Positions 1 through 63,239 of a stretch of 63,239 nucleotides of DNA are shown piece after piece. The notes beneath the pieces were generated by a model, which did not search any database, was not told the origin of the DNA, and saw nothing but the letters and a program-made list of their open reading frames with translations. The stretch is taken from positions 326 to 63,564 of the forward strand of contig PFDI01000004.1 in assembly GCA_002772695.1 (NCBI GenBank), in the 5' to 3' direction. Within the stretch, counting starts at the first letter, position 1; every line of letters begins with the position of its first letter. The translations under genes were made by a program, and so were the position numbers. This stretch comes from Candidatus Pacebacteria bacterium CG10_big_fil_rev_8_21_14_0_10_44_54 (GTDB taxonomy: Bacteria > Patescibacteriota > Microgenomatia > UBA1400 > PJMF01).

Positions 1-73
1 GCCAAGCTAGCCAAGGTGGTCACGGCGCGTGTCTGAAAAACACGAGATTGAAGTTCGACTCTTCAGCTTGGCA
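1..73 (+). tRNA. tRNA-Phe(GAA)
   Basis: Acceptor GCCAAGC/GCTTGGC, anticodon arm CGTGT-CT-GAA-AA-ACACG, T arm TGAAG-TTCGACT-CTTCA; no encoded CCA. Confidence 0.93.
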
Positions 74-89
74 CAAAATTGCTTTGTGC

Positions 90-287
90 TTACCGCTTGC
101 CCAACATACTGAGTATCAGTTCTTTGATAAATTTTGCGATTTCTTTTACGATAACACCGAGTGTTTTCCCAAGAAATTTGGAAGAGTCTTCGGCGACATA
201 ACCAGCTTGTCGATTAAATTCTGGTGATGAAAGATATGATTTAATGCTCATACTTTGAGTATACACGAGGTCGTTGTACAATAGCAC
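90..287 (-). CDS. Small hypothetical protein (65 aa)
   Basis: ORF fills the gap between two tRNAs; no recognisable motif. Confidence 0.45.
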   Translation of the reverse strand: MLLYNDLVYTQSMSIKSYLSSPEFNRQAGYVAEDSSKFLGKTLGVIVKEIAKFIKELILSMLGKR

Positions 288-291
288 ACGC

Positions 292-363
292 GCGAGAATA
301 GCTCAGTGGTAGAGCGCTTCCTTGCCAAGGAAGAGGTCGCGGGTTCGAACCCCGTTTCTCGCT
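292..363 (+). tRNA. tRNA-Gly(GCC)
   Basis: GCGAGAA/TTCTCGC acceptor, CTTCC-TT-GCC-AA-GGAAG anticodon arm, GGTTCGAAC T loop. Confidence 0.96.
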
Positions 364-1589
364 CAAATAAACGTAAGTGCTGTTCCGATTTTATCAGCTC
401 GACCTGTTCGACCAATACGATGAATGTAGTCCTCGTATGATTCTGGCAAGTCGTAGTTGATCACGTGGGTAACATCTTTAATGTCTACACCACGAGAGAC
501 AACATCAGTAGCTATTAGGGCCTGAATATAACTACTTTTAAATGCTTTTAATGCACGTTGTCTTTGTCCCTGAGATTTATTGCCGTGAATAGCATCAACC
601 TTGAAGCCGCGATATTGTAGTTCTTTTTTGAGCTTCTCTGCTCCGTGTTTGGTGCGACCAAAGACAAGCACTTTGGCAAAGCCGTCGGTACTAAGCAGTT
701 CATGAAGCACGTCAACTTTTGATTTTCCTTTGAGCTTCACAATTTCTTGTCTTACTTGCACGGCAACATCTTGTGTTTTTACTGATACAGTGACTGGATT
801 TTTTAGAAAACCATGCATAATCTCTCGCACCCGCGGTGTCATAGTGGCAGAGAAAAACAGCGACTGTCGTTGTTTTGGCAATATTTGAATAATCTCTCTA
901 ATTTCTTTGACAAATCCCATATCAAGCATACGATCGACCTCATCCAAGACAATATTAGTGAATTGCTCAAAGCGAATTTTTCGTCTCTGATTGAGGTCTT
1001 TGATGCGACCAGGAGTGCCAATGACAAAGTGTTGTCCACGGCGCAGTGACTCAATTTGTCGGTGGATAGGCGCTCCACCAATACAAAGGCTTGAATATAT
1101 CTGCATTCCAGGAGCAAACGACGTGAGTTCATCGCGTACTTGAAGCGCGAGCTCTCGGGTTGGGACGATGATGAGTACCTTCTCATTTTGATTGTTCTGC
1201 ACTTTTTCGAGTAGGGGAATCAAGAATGCAGCGGTTTTGCCAGTGCCTGTGTTGGCTATACCAACGACGTCTTTGCCTTCCAGGATATGAGGAATAATTT
1301 GATCTTGAATTGGGGTCGGCGTTGTATAGCCTCGCTTTGCAATATTATCCTTCAGTTGTTTGCTGATGTTGAAGTCAGCAAATGCATGCATTGGTTCAAA
1401 CGCTTTCTTTTCAACTTCTGGTAGCTGTTGCAGTTGCAATCCGGCCTGAATAATTACTGGAGTTGGATCGAAGGTCGCCTGTCTGCGACCACCTCGATTT
1501 CCACCACTACCAAATCCAGAAAAATTATTCCGACCACGATTGTTGTTGGCCCGGTTCTGAAAACCACGACCACGATTAGAGTTATACAT
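363..1589 (-). CDS. DEAD-box ATP-dependent RNA helicase (RhlE/CshA-like) with an N-terminal RGG/Asn-rich tail
   Basis: Q motif PTPIQ, motif I ANTGTGKT, PTRELA, TPGR, DEVD, SAT, HRIGRTGR. Confidence 0.95.
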   Translation of the reverse strand: MYNSNRGRGFQNRANNNRGRNNFSGFGSGGNRGGRRQATFDPTPVIIQAGLQLQQLPEVEKKAFEPMHAFADFNISKQLKDNIAKRGYTTPTPIQDQIIPHILEGKDVVGIANTGTGKTAAFLIPLLEKVQNNQNEKVLIIVPTRELALQVRDELTSFAPGMQIYSSLCIGGAPIHRQIESLRRGQHFVIGTPGRIKDLNQRRKIRFEQFTNIVLDEVDRMLDMGFVKEIREIIQILPKQRQSLFFSATMTPRVREIMHGFLKNPVTVSVKTQDVAVQVRQEIVKLKGKSKVDVLHELLSTDGFAKVLVFGRTKHGAEKLKKELQYRGFKVDAIHGNKSQGQRQRALKAFKSSYIQALIATDVVSRGVDIKDVTHVINYDLPESYEDYIHRIGRTGRADKIGTALTFI

Positions 1590-1720
1590 ATAACGCTTCT
1601 TTCTTTGCGTACTACCATTGGGTTAAAGACAAGAAGCAAGTTTGTTTAAGGGAATTTTTATGCTTAAAAAGAAATGCGAGCTAAACCCGTGTTGCAAGAT
1701 TTAGTTTACAACAGGAGTGC

Positions 1721-1748
1721 AGTATAGCATATGCGTGTTGGAAGTCAA
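1721..1748 (-). promoter_or_regulatory. Sigma70-type promoter of the DEAD-box helicase
   Basis: Minus strand TTGACT-16 nt-TATACT with TG extended -10; predicts a ~125-nt 5' UTR. Confidence 0.65.
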
Positions 1749-1768
1749 ACTATAGGATATTTTATTTG

Positions 1769-1839
1769 ATGCCCGACTTGGATTCGAACCAAGATTGACG
1801 GCTTCAAAGGCCGCTGTCCTGCCATTAGACGATCGGGCA
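1769..1839 (-). tRNA. tRNA-Gln(UUG)
   Basis: Reverse complement TGCCCGA/TCGGGCA acceptor, GCGGC-CT-TTG-AA-GCCGT anticodon arm, TTCGAAT T loop. Confidence 0.94.
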
Positions 1840-1841
1840 AC

Positions 1842-3389
1842 TCAACGGGTATTGTAACATTGCTCCAGATTGATTTCACCGATTAGCTGTGGACCCTCGA
1901 ACACCATGCCAGTGATGAGTTGTACCAAGTCAGCGCCGAGGCGAATCTTCTCTGCCGCGTCTTCTGGTGTGAAAATGCCACCTGTGCCAACGATGACAAA
2001 CCTATTGCCAAATTCTTTTTTGGTAAGAGCAATATATTTGTTTGATTGTTTCCAGGTTGGTTTACCACTGACGTTGCCTCGCAACATTTTCCAGTGTTTG
2101 CGATCGGCAGAAGTCATGGCTGTATTTTGCTTATTTTTGCTCAAATTGCCAAAGATTACCCCGGCAACTTTGTGTTTGGCGGCAACAATGAGGAGTGTTC
2201 TTGTTTCTTGTTCATTTTGGTCGATGGGCATTTTGAGGAAAATCGGTTTTGAGATCTTTAGTTTATCGAGTGCGCGAAGTAGCAACTCTAGTCTGTCAGG
2301 CGTAGTGAATGGTTCGCCCTCAAACGTATTGGGACAACTGATGTTCATTTCGTAGTACAGATGCTCTACGCTTGAGTTTTCGAAGAGTCTAAAGCACTGT
2401 AGGATGTCAAGCATTTGTTGTCTAGTTGAGTCAAAGTGTTTGTTGGTGCTGGCGATGCTAATGCCCGTTGGGATTTCAAATCGTACTTTTTGTAAATCAG
2501 TAATGATGGCTTTGGCACCAAGATTTTTGAGACCTTTGTTTACCAGCAGAGCTTTGGAGTCTGGAAACCTGCCGAGTCGTGGTTTTTGATTTCCTCCATA
2601 TGACTCCAGGGTGACGGTACCAATAGTGTGCCAGCCAAAACCAACAGCCGGAACTGCTCCCGATAATTGTCCGTTGTAATCGAAACCAGCAGAAAGACCA
2701 ATCTTGTTGGGGAAGTTTATGCCAGCCTGCGTCGTGAGAAGCTTGGGGTCTTTTACCGAGAAACAGAGACTAAGAAGTGTTTTGCCCAATTTTGAGTTGC
2801 CCAAAAATTGGCCGAGGTTGAGCATGTTTGTGTGAACAGACTCAGCATCAAAAAGAAAAAAAATTGGTTTGAGCAGGTAGCGGTACACGATTCCAAGTTT
2901 TTTTTGCAAGAGTGATCTAATAAAAAATGCTGGTGATTGCAATGACATTTTGAGGTATATGGTTGTAATCACAAAAAGTGAAATCGAAGTAGCAGCCGAG
3001 ATGAGACAGTACTTACACCATTCGCCGATTGCAAATGCCATGATTGAAATCAGATAGATAGAAAAAACAAAGCCAAAGATCGTGAGAAGCCAAAGAAGTT
3101 CTATCGGTGTAGCTTTAAATCTTCGCCATTTTTTTGAAATCGCTTGCTGATCCAAATCAAAGACATGCAGTAGACTCAAGATAAAAACAGTGATGTAGTA
3201 CATAAAGCCAAGATATGCGACCGGTAATGGGCCGATGTGCGCCCAGGGGCTTGAGAGCACACTGCCGCAGTCAAAGTTGCTGCCACATGTAGGTACTATT
3301 TGTTGCCATTCCTGCCAGCTAATATAGCCGGAATCGAGTATGCCGATAAGCGAGAGTGAAACGAGTAAAAGCGAGAGTAACACTTGCAT
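1842..3389 (-). CDS. pyrD: Fusion of a vitamin K epoxide reductase (VKOR) domain and a membrane-type (class 2-like) dihydroorotate dehydrogenase
   Basis: N-terminal TM helices with CGSNFDC loop, SVLSSPWA and WCKYC; C-terminal FPNKIGLSAGFD, GTVT, KPRLGR, NISCPN, SGKP, GTGGIFT, ADLVQLITG. Confidence 0.9.
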   Translation of the reverse strand: MQVLLSLLLVSLSLIGILDSGYISWQEWQQIVPTCGSNFDCGSVLSSPWAHIGPLPVAYLGFMYYITVFILSLLHVFDLDQQAISKKWRRFKATPIELLWLLTIFGFVFSIYLISIMAFAIGEWCKYCLISAATSISLFVITTIYLKMSLQSPAFFIRSLLQKKLGIVYRYLLKPIFFLFDAESVHTNMLNLGQFLGNSKLGKTLLSLCFSVKDPKLLTTQAGINFPNKIGLSAGFDYNGQLSGAVPAVGFGWHTIGTVTLESYGGNQKPRLGRFPDSKALLVNKGLKNLGAKAIITDLQKVRFEIPTGISIASTNKHFDSTRQQMLDILQCFRLFENSSVEHLYYEMNISCPNTFEGEPFTTPDRLELLLRALDKLKISKPIFLKMPIDQNEQETRTLLIVAAKHKVAGVIFGNLSKNKQNTAMTSADRKHWKMLRGNVSGKPTWKQSNKYIALTKKEFGNRFVIVGTGGIFTPEDAAEKIRLGADLVQLITGMVFEGPQLIGEINLEQCYNTR

Positions 3390-3410
3390 TCTGTTTGTTA
3401 TAGTACTCGG

Positions 3411-4157
3411 TTATTTCTGTAAGACAAGATAATGATTGAGATTTTTTTCTTTGCCGTCAGCATAGAATTCTTTGATAAGTGTTAGGCTAGAATTAGCTAC
3501 TAATTTTTTTCGTTCATTGCGCGTGGTATGGTTGGCATAGCGTAGAGCAGCAGTTCCTCGTTGCCAATCAAGGATATAGTCACCCGATTCAAGTTTGTTT
3601 GTATCAAGCCCAAGAATGTTGGGATCAACTTGTTTTTTTTCGAGTCGTTTTGCCTCGATAAAATCCCAAAAAGTAATCACACAGATGCCAGTTACATTAA
3701 GCTGTTTGCGCAACTTGATAAAAAAAATGGTCCGCAATTTTTCACTTGGTATATGGTGCACGAAACCAAAAACTACCACGATGTCGAATGTTTGATCTGG
3801 GATAACTTGCTGGTTTTGCAACAAGCGTTGGATAATATCTTCATTTTGAAATGTAGTGTTGATGTTGTCAGAAAGGCGTTGTTTTTTTGCAAACTCTAGC
3901 AACTGCTTGTTGTTATCAACCCCAAGATACTCAAACTGCAAATAAGGACACTTTTGAGAAAGAAAGTGAGCAAACCTGCCATTACCGCAAGCCATATCTA
4001 GGACGCGAATGGGTTTATTTCTTAGCTTAGTAATAATTGGAAGTAGTTCGCTCCAGCCATCCCAAGATTTGTTTCTCGATTGACAAAATTCAGCAGCTGC
4101 TTTGTTATAAAAGCTGGTTGTGATATTGGCAAGTCGCTGTAGTGTTTTGTCATCCAT
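3411..4157 (-). CDS. Class I SAM-dependent methyltransferase
   Basis: VLDMACGNGRF motif I, GVD motif II. Confidence 0.85.
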   Translation of the reverse strand: MDDKTLQRLANITTSFYNKAAAEFCQSRNKSWDGWSELLPIITKLRNKPIRVLDMACGNGRFAHFLSQKCPYLQFEYLGVDNNKQLLEFAKKQRLSDNINTTFQNEDIIQRLLQNQQVIPDQTFDIVVVFGFVHHIPSEKLRTIFFIKLRKQLNVTGICVITFWDFIEAKRLEKKQVDPNILGLDTNKLESGDYILDWQRGTAALRYANHTTRNERKKLVANSSLTLIKEFYADGKEKNLNHYLVLQK

Positions 4158-4195
4158 GCTGATATTTCCAGACTAGCAGCTATAATAAATATCCT

Positions 4196-6004
4196 ATGTC
4201 TCGATCTACACAGTATACCAGTGACGTAAAACAACTTGATGGGCTGGTGGAAGAGTTGTTGCAGTGTGAAGCTTTGGATCGAACAAAAATTGAGAAGATC
4301 AAAAAAAAGCATGCACGTGTCAATGGTGATGTATTCTCGCAGTCAGCAATTTTGGACCATTACAGGAAGCTTATGGCAAAAGATTCGAGTGCGACACAAT
4401 CAAAAAAACTACTCGCCTTATTACTCAAAAAACCAACGAGAACTTTGTCTGGTGTTGCGCCAATTACCGTTCTCACCAAACCCTTTCCCTGCCCTGGGAA
4501 GTGCATTTTTTGTCCCAATGATGTTCGAATGCCCAAGAGTTACTTGGCCGACGAACCTGGTGCGCAACGGGCCGAAAGAAATTACTTCGATCCCTATTTG
4601 CAAACCTACAATAGGCTGATGGCATTACAAACCATCGGACATGATGTCTCCAAAGCCGAGTTGATTATTCTTGGTGGCACTTGGTCATTTTATCCAGAGG
4701 CATACCAAATTTGGTTCATCAAGGAGTGTTTTCGCGCTCTCAATGAGTTTGCTGAAAGTGTTAACTCGATAGCCGAGGTAGAAGCGGTTTATACCGAGCT
4801 TGAAGCAAACTTACAAACAGGGCGTAGCAATAATCCAAAAAAAAATAAACAACGATTCGCTGCGCAAGAAATTGACGGACTGGATCTAAAAAAATCATAT
4901 AATAAGGTTATTTCACAGTTATACGTCGCACCAGAAAAAATAGGCGGTTTTGATAGATATCAATCGGCCGACTGGTCAGAGCTAGAGGCTCAACAAATGA
5001 CTAATGAGAACTCGAGGATTCGTAATGTCGGTCTGGTGATTGAGACAAGACCAGACTCGATATCGGAAAAAGAAGTTTTGAGAATCAGACGACTGGGTTG
5101 TACCAAGACTCAAATTGGGGTGCAGAGTTTGCAGGACGCTGTGCTTTTAAAAAATAATCGCGGCCATGATGTAGCAGCTACGTGCAGAGCATTTGCTCTA
5201 CTGCGATCTGCTGGGTTTAAGATACATGCGCACTGGATGGCAAATTTGCATGGCTCTTCGGTTGAGATGGACAAACGTGACTTTGATCAGTTATTTGCTG
5301 ATCCAGATTTTTGTCCCGATGAGCTCAAGGTATACCCTTGCTCGCTTGTTGGTAGTGCCGAATTAGCAAAGTATTACAAAACTGGGCAATGGCAGCCTTA
5401 TACGCAGAGTGAATTGTTGGAAGTAGTCTCACATACGCTTACCAATACTCCAGAATATTGTCGGCTCACTCGAGTGATTCGAGACATACCTTCGCAAGAT
5501 ATAGTTGTGGGTAATAAAAAAACTAATTTCCGTGAAATCGCTACAAGCTCAGTAACAAAACTTAGGCTAGTACAGCCTGATATACGGGCTCGTGAAATTC
5601 GCGGAAAATCTGTGAAACGAGATGAGTTACGATTGAAAATGTTTTGCTATAAGACTTCAGTTGGGATAGAGGTTTTTTTTCAACATGTTACAAAACAAAA
5701 TAAAATTGCATCATTTTTGCGCTTGTTGTTGCCACATCAGCCGTCATTTGTGCCGGAACTTGGTAGTTCTGCAGTTGTACGCGAACTACATGTTTATGGC
5801 CAACTCGTTTCCCTTGGCAGCAAGGCAGATACGAAGCAATCACAACATCTGGGATTAGGAAGCGAGTTACTCGAAGTGGCAAAAGTAGAAGCAACCCAAG
5901 CAGGATATAAAAATTTGGCAGTAATTTCGGCAATTGGCACCAAAGAGTACTACAAAAAAAGACACTTTCGAAATGGAAAGTTATATCAGCACTGTGCGTT
6001 GTGA
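4196..6004 (+). CDS. elp3: Elp3-family radical SAM/GNAT tRNA uridine(34) acetyltransferase
   Basis: CPGKCIFCP cluster motif, PKSY, GGT, ETRPD, HWMANL, C-terminal RELHVYG and QHLGLG GNAT motifs. Confidence 0.92.
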   Translation: MSRSTQYTSDVKQLDGLVEELLQCEALDRTKIEKIKKKHARVNGDVFSQSAILDHYRKLMAKDSSATQSKKLLALLLKKPTRTLSGVAPITVLTKPFPCPGKCIFCPNDVRMPKSYLADEPGAQRAERNYFDPYLQTYNRLMALQTIGHDVSKAELIILGGTWSFYPEAYQIWFIKECFRALNEFAESVNSIAEVEAVYTELEANLQTGRSNNPKKNKQRFAAQEIDGLDLKKSYNKVISQLYVAPEKIGGFDRYQSADWSELEAQQMTNENSRIRNVGLVIETRPDSISEKEVLRIRRLGCTKTQIGVQSLQDAVLLKNNRGHDVAATCRAFALLRSAGFKIHAHWMANLHGSSVEMDKRDFDQLFADPDFCPDELKVYPCSLVGSAELAKYYKTGQWQPYTQSELLEVVSHTLTNTPEYCRLTRVIRDIPSQDIVVGNKKTNFREIATSSVTKLRLVQPDIRAREIRGKSVKRDELRLKMFCYKTSVGIEVFFQHVTKQNKIASFLRLLLPHQPSFVPELGSSAVVRELHVYGQLVSLGSKADTKQSQHLGLGSELLEVAKVEATQAGYKNLAVISAIGTKEYYKKRHFRNGKLYQHCAL

Positions 6005-6006
6005 AT

Positions 6007-6339
6007 CTATTCGTTGAGTAAGCGCTTGTGTGTATAGGCAATTTTTCGTTTCATGACTGTCTCGATATCAATATCAAGCTCGATTGCAAGCAACACCAAC
6101 GATCCGAGTACGTCTGCAAATTCATCTTCAACATTTTGATGTGAGAATTTGGCAATTTTGCTATTGCGTTGAATATTCATGCTTGTTAGCAGTTCGTCTG
6201 ACAATTCTCCAAGTTCCTCTACAATTTTCATGGTGCGCGCAAAAACGCGTTGTTGGTTATTTTTTAGTGGCCAGAGCCGATTGAGGATATCAGCAATAGC
6301 TTGGTATTCTTTGGTAAGTTTTGAAATTGTCATCGACAC
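6007..6339 (-). CDS. MazG-like nucleotide pyrophosphohydrolase
   Basis: KIVEELGEL...EDEFADV acidic MazG motif. Confidence 0.8.
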   Translation of the reverse strand: MSMTISKLTKEYQAIADILNRLWPLKNNQQRVFARTMKIVEELGELSDELLTSMNIQRNSKIAKFSHQNVEDEFADVLGSLVLLAIELDIDIETVMKRKIAYTHKRLLNE

Positions 6340-6345
6340 AATTTT

Positions 6346-7779
6346 TTATTGTATCACGGATGCCTGGTAGGAGTGCCAATATTTATTGCACCAATCAGTG
6401 CCAAAACCAGGCAATGTGGCACAAACCTGAGCAGATTCTGGTTGTAGCAGAGCAAGGATGAGAATTTGTTGGTCTGTTGCTACTTGGTAGCGAGGCAATT
6501 TTCTAGTTAGCCTTTCTCTCCAGACTATGCATTTTTGTAATTGGACACGTTCAGCAGTATCTACAAGTGTTTTTTGTATTTGATCGGCATGCATTTGGTC
6601 ACTGCAGCGATCACACGACACACATGTTGTTTTGTCATTTTTTTGCCCAAAGTAGGCTGCAATTTGTTTGGTGAGACATCTAGAGTTGTATAAAACTTTG
6701 ATGACTTGTTGTAGCTTTTTATTGAGAGAATGAATCTGCACCAGCACCTTAAAATCCTTTTTGAGTAGTAGTACATAGCCCTGTGACGACTTTGTATCTC
6801 TACCTGCTCTACCCACTTCTTGGTAGTACTGCTCGATACTTGCTGGAGGATGGTAGTGAATGACAAATCGGACATCAGACTTATCAATTCCCATACCGAA
6901 TGCGCTGGTTGCTATTATTATTTGTATGTCTCCGGACATAAATCTATGCTGTTTTTTTACTCGCTGTGCATATTCCATGCCACCGTGATAATTGGCAACC
7001 TTCATTTTTGTTTGAGGCACAAAGCGTTTGATAGTTTGCAGCACTTCAAGCGTTGCAGCTCTGGTTGCTACATAAATTATTCCAGTTTCATGCTGGTGTT
7101 TTCTCAAGATTCGGAGTAAATGGATAACTTTTTCTAAAATTGTTTCACACTGGATTATTTGTAGCAAAATATTTGATCTGACAGCAGGCAGTGAGAATAT
7201 CTTTGTATTTTTCATCTCAAGACTTGAAATTATGTCATTTCTTGTTTGCAGAGTAGCTGTCGCAGTAAAAGCGGTTATAATTGGTCGTACTTTCCATATT
7301 GAAAGTACTGCTGTAATATTTCTATACTCTGGTCTAAAATCGTGTCCCCATTCACTAATGCAGTGCGCTTCGTCTACTACAAGCTGAGACACACCTTTTT
7401 TTGCAAGCATTGATTGAAATTTTTTTTGCCGCAATCGCTCTGGTGTACAGTACAAAATCTTCCATTTTCCTGCCAGAACCTCCTTCATTCTTATCAGTGT
7501 GTCTTGTCTAGTGAGCTGTCCAGAAAATAAAGTAGCAGGAATGCCTTTGGCTTGTAGGTTCTTGACTTGGTCTTCCATCAGCGCAATAAGTGGCGAGATT
7601 ACAATAGTGAGTTTTGGCAAGATTAATGCTGGAATTTGAAAACAGACAGATTTGCCACTACCTGTTGGGAGGAGGACTAGAGTATCTTTGCCAGACAATA
7701 TAGCCTGGACAATAGCAGCTTGTAGTGGTCGGAACGACTTTATACCAAAATATCTGTAAAGAACTTGTGAGGGATGCAT
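6346..7779 (-). CDS. recQ: RecQ-family DNA helicase
   Basis: LPTGSGKS, DEAHCISEWGHDFRP, TATAT, AFGMGIDK, QEVGRAGRD, Zn-binding Cys cluster. Confidence 0.93.
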   Translation of the reverse strand: MHPSQVLYRYFGIKSFRPLQAAIVQAILSGKDTLVLLPTGSGKSVCFQIPALILPKLTIVISPLIALMEDQVKNLQAKGIPATLFSGQLTRQDTLIRMKEVLAGKWKILYCTPERLRQKKFQSMLAKKGVSQLVVDEAHCISEWGHDFRPEYRNITAVLSIWKVRPIITAFTATATLQTRNDIISSLEMKNTKIFSLPAVRSNILLQIIQCETILEKVIHLLRILRKHQHETGIIYVATRAATLEVLQTIKRFVPQTKMKVANYHGGMEYAQRVKKQHRFMSGDIQIIIATSAFGMGIDKSDVRFVIHYHPPASIEQYYQEVGRAGRDTKSSQGYVLLLKKDFKVLVQIHSLNKKLQQVIKVLYNSRCLTKQIAAYFGQKNDKTTCVSCDRCSDQMHADQIQKTLVDTAERVQLQKCIVWRERLTRKLPRYQVATDQQILILALLQPESAQVCATLPGFGTDWCNKYWHSYQASVIQ

Positions 7780-7820
7780 GCCTGATCTTGGCAGAATTTG
7801 TTGACAACAACTGTAATGTC

Positions 7821-9002
7821 TTACGAGAAGTAATTTTTATCTTTCAGTTTCTCTGGTAATAAACTCTCCTTTGAATCAGGATACATCTCGTATCCCTTGC
7901 CATATCCAAGCTCCTTCATTAGCTTAGTTGGAGCATTTCTTAGATGTAATGGTATTGGTAAGTTCCCATGCTTCTTTACGTCATCCAGTGCTGCAAAGTA
8001 GGCATCATACGCAGAGCGATTTTTTTTGCAGTTGCTTAGATATGCTACGCCATGAGCTAGGTTGATTTGTGCTTCTGGATAGCCAATTGTTTCGACTGCA
8101 CGAAATACTTCGTTTGCAACCACCAGTGCGGTGGGCGCAGCAAGGCCGATATCTTCACTGGCAAAGACAACCATTCTGCGGGCAATAAATTTGGGATCCT
8201 CACCAGCATGGACCATTCTCGCGAGGTAATACAATGCGGCACTGCTATTACTCGCCCGCATTGATTTGATAAATGCGCTGATTGTATCGTAGTGCTCTTC
8301 ACCTGCTTTATCATAACGAATAAGGTTTGATTGTAAGCTTGCCTTTATATTTTCAATCGTTATTTGATCATAGAGTGCTTTGGTGTGTTCTAGTGTATTG
8401 AGTAGTTTGCGTGCATCACCAGCTGAGTATTCTACAAGCCAGTCTTTTGTATTTTTGTCGATTTTTATGGATATGTGTTCTGCGTCTTTCCAGTAATCTT
8501 GGGATCTGTGGATTACTTTATATAATTCATCATGATTTAGCTGTTGTAAGGTATACACTTTAGTTCTCGAAAGTAGCGCAGAAATAATTTCAAAACTAGG
8601 ATTTTCCGTTGTTGCACCAATCAGTAGCAACTCCCCTGTCTCCACGTATGGCAGCAAAAAGTCTTGTTGGGCTTTATTGAAGCGATGTATTTCGTCCAGG
8701 AATAGCACTGGTGCGAGTGTTGATTGATCAAGTCGCTTTTGTTTTCGTTCATTTTCTATGATCACACGGATATCTGCTTTGCCAGCTGATACGGCAGATA
8801 GCTCATAAAATTCTCGCCGCTGTTCTTTGGCTATGATTCGGGCAAGGGTTGTTTTGCCTACACCAGGAGGACCCCAAAAAATCATAGAAAAAACCAAGTT
8901 CCTTTTGAGCGACTCAGTGATCGGCTTACCTGGTCCAATGAGATGTGGTTGTCCCAGATACTCGTCGAGTGAGTTGGGTCGTAAGATGTTTGCAAGCGGC
9001 AT
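7821..9002 (-). CDS. rarA: Replication-associated recombination protein A (RarA/MgsA); start reassigned to ATG 9002
   Basis: [48 protein letters not shown]. Confidence 0.95.
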
Positions 9003-9006
9003 ACTA

Positions 9007-9957
9007 CTACTGTAGCAGTATTTTGTAGATTTTGTTCTTCTTTTCTTCGGTGAGGTGAATACAGACGAGTCCTGTCCTAGGTTGTCCATAATAGATTGCT
9101 GTTCCCAGTGGTGCGAGCAAGATAAGTACTGCGGCTGCCAAGTCCTCTTCTCCTTCGACAAATATATAGCGATGTTTTTTTTTGAGCGCAGCGGTGAGTG
9201 TCTTGGTCAGATGAATCGAAATACTACCAGCTGGATTAACCGCGAGCAGCTCTATTTGGTGATTTGGCACAACAGGTGGGTAGTAGATTTTTCTTTGGAT
9301 TCTATAATCAAAAACCGCCAGATCATGTTTCCAGCTGTTTGCCAAAAACTTCTGTAGTGATGAATCGCCAACGACTATCTGCAACCCTTTGCTACTCGTT
9401 GGTTGTTCTAGTACTTCTCCTTGAATCTCTGCAAAGAACTCTCGCTGTTTTTTATCAAGCACGATTGTTTTGGCCAGAGCCTGGTTATAGAGCCTGCCAT
9501 TGCGACTGGCAACTCCCTGACGAATACTCGTACTGCTTAGAGGCGTGCCATCACAAAGCATCACTAGCGGGACCTGCACTATTGGCAGTACAGGAAGATT
9601 TTGTTTAGTTCTTGTTTGGTTGATGATATCTGCTCCCGGCATTGTATCCGAGGAAACACAGAGCACATCTATTTTTGTGTCGCTCAATATTGTTGGTCCA
9701 AATATGTTTTTGAGCGGAAAAATTTTACATGGATAGTGTTTTTGCTTGCAGTAGTTTTCGACGTCTTTGACACGAGCGGCAAATGGTTCGAGGGTAGCTG
9801 CTGCTTGTTTTTCTAGTGATCTGGCAAACACATCTGTTGTGACTCCGATGGCAAGCTTTTCTGCGATGCTACCTGCTTCATCAATCAGCGCCTGATGCCC
9901 AAGATGAAAATGATCAAAGGTGCCACCGAGCCCCGCCAGCTTGTACTTTTTTGTCAT
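9007..9957 (-). CDS. coaD: Archaeal-type phosphopantetheine adenylyltransferase fused to a DUF359 (GTP-dependent dephospho-CoA kinase-like) domain
   Basis: GGTFDHFHLGH (HxGH), LSSTSIR, then VVGD, DYRIQR, NPAGSI, VEGEEDLA, YGQP. Confidence 0.8.
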   Translation of the reverse strand: MTKKYKLAGLGGTFDHFHLGHQALIDEAGSIAEKLAIGVTTDVFARSLEKQAAATLEPFAARVKDVENYCKQKHYPCKIFPLKNIFGPTILSDTKIDVLCVSSDTMPGADIINQTRTKQNLPVLPIVQVPLVMLCDGTPLSSTSIRQGVASRNGRLYNQALAKTIVLDKKQREFFAEIQGEVLEQPTSSKGLQIVVGDSSLQKFLANSWKHDLAVFDYRIQRKIYYPPVVPNHQIELLAVNPAGSISIHLTKTLTAALKKKHRYIFVEGEEDLAAAVLILLAPLGTAIYYGQPRTGLVCIHLTEEKKNKIYKILLQ

Positions 9958-10714
9958 GCTGTATCATACCTTCTTTTTCCAACTGCAAAAATGCGACTGC
10001 AAAATGTTTTTTGTCTCCAGTAATTTTTGCCAGCAATTCATCTTTGGTAAGCAGTGACTCTTGTGTCAGCAAGCGAATAATTTCTCCCCGAACTTGTCTG
10101 GGCGAGCCGACGAATTTTGATTGCTTGGTATAGCCTGTGCTCCTGCGGCCGTGATTACCGGTGAGTTTTTTGAGTACCGAGCCGTAATCCATCAGCGCCC
10201 AGTACCACTCGCGCGGACTTTTTCTGTCAAGGGTCGCATTTATCAATTTGAGTAGTTGCCTGTCAGATACTTTCGACTTGTTTGGAAAAAAGTGATACAA
10301 AAAAACAGTTCGAATGTTGGTCTCGATCATGGTGACAGGTAGGTTATAGCTAAAGGCACGAATTGCAGTTGCAGTATAGGGCCCGATGCCGGGGAGTTTT
10401 TCGAGTTCAGCAAGTGAGTTAGGAAATGGCTTGCCCGCTAGTTTTTGTGCACACTGGTGTAAGTATTTTGCTCGGCGGTTATAACCAAGGCCTTGCCAAA
10501 GCATCATTACTTGATATTGTTTCGCTTTTGCCAAGACAGAAATACTAGGAAATTGCTCTAGAAATGCCAGATACTTTGGGATCACTCGCTCGACTTGGGT
10601 TTGTTGCAGCATGAGCTCTGAGACGAGAATGCGGTAGGGATCGGCTGTTTTGCGCCATGGCAGATCGTGGCGACCGTAGTTTCGATACCATTTTTTAATA
10701 TAACGCTCAAACAT
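9914..10714 (-). CDS. mutY: A/G-specific adenine glycosylase lacking the [4Fe-4S] cysteines
   Basis: RHDLPWR, VSELMLQQTQV, WQGLGYNRRA, LPGIGPYTA HhH. Confidence 0.92.
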   Translation of the reverse strand: MFERYIKKWYRNYGRHDLPWRKTADPYRILVSELMLQQTQVERVIPKYLAFLEQFPSISVLAKAKQYQVMMLWQGLGYNRRAKYLHQCAQKLAGKPFPNSLAELEKLPGIGPYTATAIRAFSYNLPVTMIETNIRTVFLYHFFPNKSKVSDRQLLKLINATLDRKSPREWYWALMDYGSVLKKLTGNHGRRSTGYTKQSKFVGSPRQVRGEIIRLLTQESLLTKDELLAKITGDKKHFAVAFLQLEKEGMIQHDKKVQAGGARWHL

Positions 10715-10738
10715 ACTTGAGTTGCTATACTAGCAGAG

Positions 10739-11494
10739 ATGAATACATTGCGAACAGGATTTGATACAGAACGCTTTCGCAAGGAGTGTCTTGCTCGAGG
10801 AGATTTGGCGCAACTGGCAAAAACCTATGACGGCACATTTTCCGAGATACAGAATGGCAACTCGCCACAGTTTTGGGAAGCAAAGTTTGTTGATACTGAG
10901 TCAGAAACTTTCCCGATGGCTCAAGATCGCAATCAGACTATAGTCTCGCTCCTCCAACCAAACACAAAAGTCCTCAACCTAGGGTCGGGCAAAGGTTTTT
11001 TGGAAGCACTAGTTTGGCAAAAGTTTGCCAACAAAATTGACTTTACCGGGACAGATTTTACTAAGCGGTCTCTTGCTCGACTTGCTAAGTTATATCCAAA
11101 CTACAACTTTTTACATGCCAATCTTCTCCAGCTTCCATTCAAAAAAAAATCCTTTGATTGTGCGTGCTTAATTGAAGTACTGGAGCATATCTCTGCAAGC
11201 CAAACATTTGGTGTTTTGAGTGAACTGCATAGAGTTGTACAACAAAATGGTCGTGTGTTCCTCAGCGTTCCTATCAATGAAGATTTAGAAGAAATGATGC
11301 CACATAACCCAAATGAACATGTGCGGGTTTATAGTGAGGAACTGCTGCGATATGAGTTAGAAACTGCTGGATTCTCTGTTGAGAAAGTCTATAGATTTTC
11401 TGCTTTTAATAGTTTGTATCGATTAAAAAAGATAGTAAACCAAGTGCTCAACTTGAGGCAGCCAAACAATTTGCTACTTGTGTTGCGAAAATAA
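10739..11494 (+). CDS. Class I SAM-dependent methyltransferase (Methyltransf_11-like)
   Basis: VLNLGSGKG, GTD, LPF..FD, EVLEHI. Confidence 0.85.
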   Translation: MNTLRTGFDTERFRKECLARGDLAQLAKTYDGTFSEIQNGNSPQFWEAKFVDTESETFPMAQDRNQTIVSLLQPNTKVLNLGSGKGFLEALVWQKFANKIDFTGTDFTKRSLARLAKLYPNYNFLHANLLQLPFKKKSFDCACLIEVLEHISASQTFGVLSELHRVVQQNGRVFLSVPINEDLEEMMPHNPNEHVRVYSEELLRYELETAGFSVEKVYRFSAFNSLYRLKKIVNQVLNLRQPNNLLLVLRK

Positions 11495-11498
11495 GTTG

Positions 11499-11572
11499 TC
11501 GGGGAGACAGGACTCGAACCTGCGACCTCACGCTCCCAAAGCGCGCACTCTAGCCATCTGAGCTACTCCCCG
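11499..11572 (-). tRNA. tRNA-Pro(UGG)
   Basis: CGGGGAG/CTCCCCG acceptor, CGCGC-TT-TGG-GA-GCGTG anticodon arm. Confidence 0.95.
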
Positions 11573-11595
11573 AGGATCACTATTATAGCAGTTAG

Positions 11596-11678
11596 TGCCT
11601 CGGGTGGGACTCGAACCCACAAGGTCTAGGACCATCAGATTTTAAGTCTGACGCGTATACCAATTCCGCCACCGAGGC
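11596..11678 (-). tRNA. tRNA-Leu(UAA)
   Basis: GCCTCGG/CCGAGGC acceptor, TCAGA-CT-TAA-AA-TCTGA, long variable arm. Confidence 0.95.
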
Positions 11679-11742
11679 GAGGCAGACAGATTATATAACA
11701 CTGCCAATCATTTTGGTTCTCGGGTATAATTCTCCTTTCGCT

Positions 11743-12921
11743 ATGAAGAGCAAAACACTTCTTATTCTCGCGCTTGTGATGATGGTCAATGCATTAAGTT
11801 ATGGCACGATCATTCCTCTGCTCTATCCGTATGCATCGAGATATGGTATTAATCCTCTTGGTTTGAGTTTGTTGTTTGCGTCATTTTCATTATTTCAATT
11901 CTTGGCAACTCCAGTCATCGGTGCGTTGTCTGACAAACATGGTCGCAAACCCCTACTGCTTTTGAGTTTATTTGGTACTAGTTTATCATTGGCATTTTTT
12001 GCTTCCGCTCAAGCATTGTGGCAATTGTTTCTGGCACGGATTCTTGATGGTGCAACCGGGGGAAATATGTCAGTTGCTCAAGCTGTTATCGCAGATTCTG
12101 TCTCTGGAAAGGAACGCTCACGTGCGTTTGGTCTACTTGGTGCCTCGTTTGGTTTTGGATTTTTGATTGGGCCTGCTTTGGGAGGATTTTTGAGCGGCTA
12201 TGGATTGACAGTCCCCTTTTGGTTTGCTTCTGGTCTCGCTCTCGCTGGTACGTTGCTCGGATATTTTTTTCTTGAAGAAACAAATCCCAAGCACAAGCGG
12301 ACGGAGCTTAGCTCTGCTATCAAATTATTGCAGCCACAGGAAATGATATCTGCCCTCAAGATGCCAGTTATTGGAATCCTGCTGGGTTTGACCATTATCA
12401 TTTCGCTGGCAGGAAACGCATTTATTATAGGATTTCAGTCATTTACTGTTGACGTACTTAGTCTTAGTCCCAAAGAAATTGGTCTGCTTTTTACGCTAGC
12501 GGGTTTGATAAGTTTGATCACCCAAACAGGCGGCATCAAACTGCTTGAGCGATTTGTCCCAATCAAAGAAAAACTACTCATGTATTTGTTGAGCGCTGCG
12601 GTTGTTTTCTTGTTAGCTTTAACTTTTGCGAGCACCTTACCGGTCTTTACCATTGTATTGGTATTTTTTATGTTCCCAAATTCAGCAATGGCCCCAGTAC
12701 TCTCTGGAATAATTTCTGAAAATACACCGAGCAACAAACAGGGCAAGGTTTTGGGCATCAACCAGGCTTTTACCTCGCTTGGGCAGATTATCGGTCCAGT
12801 GTTTGCAGGAGTGGTGGCCGACTACTATGTACCGGGGATTTTTACGTTTTCTAGTATGTTGATGTTGGTTGCATTTGTCATTTTGTTCAAACAAATTGTG
12901 TCAATGTCCACTTCGCGGTAG
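11743..12921 (+). CDS. MFS transporter (TetA/DHA1-like); start reassigned to ATG 11743
   Basis: ~12 TM segments, GALSDKHGRKP motif A, ARILDGATGG motif B, GPALGG motif C. Confidence 0.92.
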   Translation: MKSKTLLILALVMMVNALSYGTIIPLLYPYASRYGINPLGLSLLFASFSLFQFLATPVIGALSDKHGRKPLLLLSLFGTSLSLAFFASAQALWQLFLARILDGATGGNMSVAQAVIADSVSGKERSRAFGLLGASFGFGFLIGPALGGFLSGYGLTVPFWFASGLALAGTLLGYFFLEETNPKHKRTELSSAIKLLQPQEMISALKMPVIGILLGLTIIISLAGNAFIIGFQSFTVDVLSLSPKEIGLLFTLAGLISLITQTGGIKLLERFVPIKEKLLMYLLSAAVVFLLALTFASTLPVFTIVLVFFMFPNSAMAPVLSGIISENTPSNKQGKVLGINQAFTSLGQIIGPVFAGVVADYYVPGIFTFSSMLMLVAFVILFKQIVSMSTSR

Positions 12922-12932
12922 AATAGCGAGGC

Positions 12933-13006
12933 GCGGGTGTAGTTCACCGGTAGAATGACTCCCTTCCAAGGAGTAGAAGAGGGTTCGATTCCCTTCACCC
13001 GCTCCA
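12933..13006 (+). tRNA. tRNA-Gly(UCC)
   Basis: GCGGGTG/CACCCGC acceptor, ACTCC-CT-TCC-AA-GGAGT, encoded CCA. Confidence 0.96.
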
Positions 13007-13007
13007 T

Positions 13008-13032
13008 ACCGGACATATGTCCGGTTTTTTTT
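13008..13032 (+). terminator. Intrinsic terminator after tRNA-Gly
   Basis: Perfect palindrome ACCGGAC-ATAT-GTCCGGT followed by a T run. Confidence 0.7.
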
Positions 13033-13110
13033 ATTTCTCCCCAATAAGTCAGCCTTTTCTTGAGTCCGAGCAACAATTTCTGTTAAAATTTCACCAGCCT
13101 GGAGACGCAT

Positions 13111-13332
13111 ATGACCGTAAAGAGAATAGAACCTATTAAAGACACAGCCATATTTACTAAAGAGGAAATTAAAGAATTCAAAGAACTTGCTCTAAAAGAA
13201 TATGGAGTTAAATTAACTGATGAGCAAGCCTTTGAACAGGGCTATGCGTGAGTTTCATTGGTTGAGACTGTGATAAAAAAGACTCTTGAAAAAAGAAGAA
13301 GGTCAAAAGAGCCGCTAAAAAACGGTTTTTGA
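13111..13332 (+). pseudogene. Small helical protein, homologue of 35130-35324, with an internal TGA (13249-13251)
   Basis: Not in ORF track: MTVKRIEPIKDTAIFTKEEIKEFKELALKEYGVKLTDEQAFEQGYA*VSLVETVIKK...; EYGVKLTDEQA aligns with EYGIELDEQTA. Confidence 0.65.
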
Positions 13333-14112
13333 TACTTTTTTAATCCCTTCAATCAATTCATCAATCTCTTCTTTTGTAGGTTCAGTTGACTTTTTATGAT
13401 CACATTTATTTCTTAGATCAGCTAAATGCTGAATTTGCCTCCAAACAGGCGTCTCAATAACGTTATTTCCTTTGAGTAAGTCATTAAGATCACCAATAGT
13501 AGGGTCTTTTTTAGCGACTTTTGATCCATGATTATCACACACTTGCAAAAGATGTGATTCTAGTACAACTCCCGCTATTGCACCGGCTCCCCGAGCAAAT
13601 CCACTATTATTTAGCTCTTGAGCAGCATCTAACTCTGAGTCAAGTAAATCTGCTTGAACTAATTGCTTTATATCAAAAAGAGAGCTTTGGAATCTTTGCT
13701 TTACAGCCTTTAGTATGTTTAATTGCTGTTCAAATTTTGGAATTGCAGCGCTTTTATCAACAACTATCTCTTTTTCCCATCCGCGCGTAAGTTGAAGTCC
13801 TTGTAAATAGTCCTCGACTACATAATTTTCATAGGATATTTCTTTTCTGGATTTTGGTTTTGCAAACAACCTAGTAAAATCATCTAGCCGATCAGGTAAT
13901 AGTTGTCTGATGATCGTCAGAGACTCAGAGTACCACGACTGGTATGTCTCCTCAAATTTAGGTAAATCTTTTATAAAATCTTTCGCCTTTTCACCTAGCC
14001 GCTCTTTAACTTTAGCGGGGTGGCAAGCATAAAGCATTGCATTATACAGGTGATCACCTTTATCAATGAGAGTCTCCAGATCCTTTTTGTATTTTTGAAG
14101 GTTATTCATCAT
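13315..14112 (-). CDS. HEPN (DUF4145-like) domain protein, putative RNase/defence effector
   Basis: AGAIAGVVLE helix, TIGDLNDLL, R-X4-H motif RNKCDH near the C-terminus. Confidence 0.7.
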   Translation of the reverse strand: MMNNLQKYKKDLETLIDKGDHLYNAMLYACHPAKVKERLGEKAKDFIKDLPKFEETYQSWYSESLTIIRQLLPDRLDDFTRLFAKPKSRKEISYENYVVEDYLQGLQLTRGWEKEIVVDKSAAIPKFEQQLNILKAVKQRFQSSLFDIKQLVQADLLDSELDAAQELNNSGFARGAGAIAGVVLESHLLQVCDNHGSKVAKKDPTIGDLNDLLKGNNVIETPVWRQIQHLADLRNKCDHKKSTEPTKEEIDELIEGIKKVSKTVF

Positions 14113-14162
14113 TCTCCTAAGATTGATTGACTATATCAAAAAATAACACTTTTTTCTATAAT

Positions 14163-14705
14163 ATGATCATGATTTACTTCACTTTAACCGGCAATATCGA
14201 TGCTTCAAATACTCAGGGATTAATCCATTTCTTCAATAGCCAGATTATTGACCAAAACTACACTGATACCCTCACTATTTTTCTATCCTCTATAGGGGGT
14301 GATATTGATGCCGCAGTCCGCGTTTATGATTTTTTAAAGTCAATTCCCAATAAAGTACACACTATTGGTTTTGGGCAAATCGATTCAGCTGCAATTACAA
14401 TATTTCTTGCCGGTGACAAGCGAACAGTTTTAAAGAAGACCCGATTTAGATTTCATGAACCAACCTACTACATGCAGCAATCGGATTCTGTTTTGGCATT
14501 CTTTGAGGAAAGAGTTCGGTTATTCCATCAGCTTGATAAAAGAATGAAGGAGATCACATCTGAACAGACTGGTAAAAGTCTTACTCAAATAAGCAAGCTT
14601 TATTCAGAAGGAAAAATACTGGATACTGTTGAAGCAAAAAGCTTGGGTCTGGTAAGTGAGATCGTTAGTGAAATGCCGAAACCAACAACCTTACCTACTC
14701 CCTGA
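14163..14705 (+). CDS. ClpP-like serine protease (start at ATG 14163 or 14169)
   Basis: IFLSSIGGD, GFGQIDSAAITIFLAG (catalytic Ser), RFHEP (His), EAKSLGLV. Confidence 0.8.
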   Translation: MIMIYFTLTGNIDASNTQGLIHFFNSQIIDQNYTDTLTIFLSSIGGDIDAAVRVYDFLKSIPNKVHTIGFGQIDSAAITIFLAGDKRTVLKKTRFRFHEPTYYMQQSDSVLAFFEERVRLFHQLDKRMKEITSEQTGKSLTQISKLYSEGKILDTVEAKSLGLVSEIVSEMPKPTTLPTP

Positions 14706-14819
14706 TAAACTTAAGAAACTTTTGATGCCGACATGACTCTTTAGTGCAGTGAGTTGTAGAATTAAGTCAGGGGTGATCGACTCACGCAGGTTCGAGCGAA
14801 GTACGGTGACCCGCTCCAT
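14691..14819 (-). other. Orphan recombinase C-terminal tail/att arm at the distal end of the Gly islet
   Basis: Reads MERVTVLRSNLRESITPDLILQL... from the duplicated core, in the same frame as MERV at the tRNA junction. Confidence 0.55.
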
Positions 14820-14820
14820 A
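14809..14820 (+). repeat. att core duplicate of the tRNA-Gly 3' end
   Basis: ACCCGCTCCATA identical to 12997-13008. Confidence 0.85.
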
Positions 14821-14872
14821 TCCGTACCGTTCCAAAACGGGCACGTTTTCGTACTGTACCCACAAAGTTTAT

Positions 14873-15055
14873 ATGAAAATCACACACAGCAACCTTGTCT
14901 TTACCCGAATGTCATATGAGAATGAGCTAGAGCTTGAAAAAGCAGTTGTTGCTAACTCAAAGCAAATGTTTGGGTCAAAATCCGTATATTTTGACATCAA
15001 GAAGCGAGTAAAAAACGGGATGGGCAAAGAATTGTTACTAAGAAGCAATAAATAA
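14873..15055 (+). pseudogene. Probable 5' fragment of a larger accessory gene
   Basis: YENELELEKAVVANSKQMFG..VYFDIKKR looks like an N-terminal domain; early stop with a short open frame downstream. Confidence 0.35.
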
Positions 15056-15298
15056 AGCTCCAGGGCTCAAAGAGCAGATAGAAAAGCTGGTTCAATTTAC
15101 TAAATTCAGTGGTATCGGAGAATCTCTTGAGGGAGCTAGTAAGATGTCTGATATTTTTTAAGACAACCATCCGCTAGTAATATGCGGCTAAACTTAGCAG
15201 TAAGCACAATATGTTGTGTTATTCACACATGACATCACTATATTTTTTGGGATAAGAGCCAGTTATTATAGCAAGAAGGATTTATTGTATTGTCGTTC

Positions 15299-15335
15299 AA
15301 AAAAAACAAAAACCCCCACAGTACTGTGAGGGTTT
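15299..15335 (-). terminator. Intrinsic terminator downstream of hsp20
   Basis: Minus strand AAACCCTCACAG-TA-CTGTGGGGGTTT followed by TTGTTTTTTT. Confidence 0.75.
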
Positions 15336-15360
15336 CGTTCTGTCCAGCTAGCGCATGCTG

Positions 15361-15780
15361 TTACTTTTGTTTTTTTGTAACAGTGAGCTTCTTTGGTTTA
15401 GAAGCCTCAGCTTTTTTGAAAGTTACAACGACAACGCCGTCTTCTACCTCTGCAGTAGGTTCTTTGTTGTAGTCGATAGTGCCGGGTACTGCAACTCGGT
15501 ACGAGTAGCTCCAGCTTGATCTGCTGTAGTGCTTTTTATCTGCATCATCAGTTTTCTCTTCCTTCTCCGCCTTTACCCAAAGCACACCTTTTTCGAAGGT
15601 GATATCGACCTTGTCTGCTGGTACGCCAGCAACATTGGCTCGGACGACAACTTCGTCGGCTGTTTCGTAAACATCAAGGTTGTTGCTTGCTGCAGAAACA
15701 GTGGTGAGCTCATCATCATCCCAGACTGACGGCCAACGACTTAGCATATTTGCAAGCGGACTATATCTTACTAGTGACAT
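15361..15780 (-). CDS. Hsp20/alpha-crystallin small heat-shock protein
   Basis: LDVYET, ANVAGV, GVLWVKAEK, AEVEDGVVVVTFKK. Confidence 0.92.
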   Translation of the reverse strand: MSLVRYSPLANMLSRWPSVWDDDELTTVSAASNNLDVYETADEVVVRANVAGVPADKVDITFEKGVLWVKAEKEEKTDDADKKHYSRSSWSYSYRVAVPGTIDYNKEPTAEVEDGVVVVTFKKAEASKPKKLTVTKKQK

Positions 15781-15796
15781 AAAGCTCCTTTCGCTA

Positions 15797-15863
15797 TTAG
15801 CACTCTACTTATTACTCTGCTAGAAGTATGCCAAAATTAGCAGAGGTTGTCAAGTACTGCTAA
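15797..15863 (-). promoter_or_regulatory. Two CIRCE-like (HrcA) operators overlapping the hsp20 promoter
   Basis: TTAGCACTC-N9-CTCTGCTAG (15797-15823) and TTAGCAGAG-N9-TACTGCTAA (15837-15863); minus-strand TTGACA-17 nt-CATACT. Confidence 0.75.
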
Positions 15864-16554
15864 TAGGTGGAGAAATCTCAAGTATGTTGGCGTCACCAAG
15901 TTGCTCAAGCGAGTAAGGACCAAATTTTGTTCTGACCAGCTTGACAACCTCATAGCCGATCCGGCGCATCATGCGACGAATCTCATGTTTTTTGCCTTCT
16001 GACAAAGTGATTTCAAGTAGCGTGGTGCTTTCGTCAGTATCTAGAATTTCGGCAGAATCTGGCGCAACATAACCCTCTTTGAGCTTGACGCCCCTCTTGA
16101 GATGTTCGAATGCCAAAAAACTAACTTTTCCCGCTACGGTTACTTCATATGATTTCTTTACATCAAACGATGGATGAAGCAATGTGTTGGCATACTCGCC
16201 GTCGTTGGTTAGCAAGAGTAGTCCTTCGCTCTCTTTGTCGAGCCTGCCCACGGGAAAGAGGCGTTCTTCGATATCATTTGGAACCAGTGACAAGACCGTT
16301 TTTCGCCCATGTTCATCTGAGGTAGAAGAGACTAGGCCAGCTGGTTTGTAGACAATGAAGTAGCGTAGTTTTTCTGGTTTTGTAATGTTTTTGTTGTCAA
16401 AAGTGATTGTATCGGTTGTTGTATCGACCCGTTGGCCAATGTGAGCTGGTTTGCCATTGACCTGCACCCGGTTGGCAAGAATCATGTTCTCTGCCTTTCT
16501 TCGTGACGCAACTCCTGCTTGTGCAAGTGCTTGTTGTAATTTCATGTTCGGCAT
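15850..16554 (-). CDS. rRNA pseudouridine synthase (RsuA/RluB family, S4 domain)
   Basis: AGVASRRKAE S4 domain, GRLDKESEGLLLLTNDG, EGKKHEIRRM. Confidence 0.93.
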   Translation of the reverse strand: MPNMKLQQALAQAGVASRRKAENMILANRVQVNGKPAHIGQRVDTTTDTITFDNKNITKPEKLRYFIVYKPAGLVSSTSDEHGRKTVLSLVPNDIEERLFPVGRLDKESEGLLLLTNDGEYANTLLHPSFDVKKSYEVTVAGKVSFLAFEHLKRGVKLKEGYVAPDSAEILDTDESTTLLEITLSEGKKHEIRRMMRRIGYEVVKLVRTKFGPYSLEQLGDANILEISPPISST

Positions 16555-16576
16555 GGTGATAGTATACTCTCTCGAT

Positions 16577-17617
16577 ATGCAAAATTGGCAAAGAGCACTT
16601 CAAGATTCCGGCTTTAAGCATAAGCTGCTGTTGAGAGAAAAAGTAATCGACACGATTCGTGAGTTTTTCAAATCACAGAAATTTCACGAGGTTGAAACCC
16701 CTTTGTTGGTGCAGCATGCCGACCCAGAGACCAGCATTTCACCATTCATCTCGTGCTTGGATCAAATAGACAAAAAATATCAAGGATTTTTGACTACCAG
16801 TCCTGAATTTGCTATGAAAAAGTTGCTTGCCGGTGGGTTTGGCAATATTTTTCAGATTTGCAAGAGCTTTCGCAATGGCGAGCCTATTAGTTCTCGCCAC
16901 AATCCTGAGTTTACTATTCTTGAGTGGTATAGAACTGAAGCTGATTACACCGATATAATGGATGATTGTGAAGCTTTGCTGAAATTTATCGCTGCTGAGC
17001 TCGGATTGACATCACTGCAATACCAGGGTGTTGAGTACGTTCTCAATCAGACATGGGAGCGACTTTCTGTCGCCGAAGCATTTGCCAAGTATGCTGGAAT
17101 AGATGAAGTAACGTTGCTTAATCCTACTGCCTTTTTGCAGGTGGCAAAAGAAAAAGGTTATGCAGTAGCCCCAGAAAATACTTTTCAAGAATTATTCGAT
17201 CAGATTTTTGTTAATGAAATCGAACCGCGACTTGGGCAGAACACGCCAACAATTCTCTATGATTACCTCGCTTCTCAAGCAGCCTTGGCTCGTAAGAAAC
17301 CAAGTGACCCTCGCTATGCCGAGCGATTTGAGTTTTACATAGCTGGCATCGAGCTTGGTAATGCATTTTCAGAACTTGCCGATTGGCAAGAACAGCAAGC
17401 GCGGCTGGAGGAGCAAAACGTACAGCGCAAAAAACTTGGCTTGCCAATTGTCGGAGTCGACCAGAATTTTATTACAGCGATCAAATCTGGTATTCCGCAA
17501 ACTGGTGGTATTGCGGTTGGCGTTGATCGGCTTATCATGTTATTTGCAGATGAGACAAACATTGCAAATACGCTCTTATTTCCCGCAGCTGATGTGTTTT
17601 CACTTGAGGACGCATGA
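16577..17617 (+). CDS. epmA: EF-P lysine ligase EpmA (GenX/PoxA); start reassigned to ATG 16577
   Basis: TSPEFAMKKLLA, FRNGE..HNPEFTILEWY, ELGNAFSEL, GVDRL; no anticodon-binding domain; adjacent to efp. Confidence 0.9.
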   Translation: MQNWQRALQDSGFKHKLLLREKVIDTIREFFKSQKFHEVETPLLVQHADPETSISPFISCLDQIDKKYQGFLTTSPEFAMKKLLAGGFGNIFQICKSFRNGEPISSRHNPEFTILEWYRTEADYTDIMDDCEALLKFIAAELGLTSLQYQGVEYVLNQTWERLSVAEAFAKYAGIDEVTLLNPTAFLQVAKEKGYAVAPENTFQELFDQIFVNEIEPRLGQNTPTILYDYLASQAALARKKPSDPRYAERFEFYIAGIELGNAFSELADWQEQQARLEEQNVQRKKLGLPIVGVDQNFITAIKSGIPQTGGIAVGVDRLIMLFADETNIANTLLFPAADVFSLEDA

Positions 17618-17632
17618 TACAATTCTGACTCT

Positions 17633-18193
17633 ATGACGATCAAAGCAGGCAATATTCGCAAGGGCATGTATATTTTGTTCAAGCAAGCACCACATTTGGT
17701 GACCAAAACAGATTTTATGAGTCCCGGCAAAGGATCTGCTTTAATGCGGATAAAACTCAAGAGTATTCTTGGATCTGGAACAACTGATTTTACCTATAAA
17801 TCAAATGAAAGTGTTGAAGAAGTTGAGGTTTCAAGCAAGCAAATGCAGTATTTATATAAGGACGGCGATGAGCTTGTTTTTATGGATGGCACTACGTTTG
17901 AGCAACTGAGTGTGCCGATAGAGTTGGTTGGTGATCAACATCAATTGCTGAAGGAAGAACAGCAGGTATATGTACTTTTGTTTGATGAAAAGCCAATAGG
18001 AGTCCGTTTGCCGGACAAAGTAACACTGCTCGTATCGCATGCAGAGGATGCAGATGGAGGCAATACAGTTGGACAGGCTCGCAAAATGGTTGAGCTTGAA
18101 ACAGGTTTTTCGCTTCTCGCCCCACTTTTTGTGAAAACTGGCGACTCACTGATTATCGACACGACCTCGATGAGTTATTTTTCTCGAGCTTAA
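17633..18193 (+). CDS. efp: Elongation factor P
   Basis: SPGKGSA loop with Lys, QYLYKDG, FMD..TFEQ, PLFVKTGD. Confidence 0.95.
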   Translation: MTIKAGNIRKGMYILFKQAPHLVTKTDFMSPGKGSALMRIKLKSILGSGTTDFTYKSNESVEEVEVSSKQMQYLYKDGDELVFMDGTTFEQLSVPIELVGDQHQLLKEEQQVYVLLFDEKPIGVRLPDKVTLLVSHAEDADGGNTVGQARKMVELETGFSLLAPLFVKTGDSLIIDTTSMSYFSRA

Positions 18194-19446
18194 GCGCTCG
18201 CTTGTCGTTCGATCTCTAGCAAGCGATTATATTTGGCAACTCGCTCGCCGCGTGTTGGCCCTACTTTGATGTAGGCAGCACCAACTGCTACAGCCACATC
18301 GACCATACTGGTGTCGTTGCTTTCTCCTCCGCCACGATGCGACGGCACGATCATGAGTTTGTGTTTTTGGGCAAGTTGACAGCATTGAATAGTTTCAGTT
18401 AAGGAACCGATTTGGTTCAGTTTCACCAACACTCCAGATACAGCTTTGAGGTCAATTGCTTTTTGTAGTCGTTTGACGCTGGTGACGGTGAGATCATCAC
18501 CGATTAGTGGCACGTTGTGCTCGGCGCAAAGAGCTTGCATAATTGGCCAGTGGTCCCAGTCATCTTCGGCCAGCGGATCTTCGATACTGACAAAGGGATA
18601 TTTCTTGAGCCAATCTCGGTAGTAATCGATCATTTGTTTGGCATCAAAGTTGGTTTTCTCAAGTTTGAGATGATACATATTGTCTTGGTAGTACTCGCTT
18701 GCAGCTGGATCGATCGAAATTCCCAGATCTTTGCCTGGTTCATAGCCAGCTTGTTCGATTGCATTAACCAAAAATTGTAGCGGCTGTTCATTTGAAGTTA
18801 TTCCTCCAGGTGCAAAGGCGCCCTCATTGCCGACATTGGTAGATAAACCATTTTTTTGTAAAATCTTTTTTACTAGATGGTAGGCCTCAAGTGTCGCACG
18901 CACGTGTTCTCGGATTGGTTTGCTGCCTATAGCAGAAAGACAGAACTCTTGCAGATCAGTTGAGTTATCGGCATGTTTACCGCCTTCGACTGTCACCATC
19001 ATTGGTTTTGGCAGTGAGCGTACTGTTGGCAGCTTGAATTCTTCGAGAATGTAGAGGTAGAGCGGTTGTTTGCGACTCTGCGCTACTGCTTTGGCGTATG
19101 CGAGTGAAATGGCGAGGATTGTATTGCCACCCAGCTTTTTTTTATTTACCGTGCCGTCTATTCCAATCAAGGCGTTATCGAGCGCTGCTTGCGATACAAA
19201 GGATTGTTTGGTCAGTACTGGCGCCAGCACTTGATCAATGTGTGCGATCGCTGTCAGCATGCCATTACCGTTGTATCGATTACTATCACCGTCTACTAGT
19301 ACAGTTGCCTCGTACGAACCGGCCGAAGCACCATAGGGCACCGATGCTACCCCTGCACTACCATCAGAAAGTTCAAGGGTAACCTCGAGTGTCGGATAAC
19401 CGCCAGAGGCGATTATTTCATATGCGTTAAGAGAGGAAATATGCAT
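18190..19446 (-). CDS. eno: Enolase (divergent)
   Basis: GASAG, GGKHA, QEF, EDP, GDDL, KLNQIG, SHR, ERVAKYNRLL. Confidence 0.93.
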   Translation of the reverse strand: MHISSLNAYEIIASGGYPTLEVTLELSDGSAGVASVPYGASAGSYEATVLVDGDSNRYNGNGMLTAIAHIDQVLAPVLTKQSFVSQAALDNALIGIDGTVNKKKLGGNTILAISLAYAKAVAQSRKQPLYLYILEEFKLPTVRSLPKPMMVTVEGGKHADNSTDLQEFCLSAIGSKPIREHVRATLEAYHLVKKILQKNGLSTNVGNEGAFAPGGITSNEQPLQFLVNAIEQAGYEPGKDLGISIDPAASEYYQDNMYHLKLEKTNFDAKQMIDYYRDWLKKYPFVSIEDPLAEDDWDHWPIMQALCAEHNVPLIGDDLTVTSVKRLQKAIDLKAVSGVLVKLNQIGSLTETIQCCQLAQKHKLMIVPSHRGGGESNDTSMVDVAVAVGAAYIKVGPTRGERVAKYNRLLEIERQASA

Positions 19447-19450
19447 GCTA

Positions 19451-20443
19451 CTAGCATAGCAGTTTTTCTAGATGCTTCACCTCGTTTTTTGTCCCTACAA
19501 AAAATGGTATGCGCTGGTGCAACTCTCTTGGTTGGATCTCTAGCACGTCTAATCTACCATTGCTTGAATAGCCACCAGCTTGCTGTGTTAGGAATGCAAA
19601 GGGAATACCTTCATACAACAGCCGCAGCTTGCCGTTTGGATTTTTGTTATCCGCAGGATAGAGAAAAATACCACCCTTGAGTAAGTTGCGATGAAAGTCT
19701 GCAACAAGTGAGCCAATATATCTTGCTGAGAGGGGTTTGCCAGAATGGTTTTTACTAGTTTTATATTCACTCACTATGTGTTTAATGGCATCGTTCCACT
19801 TTGGCTCATAACTCTCATTGACACTATATATTGTTGTTATAGCAGGATAGTGAATGTTCTCATGTGAAAGTAAAAACTCACCAATCGATGGATCGAGCGT
19901 AAAGCCGTGCACCCCCTTGCCAGAAGAAAATACCAACATCGTGCTTGAGCCGTACACAATATAGCCAGCGCAAATGGCGTTTTTGCCAGCTTGTAGATAA
20001 TCTGATTTTTGCAGTTTGCCCGATTTTGATTTTCGTTTGAAAATGACAAAGTTGGTGCCGACGCTGACATTGACATCAATGTTGGACGAGCCATCAAGTG
20101 GATCTATGTGCACGATGTACTCGGCAGTATGATGAATTTTATCTGTAAAAACTACGATATTGTCTACCTCTTCGCTTCCTACCGCGGCAACGTGTGGTGA
20201 TTGCCGGAGTAGCTCGGTGAATGTTGTGTTAGCAAGTTCATCGAGCTTTTGTACCTCTTCTTTCTGAATGTTAATTTTGTCAGTTTTTCCGAGAATATCG
20301 ACCAACCCGGCCCTGTTTATTTCTCGTGAGACGATTTTTGTCGCAAGCACGATTTGAGAAATAATATTTCCTAGCTCAGTGCTTTTTTTGCTATGCGTGT
20401 GTTGCTCAAATAAAAAATTGGTGAGGTTGGTGATTTTTTTCAT
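19451..20443 (-). CDS. fbp: Class 1 fructose-1,6-bisphosphatase
   Basis: EVQKLD, DPLDGSSNIDVN, RYIGSLVADFHR, GKLRLLYE. Confidence 0.95.
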   Translation of the reverse strand: MKKITNLTNFLFEQHTHSKKSTELGNIISQIVLATKIVSREINRAGLVDILGKTDKINIQKEEVQKLDELANTTFTELLRQSPHVAAVGSEEVDNIVVFTDKIHHTAEYIVHIDPLDGSSNIDVNVSVGTNFVIFKRKSKSGKLQKSDYLQAGKNAICAGYIVYGSSTMLVFSSGKGVHGFTLDPSIGEFLLSHENIHYPAITTIYSVNESYEPKWNDAIKHIVSEYKTSKNHSGKPLSARYIGSLVADFHRNLLKGGIFLYPADNKNPNGKLRLLYEGIPFAFLTQQAGGYSSNGRLDVLEIQPRELHQRIPFFVGTKNEVKHLEKLLC

Positions 20444-20449
20444 ACACGT

Positions 20450-21502
20450 CTAGGCAATAGTAATCTTTGGTTCCAAGTACACATCTTGAATCGAGTTAAG
20501 GAGCTCAATGCCATCTTTTATCGGCTTCATGAATGCTTTTCTACCAGAGATGAGCCCCATGCCCCCCGCTCGTTTATTAATAACCGCAGTCATAACCGCC
20601 TGTTGCAGGTCATTGTCTCCGCTACTGCCACCCGAGTTGATGAGGCCAACTCTACCCATGAAGGTATTTGCAACTTGGTAACGATTCAAGTCAATTGGGT
20701 GCTCGCTGAGCAAATTGTCATACATTTTGTCGCTTTGTTTGGCAAATTTTAGATCGCGAAAGCCATAATTTGTAGTCGCTTGTTTTTGTTTGACAATATC
20801 TGCTTGAATAGTTGCTCCAAGGTAGTTGGCTTGTCCGGTGACATCAGCGGCAGTGTGGTAGTCGACATCTTTTGTTTTAAAATGTGAGTTGCGCGCATAA
20901 CACCACAGGACTGTAAACATGCCGAGATTGTGTGCCTGCTCAAATGCCTGACTTACTTCTTGAATTTGTCGCGAAGAGTGCTCGCTACCATAGTAGATAG
21001 TCGCGCCAATGCCGACCGCTCCCATCTCAAATGCTTGGTTTACACTGCCAAAAAATACCTGATCGTACTTTTGTGGGTAGCTCATCAGCTCGTTGTGGTT
21101 GAGTTTGACAATGAAAGGGATTTTGTGTGCAAATTTCCTTGATACAGAGCCAAGCGCGCCGAGCGAGGAAACAACCGCATTACAGCCACCCTCGAGCGCG
21201 AGTCTGACGATATGCTCAGGATCAAATAAATCTGGTCGGGGAGCAAACGAAACACCAGCGGTGTGTTCAATACCCTGGTCAACTGGTAAGATCGAGACGT
21301 AGCCGGTACCAGCCAACCTGCCATGACTGAAAAGTGCTTGGAGATTTCTTAGCACGGGAGGAGTGCGGTCGCTGTCAGTGAGCACTCTATCAATAAAGTC
21401 AGGACCCGGTTGATGCAGTAAGTTTTTACTTATTTTTGGATTTTTGAACTCGAGCAGGTCGGTGGCTTTTTCTGCCAAAATACTAGTTATTTTTTTATAC
21501 AT
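20450..21502 (-). CDS. fbaB: Class I fructose-bisphosphate aldolase (DhnA/FbaB)
   Basis: [42 protein letters not shown]. Confidence 0.95.
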
Positions 21503-21535
21503 AACCTCCTCCTAGAGTACTAATATTTATATAGA

Positions 21536-22348
21536 TTACTTCCATTTTGCTACCGCTTCTTCAAAGTCACTTTGGGCGGAAATATCGTGCCATATACCTT
21601 GAAAGACAAATGCACTCAATTGTTTTTGATCGATAAGCTTTGGGATTAAGTCATGATCGATATCCATTGGTGCGTTTGCCGTGATGTAGTCAAATACGAC
21701 TTTAGAAAAAATATACAAGCCAGTATTTACCAAGCCAAGCGCATCATTTGATTCTTTAGTGGAGTAATTTACTGCGGTGTTTCCTTGAATCATTACTTGT
21801 CCATATTTGTTTTCACCCATTCTTGGTTTAACTCCAATTGTGGCGGTGTTGCTTTCTATAAAGTGAAAATCAATAAAATTTTTGAAGTTCATGTCGGTGA
21901 GAATATCTCCGTACATGAGTAAGAAGGTCGACTCTTGAATCAGTTTTTTTGCTGCTAGCAGGGCGCCAGCACTTCCCATTGGTTTTGTCTCATAGACATA
22001 CTCTATGTTGACACCCCTGTCACTGCCATTGGAAAAAATATTCTCAATTTGTCGTGAGCTTGCTTCGACACAGAGTATGATTTTTTTGAATCCATACAGT
22101 TTGAGCTGATTGATCATTATGTTGAGAAGACTTTGCCCGTGTATTTTTTTGAGCGCGATATTTCTGGTCAAAACCTTTTTGCCTCCGGCCAAAATAACTG
22201 CTGTTTCTACTTTTTGCTCAAATCCTTGGGTGATCAAAAACTCGATTGCTTGTGAACGATTGCTAATATCTGAGTAGTCGATCACAGCGTCAACTTTTTC
22301 TAATATTTCTGGCGGAAGCGTGATGGTCAATTGTTGTTTTTTTCTCAT
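21536..22348 (-). CDS. Ribbon-helix-helix DNA-binding domain fused to a degenerate sugar-phosphate nucleotidyltransferase domain
   Basis: LTITLPPEILEKVD..NRSQAIEFLI (CopG/NikR type), then AVILAGG, ETKPMGSAGA, YGDIL; GxGTRLxPLT..PKP loop degenerate. Confidence 0.8.
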   Translation of the reverse strand: MRKKQQLTITLPPEILEKVDAVIDYSDISNRSQAIEFLITQGFEQKVETAVILAGGKKVLTRNIALKKIHGQSLLNIMINQLKLYGFKKIILCVEASSRQIENIFSNGSDRGVNIEYVYETKPMGSAGALLAAKKLIQESTFLLMYGDILTDMNFKNFIDFHFIESNTATIGVKPRMGENKYGQVMIQGNTAVNYSTKESNDALGLVNTGLYIFSKVVFDYITANAPMDIDHDLIPKLIDQKQLSAFVFQGIWHDISAQSDFEEAVAKWK

Positions 22349-23610
22349 GCGAGCAAGGGTTCAAGCCCTGGTAGTTTTTTGCCGGTCAAGAACTCAAGAG
22401 CTGCCCCGCCCGAAGCCGAAACGTTATCGAACCTGCCTTGGAGACTAAAGTGTTGCACAGCGTTGATTGTGTCGCCTCCACCAATGGTGGTAACAGCACT
22501 TGTTTTGGCCACAGCACTCGCTACAGCATGGGTGCCCTCGGCAAATCCGGTTTGCTCAAATACTCCCATGGGACCGTTCCAAAAAACAGTATGAGCTTGC
22601 AGAATAATGTCACGATATAGTCGTTGTGTTTTTGGTCCAATATCAAGAAACATTAAATCTTTACTCAGTCCCTCCTCTGTCTCGCTGGTAAGTGATACAA
22701 CTCGCTTGCTTTTTGGATTATTCATTGCAGTAGCAGCGATTACATCTGAAGGATAAATAATTTTTGGCAAAGGAATATAGCCGTTGAGCAGCATTTTTTC
22801 GATCTTGTTGGTATTCATGAGATCAAGTGCGACCTCAACAAAATTTGCTCCGTTGGTTGATTTTTCTGTCGGCGCACAGTCTTCTAGGTATGAATTGCAA
22901 ATATCGATACCTTGGGCCTTAATAAAGTTGTTTGCTACGCCCCCACCAACGAGTACTACGTCCGAAATTTTTGTCAAATTGCGTATGGCTTCTATTTTGC
23001 CAGATATTTTTGCCCCACCGACGATAGAGACAAACGGATGCTTTGGGTTTTGTAGTAGTTTTTGGAGCACATGGTATTCCTGTTCCATGGCAGGTCCTGC
23101 AAAAGCGGGTAGCAACTGTGCGACCCCTGCGACGCTCGCGTGTTTTCTATGAGTTGTAGAGAAACTTTCATTGACAAAAATATCTGCGAAACTTGCAAGT
23201 TCTTGCGCGAGCGAGTTGTCGTTTTTTGATTCTCTAGGATCAAATCGAGTGTTTTCTAGAATCAACACTTCTCTTTTTTGCAGTCGTGAGACAGCTTGTT
23301 TGGCCATTTCACCAGTCAGGGCTTTGCATGATATCACCGCTTGCCCAAGAAGATGCTCGAGGTGCTCTGCCATGGGTTTGAGTCGTAAATTTTCGTCAAC
23401 TTTTCCTTTTGGCCTGCCTGCATGCGAAACTATGATTACTTTGCAGTTGTTTTTGAGCAACATCTGGATTGTTGGCACCGTGATTTGAATACGCGTATCC
23501 TCTGCAACAACAATTTTTTCTCCAATTTTTTTGAGTGGAACATTGTAATCGACCTTAAGCAAAACTGTTTTGTTTCTGACTTGTTCGGGGGTAATTACTT
23601 TGAGTGTCAT
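22345..23610 (-). CDS. pgk: Phosphoglycerate kinase
   Basis: VDYNVP, SHAGRP, LENTRF, GGAKISGK, WNGPMG, GGGDT, SGGAALE. Confidence 0.96.
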   Translation of the reverse strand: MTLKVITPEQVRNKTVLLKVDYNVPLKKIGEKIVVAEDTRIQITVPTIQMLLKNNCKVIIVSHAGRPKGKVDENLRLKPMAEHLEHLLGQAVISCKALTGEMAKQAVSRLQKREVLILENTRFDPRESKNDNSLAQELASFADIFVNESFSTTHRKHASVAGVAQLLPAFAGPAMEQEYHVLQKLLQNPKHPFVSIVGGAKISGKIEAIRNLTKISDVVLVGGGVANNFIKAQGIDICNSYLEDCAPTEKSTNGANFVEVALDLMNTNKIEKMLLNGYIPLPKIIYPSDVIAATAMNNPKSKRVVSLTSETEEGLSKDLMFLDIGPKTQRLYRDIILQAHTVFWNGPMGVFEQTGFAEGTHAVASAVAKTSAVTTIGGGDTINAVQHFSLQGRFDNVSASGGAALEFLTGKKLPGLEPLLA

Positions 23611-23673
23611 ATAGTGTCATACAATATATAGCATAGATGTGTATTTGTGCAACTTGGTTATTGGTAATGCAAG

Positions 23674-23695
23674 GATTGTTCGAGCTCAAACAATC
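23674..23695. promoter_or_regulatory. 22-bp palindrome in the pgk/VIT1 divergent promoter region (candidate operator)
   Basis: GATTGTT-C-GAGCTC-A-AACAATC, one mismatched pair. Confidence 0.45.
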
Positions 23696-23716
23696 TGCCA
23701 CACTATATTGCATACA

Positions 23717-24244
23717 ATGTCACATTCTTTTGATCCAAAACTTTTGAAAGCAGCAGTATATGGGGCCAACGATGGTATCGTCACCACCTTCGCGGTTGTT
23801 GCAGGAGTAGCTGGCGCTCAATTGTCTTCCAATATTGTGATTATTCTCGGTATAGCCAACATGATTGCTGACGGCATGGCAATGGGGCTAGGTGACTTTC
23901 TCGGTGAACAGTCAGAACAACACATGCGACAAAAACAAACAGGGCGCTCTACCACTTCAGGTTTGTGGAAATCAGGTTTAGTGACGTTTGTTTCATTTGT
24001 GCTTGCTGGCTCTATGCCACTGGCTCCTTATTTTTTGGCAGCAATTGGTGTGAAAGTGCCGAGCGAGTCTGTGTTTGATTTTTCTATACTATCGACTATG
24101 GGCGCGCTTTTTTTTGTCGGTTCGATTAGGACGAAGTTTTCTGATATCAATTGGTTTGTAGGAGGACTGCAGATGCTGGGTATTGGCGCCATTGCTGCAT
24201 CAGCAGCTTATTTCTTTGGGGCTTGGTTGGAGCCGATGTTATAA
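23717..24244 (+). CDS. VIT1/CCC1 family Fe/Mn transporter; start reassigned to ATG 23717
   Basis: YGANDGIVTTFAVVAGV, GIANMIADGMAMGLGDFL, GSMPLAP. Confidence 0.9.
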   Translation: MSHSFDPKLLKAAVYGANDGIVTTFAVVAGVAGAQLSSNIVIILGIANMIADGMAMGLGDFLGEQSEQHMRQKQTGRSTTSGLWKSGLVTFVSFVLAGSMPLAPYFLAAIGVKVPSESVFDFSILSTMGALFFVGSIRTKFSDINWFVGGLQMLGIGAIAASAAYFFGAWLEPML

Positions 24245-24256
24245 ATTCAGATTTAT

Positions 24257-24342
24257 TGGGTAGAGTACGGGAGGCTGTTAGAAATTTACTAAATCAAAAA
24301 AATGATATTCAAATTAGTTCGAAATTATTTTTTTCCACTTAG
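24257..24342 (+). other. Junction J1: att arm encoding an orphan LSR C-terminal tail
   Basis: TGGGT AGA GTA CGG GAG GCT GTT AGA = GRVREAVRNLL...; lies 13 bp after the VIT1 stop. Confidence 0.7.
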
Positions 24343-24600
24343 GATTTGAGCTAGAACAAATGATGCCAGCATAACTCCAACCAGTGATAGTAATAATCCG
24401 CCATGAATCATCCATCCCACTTCACCAAGAGAATCAAACTGAGACTTAGAAAAAAAGATGATCATTTCAAAGGCCACTGCACAGAATCCAAAGAGCCTTA
24501 GATAGAGTGCCTGTTTATTGTTTTTCATATGTACTCATTATTGCTTTGATTCATAATAGAATAAAGCATCAAAATATGTTTATATATCAATATAATGGGT
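24258..24600. mobile_element. Mini-cassette 1 (339 bp core to core), one gene, no recombinase
   Basis: Bounded by GGGT cores of J1 and J2; its right end IKICLYINIMG resembles the LSR end FKLYLSENPTMG. Confidence 0.55.
24325..24528 (-). CDS. Small two-TM membrane protein (cargo of cassette 1)
   Basis: 67 aa with two hydrophobic segments; convergent with the J1 tail. Confidence 0.6.
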   Translation of the reverse strand: MKNNKQALYLRLFGFCAVAFEMIIFFSKSQFDSLGEVGWMIHGGLLLSLVGVMLASFVLAQILSGKK

Positions 24601-24651
24601 AGAGTTCGAGACGCCATTCGCACCATGTTCCAATACTACCAAAAATTATAG
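24596..24651 (+). other. Junction J2: att arm encoding an orphan LSR C-terminal tail
   Basis: ATG GGT AGA GTT CGA GAC GCC ATT CGC = MGRVRDAIRTMFQYYQKL*. Confidence 0.7.
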
Positions 24652-25215
24652 TGTCACTCCAACTCCAGGTTTAAGTTCCCCTCCATTAAGTACCTTGCAC
24701 AAAATACCTCGCCTCGAATAAACACCGTTTTCAGTTTTTACTGCAAGAGCTTTAATCAATCCCAAACCGTTATGATCTTCCAATTTCTTACATGGATAAG
24801 CATGGTCTACTACTTCCAGCATAATTCCATTATCAAAAGTTACAACGGAACCCACTTCTACATCTCCTAAATCACTCAAGCCTTCAACTACCATCTGCTC
24901 GTTAAAGTCACCGTGTTGCATATCTAATCCAAGATTCTTATTCACCCAGATTCTAATTTCTTCAGCCACAATACTGATAGGTCGATCATTAGGTTTCAAT
25001 GTGCCTGGTTTTGTAAAACTCTCACGAAGCTCTCCAGAATGAGCATCACCTTCAATTCCTAACATTCCAATGACTATAAAATCCTGTGGGTAAGTGGGGA
25101 ATCCATGTTCTGGACTCATACATACTGCAACAACTTTTCCTGACTTTGACTCAACTGACATAGACTCCTTCTACTTATACTCAATTCCGGTTCGAGTAAA
25201 GTCTTGTAATGGGGT
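24597..25215. mobile_element. Mini-cassette 2 (615 bp core to core), one gene, no recombinase
   Basis: Bounded by J2 and J3; right end AAAGTCTTGTAATGG matches LSR-proximal AAAATCCTACAATGG at 11/15, all four mismatches transitions. Confidence 0.55.
24646..25161 (-). CDS. MOSC-domain protein (YiiM-like)
   Basis: GKVVAVCMS, GIEGDAH, DRPISI, GDFNEQMVVEG, YPCKKL, RRGILCKVLNGG. Confidence 0.8.
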   Translation of the reverse strand: MSVESKSGKVVAVCMSPEHGFPTYPQDFIVIGMLGIEGDAHSGELRESFTKPGTLKPNDRPISIVAEEIRIWVNKNLGLDMQHGDFNEQMVVEGLSDLGDVEVGSVVTFDNGIMLEVVDHAYPCKKLEDHNGLGLIKALAVKTENGVYSRRGILCKVLNGGELKPGVGVTL

Positions 25216-25305
25216 AGAGTACGGGAGCTTGTTAGGAAATTATACCAGTGCTACTTACTTGGTGAAAGTCAGTCAAATACTTCGAATGTTGCTTGCCTAG
25301 GTTGA
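25210..25305 (+). other. Junction J3 (attL of the 13.8-kb element) encoding the probable native LSR C-terminus
   Basis: GGT AGA GTA CGG GAG CTT GTT AGG = GRVRELVRKLYQCY...LG*; joins the LSR in frame via the GGGT core. Confidence 0.75.
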
Positions 25306-25398
25306 GAATACATCATTTTGATCGTGCTACCAGCATGCCTGTATTCAGTAAATTAGGATAAATCTATCAAAAAATGATAAAATCTGATAAATAAGAAT

Positions 25399-25875
25399 AT
25401 GAACAAATACAAATGGCTGGTCGTCTTTCTACTTTTATTAACCTTAGTCGGCATCCTATTTTTTCAAAAAAATAAGACCTCTGTGTTGATGGAGAACTCA
25501 TTGGATGATTCAGAGACTGAAATAACTGATGAGGCTTGGTGTGATAATGCAAACGAAGCTCAGACTTTTGAAAAACCAATCCCTGTTGTATGGACAGCAC
25601 GCTTTGATGGCTGTCTGGTCAGTTGTCAAGGAGCGTCATTTACAAAAGCCATGGATGATGGAAAATACCCTCGTTTTGCAGGCTATTACCCCGATACGAA
25701 AGGGGGTTATGACCCAGATGAGTTTAACCCAATACCTGAAAAGTATCAAAACAATGAACTGGTCTTAAAAATATCAGGGAATTGGATAGGTATTCAAGAT
25801 GATCATCCGCAAACTGTTTTTGATGGAAAATGCGTCCCTATAGTTGAGATAAAGCAAATAGAAATCTCAAACTAA
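25399..25875 (+). CDS. Membrane-anchored/secreted hypothetical protein
   Basis: N-terminal hydrophobic anchor, four Cys in the soluble part. Confidence 0.7.
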   Translation: MNKYKWLVVFLLLLTLVGILFFQKNKTSVLMENSLDDSETEITDEAWCDNANEAQTFEKPIPVVWTARFDGCLVSCQGASFTKAMDDGKYPRFAGYYPDTKGGYDPDEFNPIPEKYQNNELVLKISGNWIGIQDDHPQTVFDGKCVPIVEIKQIEISN

Positions 25876-25888
25876 TTATTTCAGCAAT

Positions 25889-26149
25889 TCAAAAAATCTG
25901 CAAATCCTCACCCATTGCAAATGTTCCTATCATAACGCTATCTTCAAAGGTTGAATCATCTTCTGCTTGATAACCACCAGCTTCAATAATCTCAGCTATT
26001 AAATCAGCTTCGGTAAGATCGGGCTGGTCTGCATTCTTTTCTAAATAGGCTGAAAAAAATACTTCAAAATCAACACCTGTAGTAGCCTCAACGGCTTCTT
26101 TGACAGCGACCATTAGCTCAGCTCCAGGCTCTTTGTCTTCGTTTGGCAT
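25889..26149 (-). CDS. Very acidic 86-aa protein (candidate DNA mimic); start reassigned to ATG 26149
   Basis: GGAGG RBS, ATG 1 nt after the upstream TAG; 22 D/E versus 3 K and 0 R. Confidence 0.7.
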   Translation of the reverse strand: MPNEDKEPGAELMVAVKEAVEATTGVDFEVFFSAYLEKNADQPDLTEADLIAEIIEAGGYQAEDDSTFEDSVMIGTFAMGEDLQIF

Positions 26150-26150
26150 A

Positions 26151-26675
26151 CTATGCACCTCCCTCGTTATTTTTTTCAGCATCATCACTTTTAGTTGAAG
26201 CAAACTGTGTAATCGTTTGTTCGCTTTGATAAAGTTTGCCAGCAATCCACCCCAACGCCTGAATCAAAAGAAACAGCACTTCTGCAAAAAAGTTCCGCAG
26301 GTAATACATACCCGTTTTCTCTCTGTAGTGAACTTCCGCTTCTTTATTTACTGGCATTACTGGTTTATCCACTTCTGTCCTTCTGGGTAGATTGATGCCG
26401 ATTCTGTGAGTCCCAGGAATGGGGGCTACAAGCTCAATTTTGCCAGTTGGTGAGGCGAGAAATAAGGCGATGTCTCTTGAAAGATTTTCAAAGTTTGAGA
26501 TTGGTTCACCCATGGCAATTTCTAGCTGAAATTCCAAGTGTTTTTCATGGAAATTGATCTCCATGACTCGAACTTTGATCCCGTGTGCAGCAAAGTTATG
26601 TTCTAACGAAGAAGCAAGCATCGGCACATTTTCAACTGGTTTGATAATTTTAGATTTTGAGGTTGATTTTTGCAT
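26151..26675 (-). CDS. Stand-alone FtsK alpha-domain protein with a C-terminal TM helix; start at ATG 26675
   Basis: LEHNFAAHGIKVRV..NLSRDIALFLA..VAPIPGTHRIGINLP matches the FtsK alpha pattern; no Walker A motif. Confidence 0.7.
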   Translation of the reverse strand: MQKSTSKSKIIKPVENVPMLASSLEHNFAAHGIKVRVMEINFHEKHLEFQLEIAMGEPISNFENLSRDIALFLASPTGKIELVAPIPGTHRIGINLPRRTEVDKPVMPVNKEAEVHYREKTGMYYLRNFFAEVLFLLIQALGWIAGKLYQSEQTITQFASTKSDDAEKNNEGGA

Positions 26676-26676
26676 A

Positions 26677-27429
26677 TTAGGTTTCATTGAGTATCTCCAA
26701 TACTTTATTAGCAAGCTCTCTTTTCTCAATCAAGAACTTGGCATACTTTGATTGATCGGGGCGATTCAGTCCCACAGTAAAAGTTCTCAGTCCTGGCTGT
26801 TTATTTTCATTAGCGGTCAGTTTCAAAAACTCTGGTGCAGGAATACAAAAAACGTGTTCATGGATGTCGCCCTGAGTGAGATCAAAGTAAACGAAAACCA
26901 TGAGCATCCGCCTTTTATTGATGATGTTTTTTTCTTTGACAGTTGATACAAAGCCGTTGTTTCTATCGCCAAAGGTTGATTTAACCTGGATATAGGCAAC
27001 TTCTAACACACCTCTTTTTTTTACGATAATATCAATACCCTCATCATCACTGATCGGTCTGTAGCAAGAAAGCCCAGTATCACCATAGAGAGTGATCAGC
27101 TCAGCAACTCTTGCCTCAGCAATGTCGCCCTTTTGCTTGGTGTTGAGGTCACTCGTGACACGATGTTTTACGATCTGAGCCTTGGCACTTACTGATTTTT
27201 GAGTACCCTCAGCCCGCAGACCATAAAATCCTGGCTCACTACGATAAAAAATAGAGCTATCTCCATTCTTTTGAATGTCCATCGAGATTCGGGCGTTCAT
27301 GGTAGCCCAAGGTGTTGATCCCTCTGACTGCAAGCCAAGTTTCAAGGCTCGTTCAGTTATTTCTTTGTAGTGAATTGGTTTTTTTGCTTCACTGATGACT
27401 CTTTGGGCGAGAGATAAAAATGTTTCCAT
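26677..27429 (-). CDS. HARE-HTH domain fused to a PD-(D/E)XK endonuclease
   Basis: AQRVISEAKKPIHYKEI..TPWATMNARIS..FYGLR; QKGDIAE, DDEGIDIIV, YIQVKS. Confidence 0.8.
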   Translation of the reverse strand: METFLSLAQRVISEAKKPIHYKEITERALKLGLQSEGSTPWATMNARISMDIQKNGDSSIFYRSEPGFYGLRAEGTQKSVSAKAQIVKHRVTSDLNTKQKGDIAEARVAELITLYGDTGLSCYRPISDDEGIDIIVKKRGVLEVAYIQVKSTFGDRNNGFVSTVKEKNIINKRRMLMVFVYFDLTQGDIHEHVFCIPAPEFLKLTANENKQPGLRTFTVGLNRPDQSKYAKFLIEKRELANKVLEILNET

Positions 27430-29342
27430 TAGACCCTTTCAATTACTTCATCCCCAGCGATGTTTCTGACTTTGATTCGCAAGGGTTTTTTGCTCATGGT
27501 GACTGTGCCATCCCAGAACTTCTTGGTTTGTTCGCCATCCACAATCATATAACCATTTTTATCAATCTTGATCTCGTGGTCAGATACCCATACACCGTCA
27601 GTATTGGTACAGTCCACACTGATAAACTCAATCAGCTCCAAGCCCTCATCACTGATCTCAATCCTTTTTTGGTTCGCCGTTTTCTTGCCATTGAACTCAG
27701 TAATTTTCTGAATCAAAACATCAGAGATGAAGCGGTCAAAAGCAATGGTGTGTTTGCCAGCTTGTTCTTTGACGGTGTACTCCACCACATCAGGACTGAC
27801 GATCAAATCAATCAGCTCTTTGAGGTCTTTGAAAACAAACTGAACGGGTTTACCATCCGCATCTCGCAAGTCATAGTCTTTTCTCATTTTGTCGATCTCT
27901 GCTTGACCAGTGATGTCCACGCTACACACCACTACTTTACTGATTCCATCCAACTTGGCGGTTTCGTCCATGATCTTGCTAAACAAAGAAGGGTTGAGAA
28001 TGGCTTGCCCTTTGTCTTTGAGGTTGGGTATCCAGCAAGGGCAGACTGTTCCTTTGTCAGTGATTGCACCAAACCAGAATGAGCCAAAGTCGTGCGTGGT
28101 AGTTAGTCCTGGGACGATGGTTGCAAGTTTATCCATTGTTTGCTGTGGGTTGCGGAACAGGTCGATACCATCCTTTATTTTGAGGATGTCAAAGCTCGCA
28201 CCTGCTTCTACAAAGCGGTCACGCATGGTCTGAATAGCATTGATACCCACATCGGCAGTGATAAACTTTCTACCCAGATCATGAGCGACTTTTGCGGTTA
28301 CGCCAGAACCACCGAAAAAGTCTACAACTACCAAGCCCTCATTGGAGCTAGCTTTGATGATGCGTTGGAGTAAGGCTTCTGGTTTTTGCGTGGCATAGTC
28401 AGTTTTTTCGCTTAGGTTTTTGGGGTCAACAGCCTTTATATTCCAAACAGAGTCAAGTGTATTTCCCTCTAATGCGAGGATAACATCGTTTTTTCCAGGT
28501 TTTCTGTGATTTTGTTTCACAAATCTATCATAGTAACCCTTGAATCGTGAGTCAGTTTCAGGATAATTTGCTCCCGTGATTTCGTTATTTTCATTTAGGT
28601 ATGAGTTCCACCGTGTGAAGTCGATAGTTTGCTCAACATTACTATCTTTCAGCAAGTTGAAAGAGTAGTCCGATGTTTTGGAGTAGAAAAAAATTACGTC
28701 ATGTTTTCTTGGAAAGTATGAAGATACCTGACCTTGATAGGTCTGATAATGCCATACAATTTCATTTCTAAAGTTCTCTTCACCAAACACTTCATCAAGA
28801 AGTACTTTTGCATAATGACCTATATGCCAGTCTAAATGGACATAGATACTAGCAGTATCACTCATCACTTCTTTGATTGCGAGCAATCTCTCATACAACC
28901 AGTTGAGGTAGTCTTCTTTCTGCCAAATATCACCGTACATGGTTTCTTCTAGAACTTGCAAGTCTTTGTTGTCAACTTCTTCACCTGCTTGAGATTGGAG
29001 TTTTGCTTGAGCTTCTTCTAGCTTGGCAACGAGTTTAGGATTTTGTCTGATATAGATTTTCTTGGCGTAATTAGCCCCACTTGCAAACGGTGGGTCAATA
29101 TAGACCAGATCAACCGTAATACTTTTCTCTTTTAGATAGGCACAGGCGTTGAGGCAGTCACCGTGAATGAGTAGGTTATCCTCAGACTTTTTACCTACTT
29201 TTTCGATCAGCTCAGTTTCAAAGTACGGCATCCCTTGCAGTTGAAAATCCTTAGCTGAGAGCTGGCGGTGGTATCGCAAGAATGGCAAGACAGCTTGTCC
29301 TCTCAGAGGTTCAACTTTATATGGAATGTATTTGATCGGCAT
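27429..29342 (-). CDS. mod: Type III R-M methyltransferase (Mod, beta-class adenine MTase)
   Basis: YIDPPF motif IV precedes DFFGGSG motif I; YATQKPE. Confidence 0.9.
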   Translation of the reverse strand: MPIKYIPYKVEPLRGQAVLPFLRYHRQLSAKDFQLQGMPYFETELIEKVGKKSEDNLLIHGDCLNACAYLKEKSITVDLVYIDPPFASGANYAKKIYIRQNPKLVAKLEEAQAKLQSQAGEEVDNKDLQVLEETMYGDIWQKEDYLNWLYERLLAIKEVMSDTASIYVHLDWHIGHYAKVLLDEVFGEENFRNEIVWHYQTYQGQVSSYFPRKHDVIFFYSKTSDYSFNLLKDSNVEQTIDFTRWNSYLNENNEITGANYPETDSRFKGYYDRFVKQNHRKPGKNDVILALEGNTLDSVWNIKAVDPKNLSEKTDYATQKPEALLQRIIKASSNEGLVVVDFFGGSGVTAKVAHDLGRKFITADVGINAIQTMRDRFVEAGASFDILKIKDGIDLFRNPQQTMDKLATIVPGLTTTHDFGSFWFGAITDKGTVCPCWIPNLKDKGQAILNPSLFSKIMDETAKLDGISKVVVCSVDITGQAEIDKMRKDYDLRDADGKPVQFVFKDLKELIDLIVSPDVVEYTVKEQAGKHTIAFDRFISDVLIQKITEFNGKKTANQKRIEISDEGLELIEFISVDCTNTDGVWVSDHEIKIDKNGYMIVDGEQTKKFWDGTVTMSKKPLRIKVRNIAGDEVIERV

Positions 29343-29354
29343 ATTATATTTCCT

Positions 29355-32222
29355 TTATGTTGTTGTGTTACTAAAGTAGTGATTGATTCTGTCTGTGATG
29401 GCTTGACGGTGGTAATCAAGGTCTTTGCCGTCTTCGAGATAAAGGAAGTCAAACGCTTTGGCATTGAGATCAACAAAGGTGTTTTCCATGAACTGTCTGA
29501 TGTCAGTAAAATCGTGAGCGAGGTGTGATCCTTTTGTTTCAATGATGAGTGTTTTGGCAATCTTGTTCCCTTTACGCTCAATCACTACGAAGTCGGGGGT
29601 GTACTGATCTTGAATCAGCTTCCACTGGTCATTGATTTTTTTGTAAATCTTGATTTTGAATGTAGAGAGGAAGCGGTCACCATTGAAGTAGACCTCAAGC
29701 TGGCTTTTCTGAAAGGCACTGAGGTTGAAGATATGTTCCAGAATCTTTCTCTCGAAGTCACTTGCCGTGAACTCGTATGGAATGTAGTGGAAAGAGCGGT
29801 CTTTGTACGTGATAGGGAGTTTAGACTGTTTGATCTCATCAATCTTGGCTTCAATTCCCGCAGAGAAAGTAGCGTCACTACCCATGGCAAGTTTCGTAGC
29901 TTCAAGCTGTTTGATTTTATCGCTCTCAGAGGCAGTGATGCCATCAATAGGTGTTTTTTGCTTGTCATAGTCAGCAATCTTATTGATGAAGTCAATGTTA
30001 TCGGGGTAGATTTTAGCTTTAGTTGAGATAGGGTTTTTGTTGATGTCAGCTACTAGCCAAGATACAGATTCAGGTTTGAGCGATTCGTGGACTCTCACCG
30101 CTGATTGTGGCGTAAAGCTCAAGTGAATAGCAGTAATGATCCTACTTAGAGAATATCCAGAGCGTAGCTCACCAGCTTGTGTCAGCAATCCATAGACATC
30201 AAAAAGACTTTTTCTATATTGATGTAGTTGGCTGTAAAATACTCCCCCAAAGGACGACTTGAAAATCAGATTGAGGAACTCAGAAAAGCTGAGTTTCTGG
30301 TACGCATAATCAAGCGGTGAATGGCTGACACTAGAAGTATCATCAAAGTCTAGCCCAGTTCTAGTGCTAGCTATCTCTGGCACGAAATATGGATTGTCTT
30401 TACTGGCTTTGAGCTTGGTAGTTAACTCAGTCAAAGCAGGTTCGGGGTTCGCCTCAACTACTTCATTCAATACCTCATATTCAAGAAGCAGTTGTTTGTA
30501 CTCTAGCGGTGGCAACTTGAGGTACTTTCTACGGTCAACCCGTAGTAAGGTAGGTTCTTCTTCCTTGCCTGCCTCGAACTCTTTGATGCTGATCTTGTGC
30601 TTATCACCCAGCTCTTTTTCCAGGTGGCGGTAGTTTGTTTGATTGAGGTAGATCAAGCCTGTTTCAGTTTGAGCATCATCTACTTCTCGCAAGCAACGGC
30701 ATGAGGTTTGCAACACCATGTTTTTTGGGCTGTCACCCTCACCAGACAACACTACACCCGTGAGCGACTGACAATCCCAGCCCTCTTTGCCGATTTGAAC
30801 CAGTAGAATGACCCGTTTATTAGAGTATGGGGTATCCAGCTTGCTAAACTCTAGGTCTGCTTCTTTATCAAGAGTATAGGTTTTACCTGACTTTGATTTC
30901 TTTGACTCACCGTAGTATTTGAAAACCTCAGAGGAATCTAAGCCTTTCTCAGCGTAGAAGTTCAATACAATAGGCATGACTTCTTCCTCTAATCGCTCGA
31001 TATTGGCACAGTAGATGGCGAGTTTCGGCTTCCTGCCGTCCTGGTAGGTCTTGTCATAAAACTCGGCGTAAAAGTCCTCTAAGCTGGCTTTGACGATGGT
31101 TTCAGTATGGCTAGAGAAGCTCTTGATAACGGGTTGTTTGAGAAAGTTTCGCACGCCATCTTTTAGCTCGTAGTGGTAAACCGTGCTAGGGATTTGATCG
31201 AGGGCAAGAGTAAGTGAACCAGCCGTTATCTTTCGTTTGAAGTACGGCGTGCCAGTAAAACCGATGATATTGATGGTGTTCCCCTGATTGAACTGGTTAT
31301 TGATGACGAACTTGAGCTTATTTTCCTCTTTTTGGATGTGATGCACCTCATCAATCAAGATGCTTAGATTTGGCACTTGGGCAAGTTTATTTCGTAATTC
31401 GTTTTCAAGATTGCTTTTTTCATCCCCGTTTACTTCAAATAGCGTTCCCTTGTAGGGGTCTTCTACTACCTTATCCAAGACAACTTTTTCGGCATTGGTG
31501 ACAAAGACATAGCCACTTGGGTTAGCCTGTTGCAAGCACTCTTGAACTTTACGAGCATTAGGGTTGTTGATTTTGTTGCTTCTTTTGGCGGTCTTAGCAA
31601 CATCTAACACCACGAACTTTATTTGCTTTTTGATTTTGGTGGCAATATCAACGGGCAGTATCCAGGTTGGATCAAAGCGTTCAATGCTCCGCAGAGATGG
31701 CACAACCGAGCTTTTTAGTCCACTCGGAGCAAAAATCAAGAAGTTCTTGGCGAAACGGTCATCAGTGTTATTGAGGTTGAAATACAAGTCGATATAGATC
31801 ATGGAAGCCATGACAAAGGTTTTGCCCGCTCCCATTGGCAAGCTCAATAAGACGTTAGAAATATGGTTATAGCCACCAAAGAGATCAACAAAAAAGCCCT
31901 CTAGCTCTTGGGGACTGGCTGTTTTGGCGAACTTCTCTAGCTTTTTGTTTTCCAACTCTTGAGAAATATGCACCAGCAGAGTTGTCAGGCTATCACCCTC
32001 TGTATCTGGGTAACGCTCTTTGAATACCACGACCAGCGGTTTATTGTCTGTCACACACTTGAGCCAAAGGTACACCTTGAGAGCCTCGATTTGGGCATCT
32101 CGGAGCTTTCCAGTAGCTTCAATATGCCTGAGGATGTACCCCGCAACTGAGTTCTTATTTTCTTTTTCGGCATCCGACCACTCGAATGCTCTACTGGTTA
32201 GGTAGTTTTTTATAATGTTCAT
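29355..32222 (-). CDS. res: Type III restriction enzyme Res subunit (SF2 helicase plus PD-(D/E)XK)
   Basis: LPMGAGKT, DEVHH, FTGTP, IGKEGWD, C-terminal YTPDF..IIETKG. Confidence 0.88.
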   Translation of the reverse strand: MNIIKNYLTSRAFEWSDAEKENKNSVAGYILRHIEATGKLRDAQIEALKVYLWLKCVTDNKPLVVVFKERYPDTEGDSLTTLLVHISQELENKKLEKFAKTASPQELEGFFVDLFGGYNHISNVLLSLPMGAGKTFVMASMIYIDLYFNLNNTDDRFAKNFLIFAPSGLKSSVVPSLRSIERFDPTWILPVDIATKIKKQIKFVVLDVAKTAKRSNKINNPNARKVQECLQQANPSGYVFVTNAEKVVLDKVVEDPYKGTLFEVNGDEKSNLENELRNKLAQVPNLSILIDEVHHIQKEENKLKFVINNQFNQGNTINIIGFTGTPYFKRKITAGSLTLALDQIPSTVYHYELKDGVRNFLKQPVIKSFSSHTETIVKASLEDFYAEFYDKTYQDGRKPKLAIYCANIERLEEEVMPIVLNFYAEKGLDSSEVFKYYGESKKSKSGKTYTLDKEADLEFSKLDTPYSNKRVILLVQIGKEGWDCQSLTGVVLSGEGDSPKNMVLQTSCRCLREVDDAQTETGLIYLNQTNYRHLEKELGDKHKISIKEFEAGKEEEPTLLRVDRRKYLKLPPLEYKQLLLEYEVLNEVVEANPEPALTELTTKLKASKDNPYFVPEIASTRTGLDFDDTSSVSHSPLDYAYQKLSFSEFLNLIFKSSFGGVFYSQLHQYRKSLFDVYGLLTQAGELRSGYSLSRIITAIHLSFTPQSAVRVHESLKPESVSWLVADINKNPISTKAKIYPDNIDFINKIADYDKQKTPIDGITASESDKIKQLEATKLAMGSDATFSAGIEAKIDEIKQSKLPITYKDRSFHYIPYEFTASDFERKILEHIFNLSAFQKSQLEVYFNGDRFLSTFKIKIYKKINDQWKLIQDQYTPDFVVIERKGNKIAKTLIIETKGSHLAHDFTDIRQFMENTFVDLNAKAFDFLYLEDGKDLDYHRQAITDRINHYFSNTTT

Positions 32223-32263
32223 TTTTTATACTTATATTTTAGTGCAAGAGTCTGACAAGAACC

Positions 32264-32443
32264 TTACATTTTTACTTTTCTTTTCTTGAGGAACTCATTG
32301 AGATCGTCCTCTTTGATCCTCAATTCCTGCTCTAGTTTATAGGCTGGAAGTCTTTTCGCCTTGATATAGCGGTAAATGGTCATCTTGCTCACTTTGAGAG
32401 CTTGGGCGACTTCTTCAATGGTGAGGAGAGTCTGTGTTTGCAC
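32264..32443 (-). CDS. Excisionase-family (HTH_17) DNA-binding protein, GTG start, 59 aa; not in ORF track
   Basis: MQTQTLLTIEEVAQALKVSKMTIYRYIKAKRLPAYKLEQELRIKEDDLNEFLKKRKVKM. Confidence 0.85.
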   Translation of the reverse strand: MQTQTLLTIEEVAQALKVSKMTIYRYIKAKRLPAYKLEQELRIKEDDLNEFLKKRKVKM

Positions 32444-32452
32444 ACTCTGATA

Positions 32453-32488
32453 ATATCACTTGTTCACATTTGTTTACAAGGGTGATAT
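32453..32488. promoter_or_regulatory. Candidate operator in the divergent promoter
   Basis: Inverted repeat ATATCAC...GTGATAT enclosing tandem TGTTCACA (32461) and TGTTTACA (32471), 10 bp apart. Confidence 0.45.
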
Positions 32489-32506
32489 AGTTTTCCACAT
32501 ATAAGT

Positions 32507-33673
32507 ATGAGCATAAAGTTTGATTGGTCTTACTTTATCCACATGGTAAAGCAAGACTTACTACTAGAATACCTTACTAAGGTCTGGCAACTAGACCTTA
32601 CGGTTGGTGATTTTGAAACAGAAGATGATCGAGTTGCCTTTTTACGAGCTGAGATCGAAAAATTAGCTACTGATCGGTTCGATGACATCCAGATTGATCT
32701 GACAAAGGTTCGCCAGCTATCAACCAAGCCAGGTGTGCAACGGCTCATTTTGATCGCTAACAATAGTAATCAGCAGGTTGACGACCCTTACGTTGACCTA
32801 AACGTCTACAATAGAGCCTTATTTTACCGAGTCAATTATCACGATATTTTCCAAACAGCCTACGTTTTGAACGAAGTACAACCCCGCAAAAAGAAGTTGC
32901 GACATGGTTTGAAGTCTGTGTCAGTCAAAAATCTCATGGGCAAGACTACCGAATTAGCTACTCAGATCAGCGAATACCTGACAAAAAACGAAAAAAGAGG
33001 TGAAGCCTGTAAAGTTGATAGTCACGATTTTGGTAGCTCAATCTGCTTCACCGCATACCCCACCAACTACCCTCAAGACTTACTCTTTTTTGATGGCGAG
33101 CAGTGGAAAAACGAGGTGAACAGACCTGGTTTTCAGATAACCTTTCTTTATTATCCAGAGGGCGGACGACTCGAAATTGACTGCCAGGGTAGCTGGCAGA
33201 AGAAACACGCCTTGATGCAGATTTTCAACACCGCTGTTTTGGAGAGCGATGTGCCAGTTCCGCTCTATCAGTTGCAATTCAACCTGGACAAATTAGTTGA
33301 AGACGGCTTTGAGATGGTGATTGACCCTCAAGATATGGGTGAAGAACCTCAACTCAAGTCAATTCGCCTCAAGAGAAGACACAGCAATACCCCAGAGCGG
33401 TACACCATCGAAATTGACAACGGTACTGGTGTTACGCCAATTAGAGATGCGATGAACCACCGTAGATTGACTTTGGAGTACTACGAAGTTGACCAGGCTA
33501 AGATCAGTTTCAAGTTTCCTGGTTTGCAAAAAACTGGCTGGGTTACAGTTGACTTATCACTGCCTGACGGCAATTCACCTGGGAGCGATGAAAAAGATGA
33601 AAAAGCCCAGAATTACCTTGAAAAATGGGGAGTTATCAGCCGTGAAGACGAATCCAGCCCATCTACTGACTGA
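32507..33673 (+). CDS. Hypothetical protein (388 aa), first gene of a coupled pair
   Basis: Long ORF; no catalytic motif recognised. Confidence 0.8.
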   Translation: MSIKFDWSYFIHMVKQDLLLEYLTKVWQLDLTVGDFETEDDRVAFLRAEIEKLATDRFDDIQIDLTKVRQLSTKPGVQRLILIANNSNQQVDDPYVDLNVYNRALFYRVNYHDIFQTAYVLNEVQPRKKKLRHGLKSVSVKNLMGKTTELATQISEYLTKNEKRGEACKVDSHDFGSSICFTAYPTNYPQDLLFFDGEQWKNEVNRPGFQITFLYYPEGGRLEIDCQGSWQKKHALMQIFNTAVLESDVPVPLYQLQFNLDKLVEDGFEMVIDPQDMGEEPQLKSIRLKRRHSNTPERYTIEIDNGTGVTPIRDAMNHRRLTLEYYEVDQAKISFKFPGLQKTGWVTVDLSLPDGNSPGSDEKDEKAQNYLEKWGVISREDESSPSTD

Positions 33674-34715
33674 GATGGTTCTACATCCCAGCACCTCTCT
33701 TTCTCAGCAGGAAGCTGACCAGTTTTTAGGTTCTCATCGTTCTTTTTTTCAAGATACCAGCATGATTGTGGACGCTCCCTCAAGAAAGTGGGCAAATTGT
33801 CTGAGTTGTGGTAAGACGCATGAGGTTACGCCCCTCAATGGACTGCTTATATTGTCTTGCTCAGAGCAAGGGGTTGAGGATGTCATTATCACGGCTGATG
33901 AGCTAAAGAGTGTTCGATTCAATCTTAGCGGTTTTCACTCTTGGCTACAAAGTCTGTTTTCTTTGCAAGGCAACATCGAAGCCTCTGAGGACAAGGTCTT
34001 ACTTGGTCAGGGGACGGTGAATGGCAAGCAAAGGCTGTTTATTTTCAGTCAGGATAACTCGCCTCAAGCCAGAGTGAAGCTATGCCAAGATCACCGAGCC
34101 AACCAACCAGTTATTTTGTACCTCAGTACTACCCTCAACAATCATAATCAGGGCTATGACATCAACTTGACTGAGTACCTGGTAGTACAAGAAAACAATC
34201 TGAGTATTGATGTCAGCTCGGCGTTGGGTGTGATTGAAGACACTGTCCTGCCTTTGGAGAACGACACCCAGCTAACCTCTAGCAATTTTGCTATCGAGTT
34301 GAAGCTCACGGATGACAAAATTGTGCTAACTGGCACAGCTCTTGGTAGTTCATATCCAGCGTTCAAAGCCAAGAAAAAGCGAAGCACTGCCATATCCAGA
34401 CTATTGAGAACCCTACTCAAGTTGCATGAAAGCGACAAAGAAACGACCCCGAAAACATATAAGCAAAGTGTGCTTGAGGCGAACTACATTGACCCTCGCA
34501 AAAACAAACAAAATGACCTTGCACAAATGGATCTCAGTCAAGATAAGCGACCACTGAGCAACCTCTGCTCATCCTTATTGCCATACTTTTTCACACATCG
34601 GTATGACAAAGACGATGGCTTAGTGATCGAGTTCAAATCAGCCATCTCTCAAGAGGACTGGAACGGTCTTTCAGACTCAGAAAAGCAAAAGATTTTGGCT
34701 TCAAAGGCTGAATAG
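33642..34715 (+). CDS. Hypothetical protein with an N-terminal CxxC..H..C putative Zn finger; GTG 33642 (or ATG 33675) start
   Basis: GGGAG upstream of GTG; CLSCGKTHE..LSC; overlaps the upstream gene's stop. Confidence 0.75.
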   Translation: MKTNPAHLLTEMVLHPSTSLSQQEADQFLGSHRSFFQDTSMIVDAPSRKWANCLSCGKTHEVTPLNGLLILSCSEQGVEDVIITADELKSVRFNLSGFHSWLQSLFSLQGNIEASEDKVLLGQGTVNGKQRLFIFSQDNSPQARVKLCQDHRANQPVILYLSTTLNNHNQGYDINLTEYLVVQENNLSIDVSSALGVIEDTVLPLENDTQLTSSNFAIELKLTDDKIVLTGTALGSSYPAFKAKKKRSTAISRLLRTLLKLHESDKETTPKTYKQSVLEANYIDPRKNKQNDLAQMDLSQDKRPLSNLCSSLLPYFFTHRYDKDDGLVIEFKSAISQEDWNGLSDSEKQKILASKAE

Positions 34716-34739
34716 CCAACCTCGTCAATCCCTATTTCC

Positions 34740-34810
34740 TGCATTTAGTTGCATTTAGCAACGCCCCTTAGTTGTGTTCTTCTGTGATTTTTGCGTTTAC
34801 GTGCATTTAG
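34740..34810 (+). repeat. Two pairs of 9-bp direct repeats at 10-bp spacing upstream of the DUF5659 operon
   Basis: TGCATTTAG at 34740, 34750 and 34802; TGCGTTTAC at 34792. Confidence 0.6.
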
Positions 34811-34875
34811 CGTTTTGGTTCAAAAATCGCACTTATCATTGACCCATCAAACAAAAATGAGTCAAAAGGATAAGC

Positions 34876-35124
34876 ATGAAAAACGCACACAAATACTTTA
34901 CCACCTACGACCTAAACCTATCAGCAGTATTGGTTTCGCAAGGTTTTACTTTAGAAGAAATCGAAAAATCTGGCGGTACTAAAGGCCTCTTTTACTTCAA
35001 AAAGAGCGACAAACTTCTAGTAGTCATTGATAGCTACTGGAAAAACCAACTCCAAATCTCTCCGCAAACGCTTTTTAGCAGTTTGAAGTCTATCAAAAAT
35101 CGCTTGTATAGCGATTGGAAGTAA
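34876..35124 (+). CDS. DUF5659-like small protein
   Basis: FTTYDLNLSAVLVSQGF..FYF..YWKNQLQISP..LKSIKNRLY. Confidence 0.7.
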   Translation: MKNAHKYFTTYDLNLSAVLVSQGFTLEEIEKSGGTKGLFYFKKSDKLLVVIDSYWKNQLQISPQTLFSSLKSIKNRLYSDWK

Positions 35125-35129
35125 AAGCC

Positions 35130-35324
35130 ATGTTGAGCCGTGCCTCAGTGGCGAAGTTCCAGCACATCTACTTCCAAGAGTACGGCATTGAGCTGGATGA
35201 GCAGACAGCCTACGAGCTGGCGAATAACCTCGTCAACCTGTACCGAAGTGTCTACTTACCAGACACAAAAAATATAAGTAAGCAGTATGAAAAAAACACA
35301 TCAACTCAGAAGAATCAAAGCTAA
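35130..35324 (+). CDS. Small helical protein of LSR elements (candidate directionality factor)
   Basis: MLSRASVAKFQHIYFQEYGIELDEQTAYELANNLVNLY; a homologue is present in the tRNA-Gly islet. Confidence 0.7.
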   Translation: MLSRASVAKFQHIYFQEYGIELDEQTAYELANNLVNLYRSVYLPDTKNISKQYEKNTSTQKNQS

Positions 35325-35706
35325 GAAGTCCTACTCCTCTATGGAGTTGGCTAACTTACTTGGCGTTCATGTCCAAACCGTCCGAACTTGGGCAAGCAAT
35401 GGTCTTGCTCCGCTGAGTTCCGAAGTCCATCGACCACTATTTTTAGGTCAGACCGTCAAATCTTATCTCTCGCAACAACAAAATGCCCGCAAGGTGAAGC
35501 TCCAAGCTGGTGAGTTTTACTGCCTACGGTGTCGAAAAGCAGTTACACCCGCTTTAGTGACCGAGGTAGATCGCCACGTCCTCATTGGCAAGCAAAAAGA
35601 TTCGATTTTACTCACCGCTCACTGTCCACAGTGCGATTGCCCTGTCAACAAGTTTTCTAGCCGAATATCAACTACACAGAAAGGAAAATATGCTACTAAC
35701 GCATAA
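35287..35706 (+). CDS. HTH DNA-binding protein with a C-terminal 4-Cys Zn ribbon
   Basis: YSSMELANLLGVHVQTVRTWASNGL; YCLRCRK...HCPQCD. Confidence 0.8.
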   Translation: MKKTHQLRRIKAKKSYSSMELANLLGVHVQTVRTWASNGLAPLSSEVHRPLFLGQTVKSYLSQQQNARKVKLQAGEFYCLRCRKAVTPALVTEVDRHVLIGKQKDSILLTAHCPQCDCPVNKFSSRISTTQKGKYATNA

Positions 35707-36034
35707 ACGATATGCCGTATCAGGTGATTGGTATCAACCCAAAGCCCAGCTTCTCAGCAAGCCAAGCGTGGTGCTGGCAGAGTACCACGAAACATCATCA
35801 AGCTCTGGCGATTGGAGCGGGTACTTTTTGCAGAAAATCGGGCAAGCCTACCACCTGATTTTATTCACCCAAGAGAACCTTTACCCAGAGGACGGCTTTG
35901 AGCTGGTGACGGGCGAGGTAGTCCATACTTTCAAATCTGAGCCAAACAAATCCGATGTTGCAAAGGTCATTATCTCAGTACTTGAACACCCTCGTAATCA
36001 CTCACTTAGTAATAGCGCAGAATTGAAAGGATAA
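35690..36034 (+). CDS. Hypothetical protein; start reassigned to ATG 35690
   Basis: AAGGA RBS; overlaps the upstream gene. Confidence 0.6.
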   Translation: MLLTHKRYAVSGDWYQPKAQLLSKPSVVLAEYHETSSSSGDWSGYFLQKIGQAYHLILFTQENLYPEDGFELVTGEVVHTFKSEPNKSDVAKVIISVLEHPRNHSLSNSAELKG

Positions 36035-36036
36035 CT

Positions 36037-36177
36037 ATGTTGAATCACGCTCAATTATCATTTTTAGCTGTACTGCTTTGGGTTGGAATAACCTATCTAG
36101 CAACAGCCAAGAAAGAGTTCCCGTGGCACTTAGTAATTTTGGCAGTAATTATCACGCTTGAATTGCTTTCGAAATAG
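36037..36177 (+). CDS. 46-aa two-TM small membrane protein; not in ORF track
   Basis: MLNHAQLSFLAVLLWVGITYLATAKKEFPWHLVILAVIITLELLSK; AAAGGA RBS; fills the gap between two genes exactly. Confidence 0.6.
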   Translation: MLNHAQLSFLAVLLWVGITYLATAKKEFPWHLVILAVIITLELLSK

Positions 36178-36186
36178 AAAGGAAAT

Positions 36187-37302
36187 ATGTCAAAAATCAA
36201 AGACAAAAACGAACGTATCAAACGCAAATATCTCAACTGGCTACAAGAGGCTGAGGGCTTCTCAGAGAAATCAATCACAGCAGTAGAAACAGCCCTCTGG
36301 AAGTATGAGGAGTTCAGTAGAGATTCAGACTACAGCACGTTCAATCACAAAATCGCTGAGCAGTTCAAGAAGCACCTGGTGAACAACAAAAACAGAATAA
36401 GCAACAAGACACTCTCGCTAAGATCGCAATATCACGTTCTCAGGCACGTTCGCAATTTCTTGACTTGGCTATCTGGTCAAGTTGGGTATAAGTCAAGAAT
36501 CTCGACTTACGATGTCCAGTACTTGCAGTTGAGCAAGAAAGATCGGCGGGTGGCGACCTCTGCCTCACTTCCCAAGTACCCAACCCTTGAGCAGATCAAA
36601 CAGCTTTGTAGCTTTTCAGTTCAAACTGAAATTGATCAGCGGGATCGGGCGTTGATAGCCTTTACTGCTCTAACAGGTATGCGGGATCAGGCGATTGTTA
36701 CCTTACCACTGGGTTGTTTTGACCAAGAGAAAATGCTGGTGCAACAGCTTCCTAGCAAAGGTGTTCAGACTAAGTTCAGCAAGGATATTTACACCACCCT
36801 TTTTCATGTTGATGAAACGCTCGTGAGCTACTTCTTGAAGTGGTATGACTATCTGAAAACTGAAAAGCACTTTGGGCTTGATGATCCAATGTTTCCAAGT
36901 ACGGCGGTTGGTTTTGTTGGTGAGAATCATCATGCTTTTACCTCTATGGGTGTCAGCAAAGAGTTTTGGGCAGATACAAACCCGATGCGTAAGATTTTTC
37001 AAGCTCGAAGCAAACAAGCGAACGTACCTTACTACACCCCCCATAAGTTTAGGCACTTTATCATCAATGAAGCCCAGAAGCACATCACTAGCATTGAACA
37101 ACTCAAGGCACTAAGCCAGAATCTCGGTCATGAAAATATCAGCACGACCTTTCACGGCTATGGTGCAATTGATACTTACAGAGTCAATGAGTTAGTTAGC
37201 TCGATTGATTTTACAGGACTCCCTCAGAACCGAGCTGAAGAAGCTCAGCTTGAGAGAATTGCTGATCTTGTGGCTAAAAAATTGGGTAGAACTGAGCTAT
37301 AA
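36187..37302 (+). CDS. Tyrosine recombinase/integrase
   Basis: LTGMR (R), TKFSK (K), HKFRH (HxxR), LGH, catalytic Y in FHGYG. Confidence 0.9.
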   Translation: MSKIKDKNERIKRKYLNWLQEAEGFSEKSITAVETALWKYEEFSRDSDYSTFNHKIAEQFKKHLVNNKNRISNKTLSLRSQYHVLRHVRNFLTWLSGQVGYKSRISTYDVQYLQLSKKDRRVATSASLPKYPTLEQIKQLCSFSVQTEIDQRDRALIAFTALTGMRDQAIVTLPLGCFDQEKMLVQQLPSKGVQTKFSKDIYTTLFHVDETLVSYFLKWYDYLKTEKHFGLDDPMFPSTAVGFVGENHHAFTSMGVSKEFWADTNPMRKIFQARSKQANVPYYTPHKFRHFIINEAQKHITSIEQLKALSQNLGHENISTTFHGYGAIDTYRVNELVSSIDFTGLPQNRAEEAQLERIADLVAKKLGRTEL

Positions 37303-37309
37303 TGATTGT

Positions 37310-37395
37310 GTTGACCCAGCTTGCAATGGTGCATAAAAAAAGGCAGTTCTGCCAGCGGATCGCATGATTGTTGGGTCAACCAGAACTGTCTTTTT
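37310..37395 (+). promoter_or_regulatory. Structured leader between the two recombinase genes
   Basis: AAAAAGGCAGTTCTG (37337-37351) pairs with CAGAACTGTCTTTTT (37381-37395); GTTGACCCAGC (37310-37320) pairs with GTTGGGTCAAC (37370-37380). Confidence 0.55.
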
Positions 37396-37397
37396 AT

Positions 37398-39080
37398 ATG
37401 AGAATAAGAAAAACACTTACTACCACTAGGTCACGCAAATCTGGACTAAAGAAACAGAATCGGTACATTTTATACGCCCGTAAATCTACTACCTCGGAAG
37501 ATCGTCAAGTCGCCTCTATTGATTCCCAAATTGAAGTTATGACAGAAGTGGCTCGTGAGCATGACCTCGAAATCGTTGAGGTACTCAGCGAAGCAGGTTC
37601 AGGCTTCAAGATAGGTAGGACAGCGTTCAATGCCATGATCGAGAAGATCGAAAATGGTGAAGCAGACGGTATCATTGTCTGGAAGCTCTCTCGTCTTTCC
37701 CGCAACCCTGACGATGCAGGTAAGATCATGGGCTTACTACAGCGGGGTGAAATCAAGCATATTCGAACAGTTGACCGCAACTGGTATCCAGAAGACAACG
37801 TGATGATGATGTACGTTGAGTTTGGTATGACTAACCAATTCAGCCGTGATCTGAGTTCGGATACTCGCCGAGGTTTAGTCAAGAAAGCTGAGCGTGGTTG
37901 GTTGCCAAACGCTATTCTCCCGCTTGGGTATATGCACAGTCCATACAAGAAGTTAGGCGATGAGGAAATTATCATTGATGAAAACCGCTATTTCTTGATC
38001 CAAGAGGGTTTGAAGTTGGTAGCCTCTGGACAGCAAACACCAGTTGAAGCTCATGGCTATTTAGTTAGTCAAGGTGTTGTGGGAAAAAGAAGCGAGGCGT
38101 TACCCAAGAGTACTTGGTACAAAATGCTGGTTGAACCACTGTATGCGGGTACTTTTGAGTATCCAATCGGAAGCGGTCAATTTTACGAATCCAAAGCACC
38201 CAGAGCTATCGAGCCAACTGAGTATGATGCTATTCAAGTAGTTCTAGGAAGAAAAGATAAGCCACGACCAAAGCGACACTTTTTGCCGTACACAGGTTTG
38301 ATGAAGTGTGGCGAGTGTGGTTGCTCTATCACTGCGGAGAAGAAACAAAAAGTGCAAAAGAATGGCAATGTTCATCACTATGTTTATTACCGTTGTACAA
38401 AGAAAAAGGGTGACTGTGGTCAACCTTGTACGAATGTTGATGTACTGGAAAAGCAGTACAAGTCCATTCTGAAACGCATCAAAATCCCACCTGCCTTTCA
38501 CGAATGGGCAATTGATGAAATCAAACTTGACCAAGAAAAAGTGGTCAGGGATCGTGACTTGAGCCTTGAGCGAGCCAGAAATAACTATGATGACTGCCTA
38601 GCTGAAATTGATAACTTGGTGAAGAAATACTTAGACGGGAAAGTGCCAGAAGATTACTATGATCGCAACCTAGCCAAGCTCAACAAAAATAAGAAGATAC
38701 TAGCGAAAATCCTAGAGGGTATTGATAAAAGTGTTGATGAGAACTTGCAAGAGTTGGATCAAGATCTCGACTTTGCCGTGACAGCTAGAAGACGCTTCAA
38801 CAAAGGTGACGATCATAAACGCCGAGAGATTATCTCGTACTTAGGATCGAACCTTACCCTGACTGATCACACACTAGGCATAGAGTTGAAAAAACCACTA
38901 AAACTGGTTGCAGAAATCGCCAAAGAGGTCAATGAAGCTGTGCAAAGGTTTGAACCACTGGAAAATGCGGATAATTCGGAACAATTCAAACTATATTTGT
39001 CTGAAAATCCTACAATGGGTGGTATACCGGATTCGAACCGGCGACCTCCGCTGCCACAGAGCGGCGCTCTAACCAACTGA
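37398..39080 (+). CDS. Large serine recombinase (resolvase + recombinase + Zn ribbon + coiled coil); last ~20 codons are antisense tRNA-His
   Basis: YARKST (catalytic Ser), EDRQ, SRLSRN, PLGY, CGECG..YYRC..C; ends MGGIPDSNRRPPLPQSGALTN*. Confidence 0.95.
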   Translation: MRIRKTLTTTRSRKSGLKKQNRYILYARKSTTSEDRQVASIDSQIEVMTEVAREHDLEIVEVLSEAGSGFKIGRTAFNAMIEKIENGEADGIIVWKLSRLSRNPDDAGKIMGLLQRGEIKHIRTVDRNWYPEDNVMMMYVEFGMTNQFSRDLSSDTRRGLVKKAERGWLPNAILPLGYMHSPYKKLGDEEIIIDENRYFLIQEGLKLVASGQQTPVEAHGYLVSQGVVGKRSEALPKSTWYKMLVEPLYAGTFEYPIGSGQFYESKAPRAIEPTEYDAIQVVLGRKDKPRPKRHFLPYTGLMKCGECGCSITAEKKQKVQKNGNVHHYVYYRCTKKKGDCGQPCTNVDVLEKQYKSILKRIKIPPAFHEWAIDEIKLDQEKVVRDRDLSLERARNNYDDCLAEIDNLVKKYLDGKVPEDYYDRNLAKLNKNKKILAKILEGIDKSVDENLQELDQDLDFAVTARRRFNKGDDHKRREIISYLGSNLTLTDHTLGIELKKPLKLVAEIAKEVNEAVQRFEPLENADNSEQFKLYLSENPTMGGIPDSNRRPPLPQSGALTN

Positions 39081-39092
39081 GCTAATACCACC
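39018..39092 (-). tRNA. tRNA-His(GUG) with G-1; integration target
   Basis: G-GTGGTAT/ATACCAC-C, CCGCT-CT-GTG-GC-AGCGG anticodon arm, TTCGAAT. Confidence 0.95.
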
Positions 39093-39122
39093 AGATTTGG
39101 GGTATTATAGACTAAGCTGTCT

Positions 39123-40472
39123 ATGCTGAAAAGTCGGGTGCTTACCATACTACTACTGTTGTGTTGGTTGTTTTGCGGTATCGTCGCGACGTTGGCAGGA
39201 TTTTCTAGTTTTTTTTACTCCTGGCTTTGGATGGTACTACTGTTTCCATCAGGTTTATTTCTGCTTGTTGCTTGGCGGGTATTGCGGCAGTTTTTCAAAT
39301 TACCTCGATTAGAAAAACTGCTTTTTGCTCTGGTTTTTTTTATTTTGTTGCTACATTTTTTACAAGTATTTGTGCCAGAAACAGGTTTTGATGCGCTCTG
39401 GTATCACTTGCCGCTTGCTCAGTTATTGAGTGAAAACCACCAATTTATTTATTCACCAGAGCTATATCAGAGCGCCAATCCCCAGTTTGCCGATAGTATT
39501 TTCGCGCTTGGATTTGTAGCTGCAGGTGGTTTGGGCACAAAGCTTGTTGCGTTTAGTTTTGCTACGACACTGCTTTTGGTTTTGTATCAGGTTGCTCAGA
39601 TATTTTTGGGTCGCACTTGGTCATTGTTTGCGGTCCTCGCGGTAAGTTTATTTCAAGTAGTCTCGTGGCAAGCTGGTAGTTTCTATATTGATATAGCCAA
39701 AGCCGTTTTTGATTTGTCGGCGGTTTGGTTGGTGCTTGAGAGTTTTTTTGTGAGCGAGCAGAAAAATAAACAGCGGTACCTGCTTGCCGCTGCGCTTGTC
39801 TTTTCTGCTTCTGCAGCAAGTAAAGCGTTTTCAATTTTGTTATTGCCTAGCATAATGTTTAGTTTAGTCTTAGCTGTACCGAAGCTGCGAGCTAGCATGT
39901 TGGTTATACCTATTTTGGCATTAGTTTTGCTAGCTCTGCCGTTTTATCTTTTTTCATTTCAAAACACTGGTTCACTTTTCTTTTCTACGATAGTGCAGGC
40001 GGATCAGTTGTCAGTGTTCGAGTATGTGGTGCGACAAGTTTTGCGGTTTCCGTTTTTTTTCATTAACTTATTTTTTACGAGAGATTATACTTCCCCACTT
40101 TTGGGATTATTGCCATTGGCAATGTACTTTTTGCGAAAACAAATTTGGCAAAACAAGCAGCTGCAAATTCTGTTATTTGTCACTGTCAACCAACTGGCAA
40201 TTTGGTGGCTTGTGCCTCCACTTTCAACGCGCTACGGCTTGGCGGGGTTTATAACAGGCTTGATCCTTGTGTTAGTTTGGCTGTCTCAGCAAAAACAAAA
40301 TCGATTGTTACCGTTGCTTGTATTAGTCACCCTGATTTTTTTACTTCCTCGCTTGGTTGTTGCCAAACGATCACTGGCTTACTTGCTCGGTGGACAAACT
40401 GAATTTGAGTACGTCAAACAATTTACAGATGACAATAACGCCTGGCTACTTGACGCTTGGTATCATGAGTAA
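39123..40472 (+). CDS. Polytopic GT-C-like glycosyltransferase
   Basis: About 11-12 TM segments; GFDALWYHLP luminal loop; YIDIA. Confidence 0.65.
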   Translation: MLKSRVLTILLLLCWLFCGIVATLAGFSSFFYSWLWMVLLFPSGLFLLVAWRVLRQFFKLPRLEKLLFALVFFILLLHFLQVFVPETGFDALWYHLPLAQLLSENHQFIYSPELYQSANPQFADSIFALGFVAAGGLGTKLVAFSFATTLLLVLYQVAQIFLGRTWSLFAVLAVSLFQVVSWQAGSFYIDIAKAVFDLSAVWLVLESFFVSEQKNKQRYLLAAALVFSASAASKAFSILLLPSIMFSLVLAVPKLRASMLVIPILALVLLALPFYLFSFQNTGSLFFSTIVQADQLSVFEYVVRQVLRFPFFFINLFFTRDYTSPLLGLLPLAMYFLRKQIWQNKQLQILLFVTVNQLAIWWLVPPLSTRYGLAGFITGLILVLVWLSQQKQNRLLPLLVLVTLIFLLPRLVVAKRSLAYLLGGQTEFEYVKQFTDDNNAWLLDAWYHE

Positions 40473-40473
40473 G

Positions 40474-40547
40474 TGCGCCAACCAGGACTCGAACCTGGGA
40501 CCTACTGCTTAGAAGGCAGTTGCTCTATCCGGCTGAGCTATTGGCGC
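40474..40547 (-). tRNA. tRNA-Arg(UCU)
   Basis: GCGCCAA/TTGGCGC acceptor, ACTGC-CT-TCT-AA-GCAGT. Confidence 0.95.
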
Positions 40548-40625
40548 CAGAAGAATTTTTCTATTATACCGTAGACATCGGGCGTTGCTTGCCTTTCTAT
40601 GGCTCACAGGTGATAATAATCACTT

Positions 40626-41387
40626 ATGATGGATGGTGTACGCGTTATTGTTTTGGCAGGAGGGCTTGGTACCCGGATGGGCGGTGAGCTGCCAAAAGTG
40701 TTAACACCCCTCAATAATAAGCCGATCATTGGTTATTTGGTCGCAGAGCTCGCCAAACTTCATTTGCCACACTCCCCCACAATAATCGTTGGAGCCAAGG
40801 CAGAGATGGTACGAGAGTACTTGGGTCCCGAGTACCACTATGTACAACAGCCGCAACAACTTGGGACGGGCCACGCAGTTGGCTGTGCTCGAGAGGAGTT
40901 GCTCGGGACCGCAGATACTATCGTCACTCTATACGGAGATCACCCATTAGTTACGGCAAAAATGGTAAAACGTTTGGTCGAGAAGCATTGTGAGGAACAG
41001 CCAGCTATGACACTTGGAGTTGTGAAAGTACCAGATTTTCAAGATTGGAGAAAGGCGCTCATCAACTTTGGTCGGGTTGTACGCAATGCCGATGGAAGTG
41101 TTGGGAGAATTGTTGAGTTCAAGGATGCGACTGAGGCAGAAAAAAATATTACCGAAGTAAATCCGAGCTATTTTTGTTTTTCGTCGGAGTGGTTGTGGGA
41201 GAATATTACCAAACTAAGTAACTACAATGCACAGCAAGAATACTATCTCACTGATCTGCTTAAGGCTGCTTTTGACCAAGGGGAAAAGGTGGCAACTATC
41301 CAAATTGAACCACAAGAAGCACTCGGTATCAATACACCAGAAGAACTAGCCAAAGTTGCTGAGTTTATGGAGCAAAAGCAAGTTTAG
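40626..41387 (+). CDS. GlmU-type N-terminal nucleotidyltransferase domain only
   Basis: LAGGLGTRM..LPKVL, QQLGTGHAV, YGDHP, IVEFKDA, EYYLTD, GIN. Confidence 0.85.
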   Translation: MMDGVRVIVLAGGLGTRMGGELPKVLTPLNNKPIIGYLVAELAKLHLPHSPTIIVGAKAEMVREYLGPEYHYVQQPQQLGTGHAVGCAREELLGTADTIVTLYGDHPLVTAKMVKRLVEKHCEEQPAMTLGVVKVPDFQDWRKALINFGRVVRNADGSVGRIVEFKDATEAEKNITEVNPSYFCFSSEWLWENITKLSNYNAQQEYYLTDLLKAAFDQGEKVATIQIEPQEALGINTPEELAKVAEFMEQKQV

Positions 41388-41644
41388 CTTTTTTGTGTTT
41401 TTGCTTTGGTTTTTTTAGCCTTTGCCACGGTTTTGCGAATCACTTTTTTACCTCGTGCAACTACTTTTTTCTTGAATGCTGTCGGATCTTTTTTATACTC
41501 TGTTTCGGCTTTTTTAATTTTTACCGCAGTTGATTCAATTGCTTTTTTTGTTTTTGCCCTATTTTTTTCATTTGAAAGATAGGCCGCTGCCGCGCCGAGT
41601 ACTACTCCAGTTATGAGCGAGAAAATACCTTTTTGTTTTGCCAT
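41384..41644 (-). CDS. YtxH-like small protein
   Basis: ITGVVLGAAAAYL anchor followed by a basic coiled tail. Confidence 0.65.
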   Translation of the reverse strand: MAKQKGIFSLITGVVLGAAAAYLSNEKNRAKTKKAIESTAVKIKKAETEYKKDPTAFKKKVVARGKKVIRKTVAKAKKTKAKTQKS

Positions 41645-41652
41645 GTTTCCTC

Positions 41653-43089
41653 CTAAGGAATACTTACTATTTTTAATACGTTGGTCATGTTAGGTTGCTT
41701 CCAGTGCGAGCCGTGGATAAGCAATACCACTTCTCCACTTTTCGCGATGCCGTGTGTCGCGAGCTGCGCGACAACACCTTGTGTATCTGAAAGATTTTCA
41801 TTCTCTAGGCTGATGATCCAAGGTTGTATGCCGTAAACTAGACTCAGTTGATGGTAGGTGAGTTGAGAATCTGTGACAACATCAATGCGTCGTATTCGGC
41901 GGAAGCGTGCCAGCTGTTTGGCAGTTGTGCCAGTCTCAGAAAAGCAGACTACGCGGTCGATCACCAAACTTTTGCTTGGATCGCCAGAGGTTTTAAGTAG
42001 GAGGGAGACAGCATGGGTGAGCCATTGGCTTGCGTCGATATCTGGAGGTTCAATGGTGTTTGGTTTGGCAAATTGTTCGTTATACGCGACGATCTTGGCC
42101 TGCGCGGCTACCGCTTTGACAGGGTACTTGCCGATGGTGGTTTCTTCAGAAAGCATAACAGCATCGGTGCCGTCATAGACTGCATTAGCCACGTCGCTCA
42201 CTTCTGCTCGAGATGGATAGGGAAAATTAACCATACTTTTGAGCATCTGCGTAGCAGTTATTACTGGTTTTGCTTGTTCGAGACACAGCTTGATGATAGT
42301 TTTTTGCCAATGTATCAATTCTTCAAAAGCAACCTCTACTCCTAAATCACCCCGGGCGATCATGACAACGTCGGTTGCTAGCACAATCTCATTGAGATGG
42401 TCGAGAGCTGATTGATTTTCTATTTTGGCTACGATGTTAGCCATAAGATTTCGCTTATTAAGCTCCTCTCTGAGATTGTGAACATCTTGAGCATTGCGCA
42501 CAAACGAGAGACCGACGTACTCGACCAGATCATTAGTTGCTGCGTCCAGATGCATATAATCTTGTTCGACAAGAGGTGGCATGTTTATCACTACTCCTGG
42601 CGTGTTGAGAGATTTTCTATGTCCGATGCTGCAAGCATTTTTTGCTTCGGCTATCAGACTGTCAGCATTTTTTCCGACAATGACAAATTCTCCCAAGCCA
42701 TCATCAATGATTAGTGTATTTCCCTCTACTTCAGCATCAATTACTGCTTGGGGAATGATGATAGTTTTCTCAGCAGTATGTTGCGTTGTGGCAAAAGTGA
42801 CGCGTTCGTTTTCTTGGATTTCTATTGGCTGTTCTCCTGGAGTTTGAATGCGAATTTCAGGTCCTTGCAAATCAATTAAGATAGCTATTGGTACATCCAA
42901 GCGACTCGCCACCGACTTGACGCGTAGGATACGTTCGCGATGCCACTCGGGGGTTCCATGCTTAGTATTAAAGCGTGCAACGTTCATGCCGGCGTGGATT
43001 AGTTGTTCGATTACCGTTTCTGATTCGGTGGCTGGACCGATGGTAGCGACTATTTTTGTTGCCTTTGGATGTGTACTCATTGTGTCCAT
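41653..43089 (-). CDS. pyk: Pyruvate kinase; start reassigned to 43089 or 43080
   Basis: TKIVATIGP, ARFNTKHG, DLQGPEIR, AKIE, MIARGDLG, ATQML, SRAEVSDVANA. Confidence 0.95.
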   Translation of the reverse strand: MDTMSTHPKATKIVATIGPATESETVIEQLIHAGMNVARFNTKHGTPEWHRERILRVKSVASRLDVPIAILIDLQGPEIRIQTPGEQPIEIQENERVTFATTQHTAEKTIIIPQAVIDAEVEGNTLIIDDGLGEFVIVGKNADSLIAEAKNACSIGHRKSLNTPGVVINMPPLVEQDYMHLDAATNDLVEYVGLSFVRNAQDVHNLREELNKRNLMANIVAKIENQSALDHLNEIVLATDVVMIARGDLGVEVAFEELIHWQKTIIKLCLEQAKPVITATQMLKSMVNFPYPSRAEVSDVANAVYDGTDAVMLSEETTIGKYPVKAVAAQAKIVAYNEQFAKPNTIEPPDIDASQWLTHAVSLLLKTSGDPSKSLVIDRVVCFSETGTTAKQLARFRRIRRIDVVTDSQLTYHQLSLVYGIQPWIISLENENLSDTQGVVAQLATHGIAKSGEVVLLIHGSHWKQPNMTNVLKIVSIP

Positions 43090-43156
43090 TATCCAACGCT
43101 TGACAGTTCTTCTCAAGTGGAAGATTATGTTGGTTGTAAACAACATAAAGGACCTC

Positions 43157-43642
43157 ATGATTGCACAAACCAAAACTGGACAAGATCTTGTCGAAGAGGC
43201 GTTGGCTAGCACAGATTCTGGTGTAGCTCTTGACGAAATTGTGGAGTCTGATAATTTGGCAGACTCATTGACGCATCTACAAAGTGTGATCGAGCGCAAT
43301 GCTTTGGAGTCAGAAAAAATAGCGGCAGATCTCAAATTAAAGAGAGAAAGTCTGCGATCTGTTTACGAAAATGATGCGCGGCTTTCTGCGGTTGAAGATG
43401 AGGCACAACAAAAATCACAATTGGTAAAGGAAGAAAAAGCTCGCTTGCTTGCCAGCCCACAAACAGTAGCAATTAGAACGTCAATTGCAGAATTGACTGC
43501 TCAGAAAAAGGAATTGGAGGAAACACTCAGCAATCATCTGCTAAATTATTTTCAGTTGACCAATTCAAAAAGTTTTGACACAAGCGATGGCGACCAATGG
43601 GAGTTTTCGGTTGCTGCAAAAGTAAAAACAAGAAAAAAGTAA
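43157..43642 (+). CDS. Coiled-coil hypothetical protein; start reassigned to ATG 43157
   Basis: AAGGA RBS; long heptad helix ending GDQWEFSVAAKV. Confidence 0.65.
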   Translation: MIAQTKTGQDLVEEALASTDSGVALDEIVESDNLADSLTHLQSVIERNALESEKIAADLKLKRESLRSVYENDARLSAVEDEAQQKSQLVKEEKARLLASPQTVAIRTSIAELTAQKKELEETLSNHLLNYFQLTNSKSFDTSDGDQWEFSVAAKVKTRKK

Positions 43643-43646
43643 GTGT

Positions 43647-43895
43647 TTAACTCAGTCGTTCTTTGATCCGTTGCAAGACAACGGGTGAGACATTCTTCAT
43701 GCGTTTGAGACTGCGGGCCCTGCGGCGAAGTCGTTTCATTTCGATTTTCTTGACCGCTCGTTTTTTTGATGGTTTGACAAAGTACATTCTATCTTTGGCA
43801 GTCTGTACAATATCTGTTTGGGTTACCGCTTTTTTGAAACGTTTGATAATATCGAAAACGCTATCGCTTTTTTTGGCTCGAATAATGATTGGCAT
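43647..43895 (-). CDS. rpsU: 30S ribosomal protein bS21
   Basis: IKRFKKAV..YFVKPSKKR pattern. Confidence 0.82.
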   Translation of the reverse strand: MPIIIRAKKSDSVFDIIKRFKKAVTQTDIVQTAKDRMYFVKPSKKRAVKKIEMKRLRRRARSLKRMKNVSPVVLQRIKERLS

Positions 43896-43917
43896 AAGGT
43901 GGGTATTATACCGCTAC

Positions 43918-44397
43918 TTATTCGTTTTGGTAAGAGGCTCTGATGCTGGTTGCTAATTTGGCTAGCTTTTCGTCTGGGGCTCGGTGCGAATCGTGCGAAC
44001 TGAGGTAGCCAGGATACATCTCAAAGTAAGTGTCGATAGGTCCTGATTCAATTGGTTTCCAAGACTTTAGATCACCTGTGCCGTGCATGGGGTATAGTTT
44101 GCTATGTAAGTGGTCGACTCCAAAGCCTTCAAAGAACATGCCGCAGCGGGAAACGTCGGAAAAAAAATTGGTCAAGATATTGGCAACTTTTTTGGTTGCG
44201 AGTATTAGTGCTTGTAGATCGTCATCTGTTTGGGCAAAGGGATCGCTGCCCAAATGCTGCTTTGGAATAACTACAGTAAAACCTTCGGTATTGGGGAAAA
44301 TTGAGAGAAAACCCAAGTGCTGTTGGTCTTCCCAAACTTGATGTATCGGAATATCCCCGGTGGAAATTTGGCAAAAAACGCAGTAGTTACTTGCCAT
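43918..44397 (-). CDS. HIT-family nucleotide hydrolase
   Basis: CVFCQI, FLSIFP, VVIPKQH, VDHLHSKLYP. Confidence 0.88.
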   Translation of the reverse strand: MASNYCVFCQISTGDIPIHQVWEDQQHLGFLSIFPNTEGFTVVIPKQHLGSDPFAQTDDDLQALILATKKVANILTNFFSDVSRCGMFFEGFGVDHLHSKLYPMHGTGDLKSWKPIESGPIDTYFEMYPGYLSSHDSHRAPDEKLAKLATSIRASYQNE

Positions 44398-45265
44398 AGA
44401 GTTCTTTAACTAATGTTTGTATTTGATCCAATGTCAATGGTGTTGGTTTTTGGTTAGTGTTTTTTCTCGAGCCATTGAGTAGCATTTTGCCACTGGGGTG
44501 AAAATACCAGGTGCCAGTTGAGTCTTTGGCGGTAATCACTTCGTATAGTTTTTCAAGTGTTAGAGTATTGTCAGGTCGAACTTTTATCCGTATATTACCA
44601 AGTTTTGGATCTTTGCGAATCACCATGGCTATACCACGTTTTTGTGCAAGTTTGATTACATCATCGTTTTTGCTTTCGATAGCTAGGCACTTGCCTGCTT
44701 GTGTCAAAAAAATGTGCCCCTTTGCGTCCAAAACTTCTTCAGCCTTATGTTGTTGTACCAACACGTTGTACGCGTTGTCCAAACATTGGAGGCCAAACTG
44801 AAGCTGGCGCTCGTCACTTTGTTGGTCAGCCAACTCTTGGCCTCGGATTAACTCTTGGATCATAAAAGCGTATCTTGGGTTATCTGCTTCAGGCCAATAA
44901 ATTTCGCCAAAGTGATCAATTTCTGTGACGAAAGAAACGATTGATTGCAGAGCCTTGTCTTGGGAAATTTCAAGATGCTTACTACCCAAATACTCAAATA
45001 CAAGAGAGGTAGCGCAAATACTACGACTACTTTTTTCTACTGTGTGGTGGTCGAACTGTCCTTTGCCAGTATCTACATGAAAGACGTCTTGGGGATCGAC
45101 GTCTGCCTCAGCAAGCTCTGTCGCTGAGATTTTTTCACCTGGATTAACAAAGAAAATTTTTGCGTTGGAAAAGTCTTGTGCTGCAAAGCGGGTAAATAAC
45201 CAAACACTGCCAACAGCATCCAAATCCGGGGCATGGTGGGTAACAAGAGCTCTACGTTTCTTCAT
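44387..45265 (-). CDS. DHH/MYG1-like phosphoesterase; start reassigned to ATG 45265
   Basis: VTHHAPDLDA, HVDTG.G.FDHH. Confidence 0.65.
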   Translation of the reverse strand: MKKRRALVTHHAPDLDAVGSVWLFTRFAAQDFSNAKIFFVNPGEKISATELAEADVDPQDVFHVDTGKGQFDHHTVEKSSRSICATSLVFEYLGSKHLEISQDKALQSIVSFVTEIDHFGEIYWPEADNPRYAFMIQELIRGQELADQQSDERQLQFGLQCLDNAYNVLVQQHKAEEVLDAKGHIFLTQAGKCLAIESKNDDVIKLAQKRGIAMVIRKDPKLGNIRIKVRPDNTLTLEKLYEVITAKDSTGTWYFHPSGKMLLNGSRKNTNQKPTPLTLDQIQTLVKELYGK

Positions 45266-45476
45266 GTCTGGAGTATAACAGAAAACCCACCACAACAGCC
45301 AAATTTCTTGCGAAACAGGTCAGTTGTCGTGGGTTGTTCCTCACCGGAATGTATGAGTACTATATGGCGTGATATAGAAAAAACACAGTAGGAAAATGTC
45401 TTGAGTTAGAGGTCTATAACACTTTTGCTGCTTTACAAAAAATTAGTTATAAGCCTAAATAATTCACGCAGATTTT

Positions 45477-47219
45477 TCAGGTATTTTTGCAGCGATTGCA
45501 AACTTCTTCAAAACTAATTAGTTGACTAGTATCACTCCCTCGAGCTTTCCACTCTAGCTTGCCATCAGTCTTTTTTGAGACGATTAGTCGATGTGGAATG
45601 CCGAGTAGATCAGCGTCGGAAAATTTAACTCCAGCGGATTCTGAACGATCATCCCAAAGCACCTCTACTCCAGCAGCTTGAAGTTTTGCAAATACCTCTG
45701 CAGCCTCATTTTCAACGCCAGCAAGTGAGACTAAATGTGCTTGATATGGGGCGATAGACGCAGGCCAAATGATGCCATGCTCGTCATGGTGCTTCTCGAC
45801 CACTGTCGCCATTGTGCGACCGATCCCAAAGCCGTAGCAACCCATATAAAATGGTTTTTGCTCACCTGTTTCACTGGTGAATGTCGCGCTCTGCATCTTC
45901 TTTGAGTAGTGATAGCCGAGTTGGAAAATGTTGCCGACTTCTATACCGCGCTTTTCGACTAGGGTGCTTTTGCCATCTTTGGTTTTAAAGCCTGGCTGGG
46001 CCATGGCAATGTCACCTTCGATATCATGAGTAAAGTCTTTTCCATAGTTAACATTGATGGAATCAGTTCGGTCCTCTTTTTGTCCACCGATAAAATTAAC
46101 AACAGTGCCCAGGGAAAGATCCGCAACATAAAGTACCTGACGATTTCTTTTTCCCGACTTTGTCTTTGTTTGTTTCAAAAATTTGTGTCCCCATGAATGA
46201 ACATAGCCTGGTTTTGTTCCAAGCAGAGCAAGATCTTCGATGGTTGCCGCTTCCAGTGAAACAAAGATTTCTTTAGTGTTATTATTCAAGACATGAAGAA
46301 GTTTTACTTCGTTCACTTCTAAGTCTCCCCTGATTGTAGCGATCACAATATCACCTTCTTGTGTTTTGTAAACGACATTCTTGAGGAAGTAGCACTTATC
46401 TTTTCCATAGTGTTTTATGTTGTCTTCCATTGTTTTAACCCAACTGGGTTGTTCAATAATTTGCAGTGCTCGAATTTTTTCATCTGGGTTTATTGTTTCT
46501 CGTTTGAACTGTGCAATGTCCTCATGTGCTGAGTATTTACCGTCTGCCGACACAAAGAAGCGACCTTCGCCAAGCTCAGATTCTACCTGAAATTCATGAC
46601 AGTATTCGCCGCCAATGTAGCCGTTGTCGGCCGCAACTTGGAGTACCTCAAGCCCCATTTTTTCATACATGCGTTTGTAAGCTTCAGCCATATTTTTGTA
46701 TTCTCTCAGAAAATCTTCTTCACATGTATGAAAAGAGTAAGCATCCTTCATGATAAACTCACGCACGCGCAAAAGTCCACCCCGAGCTCGTAACTCGTCT
46801 CGAAATTTATTAGAAAACTGGTAGAGATTAACGGGCAAATCCTTGTGTGAAAGGCGTAGCTTACGGACGATGTCGACAAACATTTCTTCGGCTGTGCCAC
46901 CAAGAGCAAACGCTGACCCGTTTCTATCTTCAACTTTCATGAGTTCAAAGCCAACTGAGTTGGTGCGATTTGTTTCTTCCCAGAGAGCAAGCGGATGTAG
47001 TGTAGGAACAAGCATTTCTTGTGCGCCTGTTTTATCCATTTCCGCTTTGATAATTGCTTTCATTTTTTCGTGTACACGCCAGCCAAGCGGCAGGAAGAAA
47101 AATCTACCGGCGCTTGATTCTCGAATGAATCCACCCTTGATAAGTAAGTTGTAGCTAGCAAACTTTGAGTCTTTGCTTTCGTCGAAAGTTGCTTTGCCAA
47201 ATAATTTTGAGTATTTCAT
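45477..47219 (-). CDS. proS: Proline--tRNA ligase (bacterial type, with editing insertion)
   Basis: KFRDELRARGGLLRVREF, GIEVGNIFQLG, GCYGFGIGR, VKFSDADLLG. Confidence 0.96.
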   Translation of the reverse strand: MKYSKLFGKATFDESKDSKFASYNLLIKGGFIRESSAGRFFFLPLGWRVHEKMKAIIKAEMDKTGAQEMLVPTLHPLALWEETNRTNSVGFELMKVEDRNGSAFALGGTAEEMFVDIVRKLRLSHKDLPVNLYQFSNKFRDELRARGGLLRVREFIMKDAYSFHTCEEDFLREYKNMAEAYKRMYEKMGLEVLQVAADNGYIGGEYCHEFQVESELGEGRFFVSADGKYSAHEDIAQFKRETINPDEKIRALQIIEQPSWVKTMEDNIKHYGKDKCYFLKNVVYKTQEGDIVIATIRGDLEVNEVKLLHVLNNNTKEIFVSLEAATIEDLALLGTKPGYVHSWGHKFLKQTKTKSGKRNRQVLYVADLSLGTVVNFIGGQKEDRTDSINVNYGKDFTHDIEGDIAMAQPGFKTKDGKSTLVEKRGIEVGNIFQLGYHYSKKMQSATFTSETGEQKPFYMGCYGFGIGRTMATVVEKHHDEHGIIWPASIAPYQAHLVSLAGVENEAAEVFAKLQAAGVEVLWDDRSESAGVKFSDADLLGIPHRLIVSKKTDGKLEWKARGSDTSQLISFEEVCNRCKNT

Positions 47220-47253
47220 TGTGCTCTATTCTACCAGTCGAGCGAGTTCTAAT

Positions 47254-48150
47254 CTAAGCAAACTGCGAAACCGCTTCGGCAATTTGCGGTGAAATATCTA
47301 TGATTTTTACTTTTGTATCGTGTTTTTTTTGCTGCACAGAGTTGGTGGTGACAATTGAATTCAGGCCAAACTCTTGCACAATTGTCTCAGTTCCTTGTGC
47401 AAAAATGCCGTGGGTGGCAAAAATATTGACTTCCTTAGCCCCTTTTTTCATCAGCAGTTGTGTTGTTTCGATCACCGTGTTACCCGAGACTATAGCGTCG
47501 TCATACGTTAGACAAATTTTACCTTTTACGACTCCGTGAATTGCTTCTACCATCACTTCACCGCTCTTAAGGTTGCGGCGTTTATCAATGTTTGCAAATG
47601 GTACACCAAGTTCATCGGCAAATTGACGCGCACGCTTGATGCCTCCAAAATCTGGGCTGACGACAACGCAGTTTTTGAGATCAAAATTTTCTCTTGTGTG
47701 TGCGACAAATAAGTCGAGAATACTAAGGTGTGTAGTTGGTACCGAGAAAAAACCTGGGATGCTCGCACTGTGCAAATCAACCAAAAAAATACGAGCAATG
47801 CTCGGTCGAGATAAAACATCAGCAATGACTTTGGCTGCTATGGCTTCACCCGGCTGAAATACTTTGTCTTGCAGTGAGTAACCAAGCCAGGGAATAACAA
47901 CAAAAATTTGTTTGGCTCCGAGGCGTTCTGTAGCATCTACCATTAGGAGTAACTGAATAATATTACTATCTACTGGTTGATTGAGTGATTGTACTATTAC
48001 AATAGTTTCGCCAGATACTTTGGCGTCGATACAAATTTTTTGCTCACCGTTGTGAAAACTTGTGCAGTCTGTCGAGAGTAGTTCCGACTGCAACTGTGTT
48101 GCTACCTTGTTTGCCAGTTGAGGGTTTGCCGTACCAGCGATAATTTTCAT
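47254..48150 (-). CDS. prs: Ribose-phosphate pyrophosphokinase
   Basis: FHNGE, DLH, VVSPDFGG, DKRR, DDAIVSGNT, ATHG. Confidence 0.93.
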   Translation of the reverse strand: MKIIAGTANPQLANKVATQLQSELLSTDCTSFHNGEQKICIDAKVSGETIVIVQSLNQPVDSNIIQLLLMVDATERLGAKQIFVVIPWLGYSLQDKVFQPGEAIAAKVIADVLSRPSIARIFLVDLHSASIPGFFSVPTTHLSILDLFVAHTRENFDLKNCVVVSPDFGGIKRARQFADELGVPFANIDKRRNLKSGEVMVEAIHGVVKGKICLTYDDAIVSGNTVIETTQLLMKKGAKEVNIFATHGIFAQGTETIVQEFGLNSIVTTNSVQQKKHDTKVKIIDISPQIAEAVSQFA

Positions 48151-48154
48151 ATCT

Positions 48155-51055
48155 TTATGCTCTATGCTCTTGTGCTTGGATAAGTCCGCACTTTTTGTAT
48201 TTTAACCCACTGCCACAAGGACAAGGATCATTTCTACCAATCTTAATTTTTTTTGAGCCGGGCAAAGGCTTTGCTTGTGCCTTCGCCGAACCAAGAGCCG
48301 CAGCTAAATCTCCGGTACTACCAGAGGTAGTTTGGCCGGCTGGTGTTGGTATGGCTGCATCAGCCACTTCTTTGGTGAGTGACTCGTTGATGTCATCCTT
48401 GTGCTCGATCATTCGGGTTGGTACCGCATTTTGTGTGGTAGAGTCTCGTGGTTGAACGCGGAAAATACGACTTGCAATGGTGGATTCGATGCTTCCTACC
48501 AGTTGCGAAAACATGCTAAAGGCTTCCTTTTTATATTCAGAAAGAACTGTTTGTTTGTCACCTCGTAGCCAAATACCATCCCGCAGGCCTTCCATAGCAT
48601 CGAGGTGATCCATCCATCTTTCGTCAAGCGTCGTGAGCGAGATAACTCGCTCAAGAAATCTCATCTGCTTGGTACCAAACTGTTTTTCTCTTGTCTTATA
48701 TGCCCTGTTTGCTAGGTTGCTTAACTCCTCGATAATTTCTTCAGTGGTATTTTTTTTACTCAGTTCTTTGGCTAGTTGTTGTTGTGAGGCAGTGTCAAAG
48801 GGGATGAGCTTGGAGAACTCGCGCACCAATTCGCCAAACTCACTGTCAGTATATTGTTGCGGCGCATGAAGCGAGACAATGCTCGAGACTTCATCAGATA
48901 CGTAGCCAGAAATCTCTTGGTGCAAATTATCAGCTTGCTCGAGTAATCGACGCCTTCTCTGATAAATAATCTCACGCTGTTTGTTCATGACATCGTCAAA
49001 TTCGACGAGGCGCTTGCGCTGATCAAAGAAAAAACCCTCAACCTTGACTTGAGCAGATTCAATTGATTTGCCAATCATCGAGTGCTCGATCGGCTGGTTC
49101 TCCTCAATTTTGAGGAAGTCCATTACTTTTGAGATTTGCTCGCCTCCAAAGATGCGCATAATCTCATCTTCGAGCGAAATAAAGAATTGTGACGCACCCG
49201 GATCTCCCTGTCGCCCCGCTCGTCCTCGCAGCTGGTTATCAATACGTCTCGACTCATGGCGTTCGGTGCCAAGAATATAGAGACCGCCAGATTTGACGAC
49301 TGCATCATGCGATTTTTTCCAGGTTGCAACTGCCTTTTGATACTCAGCTAAGTTGTAGTGTGCCGGATTTATAGAAGGAGCGAGCTTGAGTTCTTTGGCA
49401 AGCTTTTGATCGGCTGCAGCTGGTTTGCCTATCTTTTTGCTTTTGCGATAATCTTTGAGCTCAGGTTTTGAGCCTCCAAGGACAATATCGACACCGCGTC
49501 CAGCAATGTTGGTCGCGACAGTGATAGCACCTTCCTTGCCTGCATCGGCGATGATAAAGGCTTCACGTTCGTGATTTTTGGCGTTCAGGACTTGATGAGG
49601 GATTTTTTTGCGTGCAAGAAATTGCGCAACAATTTCATTATGTTCGATCGAGCGCGTACCGATTAAGACTGGTTGTCCAGACTTATGCAGCTCTTCTACT
49701 TCTGCAGCGATTGCCGAGTATTTGGCAGCAGCAGTTTTGTAGACAATATCTGGCTTATCGTCACGTCGTACTGGCACATTGGTAGGTATAACCAAGACAT
49801 CTATGTCATATATTTTTTTGAACTCTTCTGCCTCAGTCACTGCGGTACCTGTCATGCCAGAAAGTTTTTTGTATTGGCGGAAGTAGTTTTGAATAGTGAC
49901 GGTCGCCAAGGTTCTCGACTCCTGTTGGATTGGCACATTTTCTTTGGCTTCAATTGCTTGATGCAGTCCGTCAGAATAGCGGCGTCCAAACATGAGTCGG
50001 CCAGTATGCTCATCGACAATAACTACTTGTTTATCTCTGACAATATAGTCTTTGTCTCGAGTAAAAACAGTTTTTGCTTTGAGGGCGGCTTCGATGTGGT
50101 GGATAGTGTCGAAACTCTCTTCATAAAGGTTTTTTACTCCTAGTTTTTGTTCTACTCGTTTCACCCCAAGATCAGTCAGGGTGACGCTGCGGGCTTTTTC
50201 ATCGATTGCAAAGTCAGCACCTTTTTCGAGTGACGTTACCATCTGCGAGTACTCGTAGTATTTTTTGGTTGGTTGGCTATCGGGTGCAGAAATAATGAGC
50301 GGGGTGCGAGCTTCATCAATAAGAATAGAATCTGCTTCGTCAACGATAGCATAATGATGAGTGTCGTTTGGTCGTTGTGCCATTTGATCGAGTGACTGCA
50401 CCATATTGTCGCGAAGGTAGTCAAAGCCGAACTCATTATTGGTGCCGTAGGTTATATCTGCAAAATAGGCTTCTTTTCTCGAAACAGGTTTGAAGTGCTC
50501 AAGTCGTTCATCGCCCCGTTCTTCTGACTCAAATGTTGGGTCATAGAAACTTGATTTTTCGTGAGCGATCACTGCAGTTTGCATGCCAAGGAATGAGTAG
50601 ACTGGTCCCATCCAGCCTGCGCCGAGTTCTGCGAGGTAGTCATTGACAGTGACAAGGTGTGCGCCTTTTTCGAGCAACGCATTGAGGTAAAGTGGCGCTA
50701 CCACTGTCAGCGTTTTGCCTTCACCGGTTTTTTGTTCAGTGACAGAGCTATAGTGTAGGGCAATGCCAGCGAGTAGTTGGACATCAAACTGGCGCATGCC
50801 GAGTACTCGGCGAGATGTTTCTCTGACAGTCGCAAACACCTCTGGTAAAAGCTCGCGAAGAATCGTGGCATCATCTTTGCCAGATTCTCGTTCTGTCTCG
50901 ATGTTTTTTTTGAACTTTTTAGTTTGGATTGCAAGTTTTGAATCAGATAGTTTTTTGATATCTGGTTCAAGTTCATTAATTTGTTCAACTATAGTCTGGT
51001 ACTTGTCAAGTTGTTTTTGGTTAGAGTCAAATAAGCGAGTAAAAAAACCTAGCAT
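48155..51055 (-). CDS. secA: Preprotein translocase ATPase SecA
   Basis: KTGEGKT, NEFGFDYLRDN, DEADS, AGRGVDI, RRIDNQLRGRAGRQGD, GRNDPCPCGSG. Confidence 0.98.
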   Translation of the reverse strand: MLGFFTRLFDSNQKQLDKYQTIVEQINELEPDIKKLSDSKLAIQTKKFKKNIETERESGKDDATILRELLPEVFATVRETSRRVLGMRQFDVQLLAGIALHYSSVTEQKTGEGKTLTVVAPLYLNALLEKGAHLVTVNDYLAELGAGWMGPVYSFLGMQTAVIAHEKSSFYDPTFESEERGDERLEHFKPVSRKEAYFADITYGTNNEFGFDYLRDNMVQSLDQMAQRPNDTHHYAIVDEADSILIDEARTPLIISAPDSQPTKKYYEYSQMVTSLEKGADFAIDEKARSVTLTDLGVKRVEQKLGVKNLYEESFDTIHHIEAALKAKTVFTRDKDYIVRDKQVVIVDEHTGRLMFGRRYSDGLHQAIEAKENVPIQQESRTLATVTIQNYFRQYKKLSGMTGTAVTEAEEFKKIYDIDVLVIPTNVPVRRDDKPDIVYKTAAAKYSAIAAEVEELHKSGQPVLIGTRSIEHNEIVAQFLARKKIPHQVLNAKNHEREAFIIADAGKEGAITVATNIAGRGVDIVLGGSKPELKDYRKSKKIGKPAAADQKLAKELKLAPSINPAHYNLAEYQKAVATWKKSHDAVVKSGGLYILGTERHESRRIDNQLRGRAGRQGDPGASQFFISLEDEIMRIFGGEQISKVMDFLKIEENQPIEHSMIGKSIESAQVKVEGFFFDQRKRLVEFDDVMNKQREIIYQRRRRLLEQADNLHQEISGYVSDEVSSIVSLHAPQQYTDSEFGELVREFSKLIPFDTASQQQLAKELSKKNTTEEIIEELSNLANRAYKTREKQFGTKQMRFLERVISLTTLDERWMDHLDAMEGLRDGIWLRGDKQTVLSEYKKEAFSMFSQLVGSIESTIASRIFRVQPRDSTTQNAVPTRMIEHKDDINESLTKEVADAAIPTPAGQTTSGSTGDLAAALGSAKAQAKPLPGSKKIKIGRNDPCPCGSGLKYKKCGLIQAQEHRA

Positions 51056-51087
51056 ACGATTCCTATCGGAGTTTGCATTCTAACAAA

Positions 51088-52371
51088 TTACTGCGCAACT
51101 GGAGTGATGAGTTTCTTGCCCATCATGGCTTGTAATACTTTGGGGATGACTATCGAACCATCTTTTTGTTGGTAGTTCTCGACAATAGCTGCGAGCAGTC
51201 GAGGTGATGCGGCCATGGTGTTATTGAGAGTGTAGACAAATTTTTTTGTGCCGTCGCTTGCTTGATACTTGATATCTAACCTGCGTGCCTGGAAGTCGTT
51301 AAAATAGCTTGCTGAGTGTGTTTCTCGATACTTTTTTTGGGCTGGAAACCAAGTCTCAATATCATACTTTTTGCGCTGGCCCGCTCCCATATCTCCGGTG
51401 CACATGAGTAGCACTTGGTATGGCAGTTCAAGATCAGCTAGCAGCTCTTCGCTCAAGTGAGTCATTTGCTCATGCCACTCTCGAGTTTTGTTTTCATCAG
51501 CCACGGTATAGACTACCTGCTCTACTTTGTTAAATTGATGGACGCGAATAATGCCTTGAGTATCCTTGCCGTGTGCGCCAACTTCTCTGCGAAAACAGGG
51601 TGAAATGCCAGCCATCTTGATTGGCAGATCTTTCTCTCGTAGCAGCTCTCCTGTATGAAAGGCGGTCAAGGCTACCTCAGACGTGCCTGCCAAGAATTGC
51701 TTATCTTGTGTGAGGTAATGATCTTCCTGTCCCCAGGGTAAGTAGCCGGTGCCCCACATAGTTTCTTCGTTTACGAGCACTGGTGCCGATAGGAGGGTAA
51801 AACCTAAGTTTTCAAGTTTTCTCAGAGCGTACTGCAGTAGTGTTTGTTCGAGGAGTACACCATCATTTTTGAGAAAGTATGAGCGAAAACCGCCGATACG
51901 AACCGCTCGCCTAGTATCGAGCATATCTGCTTGTTCCATGAGCTCATGGTGTGGTTTTGGCGTGAATGCAAATTGCTTTGGCTTGCCAATTGTTTTTACT
52001 ACTTTATTTCCCGACTCGTCTGCCCCGACTGGAACATCGGCTGCTGGAACGTTTGGAATCTCCAGCATTTTTTCTGCGAAGCTCGCTTCTGCTTCCTTTA
52101 GTTTTGGTTCCAGTTCTTTGAGTTGGTCTTTAATTTTCTTGCCTGCTTCAGTTTGTTTGGTGGTTGGTTTTTGCCCGGAACCAACTGCCTGCTTGATCGC
52201 TTCAGCAATCATATTACTTTGCTGGCGAAGGGTGTCTGTTTCGTTTTGCAGCTGTTTGCGAAGTGTGTTTACAGAGAGTACTTCTGCAACTACCTTTGGG
52301 TCGAGATTTTTTTGCTTACAAGCCGCGATAATCTCAGCTTTATTTTCTCTAATGTACTGGATACTCAACAT
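51088..52371 (-). CDS. serS: Serine--tRNA ligase
   Basis: IPNVP, GTSE, FRREVG, RVHQFNKVE, KYDIETWFP, TLNNT. Confidence 0.97.
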   Translation of the reverse strand: MLSIQYIRENKAEIIAACKQKNLDPKVVAEVLSVNTLRKQLQNETDTLRQQSNMIAEAIKQAVGSGQKPTTKQTEAGKKIKDQLKELEPKLKEAEASFAEKMLEIPNVPAADVPVGADESGNKVVKTIGKPKQFAFTPKPHHELMEQADMLDTRRAVRIGGFRSYFLKNDGVLLEQTLLQYALRKLENLGFTLLSAPVLVNEETMWGTGYLPWGQEDHYLTQDKQFLAGTSEVALTAFHTGELLREKDLPIKMAGISPCFRREVGAHGKDTQGIIRVHQFNKVEQVVYTVADENKTREWHEQMTHLSEELLADLELPYQVLLMCTGDMGAGQRKKYDIETWFPAQKKYRETHSASYFNDFQARRLDIKYQASDGTKKFVYTLNNTMAASPRLLAAIVENYQQKDGSIVIPKVLQAMMGKKLITPVAQ

Positions 52372-52380
52372 AACAATTCC

Positions 52381-52914
52381 TTACTTGTTTTGAAAAACTT
52401 TAATTAAAAAAGTAATGTGCTCGTCTGGCGTTTTGCCAATGAGTTCAAAGCCTTGGCGAATGTCATCTCGGCTAACATTAGCTGCAAATGACTTATCTTT
52501 GATTTTTTTCTTGACTGACTTTGCCTTCATATCGCTAAATCCACCTGGCCGCATGAGCGAAACAGCGTGCATGAGGCCCGAAAGCTCATCACAGGCAAAC
52601 AGATGGCATTCAATGACAGATTCTGGTTTCTTGCCAGTTCGATCTGGCGCATGTGCTGCAATAGCATCAAGCAGTTTCGTGGGGTATTCAGCGAGTAATT
52701 CGCTAAGCGCTTTATTTGGATGCTCGTTAGGATAAGCCTCCCAATCTAGATCGTGTAGTAGGCCAGCTTGATACCAAAGTTCGATATCCTCACCAAGGGT
52801 TTTGGCGTACGCTTCCATAGCTTCGGCAACCATATGACAGTGATTGAGTAATGCCGGATTTTTTATGTACTCTTTGAGCAGGTTTTCTGATTGTTGGCGG
52901 GTTGGGAGTGGCAT
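52381..52914 (-). CDS. HD (HDIG) domain phosphohydrolase
   Basis: LNHC..GLLHDLDWE..AH..ACDELSG. Confidence 0.85.
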   Translation of the reverse strand: MPLPTRQQSENLLKEYIKNPALLNHCHMVAEAMEAYAKTLGEDIELWYQAGLLHDLDWEAYPNEHPNKALSELLAEYPTKLLDAIAAHAPDRTGKKPESVIECHLFACDELSGLMHAVSLMRPGGFSDMKAKSVKKKIKDKSFAANVSRDDIRQGFELIGKTPDEHITFLIKVFQNK

Positions 52915-52916
52915 GA

Positions 52917-54563
52917 TTATGAAAGTTGTCTTATTCTACTCTTTCTCAACTCTGAATCAATCGAGAGCAAAAACCAAGCTGCGCGTGGGCCAGATTTTTT
53001 ACCCAAGAATGCTAAATAAATCGCCTGAAAACCTTGACGTGCACCAGGGCCTGCTTTTGCCAATTCAAACAATGCCTGCTGTAAATCAGCTGGTTGCCAG
53101 TCTTTTTCTTCGAGTAAATCAAGCGCACCTTGCAAAAATCCTATTTGCTCGCTGCTGAGCGAAGCTGCTTCTTTTGGCAACTCTGCCTTTGGCATGAGCT
53201 GGTATTCTTCTGGAGCGTAGCGCATAACCCATTTTTTGGCGTACAGTACTCTATTTTCTAACACTGCTATTTCACTTGGGGTCAGAGGCGACCCTGCTAC
53301 TTCGGAAAATTGTTTAACCAGATCGATCTCTGGGTGCTGCATCCAGAGTGCAATATCACGAAATCTTGGCAAAAAATGTGCTTTTGGTGTTTTCTCAATT
53401 TGCGCGAGCTCAAACGCACGACCGAGTCGTTTGTCACCTGCTTCGGTTTCCCAAAAAATTCGCGCTGCTTGATCATACTCGTCAAACAGATCTGGGATAG
53501 ACAGTGAGGCAGGATCAAAGTCAATAACTTGGTTGTAGTCTTTGCTTGCAAAGAGAAATCTACCAATGGTGGGCGGAAAGAGTTGGACAAACTCGCGAGC
53601 CGAGGTTCCGACGCCTTTGCTTGAGCTCATTTTGGCACCGCGTATCAGAATCCATTCATACGGAATGTCAAAAGGAGACTCAATAGCAAACACTTCCTTG
53701 CATAGGGCATTGGCCATATCTCGGGATCCGCCCGCGCTTGTATGATCTTTGCCAGCGCCTTCTACCGTTACGCCAAGTGCCACCCAGTGCGCTGGCCAAT
53801 CTACCTTCCAGAGCAGTTTGCCAGTACCTCCAAAGGGAGAAGTATTGCCAGAATAACCGCAACCTGCAGCCCAGGTGACTTTATTCACTTGACACTCAAA
53901 GCTGACTTCTTTTCCATCCCATCCAGTGGTGAGTGTTGTGCCAACCTTGCCGCATTCAGGACAAATAACCTGAAATGGATACCAATTTTCTGGTAACTCA
54001 TACTCCGCAACTTCTTTGTAAATTTTTCTTATTTTGCCTATTGAATCGAGGGCTGTTTTTATTACTGCATCCATTTTGCCCGATTCATACAGTTCATGAC
54101 TCCAGATTATTTTTTGCGAACAGCCGAGGGTACGAAATGCATCAATAAAATCAAAGGCGTAAAATTCTGCAAAGCTGTTCGCATTTTCATATCGATTTTT
54201 TTCTGCCGTGGTAGTGTGCGAAAAGTCGATGCCAGATTCTGCAATACTGGGTGCTGGTATTTTGCACAGCGGTACGCCCATGTATGGCTCAAATTTTTCT
54301 GCAGGTAAGTAACTTGGAAGGCCATCCATAGGATCCATGTCATTAAAGATATAGGTATTGGTAATTTCAGTTGTTGTGGTAGCTAGTGATTTGGCGACTA
54401 AATCGTGTAAAACTACGCCTCGTAGCGCACCGGTATGCACTCGTCCGGATGGAGTTTTCATGTCATCAACGTGTAGCTTTGTGGTTTTTGTCTTTTTTTG
54501 CCAGTCAGCAAGTTTTTCTCTCAGAGCATCTACCCAGTGATTTGAATGCTGTAATGTGTTCAT
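52917..54563 (-). CDS. lysS: Class I lysine--tRNA ligase
   Basis: KTPSGRVHTG (HIGH-like), DMDPMD, KVDWPAHW, GKDH, KMSSSKG. Confidence 0.95.
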   Translation of the reverse strand: MNTLQHSNHWVDALREKLADWQKKTKTTKLHVDDMKTPSGRVHTGALRGVVLHDLVAKSLATTTTEITNTYIFNDMDPMDGLPSYLPAEKFEPYMGVPLCKIPAPSIAESGIDFSHTTTAEKNRYENANSFAEFYAFDFIDAFRTLGCSQKIIWSHELYESGKMDAVIKTALDSIGKIRKIYKEVAEYELPENWYPFQVICPECGKVGTTLTTGWDGKEVSFECQVNKVTWAAGCGYSGNTSPFGGTGKLLWKVDWPAHWVALGVTVEGAGKDHTSAGGSRDMANALCKEVFAIESPFDIPYEWILIRGAKMSSSKGVGTSAREFVQLFPPTIGRFLFASKDYNQVIDFDPASLSIPDLFDEYDQAARIFWETEAGDKRLGRAFELAQIEKTPKAHFLPRFRDIALWMQHPEIDLVKQFSEVAGSPLTPSEIAVLENRVLYAKKWVMRYAPEEYQLMPKAELPKEAASLSSEQIGFLQGALDLLEEKDWQPADLQQALFELAKAGPGARQGFQAIYLAFLGKKSGPRAAWFLLSIDSELRKSRIRQLS

Positions 54564-54584
54564 CTTTGCCTTGTATTTTATATC

Positions 54585-54606
54585 AAAAACCCCGCTTGCG
54601 GCGGGG
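54585..54606 (-). terminator. Intrinsic terminator after greA
   Basis: Minus strand CCCCGC-CGCAA-GCGGGG-TTTTT. Confidence 0.7.
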
Positions 54607-54629
54607 GGTCATTTTTTTTGATTTCTATT

Positions 54630-55118
54630 TTATTTTATGACGATTATTGTGTAGAGTATTTCCCCCGCAGGTGCCTCTACTGCCACATTTTGACCTTTTT
54701 TCTTGCCAATGAGGGCTTTACCAAGCGGCGAACCATTGGAAATTTTTCCCTGTTCTGGTTCGGCCTCAAACTCTCCAACAACTGTGACTATTTTGGTTTT
54801 TTTGCTACCTTTTTTTTGAATCGTCACCGTCGACCCAAGTCCGACAGTTGTGTGGCTTGTGGTGTTGGTTACTATTTTAGATTTTGATAAAATTGTTTCG
54901 ATTTCATCTATTCTAGCCTGGAGCAACTGTTGCTCATCTCGAGCACTATGGTACTCGGCATTTTCAGAGAGGTCGCCGTGTTCTCGAGCGATTGTGATAC
55001 GTTCGATAACTGCAGGTAACTTTTCTTCAATGAGTTGGCGTAGTTCTTCTTTTAGCTCGGCCATACCAGCTTTGGTAAGCGTTATAGTCTGATCTACTGC
55101 TGTAGCTGTGTTCTTCAT
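54630..55118 (-). CDS. greA: Transcription elongation factor GreA; start reassigned to ATG 55118
   Basis: HGDLSENAEY, VGLGSTV, ISNGSPLGKAL. Confidence 0.95.
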   Translation of the reverse strand: MKNTATAVDQTITLTKAGMAELKEELRQLIEEKLPAVIERITIAREHGDLSENAEYHSARDEQQLLQARIDEIETILSKSKIVTNTTSHTTVGLGSTVTIQKKGSKKTKIVTVVGEFEAEPEQGKISNGSPLGKALIGKKKGQNVAVEAPAGEILYTIIVIK

Positions 55119-55162
55119 ACGCGTTGAGTATAATAGCTTTTTCGGATCTGACAATACTATAT

Positions 55163-55582
55163 CTATAGTTTTGTCTTTTTTGTTCTCTGGGCAACCTTGA
55201 TTTCTAACAATGCTTTTCGTAGCACTGCTTCTGCTCTAACAAGCTCTTCTTGTTTTTCGCTTGAAACGATCGACTCTCGTGCTGCTTTGACTGCAGCTTC
55301 TGCTTTTTGCAAACTGATATCTCGATCCGAGACGGCAGAGTCAACGATTACTATGACTTCATTCTCTCGAGATACAGTCAAAAACCCAGCCGAAACAACA
55401 ATGCTTTCTTGTTTTTGCTTTGTGGTGTAGTTTAGTTCGCCGACTTGTAGCTTGGCAACTAATGCAGTATGACCGGGTAAAATAGTAATCTCACCATGTT
55501 CTGAGGGAGCGGATACCTGTTCGGCTTGGCAGTTTACCAGCTCTTCTTCCTGAGAAACGATTCGTAGGTGCAGTGTTGCCAT
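55163..55582 (-). CDS. atpC: ATP synthase F1 epsilon
   Basis: GEITILPGH, VSAGF, C-terminal helices. Confidence 0.92.
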   Translation of the reverse strand: MATLHLRIVSQEEELVNCQAEQVSAPSEHGEITILPGHTALVAKLQVGELNYTTKQKQESIVVSAGFLTVSRENEVIVIVDSAVSDRDISLQKAEAAVKAARESIVSSEKQEELVRAEAVLRKALLEIKVAQRTKKTKL

Positions 55583-55590
55583 GTCGTTTC

Positions 55591-57859
<2,269 letters not shown>

Positions 57860-57861
57860 AA

Positions 57862-59379
57862 TTAGCTTGCCGTAAACTCTGAATGAGTTTCGTTAAATGT
57901 CTTGATGACTAATTCTAACTTTGCCTCAGTTTTTTCTTCAAACTTTCCGTCTGCAACGAGTTGTTCAAGTAATTTTTTGTGAGTAGACTTCATGTGTGTC
58001 ATAAACACCGCCTCCCATTCTGGAACTTTTTCTTCACTAACTGTATCGAGCAGTCCTCTGGTAGCTGCAAAAATTACCACAGCTTGTTCTTCTACCTTGA
58101 GCGGTGTATCCCAACCCTGTTTGAGTACTGCATTGACTCGTCCACCGCGTGCAAGCTGCCGCTTTGTTCTCTCGTCGAGGTCTGAGCTGAACTGTGCAAA
58201 TGCTTGCAACTCTCGATATTGTGCTAAGTCGAGCTTCATTGTGCCAGCTACTTGCTTCATAAGTTTGATTTGGGCGGCCGAGCCAACACGAGAGACGGAG
58301 AGACCTACGTTGATAGCTGGTTTCATGCCAGCGTTAAACAAGTCAGCCTCGAGATAAATTTGTCCGTCAGTAATCGAGATGACGTTGGTAGGAATATAGG
58401 CAGAAACATCATTAGCTTGCGTCTCGATAACTGGTAGCGCTGTGATTGAACCTCCACCATGCTTTTTATTTAAGCGACATGCACGTTCAAGTAAGCGCGA
58501 ATGCAGGTAGAAAACATCACCAGGATAGGCTTCACGACCAGATGGTCGACGAAGTAGAAGAGAAATTTCTCGATACGCTTGTGCGTGTTTTGAGAGATCG
58601 TCAAAAATAATTAAAACATCTTGGCCTTGTTCCAAAAAGTACTCCGCAATTGCTTGGCCTGCGTACGGAGCAAGAAATTGCTCAGCGGCTGTATCAGAAG
58701 CTGTCGCGGCCACGATAGTGGTGTATTCCATTGCGCCAGCTGTTCTGAGTGTGGCGGTAATTTGAGCAAGGTTGGATCTTTTTTGACCAATACAAACGTA
58801 GACGCAGGTTACATTTTGATCCGCTTGATTAAGGATTGTGCCAAGTGCAACGGCAGTTTTGCCTGTCGCCCGATCGCCAATAATTAATTCACGCTGTCCT
58901 CGCCCGATAGGTATCATTGCGTCAATTGCTTTAATCCCAGTCTGGAGTGGGACAGAAACAGATTGTCGTGCCATGACGCCAGGGGCTATTTTTTCTAACA
59001 CCATATTTTTAGTTTTGGTCAATGTTTTGCCACCGTCGAGCAAGGTGCCGAGTGGATTGACTGTTCTACCAATAATATCGTCAGAGACTGGAATGGAAAG
59101 GATTTGACCAGTACGTTTTACGGTTTGACCGGTGCTGATATGGCTTGCAGAGCCAAGTGCAACAATAGCCGTTTGTTCTTTTTCGAGACTCAAGGCAAGG
59201 CCAAATTGACCTTCGCCAATATCGACTAATTCACCAGCCTGAACTGCGTCGAGTCCTCTGACTCGAATAACGCCATCACCAAAGGACATAATTGTCCCAA
59301 CTGACTCTGGTGTGGTGGTAATATTTGCCCCAGCAATGAGCTCGCCGAGTAGGGCTTGTAATTGGTCTTGCTTCTTCAT
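57862..59379 (-). CDS. atpA: ATP synthase F1 alpha
   Basis: GDRATGKT, PSGREAYPGDVFYLHSRLLER, ISITDGQI. Confidence 0.97.
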   Translation of the reverse strand: MKKQDQLQALLGELIAGANITTTPESVGTIMSFGDGVIRVRGLDAVQAGELVDIGEGQFGLALSLEKEQTAIVALGSASHISTGQTVKRTGQILSIPVSDDIIGRTVNPLGTLLDGGKTLTKTKNMVLEKIAPGVMARQSVSVPLQTGIKAIDAMIPIGRGQRELIIGDRATGKTAVALGTILNQADQNVTCVYVCIGQKRSNLAQITATLRTAGAMEYTTIVAATASDTAAEQFLAPYAGQAIAEYFLEQGQDVLIIFDDLSKHAQAYREISLLLRRPSGREAYPGDVFYLHSRLLERACRLNKKHGGGSITALPVIETQANDVSAYIPTNVISITDGQIYLEADLFNAGMKPAINVGLSVSRVGSAAQIKLMKQVAGTMKLDLAQYRELQAFAQFSSDLDERTKRQLARGGRVNAVLKQGWDTPLKVEEQAVVIFAATRGLLDTVSEEKVPEWEAVFMTHMKSTHKKLLEQLVADGKFEEKTEAKLELVIKTFNETHSEFTAS

Positions 59380-59390
59380 ACGCTACTTTC

Positions 59391-59831
59391 TTAGGTTGCT
59401 ATTTTTTTGAGCAACACTTGCCGCAAAGTTTGCAACTTGCCTTTGAGTGTGCCGTCATACTCTTGGTTGTCCAAAACAATTTTTATGCCCCCAAGCACGC
59501 TTGGATCGACAACAATGTTGTACTCAGCTGGTCCAACTTTTTTATCTACAATCTCTTCGATTTTTTTGCGCTCAGCCGTTGTCAGTTCTACCGCAGTTAC
59601 CACTGATACAATTGGGAGTTGTGAGTGTAATTTTTTGATTTCACCGATAATACTGCCGTCGATTGTTTGCCCGTCGATTGTTATCGTTAAACCACCAATA
59701 ATAGCGGGGTCAACCAAGAATTTTGGAGTTACTTTACCCACTTTTTGCTGTAGAAGAGCGACAAGGCTTTTCTTTTGTGCGTCTGATACTGCTTGCGGGG
59801 TGACGATGGTTACCGCTTTGTTTTTGCTCAT
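59391..59831 (-). CDS. atpH: ATP synthase delta-like subunit made of two tandem C-terminal delta/OSCP domains; start reassigned to ATG 59831
   Basis: VDPAIIGGLTITIDGQTIDGS and VDPSVLGGIKIVLDNQEYDGT; sits at the atpH position in the operon. Confidence 0.8.
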   Translation of the reverse strand: MSKNKAVTIVTPQAVSDAQKKSLVALLQQKVGKVTPKFLVDPAIIGGLTITIDGQTIDGSIIGEIKKLHSQLPIVSVVTAVELTTAERKKIEEIVDKKVGPAEYNIVVDPSVLGGIKIVLDNQEYDGTLKGKLQTLRQVLLKKIAT

Positions 59832-59838
59832 ATTACTT

Positions 59839-60321
59839 TTATGCTGTAGCAATTGACTGTAATTCTTTTGCAATCAGGGCATGGTGATCTTTGTTACTAA
59901 GTTGTGAGCCGAGCACTTTGGTGGTTGTGGCCAAAACAAGCTCTACCAACTGGGCTTCCATTGCCGCGCGATCTTTTTGTTGTTGGGTTTTCCACTGCTG
60001 TTTGAGTCGAGAAATTTCGTTTTCAGCCTGCTTGGTAGCAGCGGCAATAATTTCTGCAGCTTGTTCTTTGGCACTTATCGTAGCTTCTTTGAGGATTTTT
60101 TCTCGCTCTTTCTCAATTTTTGTTTTTGAGCTTTTCTTCAATTCCTCAATCTTTTCTTGTTCTTGCAGCGCATTTTGTGCTGCTTTTTGTCCCTCTTCAA
60201 TCCTTTTTGATCGTTCTGCAAAAATTTTCAAGATTGGCTTGTAAAGCAAATACGAGAGCGCGCCAAGCACAATCAAAAAGTTGATTGCTTGGTACAAGAG
60301 TTGTGCTAACTGTATATTCAT
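59839..60321 (-). CDS. atpF: ATP synthase Fo b
   Basis: N-terminal TM, YKPILK, long coiled coil. Confidence 0.92.
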   Translation of the reverse strand: MNIQLAQLLYQAINFLIVLGALSYLLYKPILKIFAERSKRIEEGQKAAQNALQEQEKIEELKKSSKTKIEKEREKILKEATISAKEQAAEIIAAATKQAENEISRLKQQWKTQQQKDRAAMEAQLVELVLATTTKVLGSQLSNKDHHALIAKELQSIATA

Positions 60322-60348
60322 GAATACCCTTCTTGTTGTCTGTCTGCT

Positions 60349-60564
60349 TTAGACAAACTTGAGAATAAGAGCTACCACCAACGCATAAATTGCGATCGCT
60401 TCTGCAAAGGCGATACCCAAAATCATGTTTGTCTGGATTTTACTGGCAGCTTCTGGATTGCGGCCAATAGCTTCTAAGCCTTTTGATACCAGCATCCCAA
60501 TAGCAACTGCTGGTCCGATGGTCCCAAGACCCATTACAAAAGCGACGGCGAAATCTGTCGTCAT
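60349..60564 (-). CDS. atpE: ATP synthase Fo c
   Basis: GRNPEA loop; FAEAIAIY (Glu followed by Ala, H+-type pattern). Confidence 0.96.
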   Translation of the reverse strand: MTTDFAVAFVMGLGTIGPAVAIGMLVSKGLEAIGRNPEAASKIQTNMILGIAFAEAIAIYALVVALILKFV

Positions 60565-60573
60565 AAATCCTCC

Positions 60574-61398
60574 TCAATGTTCCTCATGGCTCATTGTAGC
60601 CATGTTAAAAAATACTAGTGAGAGCATAGAAAATACTAGGGCCTGAATGAATCCAACAAATAGTTCTAGACCATAAAACGGCAACGGGACACCAAGTGGC
60701 AGGAGAGCTGCGATGACGACCAAAAGTACTTCACCAGCAAATATATTGCCAAATAGACGAAACGCGAACGAGATTGTCTTGGCAAACTCAGAAATTAACT
60801 CAAGTATTCCTACAAAAAACATAATTGGAGTACTAAAATCAAAAAATTTCTTGAAATATGATAGTTTCAGAGCGTGCGCACCATACAGCTGTGTAGCGAG
60901 AATTGAGATGACGGCAAGCGCAAGCGTGGTATTGAGATCGGCAGTACCAGCGCGAAAAAGTGGCACCGCAGGCTCATGTTTTTCTTCTAAGGCAATTGGC
61001 TGATCGTGTGAGTCTAACTCTGGTTTGGCTGCGGTGACAACTTCATGTTGTTTTTCTGATTTTAAAATTGTACCGACCCCCGGCAATAAGCCGAACCAGT
61101 TATTGAGTAAAATAAAGAGAAAAAACGTGGCAACTAGAGGAAAAAACCGATGAGTTTTTTTGAGATCGTGTGTAATTGAGTGAACTAGATTAAACAGTGC
61201 TTCAACCACCCATTCCATCACATTTTGTAAGCCAGTGGGTCGAGAAGTTGGAGCGATTTTGCGATTTGCTATGACTGCGATCAATAGCAACAGAAGACTG
61301 ACGACAGAGGTCGTGAACATCGAGTTGGTTATAGCAATTCCACCAATATAAAAAATGGTTTCAGCTGAAAGTGAAATGTGAATGTTGTCGGCCACCAT
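60574..61398 (-). CDS. atpB: ATP synthase Fo a
   Basis: NNWFGLLPG, TADLNTT, SFAFRLFGNIFAGE, FIQALVF. Confidence 0.95.
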   Translation of the reverse strand: MVADNIHISLSAETIFYIGGIAITNSMFTTSVVSLLLLLIAVIANRKIAPTSRPTGLQNVMEWVVEALFNLVHSITHDLKKTHRFFPLVATFFLFILLNNWFGLLPGVGTILKSEKQHEVVTAAKPELDSHDQPIALEEKHEPAVPLFRAGTADLNTTLALAVISILATQLYGAHALKLSYFKKFFDFSTPIMFFVGILELISEFAKTISFAFRLFGNIFAGEVLLVVIAALLPLGVPLPFYGLELFVGFIQALVFSMLSLVFFNMATMSHEEH

Positions 61399-61485
61399 AA
61401 ATTACATTTTCATTATGTAGTAATTACGCACAACACAAGGCAGGATTATACCGACTCTCTCGATGTTGACAACCACTAACCTTGG

Positions 61486-63201
61486 TTATTCTGCTAGGAC
61501 CAGGACTATATCATAAGCACCTGCTGGGTCTTCTGTGTCTTTATTTTCCAGCTCTGAGACGGTTAAATCTGTCGCGCTTTCAACCAAATCAATCAACTCG
61601 GCATTTCCTTTGTATGCATCAGACAGTAGGACAAATGTGCCTTCTTCATCATATGTCCCCTTAGCATTGCCCGCCGAAACATCGGCGAAGTCTGCTTTGG
61701 TTAGTTGTGTTTTTATTGTCCCGGCATAACCAGCTTTGGTGGTAGCGTTGACGACAAGAACCTTGAGCTGCTTAGTATTAATAGCAGCTGCAGGGGAGGC
61801 CTCTTCCGCAGGAGTAATTGTGGGCTCAGGCGTCGCAACAGGCTCTTCGACCACTACAACAGGACTTGTTTCTGGTTGTGAGTTGCCAGAGAATTTGAGG
61901 AACAAGAGGCCGACGCCGATTCCGACTGCGACCGTAACTGCGAACGCTGCAATGGTGATAAATACCATTTTGAGCATTGGCGCTGCTGTTTGTTTATTTT
62001 TGATGATTGGTTTAGTTTCAGTTTCTGGCATATTGCTCGATTCTACGTCAGTTTTATCAGGTTCTTTATTTGGTGTAAACTGTGAAATATTGATTTCAAG
62101 CTCTGGTAGCATCTCTTTTTTTGGTTCAATTTTTGACTCAGTGACTGATTCTGGCATATCGTCATTTTCAACTTCTTCGACAGTTGGTGCCTCGGTCACA
62201 GCTGAAGTTTCTGTACTAGATTCGAGTTGTTTTTGGTTTGGTTCGGGTAGTTCGGCTTGTTTTGTTGGCTTTGGCAGATCTTCGGCAGGCATGGTTTCTC
62301 CTTTTGGCACGGCAGCCAATTGTGCTTTATACGAGGCAATCTCTGCTTCTGTAGCTGGAGCAAGAGAGAATTTTGGTACTGGATAGTCCTCAATTGAAAA
62401 AGTTCGCATGCTTGACTCAATAATTTGTCGTACATATGATGGCATTTTTTCTGCGTCATCGGAGAGAGTGCTGAGTTGCTGGAGCGGTATGGTGCCAGAG
62501 AGTAGCTCTGCTAGTCGTTTCTCGACTAAGTCATTTGTGAGTAAGTAGATAGTCTGGATGTTTGGTTCGGCACCCTTGAGTGTTTTGATAGTTTCTGCGA
62601 TGACTTCAGTTTCTGCTACCGTGGTCTGCATCGTCTGGTCGACACCGATATACTGGAGTGCACTATGTAGTGTGTTGCCGATTTGCAACACAGTAATAGC
62701 TGGCTCGAGGGAGACGATAGACTTAATTGCCCAACTGAGAGGCGAGATAGAAATTATACTCACTTTTGCCGCGTGCGCGCCAACTCTAATTGGAGCCAAG
62801 ACAGAGTGTTCAATAGCAGAGAGCTGGACGCGTGCGCTGCCCTTTAGTTCGGTTAGAACAAAAGTTTCTATAAGGTGTGTTTTGGAGTCGAGTGTCAATT
62901 GCGGTAGCAAGGTAGTTCTGAGGTACTGTTTAATTTTAGCGTCGGAGGTTTCCTCAACATTGACAATAGTATTGGTAAACAAAAAATCTGGCAGCACAAG
63001 TGTGTACGACTCATTTTCATCGAGTTTGGCAAATAGCTTGAAGACGTGTTCGGAAATGAATTCATTGTCATCAAGAAAGGTGCCATTGATCTGTCGGAAG
63101 GCGTGAATGGAGAAAGCGTGTGGTTTTTTGGTCGGAAGCAGCTCTGCAATGTAGGCCACATCCGGCAGAATGTAGAGTAATTTTTGTGTATTGAGCATCA
63201 C
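61486..63201 (-). CDS. PilM/FtsA-like N-terminal domain, acidic low-complexity linker, TM helix and LytR C-terminal domain
   Basis: LVLPD..VQLSAI..ISPLSWAIK; E/P/T-rich spacer; TM FITIAAFAVTVAVGIGVGLLFL; VLVVNATTKAGYAG..AGNA. Confidence 0.6.
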   Translation of the reverse strand: MMLNTQKLLYILPDVAYIAELLPTKKPHAFSIHAFRQINGTFLDDNEFISEHVFKLFAKLDENESYTLVLPDFLFTNTIVNVEETSDAKIKQYLRTTLLPQLTLDSKTHLIETFVLTELKGSARVQLSAIEHSVLAPIRVGAHAAKVSIISISPLSWAIKSIVSLEPAITVLQIGNTLHSALQYIGVDQTMQTTVAETEVIAETIKTLKGAEPNIQTIYLLTNDLVEKRLAELLSGTIPLQQLSTLSDDAEKMPSYVRQIIESSMRTFSIEDYPVPKFSLAPATEAEIASYKAQLAAVPKGETMPAEDLPKPTKQAELPEPNQKQLESSTETSAVTEAPTVEEVENDDMPESVTESKIEPKKEMLPELEINISQFTPNKEPDKTDVESSNMPETETKPIIKNKQTAAPMLKMVFITIAAFAVTVAVGIGVGLLFLKFSGNSQPETSPVVVVEEPVATPEPTITPAEEASPAAAINTKQLKVLVVNATTKAGYAGTIKTQLTKADFADVSAGNAKGTYDEEGTFVLLSDAYKGNAELIDLVESATDLTVSELENKDTEDPAGAYDIVLVLAE

Positions 63202-63239
63202 CCGTTAGTATACCATTGGAGCCAGGCTGGAAATCAAGG

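Follow-up and report, generated by a model that had tools for sequence, protein, structure and literature searches.

A VKOR-dihydroorotate dehydrogenase fusion protein of Patescibacteria whose two redox domains may share a membrane quinone

The window (the whole 63-kb stretch of DNA that was analysed) encodes a protein in which a VKOR domain is followed by a class-2-type dihydroorotate dehydrogenase (DHODH), and this arrangement almost certainly represents a real bifunctional fusion. We read it as a two-active-site membrane protein whose domains would share one quinone, a reading to which we assign a probability of about 0.5; both domains are predicted, and quite likely, to be catalytically competent. 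The fusion is apparently undescribed: variously worded literature searches retrieved no paper on a VKOR-DHODH fusion, and the publications that mention VKOR and DHODH together are concerned with ferroptosis or inhibitor cross-reactivity.

Integrity, distribution and genomic context of the fusion

A first, sequence-only reading of this DNA had claimed a single uninterrupted ORF for both domains, and such an ORF is indeed present, closely flanked on either side:

1842..3389, minus strand: VKOR-DHODH fusion ORF (ATG start, 515 aa; stop codon 1842-1844)
3411..4157, minus strand: SAM-dependent methyltransferase gene, directly upstream of the fusion with a 21-nt gap
1768..1839, minus strand: tRNA-Gln(UUG), starting 2 nt past the stop codon of the fusion

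Both Pfam domains were detected in 116 of the 120 best clusters (90% identity) related to the window protein, and the fusion recurs in at least 116 clusters at this level of identity, in assemblies originating from NCBI, JGI, ENA and Logan that include contigs of 0.5-1.4 Mb. Since the architecture is repeated across many independent contigs and assemblies, an assembly, frameshift or gene-calling artefact is ruled out. Conservation across the CPR, which had been proposed as a check on the fusion, turned out to be positive, many related lineages carrying it; the named carriers are all Patescibacteria (Pacebacteria, Paceibacterota, Microgenomates, 'Patescibacteria group' and WWE3). Deeper fusions comprise about 9 full-length 50%-identity clusters at 37-45% identity, plus several fragmentary ones, and the divergent clusters keep the VKOR domain with both of its Cys pairs and its loop Ser, as well as the NISCPN motif of the DHODH.

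The window locus shares synteny with related CPR MAGs, which together with the named relatives supports a CPR origin of this DNA, and no second VKOR or DHODH was found in the 63-kb window. The methyltransferase gene adjoins the fusion in 11 of 13 close-clade loci. Its product is a generic class I enzyme, the best NCBIfam matches of which (UbiG, TehB, MenG/UbiE) score about 30 bits, far under the cutoffs; because the constant partner is a true Elp3, a role in tRNA modification is more likely than quinone methylation, and the methyltransferase probably stands outside the redox system. No pyr, men/ubi, cyd/cyo or DsbA/thioredoxin genes were detected in the window or in 40 related loci of about 20 kb each, and tblastn with approximate E. 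coli and B. subtilis Pyr queries gave no matches.

The two redox domains

The N-terminal part of the protein belongs to the VKOR family by its profile score, by its four cysteines and loop Ser, and by its predicted four-TM bundle:

2940..3389, minus strand: VKOR domain, residues 1-150 (Pfam PF07884, hydropathy, AF2)
3267..3287, minus strand: Cys pair C35-x5-C41 (CGSNFDC, residues 35-41) of the predicted extracytoplasmic loop
3249-3251, minus strand: VKOR signature Ser47, conserved in at least 90% of fusions
3006..3017, minus strand: VKOR active-site CXXC, C125-K-Y-C128 (CKYC), at the outer end of TM4

PF07884 matches residues 8-143 with an E-value of 2.2e-27 and 96.3 bits (cutoff 27.5), covering profile positions 2-134 of 134. 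The AF2 model places TM helices at residues 2-28, 57-81, 95-121 and 126-149, and hydropathy analysis yields four hydrophobic segments in agreement with such a bundle. The four VKOR cysteines claimed from the sequence alone are all in place, in CGSNFDC (residues 35-41) and in CKYC (residues 125-128). Among 118 aligned fusions, C35 is retained in 116 and each of C41, C125 and C128 in all 118, and the CXXC cysteines are present in 8 of 8 full-length divergent fusion representatives. Just 16 of the 150 VKOR columns reach 98-100% conservation in these 118 fusions, the four cysteines included, while mean identity of the domain is 47%. It could be argued from the general precedent of TM anchors on DHODHs that the VKOR half has decayed into a membrane anchor without redox activity; with cysteines conserved at 98-100% and the signature Ser at 90% or more in an otherwise diverging domain, we consider this alternative, like an artefactual origin of the fusion, extremely improbable.

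Under the positive-inside rule (K+R of 4.6 for loop 2 and 4.8 for the segment following TM4, against 1.4 for loop 1), the VKOR N-terminus, loop 2 and C-terminal end are predicted to be cytoplasmic. On this prediction the VKOR cysteines face the exterior and the DHODH lies in the cytoplasm, the usual orientation of either family. PDB sequence matches of the VKOR half are 3KP9 and 4NV2/4NV5/4NV6. The stand-alone VKOR of M. tuberculosis and the Synechococcus VKOR-thioredoxin protein have a like four-helix bundle with the CXXC at the start of TM4, and the window protein and known bacterial VKORs also have in common the Ser at the sixth residue past the second loop Cys; the C-x5-C spacing of the loop is equal to that of the Synechococcus VKOR. 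In the Synechococcus fusion a fifth TM helix places the thioredoxin-like partner outside, together with the cysteines, whereas the window fusion is predicted to have no fifth helix, with its partner, a flavoenzyme, in the cytoplasm, across the membrane from the cysteines.

The class-2-type DHODH region extends over about residues 168-508:

2745..2939, minus strand: linker and class-2 DHODH N-terminal helical (quinone-tunnel) domain, residues 151-215
1845..2744, minus strand: DHODH FMN TIM-barrel, residues 216-515 (Pfam PF01180, Foldseek)
2832-2834, minus strand: His186, an invariant quinone-tunnel residue
2676..2678, minus strand: Tyr238, at the position of the FMN-contacting E. coli Lys66 (AGFDY vs AGLDK), a subfamily-wide substitution
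2328..2345, minus strand: NISCPN catalytic loop, residues 349-354, with Cys352 at 2334-2336

PF01180 (DHO_dh) matches residues 217-507 (E=1.8e-42, 145.9 bits). The N-terminal helical domain of class 2 enzymes, likewise recognised in the sequence-only reading, is corroborated by three kinds of evidence: the alignment with the M. tuberculosis and H. pylori DHODHs begins at residue 172 (their residues 24 and 13, respectively); the AF2 model has helices at residues 155-177, 182-197 and 200-209 after the VKOR domain; and Foldseek aligns about 343-346 columns with class-2 DHODHs of 335-350 residues at a probability of 1.00 and with target-normalised TM-scores of 0.84-0.88. The helix at residues 155-173 is amphipathic rather than transmembrane (muH 0.24, mean hydrophobicity 0.18). 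The same TIM barrel and two-helix tunnel domain are seen in class 2 PyrD (E. coli 1F76, M. tuberculosis 8OFW, H. pylori 6B8S), and the motifs Y-x4-K-x3-F-x2-D-x-E-x2-H and GN-x2-PR-x2-R are common to the window protein and bacterial class 2 PyrD, from which the former differs by its additional N-terminal VKOR domain of 150 residues. In the helical domain Y169, F178 and H186 are invariant among the fusions, and K174, D181 and E183 nearly so; of the tunnel arginines, R274 is invariant and R271 is 80-95% conserved. We take H186 to correspond to His19 of E. coli PyrD, and His186 and Arg271 presumably match His56 and Arg136 of the human enzyme. Residues N349, S351, C352, P353, N354, K386 and N415 of the barrel, as well as its GTGG motif, are invariant, N349, N354, K386 and N415 being substrate and FMN residues, and N172, N177, K217 and N246 (E. 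coli PyrD numbering) are conserved in the window protein.

According to the textbook rule, the catalytic base is Ser in class 2 DHODHs and Cys in class 1. The window protein departs from bacterial class 2 PyrD at this very position: in the alignment its NISCPN is matched by NVSSPN (M. tuberculosis) and NISSPN (E. coli), which puts Cys352, kept in 118 of 118 fusions, in place of the E. coli catalytic Ser175. Further departures are Tyr for Lys66 and VNKG for N-R-M-G, and the NCBIfam equivalog cutoffs are narrowly missed (NF003652, 255.9 vs 267; TIGR01036, 193.4 vs 200). The Cys base is shared with class 1A/1B DHODHs, membership of which is nevertheless ruled out by the presence of the N-terminal helical domain and by scores far under the class 1 cutoffs (TIGR01037, 43.7 vs 270 bits; NF005574, 38.6 vs 269; NF002702, 36.3 vs 301).

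The AF2 model of the two-domain chain has a pLDDT of 93.8 and a pTM of 0.89, and the geometry of the modelled domains looks rigid. The distance between the CXXC and His186 is 58 aa in 104 of the 118 fusions and 57 aa in another 12; the linker, with 37% identity in the same set, has the lowest sequence identity of all regions, yet its length is fixed.

Relatives of the fusion and membrane anchoring

Cys at the catalytic base, which had been pointed out as unusual in the sequence-only reading, is present as stated but is not peculiar to the fusion, since NISCPN is also found in 18 of 18 unfused relatives, from Saccharibacteria, Taylorbacteria, Paceibacterota and free-living Bacteroidota. As every relative examined, unfused ones included, has this motif, the Cys says nothing on the fusion, and an interpretation of Cys352 as a fusion-specific adaptation is ruled out by its subfamily-wide occurrence, which extends to the unfused Bacteroidota enzymes. 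Unfused Cys-type class-2 DHODHs (NF003652 / PRK05286.2-5; Saccharibacteria, Taylorbacteria, Paceibacterota, Litoribacter, Balneolaceae) share 38-45% identity with the window protein across the whole DHODH part, and AGFDY, VNKGL(K/R), NISCPN, KMPI and GNLxK are identical between them; several exceed the NCBI curated quinone-DHODH cutoffs (275-286 for NF003652; 202-218 for TIGR01036). They are devoid of a VKOR domain, and no VKOR gene lies within 10 kb on either side. Their genes usually neighbour those for GAPDH and the pentose-phosphate pathway. Saccharibacteria MAGs also bear an unfused Cys-type DHODH, and VKOR is a core gene of Saccharibacteria (PMC9040727). No biochemical characterisation of the Cys-base/Tyr238 DHODH subfamily was found in the literature searched.

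The two domains also occur as separate genes. At one locus (L009) VKOR and DHODH are encoded by ATGA-overlapping genes, and at another (L011) they are separate, both within 1 kb; in the DHODH tree, computed without bootstrap, these split forms nest within the fusion clade. A locus that is sister to the fusion clade (L010) has a DHODH without VKOR nearby, and many other CPR have unlinked VKOR and DHODH genes. In further relatives, members of the same DHODH subfamily have a PAP2 domain or other TM segments as fusion partners. One 517-aa protein (L025) was set aside as a further N-terminal fusion: its ORF is probably over-extended, because the DHODH match begins at residue 155 and the protein of a sister species (L029) measures 365 aa.

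The PAP2-DHODH fusion of a relative and the TM anchor of mitochondrial DHODH make plain membrane anchoring a serious alternative, to which we would give rather less than an even chance. VKOR and DHODH would then each do their ordinary job, the fusion just tethering a peripheral DHODH, and both would be parallel donors to a common quinone pool re-oxidised by O2 non-enzymatically, by an unrecognised oxidase or by the host. The motifs of both domains and their predicted topology are canonical, as expected for such an arrangement, the two are unlinked in the sister lineage and in many other CPR, and cyo-type quinol oxidases are known from some CPR (PMC8407418). It is also well established that eukaryotic class-2 DHODHs (human, rat) have an N-terminal TM anchor directly before the equivalent tunnel helices; this anchor is, however, a single inert TM helix and no redox enzyme, and the base of these DHODHs is Ser. 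Conversely, the fixed linker length, the rigid two-domain model and the linkage that persists after fission would be unexpected for a passive tether. Moreover, where complete electron-transport chains are reported missing, as in CPR (PMC7507113), anchoring leaves the re-oxidation of two quinone reducers unexplained.

Possible electron routes and their significance

If the domains share a quinone, as in the reading that we favour, VKOR would be the integral-membrane anchor of the DHODH, and both would act on the same membrane quinone molecule(s). Quinone-biosynthesis genes being missing from CPR genomes (PMC8407418), this quinone is probably scavenged. With the quinone sites presumably on opposite leaflets, quinone and quinol would have to flip between them; direct electron tunnelling between the sites is unlikely, and what the fusion would give is proximity of the quinone sites rather than a wired path. 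Conserved redox sites, the seemingly rigid geometry, the linked split genes and the VKOR-outside/DHODH-inside topology make coupling, as suggested in the sequence-only reading, plausible, and we consider the odds evenly poised that the domains are functionally coupled through a shared quinone, beyond being co-anchored.

Both enzymes normally reduce quinone, so that the domains could be truly coupled only if one operated in reverse. In one direction, electrons would pass from dihydroorotate to FMN, quinone, the VKOR cysteines and finally an extracytoplasmic disulfide acceptor of the DsbA type, VKOR being the quinol-reoxidising outlet of the DHODH. The potential of dihydroorotate is about -258 mV and that of a DsbA-type disulfide about -120 mV; judged by these potentials, this is the sole downhill coupling with orotate/dihydroorotate as the cytoplasmic couple. 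The argument for this direction specifically is purely thermodynamic, and to our knowledge every characterised VKOR passes electrons from its cysteines to quinone, never the opposite; we regard the direction as possible, though on balance doubtful. Dihydroorotate itself may be absent from carriers of the fusion, as de novo nucleotide synthesis is reported missing in 93% of Patescibacteria genomes (bioRxiv 10.64898/2026.06.21.733656), and this figure together with the lack of pyr genes nearby raises the possibility of an orphan DHODH domain.

In the opposite direction, VKOR would donate electrons derived from oxidative folding of secreted proteins, and the quinol would reduce FMN and then a soluble acceptor at the orotate site, for instance orotate or a fumarate-like enoate of the kind used by the Cys-base class 1A enzymes, the DHODH being an orphan that has been repurposed. 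This would provide a self-contained disulfide-forming machine in a cell without a respiratory chain. Such a route has a precedent in anaerobic E. coli, where it is established that DsbB delivers electrons via menaquinone to fumarate reductase, and it would fit the Cys base, the Tyr at the Lys66 equivalent, the lack of pyr genes at all loci inspected and the 93% figure given above. Nonetheless, it appears quite improbable: with orotate as the acceptor it is uphill by about 140 mV, electron transfer from quinol to FMN is unfavourable for known class-2 enzymes, and all orotate-binding Asn residues are kept, which suggests the normal substrate. The Cys and Tyr, furthermore, are common to unfused Bacteroidota enzymes that NCBI models call true quinone DHODHs, and are therefore not adaptations to the fusion.

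Were the domains coupled, the fusion would resemble DsbD/CcdA and DsbB in function, by shuttling reducing equivalents between the cytoplasm and extracytoplasmic cysteines. DsbD works in the reducing direction, DsbB and VKOR in the oxidising one; DsbD/CcdA draws on cytoplasmic thioredoxin, involves neither quinone nor flavin and has no sequence relationship to the fusion.

Much of bacterial diversity belongs to the Patescibacteria/CPR, and the joining of two quinone reducers in several of their classes, with no known quinol oxidase, is a puzzle. A single protein of 515 residues here bears on quinone supply and recycling, on extracytoplasmic disulfides and on the role of DHODH in pyrimidine synthesis, and the Cys-base/Tyr238 subfamily of class 2 to which it belongs runs against the textbook Ser/Cys division. 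A more speculative reading, in our estimation rather unlikely, makes the fusion a self-contained redox conduit across the membrane, organised around a scavenged quinone that it keeps captive. It would either pass electrons of cytoplasmic dihydroorotate out through the VKOR cysteines to extracytoplasmic disulfides or oxidants, or draw electrons from the thiols of secreted proteins into a cytoplasmic acceptor at the DHODH site. If true, this would mean quinone-dependent chemistry without a respiratory chain or quinone synthesis, with a VKOR serving for the first time as quinol oxidase or else a DHODH-fold domain for the first time as the terminal reductase of a VKOR.

The fused gene and its two halves

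The sequence-only reading had placed a VKOR and a dihydroorotate dehydrogenase (DHODH) in one continuous ORF, with characteristic cysteine motifs in each. Both observations were borne out, as the following features are all present:

Window 1842-3389, minus strand: VKOR-DHODH fusion ORF, 515 codons, unbroken
Residues 35-41 (window coordinates verified): CGSNFDC motif
Residues 125-128 (window coordinates verified): CKYC motif
Residues 349-354 (window coordinates verified): NISCPN motif

By Pfam, residues 8-143 are a complete VKOR domain (96.3 bits; gathering score 27.5) and residues 217-507 a DHO_dh domain (145.9 bits); no second VKOR or DHODH was found in the window. In a PDB sequence search the N-terminal part matches Synechococcus VKOR structures, and the best matches of the DHODH half are the class-2 (quinone-dependent) enzymes of M. 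tuberculosis, H. pylori, A. baumannii and E. coli. These DHODH alignments begin at residue 172 and therefore include the class-2-specific N-terminal helices, also recognised in the first reading. The top NCBIfam models are all 'quinone-dependent dihydroorotate dehydrogenase', and the protein scores narrowly under the curated equivalog cutoffs (NF003652, 255.9 versus 267; TIGR01036, 193.4 versus 200). Foldseek matched the C-terminal two-thirds to full-length class-2 DHODHs (target-normalised TM-score 0.84-0.88) and retrieved no solved structure spanning both domains.

Conservation was assessed across 118 full-length fusions with pairwise identities of about 46% to 90%. Cys35 is kept in 116 of them, and Cys41, Cys125, Cys128 and Cys352 in all 118. 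Within the VKOR half (mean identity 47%), 16 of 150 columns, the four cysteines included, are at least 98% conserved; Ser47, at least 90% conserved, lies six residues past the second loop cysteine, a spacing that we take to be that of the VKOR signature Ser/Thr. Hydropathy indicates four transmembrane (TM) segments, and the K+R content of loop 2 (4.6) and of the segment following TM4 (4.8) places both in the cytoplasm under the positive-inside rule, with the cysteine-bearing loops outside. Every sequence and topology criterion tried for the VKOR family agrees with this half. In the DHODH half, the quinone-tunnel residues Y169, K174, F178, D181, E183 and H186 (presumably Tyr2, Arg7, Phe11, Asp14, Glu16 and His19 of E. 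coli PyrD) are conserved, as are GN-x2-PR-x2-R and the substrate and FMN residues N349, N354, K386 and N415. The predicted orientation, VKOR cysteines outside and DHODH inside, is canonical for both families.

Residues 155-173, after TM4, form an amphipathic helix and no fifth TM helix. The distance from the CXXC to His186 is 58 residues in 104 of the 118 sequences and 57 in 12, despite this stretch having the lowest sequence identity of the protein (37%). The structure prediction proposed at the outset, run with AlphaFold2 on the 118-sequence alignment, gave a mean pLDDT of 93.8 and a pTM of 0.89 for the two-domain chain, a pTM that is hard to reach unless the mutual placement of the domains is confidently predicted. 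Judged from sequence and model, each half appears to be functional and the connection between them rigid.

The cysteine-type DHODH subfamily and its other fusions

In alignment, NISCPN falls without gaps on NVSSPN of M. tuberculosis and NISSPN of E. coli, which puts Cys352 where class-2 enzymes have their catalytic serine, as the sequence-only reading had supposed. The substitution is not specific to the fusion: NISCPN occurs in 33 of 33 related loci, fused and unfused alike, and Cys352 was consequently rejected as fusion-linked evidence. Further subfamily-wide motifs are AGFDY, VNKGL(K/R), KMPI and GNLxK. Across the subfamily, Tyr238 of AGFDY (window 2676-2678) replaces the FMN-contacting Lys66 of E. 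coli, a lysine that DHODHs of both class 1 and class 2 conserve. In the adjoining N-K-G-L-K loop Lys285 is invariant and Lys288 near-invariant, and these may represent a relocated active-site lysine. Class-2 DHODH is the most similar known enzyme, and the DHODH half is predicted to work alike; the fusion departs from that class in two respects, the serine base and, narrowly, the curated score cutoffs. Both cutoffs (NF003652, TIGR01036) are passed by subfamily members from Bacteroidota (Litoribacter, Balneolaceae) and Saccharibacteria. The DHODH half belongs to a distinct Cys-type class-2 subfamily, and its base is of enzymological interest as an exception to the rule of a serine in class 2.

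Other related protein clusters join different partners to the Cys-type DHODH: a PAP2 phosphatase domain (P0145), a multi-TM region of about 340 residues without a Pfam match (P0254), VKOR plus additional TM segments (P0133), and a C-terminal cytidylyltransferase-like domain (P0134). Cluster P0228 carries a 360-aa C-terminal extension to which no function was assigned. Mitochondrial DHODH has a single TM anchor ahead of the equivalent helices. Together with the other N-terminal membrane fusions, this shows that an N-terminal membrane anchor has been gained recurrently, and it favours anchoring as one reason at least for the fusion with VKOR.

Distribution, fission and gene neighbourhood

Conservation of the fusion across CPR bacteria (Patescibacteria), suggested initially as a check, was found. 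Of the 120 best clusters (90% identity; 5.8-billion-protein collection), 116 combine PF07884 with PF01180 and are 51-80% identical to the window protein. They derive from NCBI, JGI, ENA and Logan assemblies, with contigs of 0.3-1.4 Mb among them; recurrence of the same architecture across many assemblies of several sources rules out an assembly artefact, which the first reading had named as a possible refutation. An exhaustive HMMER scan of 1.84 billion representatives at 50% identity added divergent full-length fusions (37-45% identity; P0122, P0123, P0124, P0127, P0129, P0133, P0135 and P0149), plus fragments. All these full-length proteins retain NISCPN and both cysteine pairs, and Pfam confirmed VKOR and DHO_dh in the four scanned (P0122, P0133, P0135, P0149). 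The named members are all Patescibacteria: Pacebacteria, Paceibacterota, Microgenomates, 'Patescibacteria group' and candidate division WWE3. The fusion is already in public databases under generic names ('dihydroorotate dehydrogenase (quinone)', 'dihydroorotate dehydrogenase/uncharacterized membrane protein'), and we found no description of it in the literature; it is apparently an undescribed, lineage-wide domain fusion.

Five co-assembly MAG loci carrying the CPR-type fusion (L003, L005, L006, L009, L012) are titled 'uncultured Pseudomonadales bacterium', and locus L010, titled 'Pseudomonadales bacterium', has an unfused sister DHODH in the same synteny. These labels look wrong, since the gene order is that of CPR loci. 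The window is 71-75% identical to Paceibacterota-labelled MAGs, with conserved gene order, and its remaining content (glycolysis, F-type ATP synthase, class I LysRS, few biosynthetic genes) fits a CPR bacterium. The class I (archaeal-type) lysyl-tRNA synthetase and a class II D/K/N-type synthetase lie at 16451-17617 (+) and 52917-54563 (-).

In a neighbour-joining tree of DHODH domains, built without bootstrap and hence indicative only, the fusions form one clade. Its sister is L010, whose DHODH is 57% identical, shares the upstream neighbours and is without VKOR. Nested within the clade are two split loci: in L009 the genes for VKOR (158 aa) and DHODH (360 aa) share an ATGA overlap, the classic arrangement for translational coupling, and in L011 one Crp-family gene separates DHODH from VKOR. 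Retention of linkage after fission argues for selection on the pairing. Unfused relatives at a greater distance (38-45% identity) are spread over Saccharibacteria, Taylorbacteria, Paceibacterota and two lineages of free-living Bacteroidota, with no VKOR within 10 kb on either side. Among loci L013-L033, the unfused Cys-type DHODHs of CPR lineages neighbour GAPDH, RpiB, ribulose-phosphate epimerase and transketolase, not pyr genes.

Genes adjoining the fusion, or its split form, are as follows:

Window 3411-4157, minus strand: generic SAM methyltransferase, directly upstream of the fusion
Window 4196-6004, plus strand: Elp3, radical SAM/GNAT tRNA U34 modification enzyme (461 bits versus cutoff 350)
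L011:11095-11754, minus strand: Crp/Fnr-family regulator (cNMP_binding + HTH_Crp_2)
L034:9249-9896, minus strand: Crp/Fnr-family regulator (cNMP_binding + HTH_Crp_2)
L038:11558-12106, plus strand: Crp/Fnr-family regulator (cNMP_binding + HTH_Crp_2)

Constant neighbours in the close clade are Elp3, the methyltransferase, RecQ, MgsA, a MazG-like protein and a VIT1 transporter. In 11 of 13 loci of the close clade the divergently transcribed Elp3-methyltransferase pair adjoins the fusion; it resembles a tRNA wobble-modification pair of the Elp3/Trm9 style, here in a bacterium. The three Crp-family regulators, immediately beside VKOR/DHODH in divergent CPR lineages and in differing orientations, are homologous (25-28% identity), lack FNR-type cysteine clusters and may be dedicated to the fusion gene. 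A short-chain flavodoxin lies a few kb from VKOR/DHODH in two loci (L011:13276-13719, L038:14211-14669) and, in a third lineage, at a distance of about 10 kb (L009, about 2-364); in L011 an L-lactate dehydrogenase (328 bits versus cutoff 304) sits between the VKOR and flavodoxin genes.

Elsewhere in the window, a restriction-modification/defence-like cluster (26677-32222, minus strand) encodes a HARE-HTH + PD-(D/E)XK endonuclease, a 637-aa N6/N4 DNA methylase and a 955-aa ResIII/SNF2-type helicase. At 36187-39080 (+) a tyrosine integrase gene neighbours that of a large serine recombinase (resolvase + Zn-ribbon). The pair abuts tRNA-His (39017-39091), which the recombinase ORF as listed overlaps. 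The arrangement probably marks the border of an integrated mobile element; the four preceding ORFs (32507-35706) are without a Pfam match.

Possible electron flow between the two domains

The computed picture is of a conserved membrane protein of two domains: VKOR, its redox cysteines intact and outside, and, at a fixed distance, an intact class-2-type DHODH whose quinone tunnel is inside. The observation made from sequence is confirmed, and its interpretation, redox coupling or quinone channelling, is partly supported. Published work reports that quinone-biosynthesis genes are missing from CPR genomes, some of which have cyo operons (PMC8407418), and that none of the Patescibacteria genomes encodes an electron-transport chain in full (PMC7507113). 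In oral Saccharibacteria VKOR is reported to belong to the core genes, in single copy (PMC9040727). De novo nucleotide synthesis is reported to be missing in 93% of Patescibacteria genomes (bioRxiv 10.64898/2026.06.21.733656), and a near-complete pyrimidine pathway to be present in one Parcubacterium (PMC5220378). No pyrB, pyrC, pyrE or pyrF, no gene for quinone biosynthesis or for a quinol oxidase, and no DsbA/thioredoxin-like gene adjoining the fusion was found in the 63-kb window or in 40 related loci; as about 20 kb per genome was covered, these absences are weak evidence.

VKOR would anchor the DHODH, and one membrane quinone would serve both domains; we put functional coupling through such a shared quinone at a probability of roughly 0.5. 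On the VKOR side the quinone pocket would be close to the CXXC, towards the outer leaflet, and the DHODH tunnel would have its mouth at the inner one. With sites on opposite leaflets the quinone would have to flip, so that the fusion would offer proximity and 1:1 stoichiometry, and no wired path.

Since both enzymes normally reduce quinone, three scenarios arise. They may simply be co-anchored as parallel electron donors to an oxidant not specified, which is a possible reading. With flow in the inward direction, external thiols would pass electrons through VKOR and quinone to FMN and a cytoplasmic acceptor. Orotate/dihydroorotate stands at about -258 mV, menaquinone at about -74 mV, DsbA at about -120 mV and fumarate at about +30 mV; this inward route is uphill with orotate as acceptor, downhill only with one resembling fumarate, and appears improbable. 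Electrons could instead run from dihydroorotate through FMN and quinone to the VKOR cysteines and an external disulfide, a downhill path by the same potentials. Without a quinol oxidase, dihydroorotate, as the stronger reductant, would keep the pool reduced and drive VKOR backwards, for which reason we rank this outward route first among the coupled models. We know of no VKOR shown to run in this direction, and hold the route itself only tentatively. The VKOR-DHODH fusion offers a real chance of unusual biochemistry.

Follow-up and report, generated by a model that had tools for sequence, protein, structure and literature searches.

Can a short segment of DNA that carries no recombinase gene enter and leave a tRNA locus with an enzyme encoded elsewhere? 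The question is raised by a small islet (13009–14820, 1,812 bp) placed precisely at the end of a tRNA-Gly(UCC) gene in a Candidatus Pacebacteria genome. The islet was analysed within one continuous stretch of 63,239 nucleotides (63 kb), hereafter the window. CPR/Patescibacteria have tiny genomes with few recognised mobile elements, and little is known of how they acquire accessory and defence genes. With a probability of about three in four, the islet is a non-autonomous, phage-derived mini-island bounded by attL and attR of a tRNA-Gly-specific LSR (large serine recombinase) and is probably moved in trans.

Boundaries, cargo and empty sites of the islet

The features of the locus are collected in Table 1. 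Within the window, the 12-mer ACCCGCTCCATA has just two occurrences, the two copies of the tRNA 3′ end that a sequence-only reading of this DNA had pointed out. Both copies are exact. At up to one mismatch, 0.10 chance matches are expected in the window, and two or more matches were obtained in none of 100 shuffles. The islet is therefore bounded by hybrid sites that have a short core in common with the target. Its composition is foreign, with a low GC content of 0.35–0.38 (13000–14400) versus 0.42–0.47 in the flanks. Upstream of the tRNA-Gly(UCC) are an MFS transporter gene and tRNA genes.

Table 1. Features of the tRNA-Gly(UCC) locus in window coordinates
Feature	Position	Strand	Basis
tRNA-Gly(UCC), putative integration target	12933..13006	+	ARAGORN; 3′ part read as the attB-derived left half of attL
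Proximal 12-bp core copy (attL)	12997..13008	+	Repeat search and shuffles
Islet left end	13009..13033	+	Terminator scan; comparison with prophage attL TATCGGAC...
Small ORF	13111..13332	+	46 aa to in-frame TGA (13249–13251); frame open to 13332
265-aa HEPN-domain protein, by predicted fold	13315..14112	-	Motif, AF2 model, PDB fold matches
ClpP-like serine protease	14163..14705	+	Pfam CLP_protease, 1e-23
Right arm, displaced native LSR 3′ end by homology	14691..14808	-	Tail peptide TVLRSNLRESITPDLILQLTALKSHVGIKSF...
Distal 12-bp core copy (attR)	14809..14820	+	Repeat search; empty-site junction
Original host DNA 3′ of the tRNA (putative B′ half of attB)	14821..14845	+	Abuts the tRNA in L020–L023

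Both junctions read on the minus strand as that reading had described. The proximal one gives MERVKGIEPS..., the antisense reading of the tRNA. A 42-aa ORF (14691–14819, MERVTVLRSNLRESITPDLILQLTALKSHVGIKSFLSLSGSR) starts at the distal copy and stops over the cargo, overlapping the last 15 nt of the ClpP-like gene, which ends at 14705. The islet left end contains CCGGAC, an inner P′-like motif, and its minus strand encodes S-G-M versus S-D-M in the integrated LSRs. This motif is merged into a hairpin followed by a T-run, which the scan predicts to be the terminator of the tRNA-Gly. On the other side, the host DNA beyond the distal core includes CCGTAC, the inverted form of the GTACGG of the right arm.

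The small ORF matches a 73-aa gene in a related islet (L031). For the protein encoded on the minus strand there are over 4450 homologues, not one of which carries a Pfam domain, and no Pfam HEPN family gave it a score. On the other hand, R234-N235-K-C-D-H239 (R234-N235-x3-H239, an Rx4-6H motif) is invariant across 31 homologues, the AF2 model has a pLDDT of 89, and HEPN proteins are its best fold matches in the PDB, with a probability of ~1 but E values of 0.2–0.7. By its modelled fold and its Rx4-6H motif this is a HEPN-domain protein, likely an RNase-type toxin or defence protein; no phage match was found for it. The ClpP-like ORF is open from a TTG at 14127, with starts at 14163 or 14169 (178–180 aa) according to the gene callers, and has only distant, generic matches to phage ClpP-like proteases. 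PADLOC returned no significant match for the islet cargo. Resolvase, Recombinase and Zn_ribbon_recom domains are absent from every ORF of 13009–14820 in Pfam, PADLOC and PHROGs, in agreement with the earlier claim that no recombinase lies inside. As the islet encodes no LSR, it is not a member of the autonomous LSR elements. No phage structural or replication genes and no recombinase pseudogenes were found inside it; LSR-derived sequence appears confined to the right arm and a few left-end bases.

An empty-site allele in relatives, which had been proposed as a check, was found. Four contigs from other samples (L020–L023) lack exactly the islet and retain one copy of the 12-mer, through which 13008 is joined straight to 14821, in flanks 99.98–100% identical to the window on both sides. 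The empty attB junction reads ...TTCACCCGCTCCATATCCGTACC.... An islet allele (L007) and an empty allele (L020) have the same sample of origin. Over ~5 kb of flank, no more than one SNP separates the two haplotypes, and consequently the insertion or loss was very recent. A related genome (L002) holds a different cassette and arm variant at the same tRNA. The repeat, the tRNA junction and the empty sites are thus confirmed, and the islet is a precise presence/absence polymorphism in one population. Such a polymorphism could also stem from deletion between the two 12-bp repeats.

The right arm and its cognate recombinase family

The sequence-only reading had assigned the distal junction to an LSR attachment arm, and searches with the 42-aa tail support this assignment. 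An earlier word-indexed profile search returned 8 tiny ORFs only and seemed contrary to an LSR origin. That result was overturned when the tail profile was run exhaustively with HMMER: among the 84 proteins obtained, mostly tiny ORFs, are two LSR C-terminal fragments that end with the tail (P0148 and P0204). Two full-length LSRs (P0219 and P0222) likewise have it at their C-terminus. Residues 208–243 of P0148 are 61% identical to the window arm over 36 aa. That the tail is a small protein in its own right (ribbon-helix-helix, Xis or antitoxin) was also considered and dropped; there is no Pfam or PDB match, and only 31 of 84 arms have a start codon at the junction. Judged by homology, the 42-aa ORF is a displaced LSR 3′ end. 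For annotation, short “hypothetical” ORFs that begin at such junctions would then be displaced LSR tails rather than separate genes.

The last ~30 nt of the arm (about 14780–14808) form an attP-type half-site, with GGTTCGA at 14789–14795 (bp 18–24) and GTACGG at 14801–14806. Across arms, these ~30 nt are nearly invariant and are followed by variation of coding type (codon position 3 > 1 > 2). The arm is conserved beside differing cargo in L031, L032 and the Gottesmanbacteria loci L033–L038. The tRNA contains the same GGTTCGA at 12982–12988, bp 13–19 from a GC centre placed at 13001–13002, so the arm copy is 5 bp more distant from the core than the tRNA copy. In the LI integrase the ZD motif occupies bp 16–24 in attP and 11–19 in attB (PMC3783163). 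The offset therefore matches LSR attP/attB geometry, in a zinc-ribbon-domain motif comparison whose centre is inferred and which is one family-wide observation. The crossover is accordingly placed, from the sequence, at or close to the GC in ACC(C/A)GCTCCA, and the circle junction attP is predicted to read ...GAAGTACGGTGACCCGCTCCATACCGGACATATG....

Members of the cognate LSR family end in one of two ways. Free-form members have the tail as their C-terminal end, and that of the integrated members is antisense tRNA-Gly (UCC, CCC or GCC). A cognate enzyme encoded elsewhere, as had been anticipated, therefore exists as a family, and none of its members lies in the 63-kb window. The sole LSR of the window (37368–39080) is of a tRNA-His type, its C-terminal end being antisense tRNA-His, and is colinear with the cognate family at ~26% identity; the proposal that a different LSR family acted at the tRNA-Gly is thus supported. 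For the same two features this LSR was rejected as the mobilising enzyme. The distal arm of its own element was searched for and not located.

The family was also found in a prophage. A 58,954-bp contig carries the LSR and a tRNA-Gly(CCC) at one end, the tail arm at the other, and terminase and other phage genes in its interior. The islet arm matches the attR end of this prophage, in line with an attP-side origin. In IMG/VR only the LSR family alignment gave matches, and single-sequence scans with P0204 and P0219 gave none. At the tRNA side, the window islet shares only ~9–12 nt with the prophage attL and misses the outer TTTGCAA-type stretch that other islets keep. For this reason the window attL may be a poor substrate.

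A family of islets and how it may move

The suggestion that the islet reflects a general phenomenon is borne out. A DNA scan detected 117 arms, and all 58 that have an upstream tRNA on the same strand adjoin tRNA-Gly, at a distance of 0.4–6 kb. One viral match to the arm pattern (L040) covers the first 7 tail residues only and was set aside as accidental or incomplete. None of the islets contains a recombinase. Their cargo varies widely; among it are restriction-modification systems, HEPN and Abi-type proteins, a 5-hmdU DNA kinase and resistance-type kinases. More than 100 such small gene-carrying islets thus occur in ultra-small (CPR) bacteria, and the limited collection of literature searched contains no description of tRNA-Gly cassettes in CPR.

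The following course of events is proposed. The cognate LSR family would be carried by temperate phages of CPR/Patescibacteria, and in the free phage the LSR gene would span attP. Upon integration, the last ~35–80 LSR codons would remain at the far end of the element and constitute the arm, and the integrated LSR body would read on into the antisense tRNA. The islet would have retained the tRNA-side junction, with the last few LSR-derived bases, and the complete arm with its attP-type half-site and tail. Between them would lie 1.8 kb with the HEPN protein, the ClpP-like protease and the interrupted small ORF; the LSR and every phage gene would be missing. Subsequently, the islet would be inserted or excised, now or very recently, by an LSR acting in trans from an infecting or co-resident phage, and excision would require a directionality factor. 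Islets would finally stack in tandem beside tRNA-Gly, which accessory and defence genes would use as a landing pad. We infer this mobilisation in trans from sequence comparison; no directionality factor was identified and no circular (attP) junction was seen.

The islet might instead be an inert prophage remnant, in which an LSR phage integrated, an internal deletion removed the LSR and the phage genes, and the product became immobile. The empty allele would then be the ancestral state of a sister clone, or the outcome of rare slippage or short-homology deletion between the 12-bp repeats. This is unlikely, although decay does occur: P0204 (L151) is an LSR that has lost its N-terminal part but not its tail, and in L047 and L072 the arms have LSR remnants of 45–70 aa beside them. 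Some tails carry truncations or frameshifts, islet left ends retain from a few to ~25 terminal LSR codons, and the short phage-type sequence at the window left end and the in-frame stop in its small ORF fit the same picture. However, random deletions should yield a spread of remnants, whereas none of the 58 tRNA-Gly-linked islets or arrays has an LSR homologue, the cargo families listed include no phage structural family, and the left ends are of a few recurring types, not random endpoints. The ~30-nt half-site has also stayed near-invariant while the arms diverged, and the near-identity of the two haplotypes speaks for a very recent event. Finally, arm-plus-gene modules are common to different arrays (L089/L111), and one 3.9-kb islet is found at two tRNA-Gly genes, UCC in L065 and CCC in L073, with 99.25% identity and unrelated upstream flanks. 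The latter suggests recent movement of an islet without a recombinase of its own, although both are short metagenome contigs and transfer of a whole array block or an assembly chimera could explain the sharing.

Two further explanations do without the LSR. An integron-like tyrosine recombinase acting on folded attC-like sites, the host XerC/D (as for pdif modules) or an HUH/Y1 enzyme might use the arm as its site. Tandem cassettes of one to few genes at a fixed site, very diverse cargo, a conserved element of ~100–230 bp at the end of each cassette and heterogeneous left ends, so that strong conservation is limited to one side of the site, would fit such an enzyme. Nevertheless, it is highly improbable. 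By homology the arm belongs with the LSR C-terminus and with the attR of a prophage that carries an LSR, and its variable part changes like coding sequence, unlike a hairpin. A reading of the arms revealed neither a GTTRRRY-type core nor a dif-like sequence, the 78 cargo families include a single IS200-type Y1 gene, and one phmmer query, which could miss distant relatives, detected no tyrosine recombinase in 81 arm loci (L040–L120). That the 12-bp match is accidental and the segment an ordinary strain-specific indel can practically be dismissed. Direct 12-mer pairs do recur in the window (376 of them), but this 12-mer has a low chance expectation and the indel endpoints fall exactly within it. 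The sequence beside the distal copy is moreover conserved in 117 loci, with tRNA-Gly next to all testable ones, so both the empty-site junctions and the arm scan contradict an accident.

Two more tentative proposals may be added. Integration, which replaces the native tail by an antisense-tRNA tail, could act as a state switch for LSR activity or stability. It is also possible, if still doubtful, that CPR bacteria possess a cassette system built on phage LSRs, in which all three tRNA-Gly isoacceptors serve as a shared landing pad, minimal units of a left end, 1–4 cargo genes and an arm are captured, stacked in arrays and passed from genome to genome, and the LSR comes only transiently, from infecting phages.

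Relation to known systems

The islets point to a concrete and testable route of gene acquisition in CPR bacteria, through recombinase-less units at tRNA-Gly with putative phage LSR att sites. They also provide a natural collection of LSR attP/attB sites, with a near-invariant half-site of ~30 bp, three tRNA-Gly targets and one tRNA-Thr target. The layout, in which integration would rewrite the recombinase C-terminus, is unusual. Together with the attP/attB pairs, it is of interest for the LSR mechanism and for genome-engineering toolkits.

An attP inside a gene is known from the SSV-type integrases, which are split by integration, and from the integration-dependent immunity of mycobacteriophages. 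As with the LSR considered here, integration alters the 3′ end of a phage gene, and the free and integrated proteins differ. Those cases use tyrosine integrases, whereas here the LSR gene itself appears to be altered and its tail persists at the attR of recombinase-less islets. The SCC and pseudo-SCC elements of staphylococci are inserted at rlmH by the LSRs CcrAB or CcrC. Like the islets, they are flanked by LSR att sites and occur in ccr-less tandem versions, which can be excised by Ccr from another element. They differ in having a protein-coding target, no known phage parent, a size of tens of kb and no known swap of the recombinase C-terminus.

A related general concept is that of the cis-mobilizable elements (CIMEs), described with their tandem accretion for the ICESt1/ICESt3-related islands of Streptococcus thermophilus (Pavlovic et al. 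2004, ref. 54 in PMC3146451). As presented in that source, CIMEs are flanked by functional-looking attL and attR sites, lack integrase, excisionase and transfer genes, are thought to be moved by the enzymes of related elements, and form tandem arrays at the same site. The islet has likewise kept its att sites and misses recombination and transfer genes. Classical CIMEs, as covered there, derive from ICE with tyrosine integrases, whereas the islets have LSR-type sites and probable phage parents, are far smaller (0.4–6 kb) and are very numerous at tRNA-Gly in CPR bacteria. In Dehalococcoides, 15 ssrA islands without an integration module have been proposed to be CIMEs (PMC3146451). They also lie in tandem 3′ of a tRNA-like gene, with a short direct repeat of its 3′ end, and a serine recombinase of ~540 aa adjoins attL on the reverse strand (PMC3146451). 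The islands differ in their ssrA target, their 20-bp repeat, a CcrB-like recombinase with a second small recombinase, and a larger size with rdhA operons; a recombinase tail at attR is not described for them (PMC3146451).

Integron cassettes resemble the islets in carrying one to few genes of very diverse cargo, in their conserved 3′ recombination element, in their tandem arrangement at one landing site and in having the recombinase outside the cassettes. Integrons, however, combine an adjacent tyrosine recombinase IntI with attI and folded attC hairpins. The arm of the islets is coding-like and has no GTTRRRY (R′′/R′) core, and the single phmmer query, with the same limit for distant relatives, detected no tyrosine recombinase in L040–L120. 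Instead of a hairpin, the islets present an LSR attP half-site joined to a coding tail. If the cassette system outlined above is real, it would be an integron-like system on a serine-recombinase and phage chassis.

Borders and inheritance of the tRNA-Gly(UCC) islet

The islet is a segment of the window (13009-14820) beside tRNA-Gly(UCC) that is bounded by two copies of a 12-bp repeat, ACCCGCTCCATA, composed of the last ten bases of the tRNA and two bases beyond it. A single further copy lies 1,812 bp downstream of the first. By chance the window should contain 0.10 matches, one mismatch being allowed, and two were reached in none of 100 shuffles. Read on the minus strand, each copy gives ATG-GAG-CGG-GT (M-E-R-V). 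From the proximal copy this frame runs on through the antisense tRNA, and from the distal copy it forms a 42-aa ORF, the tail, which overlaps the 3' end of a ClpP-like gene by 15 nt. The GC content is 0.35-0.38 between the repeats and 0.42-0.47 outside, and domain searches placed no recombinase in the ORFs of the segment. The duplication, the two minus-strand junctions and the absence of an internal recombinase, all described in the sequence-only reading, are thus borne out.

Coordinates of the features of the islet, its surroundings and the tRNA-His region
Feature	Position	Strand	Basis or remark
tRNA-Gly(UCC)	12933-13006	+	ARAGORN
Proximal repeat copy	from 12997
Hairpin terminator	directly 3' of tRNA-Gly(UCC)		terminator scan
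Small ORF (46 aa)	13111-13251	+	in-frame TGA at 13249-13251; frame to 13332
265-aa ORF	in islet	minus
ClpP-like ORF	in islet		Pfam CLP_protease, 1e-23
42-aa ORF (tail)	14691-14819	minus
Distal repeat copy	14809-14820
Low-GC stretch	14821-15350		GC about 0.37-0.40; both haplotypes
60-aa ORF	14873-15055	+	no family match; between islet and Hsp20 gene
IS-like insertion site	15232-15239		empty-site haplotype; absent from window
Tyrosine-recombinase-like ORF	36187-37302		just upstream of the LSR
Large serine recombinase (LSR)	37368-39080		Resolvase + Zn_ribbon_recom
tRNA-His	39017-39091		antisense to the last 21 LSR codons

The small ORF corresponds to a 73-aa gene in the islet of another locus (L031). 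Past its TGA the frame is open and conserved, and the stop is either a nonsense mutation or a read-through codon. This gene and the 265-aa (candidate HEPN) gene are convergent, with overlapping 3' ends. Two same-population contigs (L012 and L018, ERZ27293414) end within the ClpP-like gene and overlap by 36 nt only (window 14377-14412), a hint of another variant or of interrupted coverage inside the islet.

Contigs of the same population were collected through exact-protein look-ups. Four of them, from four different samples (L020-L023), match the window at 99.98-100% through 13008, resume at 14821 and keep a single copy of the 12-mer; the empty-site allele that had been proposed for a search therefore exists. 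One sample contains both the islet allele (L007) and the empty one (L020), and the borders of the islet are a frequent break point in assemblies. The window is from a CPR bacterium, and the MFS transporter in the flank shares 71-76% identity with proteins from two Paceibacterota genomes. In a relative (L002) the flanks are syntenic on both sides (MFS and tRNA-Gly; RluB, EpmA-like, EF-P and enolase), whereas downstream of the tRNA-Gly lie an APH-like gene and a variant form of the window's distal arm. The islet is thus a discrete insertion that was not vertically inherited.

Other insertions were observed nearby. The empty-site haplotype (L015, L021, L022 and L023) carries an IS-like insertion that is flanked by a duplicated 8-bp target (ACATCACT) and has imperfect inverted repeats at its termini (TGTTAACTTCCTAAACGTTGTGTGCA... 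and ...TGAATGCACACAACGTTCGGGGATTTAAC); only the ends of this element are present on the contigs. On a related Paceibacterota contig (L001:9191-10300) a Fic-domain gene separates the MFS gene from tRNA-Gly, and a short piece of the MFS 3' end (GAAAATTGT.CCAA...) is present twice; this is another small insertion at the same locus on the opposite side of the tRNA. The low-GC stretch beyond the islet, in which no arm-like sequence was found, may be what remains of an older insertion.

The distal arm and the recombinases of tRNA-Gly phages

A word-indexed search with the tail profile returned eight tiny ORFs only. When 1.84 billion representatives were searched exhaustively with HMMER, 84 proteins were recovered, almost all of them 38-136 aa long and with the motif at the C-terminal end. 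The two exceptions, P0204 (369 aa) and P0148 (248 aa), each consist of the C-terminal part of an LSR that continues directly into the tail; residues 208-243 of P0148 are 61% identical to the window arm. P0204 is colinear with residues 218-530 of the window tRNA-His LSR at 26% identity (E 1e-35), which supports the proposal of a different LSR family at tRNA-Gly. As a query, P0204 retrieved about 21 full-length LSRs (487-582 aa, 41-56% identity). Two of these C-termini, in P0219 and P0222, are the native tail (...ERSTVLRSNLQQYITPELSMQIKTLKEHL...), so that the suggested similarity of the tail to recombinase ends is confirmed. The C-termini of P0209, P0211, P0212 and P0215 are ...ER.KGIEPSS.PWEG.ILPVYYAR, with PWKG in P0216 and PWQG in P0217; these PWEG, PWKG and PWQG ends can be read as antisense tRNA-Gly CCC, UCC and GCC, by their anticodon-loop codons.

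This LSR is located at one end of seven IMG/VR contigs (29-60 kb), its 3' end lying antisense in a tRNA-Gly gene in four and in a tRNA-Thr gene in one. A single 58,954-bp contig, whose ends are L153 and L159, has a native-tail arm at one end and the LSR and tRNA-Gly(CCC) at the other. Its interior encodes a large terminase (2.7e-88), methyltransferases, a ParB-like protein and lysis-type peptidases. This layout, together with the LSRs that end in the tail, indicates that the window arm is the attR (distal junction) of this phage family and that the 42-aa ORF is the displaced 3' end of its recombinase gene.

The reconstructed attP (free-phage site), GTACGG-TGACCC-GC-TCCATA-CCGGAC, is a near-palindrome around GC. 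The crossover would lie at GC or to its right, since an A/C difference just left of GC (A mostly in arms, C in tRNAs) always stays with the left-hand partner. The tRNA has GGTTCGA at bp 13-19 from this putative centre and the arm has it at bp 18-24; the zinc-ribbon-domain motif of the LI integrase lies at bp 11-19 in attB (the empty target) and 16-24 in attP, also a 5-bp shift (PMC3783163). In prophages the final LSR codons stand in reverse complement after the tRNA, e.g. TATCGGACTGCATTTGCAAAA... In islet left ends of types b and c, as many as ~25 terminal LSR codons are retained, with a TTTGCAA stretch at the same distance, and type a is unrelated in appearance to the prophage left end. The window islet (type d) keeps only TACCGGAC (S-G-M versus S-D-M), fused into the terminator hairpin, and because of this its attL (tRNA-side junction) may be a weakened site.

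Several related arrangements were recorded. One family member (L156) ends in tRNA-Thr(UGU) and a homologue (L134:10047-11987) adjoins tRNA-Thr(CGU); a change of tRNA target has apparently taken place among related LSRs. An invariant LSR body motif, ILGSNL (alignment A6), resembles the tail start TVLRSNL; in the window LSR (38830-38853) it is encoded by TCGTACTTAGGATCGAACCTTACC, similar to ACCGTACTTCGCTCGAACCTACG of the arm, and may reflect an internal duplication or a second binding motif. At L058:4041-5907, 2.5 kb past a tRNA-Gly islet, is an LSR whose C-terminal ~40 aa are duplicated, inverted, just upstream of its start (ORF 5617-5907), which resembles an inversion-type or tail-duplication arrangement. 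Gottesmanbacteria contigs (L033-L038) also have an LSR in tRNA-His, ~2 kb from a tRNA-Gly islet. No distal arm was found for the tRNA-His element of the window.

Distribution, cargo and movement of the islets

Close relatives of the 265-aa gene adjoin tRNA-Gly in other metagenomes with different partners (a 164-aa unknown in L031, Abi_alpha in L027 and L032), and ~100 bp homologous to window 14716-14816 closes those islets too. The minus-strand frame is kept in three arms, with many synonymous changes. A DNA pattern from the window arm (GGTYCGAGCSAAKTACSGTKACC) detected 117 arms on 110 metagenome contigs. An upstream tRNA on the same strand is present within the locus for 58 arms and is tRNA-Gly in all 58 (CCC 25, UCC 21, GCC 12), at 411-6,084 bp (median 1,278 bp); the islet is thus part of a general phenomenon, as had been suspected, and not a one-off. 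Every arm terminates ...GT(T/G)ACC(A/C)G(C/T)TC, mostly followed by CA, which mimics the tRNA acceptor 3' end. The ~30 nt adjoining this core are near-invariant at all codon positions, and further in the variability follows the order 3 > 1 > 2. Tails are short (~38 aa) or long (~78 aa), the short class being the long one minus 27 aa. Several loci hold two or three tandem arms and, as expected of stacked units, the sequence 3' of an arm in one locus is found 3' of the tRNA in another.

The cargo comprises 79 clusters from 109 ORFs. Pfam matches include EcoRI restriction and modification enzymes, a type I-like methylase with specificity domain, a 5-hmdU DNA kinase, DUF5677, DUF2326, Bro-N, APH, GNAT, NUDIX, HD, methyltransferases, hydrolases and one IS200-type gene. 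The >4,450 homologues of the 265-aa protein, at ~60% identity and from different phyla, all lack Pfam domains; the protein carries an invariant R-N-x3-H motif. Its confident model is all-helical, with HEPN-domain proteins and HEPN toxins as best PDB matches, and it matched nothing in the phage genomes searched. The ClpP-like protein has distant and generic matches only.

The islets could be relics of decayed prophages. Decay clearly happens: P0204 is devoid of the catalytic domain, LSR fragments lie beside some arms and some tails are damaged. On the other hand, no islet contains an LSR gene or fragment (Pfam detected no serine or tyrosine recombinase among the cargo ORFs, and phmmer LSR queries matched only 3 of the 110 loci, none between tRNA-Gly and arm), no phage structural family is among the cargo families listed, the left ends are of few recurrent kinds and no more than one SNP separates the two window haplotypes over 5 kb. 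Furthermore, two loci from different metagenomes (L065 and L073) share a 3.9-kb four-gene islet (99.25% identity over 4,015 bp) beside tRNA-Gly(UCC) and tRNA-Gly(CCC), respectively, with unrelated tRNA bodies and upstream flanks. Given the near-identical haplotypes, the LSR-free islets, the recurrent left ends and this shared islet, the relic explanation is less favoured than trans mobilisation, in which the recombinase-less islets would be moved by a phage LSR, with a probability of roughly 55-60%.

Comparison with known systems

In the literature searched there was no description of such tRNA-Gly islets in the ultra-small CPR bacteria (Patescibacteria). Among the closest cases are cis-mobilizable elements with tandem accretion and the ccr-less pseudo-SCC elements. 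The Dehalococcoides ssrA islands also belong here, with a reverse-strand LSR beside attL and 15 islands without the integration module (PMC3146451). Compared with these systems, the new features are the phage parent, whose attP runs across a gene so that a coding tail stays at attR; the islets' very small size, like that of cassettes; and their abundance at tRNA-Gly in CPR bacteria.

Follow-up and report, generated by a model that had tools for sequence, protein, structure and literature searches.

Described systems related to the RHH-nucleotidyltransferase locus

NikR of E. coli recognizes the half-site GTATGA within a full operator of the form GTATGA-N16-TCATAC (PMC7055735), and the R-x-T-x-T strand of its ribbon-helix-helix (RHH) domain reportedly contacts that half-site (Schreiter et al. 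2006, structure 2hzv). The protein described here, an RHH-nucleotidyltransferase fusion (RHH-NT), shares with NikR (1q5v/2hzv, 2bj1) the type of RHH domain, the R-x-T-x-T strand pattern (at the level of the family), an NRSxAI motif in helix 2 and the GTATGA half-site, and we propose that in RHH-NT, as in NikR, a C-terminal ligand domain controls the RHH. In other respects the two differ. RHH-NT has no match to NikR_C, the ACT-like nickel domain, and its residues 50-268 are instead an NTP_transferase domain; its boxes are direct N4 or inverted N3-5 repeats rather than GTATGA-N16-TCATAC; its inferred regulon is one of sugar metabolism rather than nickel; and the copy studied here has Gln6 in place of Arg. 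By the missing NikR_C, the box spacing and the regulon, RHH-NT is not a NikR.

CopG, omega, Arc and MetJ are known to bind cooperatively to short tandem or inverted repeats at promoters, with a phasing of ~10 bp. They have the RHH fold in common with RHH-NT (which matches CopG 2cpg, with its strand KKRLTITLS), but they are small, at ~45-100 aa, and lack a large ligand domain (MetJ makes direct use of SAM); most are regulators from plasmids or phages. On the side of the enzyme fold there is a likeness to GMPPA, as well as to GalF and eIF2B gamma/epsilon: the fold is the same (Foldseek 7d72_A), and each is a decayed enzyme homologue that keeps its ligand pocket. GMPPA binds GDP-mannose to throttle GMPPB. 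These proteins act through protein-protein allostery and lack a DNA-binding domain, whereas the output of RHH-NT would be transcription.

In its proposed function, RHH-NT resembles CggR of Bacillus (SorC family), a repressor situated within a lower-glycolysis operon that it controls, with a sensor taken from a sugar-phosphate enzyme fold. The CggR operon reads cggR-gapA-pgk-tpi-pgm-eno. There is, however, no homology: in CggR a winged-helix head is joined to an FBP-binding domain resembling a sugar isomerase, and neither had a Pfam or NCBIfam match in RHH-NT. BirA, PutA and NadR also combine enzyme and repressor in one polypeptide (PutA with an RHH domain as well), with the difference that they have kept catalysis, whereas the catalytic loop is decayed in most members of the RHH-NT family. 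No paper that joins an RHH and a sugar-nucleotidyltransferase in one regulator came up in the full-text literature that was searched.

The RHH-NT gene and its operon

The RHH-NT gene lies in a 63,239-nucleotide stretch of a Candidatus Pacebacteria genome, the whole of which we refer to as the window, within the following operon:

22345..23610, minus strand: pgk, which opens the operon; a second copy of the gene, linked to the regulator (PF00162)
21536..22348, minus strand: RHH-NT fusion gene, 270 aa (ORF list, Pfam, NCBIfam, AF2 model, 45 full-length homologues aligned)
20450..21502, minus strand: class-I (DeoC/LacD-type) fructose-bisphosphate aldolase, fbaI (PF01791)
19451..20443, minus strand: class-I fructose-1,6-bisphosphatase, fbp (PF00316 + PF18913)
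18190..19446, minus strand: enolase, eno, the last gene of the operon (PF00113 + PF03952)

All genes in the order pgk > RHH-NT > fbaI > fbp > eno are on the minus strand (ORF list, Pfam). The ATG of RHH-NT overlaps the pgk stop codon by 4 nt (ORF list), and the intergenic gaps from RHH-NT through to eno are only 3 to 33 nt.

This operon is an extra module and not the sole set of these genes. Second copies are present elsewhere in the genome (pgk on C9, and enolase beside iPGM on C1), and a class-II aldolase is also encoded, on C21. Congeners' pgk genes match the C9 copy at 80-82% identity and the window pgk at only 42-44%; with RHH-NT-linked pgk genes elsewhere the window pgk shares 58-59%. 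The fbaI aldolase, for its part, is 73% identical to the aldolase that follows a box-marked pgk in another genome (G018, see below). The operon was absent from the four congeners searched. Taken together, the pgk identities, the second gene copies and the absence from four congeners indicate that the operon is an additional, regulator-linked set with its own history. Regarding a foreign origin, the operon bears no compositional sign of (recent) import, with a GC content of 0.41-0.47. Because both an FBPase and an FbaB-like aldolase are present, the operon is most likely gluconeogenic in direction, an inference from gene content. A search of sequencing runs found DNA of the locus in groundwater and aquifer metagenomes, two of which may be its source; no RNA sequencing run was listed as carrying it.

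An RHH domain of NikR/CopG type

22208..22336, minus strand: NikR/CopG-type ribbon-helix-helix domain, residues 5-47 (profile match to NikR 1q5v; helices in the AF2 model)

For the single sequence, matches to known RHH families are weak, both for Pfam RHH_1 (E 0.029, residues 7-41) and for the NCBIfam NikR model TIGR02793 (0.0013, residues 5-46). A profile made from the N-terminal 48 residues of 30 orthologues settles the question: the N-terminal domain is an RHH of NikR/CopG type, the profile matching E. coli NikR 1q5v at E 8.8e-9, P. horikoshii NikR 2bj1 at 6e-5 and CopG 2cpg at 2e-3, while RHH_1 is matched by 29 of the 30 orthologues. The AF2 model places N-terminal helices at residues 13-22 and 31-42. 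The RHH strand of the window protein reads QLTITL, and helix 2 bears NRSQAIE.

No part of the family is better conserved than the RHH, whose DNA-face residues vary less than the enzyme core. Family-wide the strand follows R-x-T-x-T (R/K 98%, T/S 97-99%), and R/K6, T/S8, T/S10, D20, N30, R31, S32 and E36 are equally conserved in members with a degenerate and with a canonical enzyme loop. The window copy reads Q-x-T-x-T: at position 6, where Arg is what we take to be the residue contacting DNA in NikR, it has Gln, the sole Q at that position among 30 sequences (alignment A2), where relatives have Arg. Among loci, Gln6 is common to the window protein and its closest relative (P0002), with Arg in 29 of 29 others.

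A nucleotidyltransferase fold with a decayed loop

21539..22204, minus strand: sugar-1-phosphate nucleotidyltransferase-fold domain, residues 49-270, proposed ligand sensor (PF00483, Foldseek)
22145..22186, minus strand: degenerate NTP-binding loop, residues 55-68, GGKKVLTRNIALKK (alignments; pLDDT)

Residues 50-268 match the Pfam NTP_transferase family PF00483 at E 3.7e-27 (95.9 bits against a cut-off of 21.2). No NCBIfam equivalog is reached: the highest score is 91 bits where 440 are required, and at least 25 of the 30 matching models fall far short of their cut-offs. The AF2 model (pLDDT 88, pTM 0.81) comprises two N-terminal helices, a 6-residue linker and a Rossmann-like nucleotidyltransferase fold, with residues 59-61 (pLDDT < 50) as its sole disordered part. 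The best PDB neighbours by Foldseek, at E ~1e-19, are GDP-mannose pyrophosphorylases (VTC1, GMPPB), HddC and MurU; the closest structures include both GMPPA and GMPPB (7d72, 7d74).

The NTP-binding loop was compared in an alignment of 171 RHH-bearing relatives and 16 plain enzymes. Residues 55-66 of the window protein are GGKKVLTRNIAL, laid out as GGKKVL, a 6-residue gap and TRNIAL, a deletion with respect to canonical relatives. The Arg column of G-x-G-T-R is occupied by Leu, and the P-K columns by N63 and I64; P-K is present in 100% of canonical RHH and non-RHH relatives, and neither loop column, Arg or Lys, varies in canonical relatives (100% conservation). In RmlA- and GlmU-type enzymes, the Arg and Lys lost here hold the NTP phosphates and the leaving pyrophosphate.

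Outside the loop, erosion is partial. The E-K-P motif reads T-K, with Glu replaced by Thr197 and K198 kept, and the Gly of W-x-D-x-G is Ser257, with D255 kept; D148, K198 and D255, which is to say both metal-binding Asp and one sugar-phosphate Lys, are all in place. Also retained are G55-G56, the E..P.G[ST]AG nucleoside motif (LGTAGA-like), N208/G210/Y212 and W253. Among degenerate members at large, the E-K-P Lys is found in 66%, D255 in 57% and G257 in 9%. Within the clade of the window protein W253 and D255 are invariant, N208, G210 and Y212 are nearly so, and a V-K-P-R motif (K174, R176) that is absent from canonical-loop members occurs in at least 90%.

Judged by its signature loop, the window protein would not be a working member of a sugar-nucleotidyltransferase family, an inference from sequence alone. 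The pattern across the domain is probably that of a protein that binds a nucleoside-sugar-like ligand without turnover, with the ligand and the loss of catalysis both inferred. Given D148, K198 and D255, some residual catalysis cannot be excluded.

The structural claims of a first-pass annotation of the DNA held. A CopG/NikR-like RHH fused to an NTP-transferase fold is borne out by Pfam, the 30-orthologue profile, AF2 and Foldseek. The reduction of the GxGTRLxPLT..PKP loop, with loss of its Arg and Lys, was likewise confirmed, residues 55-66 being as it had noted and the two columns holding Leu and Ile, as was the intact loop it offered for comparison, LAGGLGTRM....PK at 40626. The placement of the gene between pgk and fbaB-fbp-eno agrees with the ORF list and Pfam.

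GTATGA boxes across related loci

Upstream of the RHH-NT gene or operon, related loci share an element consisting of a tandem repeat, consensus AAAGTATGA-AAAA-GTATGA, with a 10-bp period; inverted versions also occur, for example GTATGA-N5-TCATAC (L025, L027, L053, L015). We searched 41 loci (418 kb), drawn from Patescibacteria, Acidobacteriota, Chloroflexota and Zixibacteria, with the pattern [GA]TATGA-N3-5-[GA]TATG or its inverted form. There were 54 matches on the gene strand, against a mean of 7.5 on both strands in block shuffles. Shuffles were substituted for a reversed-sequence control, which is invalid here since AGTATGA reads the same backwards. It is important to note that the 41 loci are kin, and hence the box counts are not independent.

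In 32 of the 41 loci a box lies no more than 250 nt ahead of where the gene or operon starts. In 4 more (L035, L036, L038, L069) it lies 27-42 nt before pgk, which precedes the regulator there as it does in the window. Overall, 36 of 41 loci have a box upstream of the gene or its operon. Placement upstream of pgk is comparable to that in the window in these four and in L082. No box was found upstream of the gene or operon in the remaining 5 of 41, three of which (L037, L041, L051) are boxed only at a holA-PGM/PMM junction. In many loci (e.g. L029, L034, L049, L053, L055) the boxes adjoin clear TTGACA-N17-TATGAT promoters, and a position just after the promoter is the place expected of a repressor, a role that we infer rather than observe.

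Near-canonical-loop relatives from metagenomes that have an R-L/I-T-I-T strand are also boxed (L089, L091, L092, L094, L097), and the DNA-binding role therefore seems older than the decay of the loop; we regard this order of events as likely, with no binding data to support it. Members with a K-V-A-I-T or R-V-T-L-T strand have different upstream repeats (L088, L154, L090).

Boxes exceed the control only where the genome holds an RHH-NT gene. Across 41 related genomes, the 7 that are gene-positive contain 16 exact matches to RTATGA-N4-RTATGA and 4 to a control pattern, versus 12 and 14, respectively, in the 34 that are gene-negative. Boxes of the GTATGAnnAAGTATGA type were found in gene-positive genomes only. 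The control pattern shares the reversal weakness mentioned above, and the contrast between positive and negative genomes is the more reliable figure.

A putative operator at the pgk start codon

23607..23622, minus strand: predicted operator, tandem boxes GTATGA-CACT-ATATGA (GTATGACACTATATGA) (comparative position, pattern and PWM match)
23623..23651, minus strand: promoter-like site TGCACA-17-TATATT (consensus scan)
23674..23695, no strand assigned: near-perfect 22-bp palindrome (real, unique in the 844-kb genome)

In the window, positions 23607-23622 are the likely operator of the RHH-NT protein, a prediction for which there are no binding data. Counts in the window alone give no sign of enrichment of the pattern (2 matches at up to one mismatch versus 1.0 expected), so the case for a local operator rests on comparative position. 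Genome-wide, GTATGACACTATATGA is the sole exact N4 (10-bp) match to the family pattern in 844 kb; the relaxed pattern is matched at two further places, one on C16 (intragenic) and one on C22, with a spacing of N3 or N5. By PWM the box at the pgk start is the second-best match in the genome, behind an intragenic one; its score is 20 bits, the median for the family being 29.

The promoter-like site has 9 of 12 consensus matches, not above shuffles. The operator begins one base after this site and abuts its putative -10. The pgk ATG (23610-23608) falls inside the second box, and the message would therefore be nearly leaderless. That second box starts with A rather than G (ATATGA), and it is possible, though no more than speculation, that this substitution would suit the Gln-for-Arg swap at position 6.

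The palindrome at 23674-23695, which the first-pass annotation had listed for binding assays, is real but failed as a family operator: it is unique in the genome, contains no GTATGA boxes and lies ~20 nt before the VIT1 start.

Box-marked genes and the inferred regulon

Boxes mark genes other than the regulator as well. In G018 the regulator heads a glycosyltransferase cluster, and boxes are found on another contig, 18-33 nt before the pgk of a pgk-fbaI operon. Elsewhere they precede glpX-fbaII (L042, L044), occur between holA and PGM/PMM (L028, L037, L041, L044, L051, L058, L081, L083, L085) and adjoin PGM/PMM (L091), the latter gene being boxed in at least 10 loci overall. Another genome (G009) has boxes ahead of uridine kinase (udk) together with an MFS transporter, ahead of SurE and the NUDIX-enolase pair divergent from it, and ahead of a cytidylate-kinase-like gene. 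Genes linked directly to the regulator in related loci comprise pgk, a class-II aldolase, GlpX, iPGM and a GAPDH-like gene, and in two genomes the regulator is linked to glycosyltransferases and a divergent sugar epimerase/dehydratase. Two unknown neighbours (L023:4876-5913 and L040:4585-5793) had no Pfam or PDB sequence match. The PWM scan of the window genome yielded no further convincing intergenic site, the remaining top matches being intragenic; its PGM/PMM, on C1, has a single good box at the start codon.

From sequence alone, then, the inferred regulon comprises pgk, fba, glpX/fbp, iPGM and PGM/PMM. The common theme of the targets is the route from triose phosphates to FBP, F6P, hexose-1-phosphates and finally nucleotide sugars, and this theme favours a nucleotide sugar or sugar-1-phosphate as the ligand. 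We consider such a ligand likely, by inference only, as there are no ligand data.

Distribution and history of the family

A word-indexed search recovered 45 full-length relatives at 33-62% identity, and an exhaustive HMMER search added more than 100 further 50%-identity clusters that align from residue 1-5. The RHH is present in 182 of the 269 relatives retrieved, and the fusion of RHH and nucleotidyltransferase is thus not a local accident. MAGs containing members are labelled as Patescibacteria (Paceibacterota, Microgenomates, Woesebacteria), Thermoanaerobaculia/Acidobacteriota, Chloroflexota, Zixibacteria and Planctomycetota, and members named by their sources as Woesearchaeota or Nanoarchaeota have the strand K-I-S-I-T-L and a degenerate loop too. 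The CPR scope given to the protein in the first-pass annotation was accordingly too narrow, as the conservation survey reached Acidobacteriota, Chloroflexota, Zixibacteria and Planctomycetota MAGs beyond CPR/DPANN. At close range the distribution is patchy: among the genomes searched, the gene turned up in none of the 4 from the same genus and in 6 of the 24 from the same family. Relatives are publicly named 'NDP-sugar pyrophosphorylase' or 'mannose-1-phosphate guanylyltransferase'.

The loop is degenerate in 140 of 171 full-length members, reduced to P-K only in 16, and canonical or nearly so in 15. These last 15 carry all of the catalytic motifs, GGxGTRLRPxTYExPK, GD, FxEKP and WxDxGT (alignment A3). 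On a FastTree phylogeny of the enzyme domain the degenerate state requires 19 changes, at least 7 of them forced by well-supported branches, and the window protein sits in a supported clade of 57 rows (51 degenerate, 6 P-K only). This was a quick tree, with sampling biased toward the query.

Alternative explanations

The main rival is a trigger enzyme: a nucleotidyltransferase that still functions, if perhaps slowly or in an unusual way, and in addition represses its own operon through the RHH, in the manner of BirA, PutA and NadR. In its favour, relatives with complete catalytic motifs exist, near-canonical relatives carry GTATGA boxes (L089, L091, L092), and the window copy keeps D148, K198 and D255. 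Against it, the NTP-orienting loop has shrunk by 6 residues and retains neither of the basic catalytic residues; the loop has been lost in 140 of 171 members, with at least 7 well-supported state changes on the tree, repeated changes that indicate relaxed selection on catalysis; and intact nucleotidyltransferases are encoded elsewhere in the genome, e.g. at 40626. We regard a trigger enzyme as unlikely.

Alternatively, the GTATGA boxes may not be bound by RHH-NT at all, and might be an RNA leader element or the site of some other co-occurring factor. Nearly all boxes at the regulator, pgk and glpX lie downstream of the -10 and ahead of the start codon, on the coding strand, and so would be transcribed. 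However, PGM/PMM boxes are on the strand opposite the gene in at least 8 loci, the inverted-repeat boxes (L025, L027, L053, L015) suit recognition as DNA, the half-site equals that of NikR while the RHH strand has the NikR contact pattern, and boxes track the presence of the gene. This explanation appears very unlikely.

It is also very unlikely that the protein is a pseudoenzyme that does not bind DNA, serving as regulatory partner of a true nucleotidyltransferase (as do GalF and GMPPA) and using its RHH for dimerisation only. The presence of GMPPA and GMPPB among the closest structures (7d72, 7d74), as well as the Gln at the Arg6 DNA-contact position of the window copy, could be read this way, but the conserved boxes and their co-occurrence with the gene would be left unexplained, and residues of the RHH DNA face are more conserved than the enzyme core.

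Finally, an ordinary sugar-1-phosphate nucleotidyltransferase with an irrelevant N-terminal extension, as in the public annotation, has in its favour the names given to relatives by their sources and a Pfam match well over threshold, but it is very hard to credit given NCBIfam equivalog scores far under the cut-offs (91 versus 440 bits), the absence of the signature loop, an N-terminal domain that is the most conserved part of the protein, and boxes that it does not explain.

Proposed mechanism and implications

The preferred reading is that RHH-NT is a one-component, metabolite-responsive repressor of central sugar metabolism. We consider this likely, with DNA binding, repression as opposed to activation, loss of catalysis and the ligand all inferred; what computation shows is how the domains are put together, that the loop has decayed, that the boxes are conserved and where they lie, and that box and gene co-occur. 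No binding, expression or ligand data exist for RHH-NT, and the model rests on computation. We hypothesize that the NikR-type RHH head would dimerise and bind tandem GTATGA boxes 10 bp apart, and that binding at 23607-23622, a site that follows the operon's putative -10 and covers the start of pgk, would prevent transcription of the whole operon, pgk > regulator > fbaI > fbp > eno. As the regulator is itself inside the blocked operon, it would control its own synthesis. The C-terminal fold keeps a nucleoside pocket (LGTAGA-like motif) and a sugar pocket (NTGxY, FQGxWxD); with these pockets kept and the loop Arg and Lys lost, it most likely binds a nucleotide sugar or sugar-1-phosphate and no longer makes one. 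Ligand occupancy may be relayed to the RHH via the 6-residue linker and the flexible loop, with the result being, by inference, end-product control of the route from triose-P through FBP, F6P and hexose-1-P to NDP-sugar.

A one-component transcription factor controlling central sugar metabolism, as originally suggested, is thus supported by the boxes, the NikR half-site and strand, the co-occurrence and the inferred regulon. The sensing of a sugar phosphate or nucleotide sugar, and the 'pseudo' (inactive) status of the enzyme domain, remain inferences, with both metal-binding Asp and one Lys kept.

It is tempting to go further, and to see here a large unpublished family of enzyme-derived transcription factors, spanning CPR, DPANN archaea and several other phyla, in which nucleotidyltransferase catalysis has been lost repeatedly (at least 7 times), an RHH repressor reads the nucleotide-sugar/hexose-1-phosphate pool and sets gluconeogenic and nucleotide-salvage flux through GTATGA boxes, and the regulator arrived in the present genome with pgk-fbaI-fbp-eno as a self-controlled, horizontally acquired cassette. 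As a single claim, this is one that we lean slightly against.

Almost nothing is known of how central metabolism is regulated in Patescibacteria. If the preferred reading is true, these organisms would gain a named regulator with a precise operator, GTATGA-N4-GTATGA, and a computable regulon that would connect the supply of cell-envelope sugars with lower glycolysis/gluconeogenesis, FBPase, aldolase and PGM/PMM, as well as, in some genomes, with nucleoside salvage. The family would also be a clear example of an enzyme that became a sensor, its members including both active-looking and decayed forms, and its recognition would correct a systematic mis-annotation as enzymes that inflates the apparent nucleotide-sugar capacity of these genomes.

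Second copies and a further box-like site

A second pgk (C9:4930-6156; 80-82% identity to the pgk of congeners) and a second enolase gene adjoining iPGM (C1:10161-13111) are present in the organism's own genome outside the window, on contigs C9 and C1. This makes the pgk and eno of the window additional, regulator-linked copies. A box-like sequence, GTATGATACAGCATGA, occurs at window 9954-9969 (-), with one mismatch and a score of 18.9 by the position weight matrix of the family boxes. A CTP_transf_like + DUF359 gene (9007-9957) has its start codon at this site, with the ATG inside the second box, the same arrangement as at pgk. Chance may account for this site, as roughly one match of its kind would be expected in each window.

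Arrangements at related loci

A gene for a VIT1-family iron/manganese transporter adjoins pgk-regulator in the window and in two related genomes:

Window 23715-24244 (+), VIT1-family transporter gene
L011:5417-5962, the same, related locus
L014:8676-9149, the same, related locus

The window copy starts ~20 nt after the 22-bp palindrome at 23674-23695, which the first-pass annotation had named as a candidate binding site and which was rejected as the family operator; possibly this palindrome belongs to the VIT1 gene.

In two same-family genomes (G005 and G018) the regulator heads a PMT_2 + GT4 glycosyltransferase cluster, with a sugar epimerase/dehydratase gene divergent from it at both loci:

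L012:7989-8804, regulator
L013:6357-7181, regulator

Boxes 5' of the regulator are here weak or otherwise arranged (TCATAC-N3-ATATGA at L012). At one locus, a GGATTA tandem repeat of about seven copies (L031:3113-3170) is placed between the GTATGA boxes and the regulator start codon.

An uncharacterised membrane protein of ~400 aa, which matches nothing in Pfam or PDB and contains 5-6 hydrophobic segments, is encoded 5' of the regulator-iPGM pair in three loci:

L040:4585-5793
L031:1874-3073
L047:984-2156

Public-record titles assign many contigs whose genes are typical of Patescibacteria to 'uncultured Pseudomonadales' (L024-L026, L033, L035, L037, L039, L040, L042, L050, L058, L069); these labels appear to be wrong, and in one such record PATE is even part of the isolate name.

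A secreted protein upstream of the regulator

In at least 10 loci from Patescibacteria, the gene immediately 5' of the regulator encodes a secreted protein of ~345 aa, for which the organism's own genome also has an entry on C1:

L023:4876-5913
L028:4823-5905
L042:4480-5526
7 further loci
C1:1204-2181, own-genome entry

The protein is well conserved (50-86% identity), with NE and ITETGW motifs, and has no match by sequence in Pfam or PDB. Its AF2 model (pLDDT 75) resembles the (beta/alpha)8 glycoside hydrolases of clan GH-A, the top structural match being PslG (5bx9, E 1e-9). On this model-based prediction, it likely represents an undescribed family of exopolysaccharide or glycan hydrolases.

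Follow-up and report, generated by a model that had tools for sequence, protein, structure and literature searches.

The window (the whole 63,239-nt stretch analysed here) contains a tandem array of attachment junctions at the far end of an integrative element inserted in a tRNA-His gene. The array is best explained, with a probability of roughly two in three, by tandem accretion at this tRNA, in which earlier elements have become CIME- or pseudo-SCC-like units that still serve as modules, and not by an integron. It is a large serine recombinase (LSR) version of a known stacking process, with single-gene units of 339–615 bp whose att arm is a coding tail. Patescibacteria (CPR) have tiny genomes and their gene flow is poorly understood; the locus reveals an abundant family of tRNA-targeting LSRs, and decayed elements that have survived as modules of one gene between conserved att arms. 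The features of the array are listed below from left to right.

23717–24244, plus strand: VIT1-family gene, chromosomal left flank (Pfam VIT1, E=5.5e-37)
24258–24261, plus strand: J1 core GGGT, type b-p'(1), attL of the putative oldest unit
24259–24342, plus strand: p'(1), orphan LSR tail reading GRVREAVRNLL..., GRVREAVRNLLNQKNDIQISSKLFFST and stop; motif as in the tails of intact relatives
24325–24528, minus strand: unit 1 cargo gene, 67-aa ORF with, by eye, the look of a two-helix membrane protein
24564–24596, plus strand: p(1*), LSR 3'-end remnant of ~33 nt, with a 3-nt gap and upstream stop codons
24597–24600, plus strand: J2 core GGGT, type p(1*)-p'(2)
24598–24651, plus strand: p'(2), orphan LSR tail, in-frame translation GRVRDAIRTMFQYYQKL and stop
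24646–25161, minus strand: unit 2 cargo gene, 171-aa MOSC-domain protein (Pfam MOSC, E=6e-9)
25194–25211, plus strand: p(2*), LSR 3'-end remnant of ~17 nt, Trp-Gly type
25212–25215, plus strand: J3 core GGGT, type p(2*)-p'(3), attL of the resident element
25213–25305, plus strand: p'(3), detached native C-terminal tail of the resident LSR, GRVRELVRKLYQCYLLGESQSNTSNVACLG and stop

A motif scan of the 63-kb window found GGTAGAGTWCGRGA in three copies with no mismatches, at 24259, 24598 and 25213, and one further match at up to two mismatches (it has two; mean in shuffles, 0.63), while a repeat search returned one three-copy family of 34 nt with spacings of 339 and 615. The GGGT junctions that an earlier note on this DNA had placed at 24258, 24597 and 25212 are thus real, with a motif count far above that in shuffled sequence. 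Each copy encodes, in frame, a GRVR[ED]x[VI]R tail (that at J3 translates as GRVRELVRKLYQCY...), and the same Arg is specified by AGA or AGG in J1 and J3 and by CGC in J2, which indicates constraint at the protein level; J1 and J3 have 16 identical nt in common. The repeats had been read as recombinase C-terminal coding tails running across an att core, and the ends of the intact relatives P0003, P0007, P0011 and P0022 (...MG followed by R[VL]R[EQ]x VR.L) agree with this. The p'(3) tail nearly equals the C-terminal end of P0007 (GRVRQLVRKLYQCY...), which is encoded in contig L002, where the p-p' junction is uninterrupted. Judged from these sequences, the orphan tails are the native C-terminal codons of LSRs whose attP core lies among the last codons of the gene itself.

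Anchored extension scores also bear out the suggestion that the DNA to the left of J2 (P ~0.005) and of J3 (P 0.004–0.03) resembles the LSR 3' end. No such similarity was found to the left of J1 (P ~0.5), as expected if this side is the chromosomal arm; the b arm of the original attB consists of the last codons of the VIT1 gene and the next 13 nt. The p(2*) remnant reads GAGTAAAGTCTTGTAAT plus the first of the four Gs in GGGG, and J3, as TGGGGT, has a Trp-Gly type arm in frame with its own tail. Both p remnants are degenerate, with the 3-nt gap at J2 and stop codons in each. Dyad symmetry is best about the GT of the core, with scores of 12/22 for the L002 attP (P ~0.004 per position, 10 positions tried) and 9/22 for the reconstructed attP of the window, and the junction in L001 is a near-palindrome about GT. 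We infer that GT is the crossover dinucleotide, which would put the J1 crossover at 24260–24261.

The right-hand junction of the array belongs to the resident element, whose remaining features are as follows.

25216–39016, plus strand: body of the resident integrative element, 13.8 kb
36187–37302, plus strand: tyrosine recombinase gene (Pfam Phage_integrase, phrog_216), directly upstream of the LSR gene
37398–39080, plus strand: LSR gene (Resolvase and Zn_ribbon_recom domains)
39017–39020, plus strand: attR core GGGT, type p(3)-b'
39017–39091, minus strand: tRNA-His (GTG), intact, the integration target (ARAGORN; Rfam tRNA, 67.9 bits)

The element carries genes for a DNA methylase, a ResIII helicase/nuclease, a HARE-HTH/PD-(D/E)XK protein, a DUF5659 protein and a 139-aa HTH protein, together with the tyrosine recombinase and the LSR; contig L001 has the same gene order, and the pairing of the two recombinases recurs in L001, L036 and L037. 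The 560-aa LSR (PF00239, E=1.5e-21; PF13408, E=1.1e-7) has the make-up of this class, an N-terminal resolvase domain with recombinase and zinc-ribbon DNA-binding domains in a protein of >400 aa, and PF07508 is present in many of its relatives. The antisense strand of tRNA-His supplies the last 20 codons of the LSR gene (...ENPTMG followed by GIPDSNRRPPLPQSGALTN and stop), and the GGGT core, as had been pointed out, is present at 39017, where the LSR ORF meets the tRNA 3' end; the crossover falls within the acceptor stem. The b-p', p-p' and p-b' junctions have only (T)GGGT in common and no long direct repeat, the short core with 2-bp crossover that characterizes LSR elements. The earlier note had the array standing directly behind the tRNA and took J3 as a cassette boundary: tRNA-His is indeed the target and J3 indeed a junction, but the array lies 13.8 kb from the tRNA, at the far end of the resident element, and J3 is the left junction of that complete element. 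A pseudogene form of the resident LSR in some strains was considered and rejected, the sequence being 100 % identical and intact and the gene merely not called.

Relatives of the resident LSR number 1879 at E<=1e-10. Among the 120 best from Patescibacteria, p'-type tails of the form G[RL][VL][RD][ED]x[VFI]R[TK] are found in at least 14, so that the GRVR-type motif does occur at LSR C-termini, where the earlier note had proposed to look for it, and antisense-tRNA C-terminal peptides such as ...DSNPRPPLPQSGALTN in at least 31 of the 120 best. In P0007, a structure prediction gives the conserved stretch of the tail (residues 491–505) the form of a terminal helix, at a pLDDT of about 67–78. The family targets tRNA genes, and tRNA-His in all arrays examined. 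With attP lying within its own coding end, such an LSR would have its C-terminus rewritten at every integration, and no description of serine recombinases of this kind was found in the literature searched. A search of viral contigs (IMG/VR) with the LSR profile returned just two distant, unrelated recombinases, and elements of this kind are thus absent from that collection.

Between J1 and J2 lies a unit of 339 bp and between J2 and J3 one of 615 bp, forming together a block of 954 bp; each consists of a tail, one convergent gene on the minus strand and 17–33 nt of LSR 3' end. The 3' end of the unit 1 cargo gene overlaps the end of the p'(1) tail, and its 67-aa product has no match in Pfam, PHROG or PADLOC. 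The units had been described as holding one convergent gene and no recombinase, and no recombinase fragment was detected in either by tblastn with 115 LSRs (E<1e-3), while remnants of both arms have been kept. The lack of an LSR fragment, the retained tails and the significant p remnants fit CIME-like units. J1, J2, J3 and attR lie in direct order, as in a tandem array, and comparable arrays are seen in L036, L037 and L044. L036 and L037 carry tandem LSR elements at tRNA-His, in which the first cargo gene is convergent and overlaps the tail end as in the window units, and L037 also has at tRNA-His a recombinase-less unit of 3.3 kb that ends in a ragged 405-nt LSR fragment. Apart from the LSR gene ends already known, regex and motif scans of L001, L036, L037 and L043 found no further orphan tails.

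The earlier note had proposed to compare related strains, and in such comparisons the units act as discrete modules. Contigs L017 and L035, from two independent assemblies of the same species, match the window at 98–99.8 % identity on the flanks but lack exactly the 954-bp block; their breakpoint lies in the core, and the VIT b arm is fused directly to p'(3) at the J3 core. A different array, on the single short contig L044, shares the MOSC unit (24597–25215) at 86 % identity from core to core: the homology starts exactly at the J2 core and ends exactly at the J3 core, and the neighbours are unrelated (flank identity 12/40 on each side; a 75-aa ORF beside the L044 unit is not similar to the window's 67-aa ORF). 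The first 27 nt of p'(2) from the core (24597–24623) are identical at 25/27 positions, and p(2*) with its core (25195–25215) at 19/21; with the cores left out, the arms agree at 36/40 positions, compared with 68 % identity at 4-fold sites (P ~0.001).

One rival view is that J1 and J2 are inert fossils of two decayed elements, their arms having no present function, such that the 954-bp polymorphism is a RecA or slippage deletion over the 16-nt repeat and the L044 MOSC unit came by descent. The 16 nt common to J1 and J3 do suffice for a homology-driven deletion, and the p remnants carry stops and an indel. The ragged LSR fragment of L037 argues that the units probably arose by decay, and homologues of the MOSC gene elsewhere lie inside larger, multi-gene cargo regions; as an account of origin, the deletion relics that the earlier note had offered as its alternative are thus probably correct. 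As an account of the present state of the units we consider them unlikely, since the L044 homology stops at both cores between unrelated neighbours, the arms are more conserved than 4-fold sites, and three independent mini-units (units 1 and 2 of the window and unit X of L044) all have a tail, one gene and a p remnant of 17–33 nt.

Under the accretion model, the array would have been built by a family of Patescibacteria integrative elements whose LSR has its attP core GGGT in the last codons of the gene. Integration at the end of the tRNA-His acceptor stem would detach the last ~30 LSR codons, the p' arm, which codes for the conserved terminal helix GRVRExVRxLYxxY and would end up at the far junction of the element, and the LSR would then terminate via 20 codons of antisense tRNA. 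J3 would be the far junction of the live 13.8-kb element, and J1 and J2 those of two related elements that probably arrived earlier at the same tRNA and have since lost all but the tail, the convergent gene overlapping it (the first of the cargo) and a p arm of 17–33 nt. The reduced units would not be inert: their arms may still be used as recombination boundaries, so that units could be lost, gained and given new neighbours as whole modules, and the ends of the L044 homology at both cores, between unrelated neighbours, point to site-specific use of the arms after reduction. The likeliest route is that, much as with cis-mobilisable elements, a functional LSR element next door carries the units along or acts on them, although the adjacent tyrosine recombinase might take part in recombination at the junctions.

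Several points weigh on the other side of the accretion model. The deletion from J1 to J3 could have occurred by ordinary short-homology recombination across the 16 common nt, which counts against it, and the sharing of the MOSC unit with L044 could reflect vertical descent with independent integrations of the neighbours in place of unit movement. The p remnants may be incapable of binding the resident LSR. Conservation of the arms could stem in part from promoter or terminator signals of the cargo genes; in a scan of the array, matches to such signals were no commoner than in shuffles. Canonical LSRs are not known to use attL or attR as partners of attP, which also counts against the model.

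A bolder reading, which we hold to be doubtful, is a Patescibacteria serine-recombinase cassette system in which LSRs move att-gene-att modules of 0.3–0.6 kb and the same crossover switches the LSR terminal helix. If it were true, LSRs acting in trans or from a neighbouring element would cut modules out, swap them and stack them at tRNA-His, the att arms would be the two halves of the LSR C-terminal coding end, and the native and antisense-tRNA-encoded helices would form a built-in switch of integration state.

A true integron-like system, with single-gene circles of 339 and 615 bp, excision and capture in trans by the LSR, a dedicated site and routine acquisition, is less probable still. The att-gene-att form without a recombinase, the module boundaries at the cores and the conserved arms would suit it, and the earlier note had taken the array as integron-like. 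That comparison fails at the enzyme and at the site: no IntI-type tyrosine integrase acts at the junctions, where the adjacent enzyme is a serine recombinase, the tyrosine recombinase gene lying ~11 kb from the array within the resident element, and no attC-like hairpin is present at the junctions, which have only AT-rich low-complexity palindromes, none common to them. Moreover, two or three units have been seen, always in the same order within the species, larger decayed units occur in the same kind of array, and circle junctions are not on record. For synapsis by a serine recombinase, 339 bp makes a very small circle, which also counts against this reading. The contigs compared contain neither circle junctions nor an empty attB nor a variant with one unit deleted, which weighs against the accretion model too; the junctions predicted for these products are as follows.

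Empty attB: GATTTATTGGGTGGTATACCGG
Resident-element circle: CCTACAATGGGTAGAGTACGGGAGCTTG
Composite circles: LSR end joined to p'(1) or p'(2)
954-bp circle: TCTTGTAATGGGGTAGAGTACGGGAGGCTG
339-bp circle: ATCAATATAATGGGTAGAGTACGGGAGGCTG
615-bp circle: TCTTGTAATGGGGTAGAGTTCGAGACGCC
Single-unit deletion: GATTTATTGGGTAGAGTTCGAGAC

That the repeats arose by chance, or as partial copies of tRNA-His left by the tyrosine integrase (36187–37302) in the style of a classical tRNA island, is scarcely credible in spite of that gene's presence in the island and of the tRNA target. The tRNA-His 3' end has no further copy in the window, even at 3 mismatches, so that an origin as tRNA fragments was rejected. GGGT alone is common to repeats and tRNA, and the repeats, far more frequent than by chance, keep the reading frame of LSR ends and have the tail motif of intact relatives.

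Accretion at a single site has several known parallels, and the statement in the earlier note that no LSR/tRNA-anchored equivalent was known does not stand, given the ssrA arrays of Dehalococcoides (PMC3146451), pseudo-SCC elements and CIMEs. As far as they are outlined in the sources cited, the ICESt1/ICESt3-type tandem accretion and CIMEs of Streptococcus thermophilus (Pavlovic et al., 2004, in 10.64898/2026.01.13.699239; reviews, PMC5812530 and PMC5704250) are likewise related elements inserted successively at one site, the older members lacking integrase and transfer genes while keeping att sites, and the reduced members are lost or moved along with a functional neighbour, as by analogy may happen here. 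The same outline gives them tyrosine recombinases and long identical core repeats, in contrast to the LSR, the 2–4-bp core, the single-gene units of 339–615 bp and the att arm made of the recombinase's own C-terminal coding sequence in the present case. The Dehalococcoides islands use a CcrB-related LSR at the 3' end of a tRNA-like gene and form tandems in which some islands lack an integration module and were proposed to be cis-mobilisable, but their target is ssrA (tmRNA), their direct repeat is 20 bp, the islands are kilobases long, and attP is not described there as overlapping the coding end of the recombinase gene (PMC3146451).

SCCmec, pseudo-SCC and composite elements also employ serine recombinases (CcrAB, CcrC) and stack cassettes in tandem at the 3' end of one gene, with members lacking ccr bounded by the same att repeats; they differ in their rlmH (orfX) target, where the window has tRNA-His, in their Staphylococcus hosts, in a size of many kilobases and in an attP not spanned by the recombinase gene (10.1101/336396; PMC6243372). 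In the 'suicidal' integrases of archaeal SSV-type elements, attP does lie in the integrase ORF, integration into a tRNA gene splits off a C-terminal piece, and orphan int(C) pieces pile up at tRNA genes; these are tyrosine recombinases inactivated by integration (PMC7253208; PMC8371274), whereas here a serine recombinase exchanges just its ~30 terminal codons for an antisense-tRNA tail and keeps its catalytic and DNA-binding domains intact. With integrons the array shares ordered, recombinase-less, mostly single-gene units between recombination sites; it differs in having neither an IntI acting at the junctions nor a folded attC, and its units appear to derive from decayed whole elements and not from a dedicated cassette pool.

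Two scans were made for further forms of the site. Searching genomes with the VIT protein for empty or alternative sites gave one unrelated match and one 67 % relative (L003), in which tRNA-His and synteny are both absent; a metagenome scan with a 20-nt b-arm pattern gave three unrelated chance matches, the collection evidently being without contigs of this species. Samples in which the species does occur are ERZ27293400, ERZ27293412, ERZ27293414, ERZ27293362, ERZ17912254, SRR6053076, SRR6240784, SRR6240789 and JGI 3300025850, 3300025142, 3300025288 and 3300004208. The well-defined attB, attP, attL and attR sequences are candidate material for recombinase tools in organisms in which genetic manipulation is difficult.

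One-gene modules would offer a route by which single genes, here that for the MOSC protein, are retained and passed between arrays. The unit 2 MOSC gene is intact and under purifying selection, its identity to L044 being 90, 98 and 71.5 % at the three codon positions, and 55 homologues of the protein were found. On two contigs (L045 and L046) an 80 % homologue, without J motifs nearby, sits in an ordinary operon, and MOSC stems from such larger contexts.

Scanning the 63-kb window for the 14-nt motif GGTAGAGTWCGRGA gives three exact copies, at 24259, 24598 and 25213; with up to two mismatches permitted, one more match appears, which has two, and shuffled sequence gives a mean of 0.63 matches. 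A repeat search places the three junctions (J1, J2 and J3, with GGGT cores at 24258, 24597 and 25212) in one 34-nt repeat family, spaced 339 and 615 nt apart. In the frame GGT AGA GT., the tails translate as GRVREAVRNLLNQ... (J1), GRVRDAIRTMFQYYQKL followed by a stop (J2) and GRVRELVRKLYQCY... (J3), and the same arginine is encoded by CGC in J2 versus AGA or AGG in J1 and J3, the mark expected from constraint at the protein level. GGGT is also present where the large serine recombinase (LSR) gene meets tRNA-His. The earlier note's description of three GGGT-core junctions, in-frame tails and a GGGT at the gene/tRNA meeting point is thus correct, although J3 reads TGGGGT, a Trp-Gly type arm in frame with its own tail, and 13.8 kb separate the array from the tRNA. 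Besides bounding a cassette, J3 marks where a complete element has its far end.

Sequence left of J2 (P about 0.005) and of J3 (P 0.004-0.03) resembles the LSR 3′ end, whereas J1 is preceded by the VIT1 gene end, which has no such similarity (P about 0.5). With b and b′ denoting chromosomal (target) arms, p and p′ element arms, and p′(1) to p′(3) the tails at J1 to J3, the order of segments along the plus strand is therefore as follows.

Segments and features of the array, left to right
Chromosome: b arm, VIT1 gene end
J1: b-p′(1), left junction of unit 1
Unit 1, 339 bp: tail, 67-aa membrane ORF (minus strand), LSR remnant of ~33 nt
J2: p-p′(2), boundary of units 1 and 2
Unit 2, 615 bp: tail, MOSC gene (minus strand), LSR remnant of ~17 nt
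J3: p-p′(3), left junction of the resident element
Resident element, 13.8 kb: methylase and ResIII protein, HARE-HTH/PD-(D/E)XK, DUF5659, HTH, tyrosine recombinase, LSR
37398-39080: LSR, 560 aa, Resolvase and zinc-ribbon recombinase domains
attR: p-b′, junction with tRNA-His
39017-39091, minus strand: tRNA-His(GTG)

By tblastn with 115 family members, the window contains no further LSR fragment. In units 1 and 2 the end of the tail and the 3′ end of the cargo gene overlap, and since the same arrangement follows the intact LSRs of comparison contigs L036 and L037, the tail side of each small unit is native. Each unit would be accounted for by a single internal deletion that starts upstream of the first cargo gene and stops a little before the LSR stop codon. 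A promoter-like site (25239-25266, minus strand; TTCACC, 16-nt spacer, TG-n-TATAAT, 10/12) lies inside p′(3) and is directed into the MOSC gene; contig L044 does not share this stretch, and the number of promoter-like sites in the region is not above shuffle expectation.

The LSR reading frame from 37398 continues into tRNA-His (...ENPTMG, then GIPDSNRRPPLPQSGALTN and a stop), so that in the integrated state the LSR end (39021-39080) is always ~20 codons of antisense tRNA, and the conservation of tRNAs makes this 'integrated-form' tail conserved across many relatives. The tRNA-His 3′ end is not duplicated anywhere in the window, which rules out duplication of the tRNA by a classical tyrosine integrase. 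A search with the LSR yielded 1,879 relatives at E≤1e-10, those with names being Patescibacteria, and the C-termini of the best 120 were inspected. At least 31 of these 120 have a conserved ...NP.[MW]G followed by peptides such as GRWDSNPRPPLPQSGALTN, the antisense translation of a tRNA 3′ half, and are copies integrated at tRNA genes like that in the window. At least 14 of the 120 carry G[RL][VL][RD][ED]x[VFI]R[TK]... tails instead, and in the closest four of them (P0003, P0007, P0011 and P0022) the tail, GRVRE/QxVRxLYxxY, is the J1-J3 motif. Contig L002 contains uninterrupted p-p′ DNA (...CCCGTAATGGGT joined to AGAGTACGGCAACTTGTTAGAAAATTATACCAGTGC...) that agrees with J3 over ~14 codons. Native tails in relatives and the uninterrupted L002 junction together place the attP core of this family within the last codons of the recombinase gene, with the gene end as p arm and the tail as p′ arm. 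In the AlphaFold model of P0007 the terminal helix spans residues 491-505 (pLDDT about 67-78) and the remaining tail is disordered; the model places the crossover at the start of this helix, and integration would thus swap it for a proline-rich peptide from the tRNA antisense strand.

The b-p′, p-p′ and p-b′ junctions have only (T)GGGT in common, and dyad symmetry is strongest about its final GT (12/22 in L002, with CCGTA...TACGG). Contig L001 (NCBI GCA_039934415.1, 9920-9960) carries a close relative, its LSR element 89 % identical, joined after ATGGGT to non-tRNA DNA beside an aminotransferase gene; the junction CGCAATGG-GT-CCATTACC, nearly palindromic about GT, suggests off-target insertion into a site mimicking the p arm. 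The LSR of this element reads through to a 633-aa product. Because the dyad symmetry is best there and L001 is near-palindromic, we infer that GT, within the acceptor stem, is the crossover.

Other arrays point to decay as the origin of the reduced units: L037 has two full LSR elements at tRNA-His and then a 3.3-kb unit without a recombinase whose end, a ragged LSR fragment of 405 nt, is fused to the tRNA, L036 has two tandem elements at tRNA-His, and MOSC homologues with 79-80 % identity lie inside multi-gene cargo clusters.

The reduced units nevertheless still act as discrete modules, as judged from polymorphism within the species, sharing with L044 and conservation of the arms. More than 10 contigs of the species, from different samples, have the array exactly as in the window, whereas the independent assemblies L017 (ENA) and L035 (JGI), 98-99.8 % identical to it over the flanking matches, lack the 954-bp block of both units and have the VIT b arm fused directly to p′(3), the breakpoint falling within the shared GGGTAGAGTACGGGAG. 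The L044 array opens with a different chromosomal gene. A b-p′ junction whose tail reads GRLREF... leads into a 362-bp unit, which holds a 75-aa ORF unrelated to the 67-aa one; after it come a J2-type junction, MOSC, the 17-nt p remnant known from the window and a final ~15 nt resembling the tRNA-His acceptor end. Window positions 24597 to 25215 are 86 % identical in L044, precisely from J2 core to J3 core, whereas the flanks on either side match at the random level (12/40); the MOSC unit had therefore already been reduced when, in at least one lineage, site-specific events at its two cores gave it new neighbours. MOSC identity to L044 is 90/98/71.5 % by codon position and 68 % at 4-fold sites, and the att arms minus cores are identical at 36/40 positions (binomial P about 0.001). 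The three independent mini-units share one plan: tail, one gene and short p remnant. Several metagenome contigs of the species (L023, L026, L027 and L028 at their left ends, L014 and L015 at their right ends) break ~20 nt inside tRNA-His or in the MOSC gene; heterogeneity of the population at this locus, or repeats common to other tRNAs, may be the cause.

Tandem accretion is the best-supported account of the array. Related LSR elements would have inserted successively at tRNA-His, the older ones losing their recombinase while their arms remained usable, so that a functional neighbour could take reduced units with it on excision, delete them or carry them along. Excision of a composite of unit 2 and the resident element (p′(2) to LSR end) would give a normal attP and could explain the MOSC unit in two arrays, L044 then representing the state after departure of the functional partner. 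Canonical LSRs recombine attP with attB only. A stronger reading, that of a working serine-recombinase cassette system, seems unlikely to us. The earlier note's interpretation stands in part: what it observed is confirmed, but the array is not an integron, since the junctions have no attC-like hairpins and no IntI-type enzyme acts at them. The closest described likenesses are the CIMEs (cis-mobilisable elements) and tandem accretion of streptococcal ICEs, SCC composite islands with pseudo-SCC members, and the ssrA islands of Dehalococcoides, where a CcrB-like serine recombinase builds tandem arrays, some members of which lack an integration module (PMC3146451). The SSV-type 'suicidal' tyrosine integrases of archaea likewise have attP inside the recombinase gene. 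Nothing relevant to serine-recombinase or tRNA systems of Patescibacteria or CPR came up in full-text literature searches. We read the window array as one formed in CPR bacteria by LSR-based accretion; its att-flanked single-gene modules are unusually small, and attP in the recombinase family responsible is predicted to overlap the enzyme's own C-terminal helix.

Beside the methylase/ResIII pair of the resident element are genes for an isolated FtsK_alpha-domain protein (26151-26729) and a HARE-HTH plus PD-(D/E)XK protein (26677-27429); together they may form a restriction or defence module, and the ResIII and HARE-HTH proteins have no PADLOC match. A DUF5659 gene lies a few genes upstream of the recombinases in the window, L001, L036 and L043, with none called in L037. 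Every full element examined has a tyrosine recombinase gene directly or at most two genes upstream of the LSR (36187-37302 with 37398-39080 in the window; L001, 7111-10158; L036, 7548-11656; L037, 8910-11704). Within 19500-19760 of L036, a CPR genome of 1.14 Mb, the second LSR terminates in a pseudo-copy, 23 nt long, of the 3′ end of tRNA-His; 24 nt further on comes the real tRNA-His and, beyond that gene, a tRNA 5′-half fragment, a pattern suggestive of repeated or imprecise events at one tRNA.
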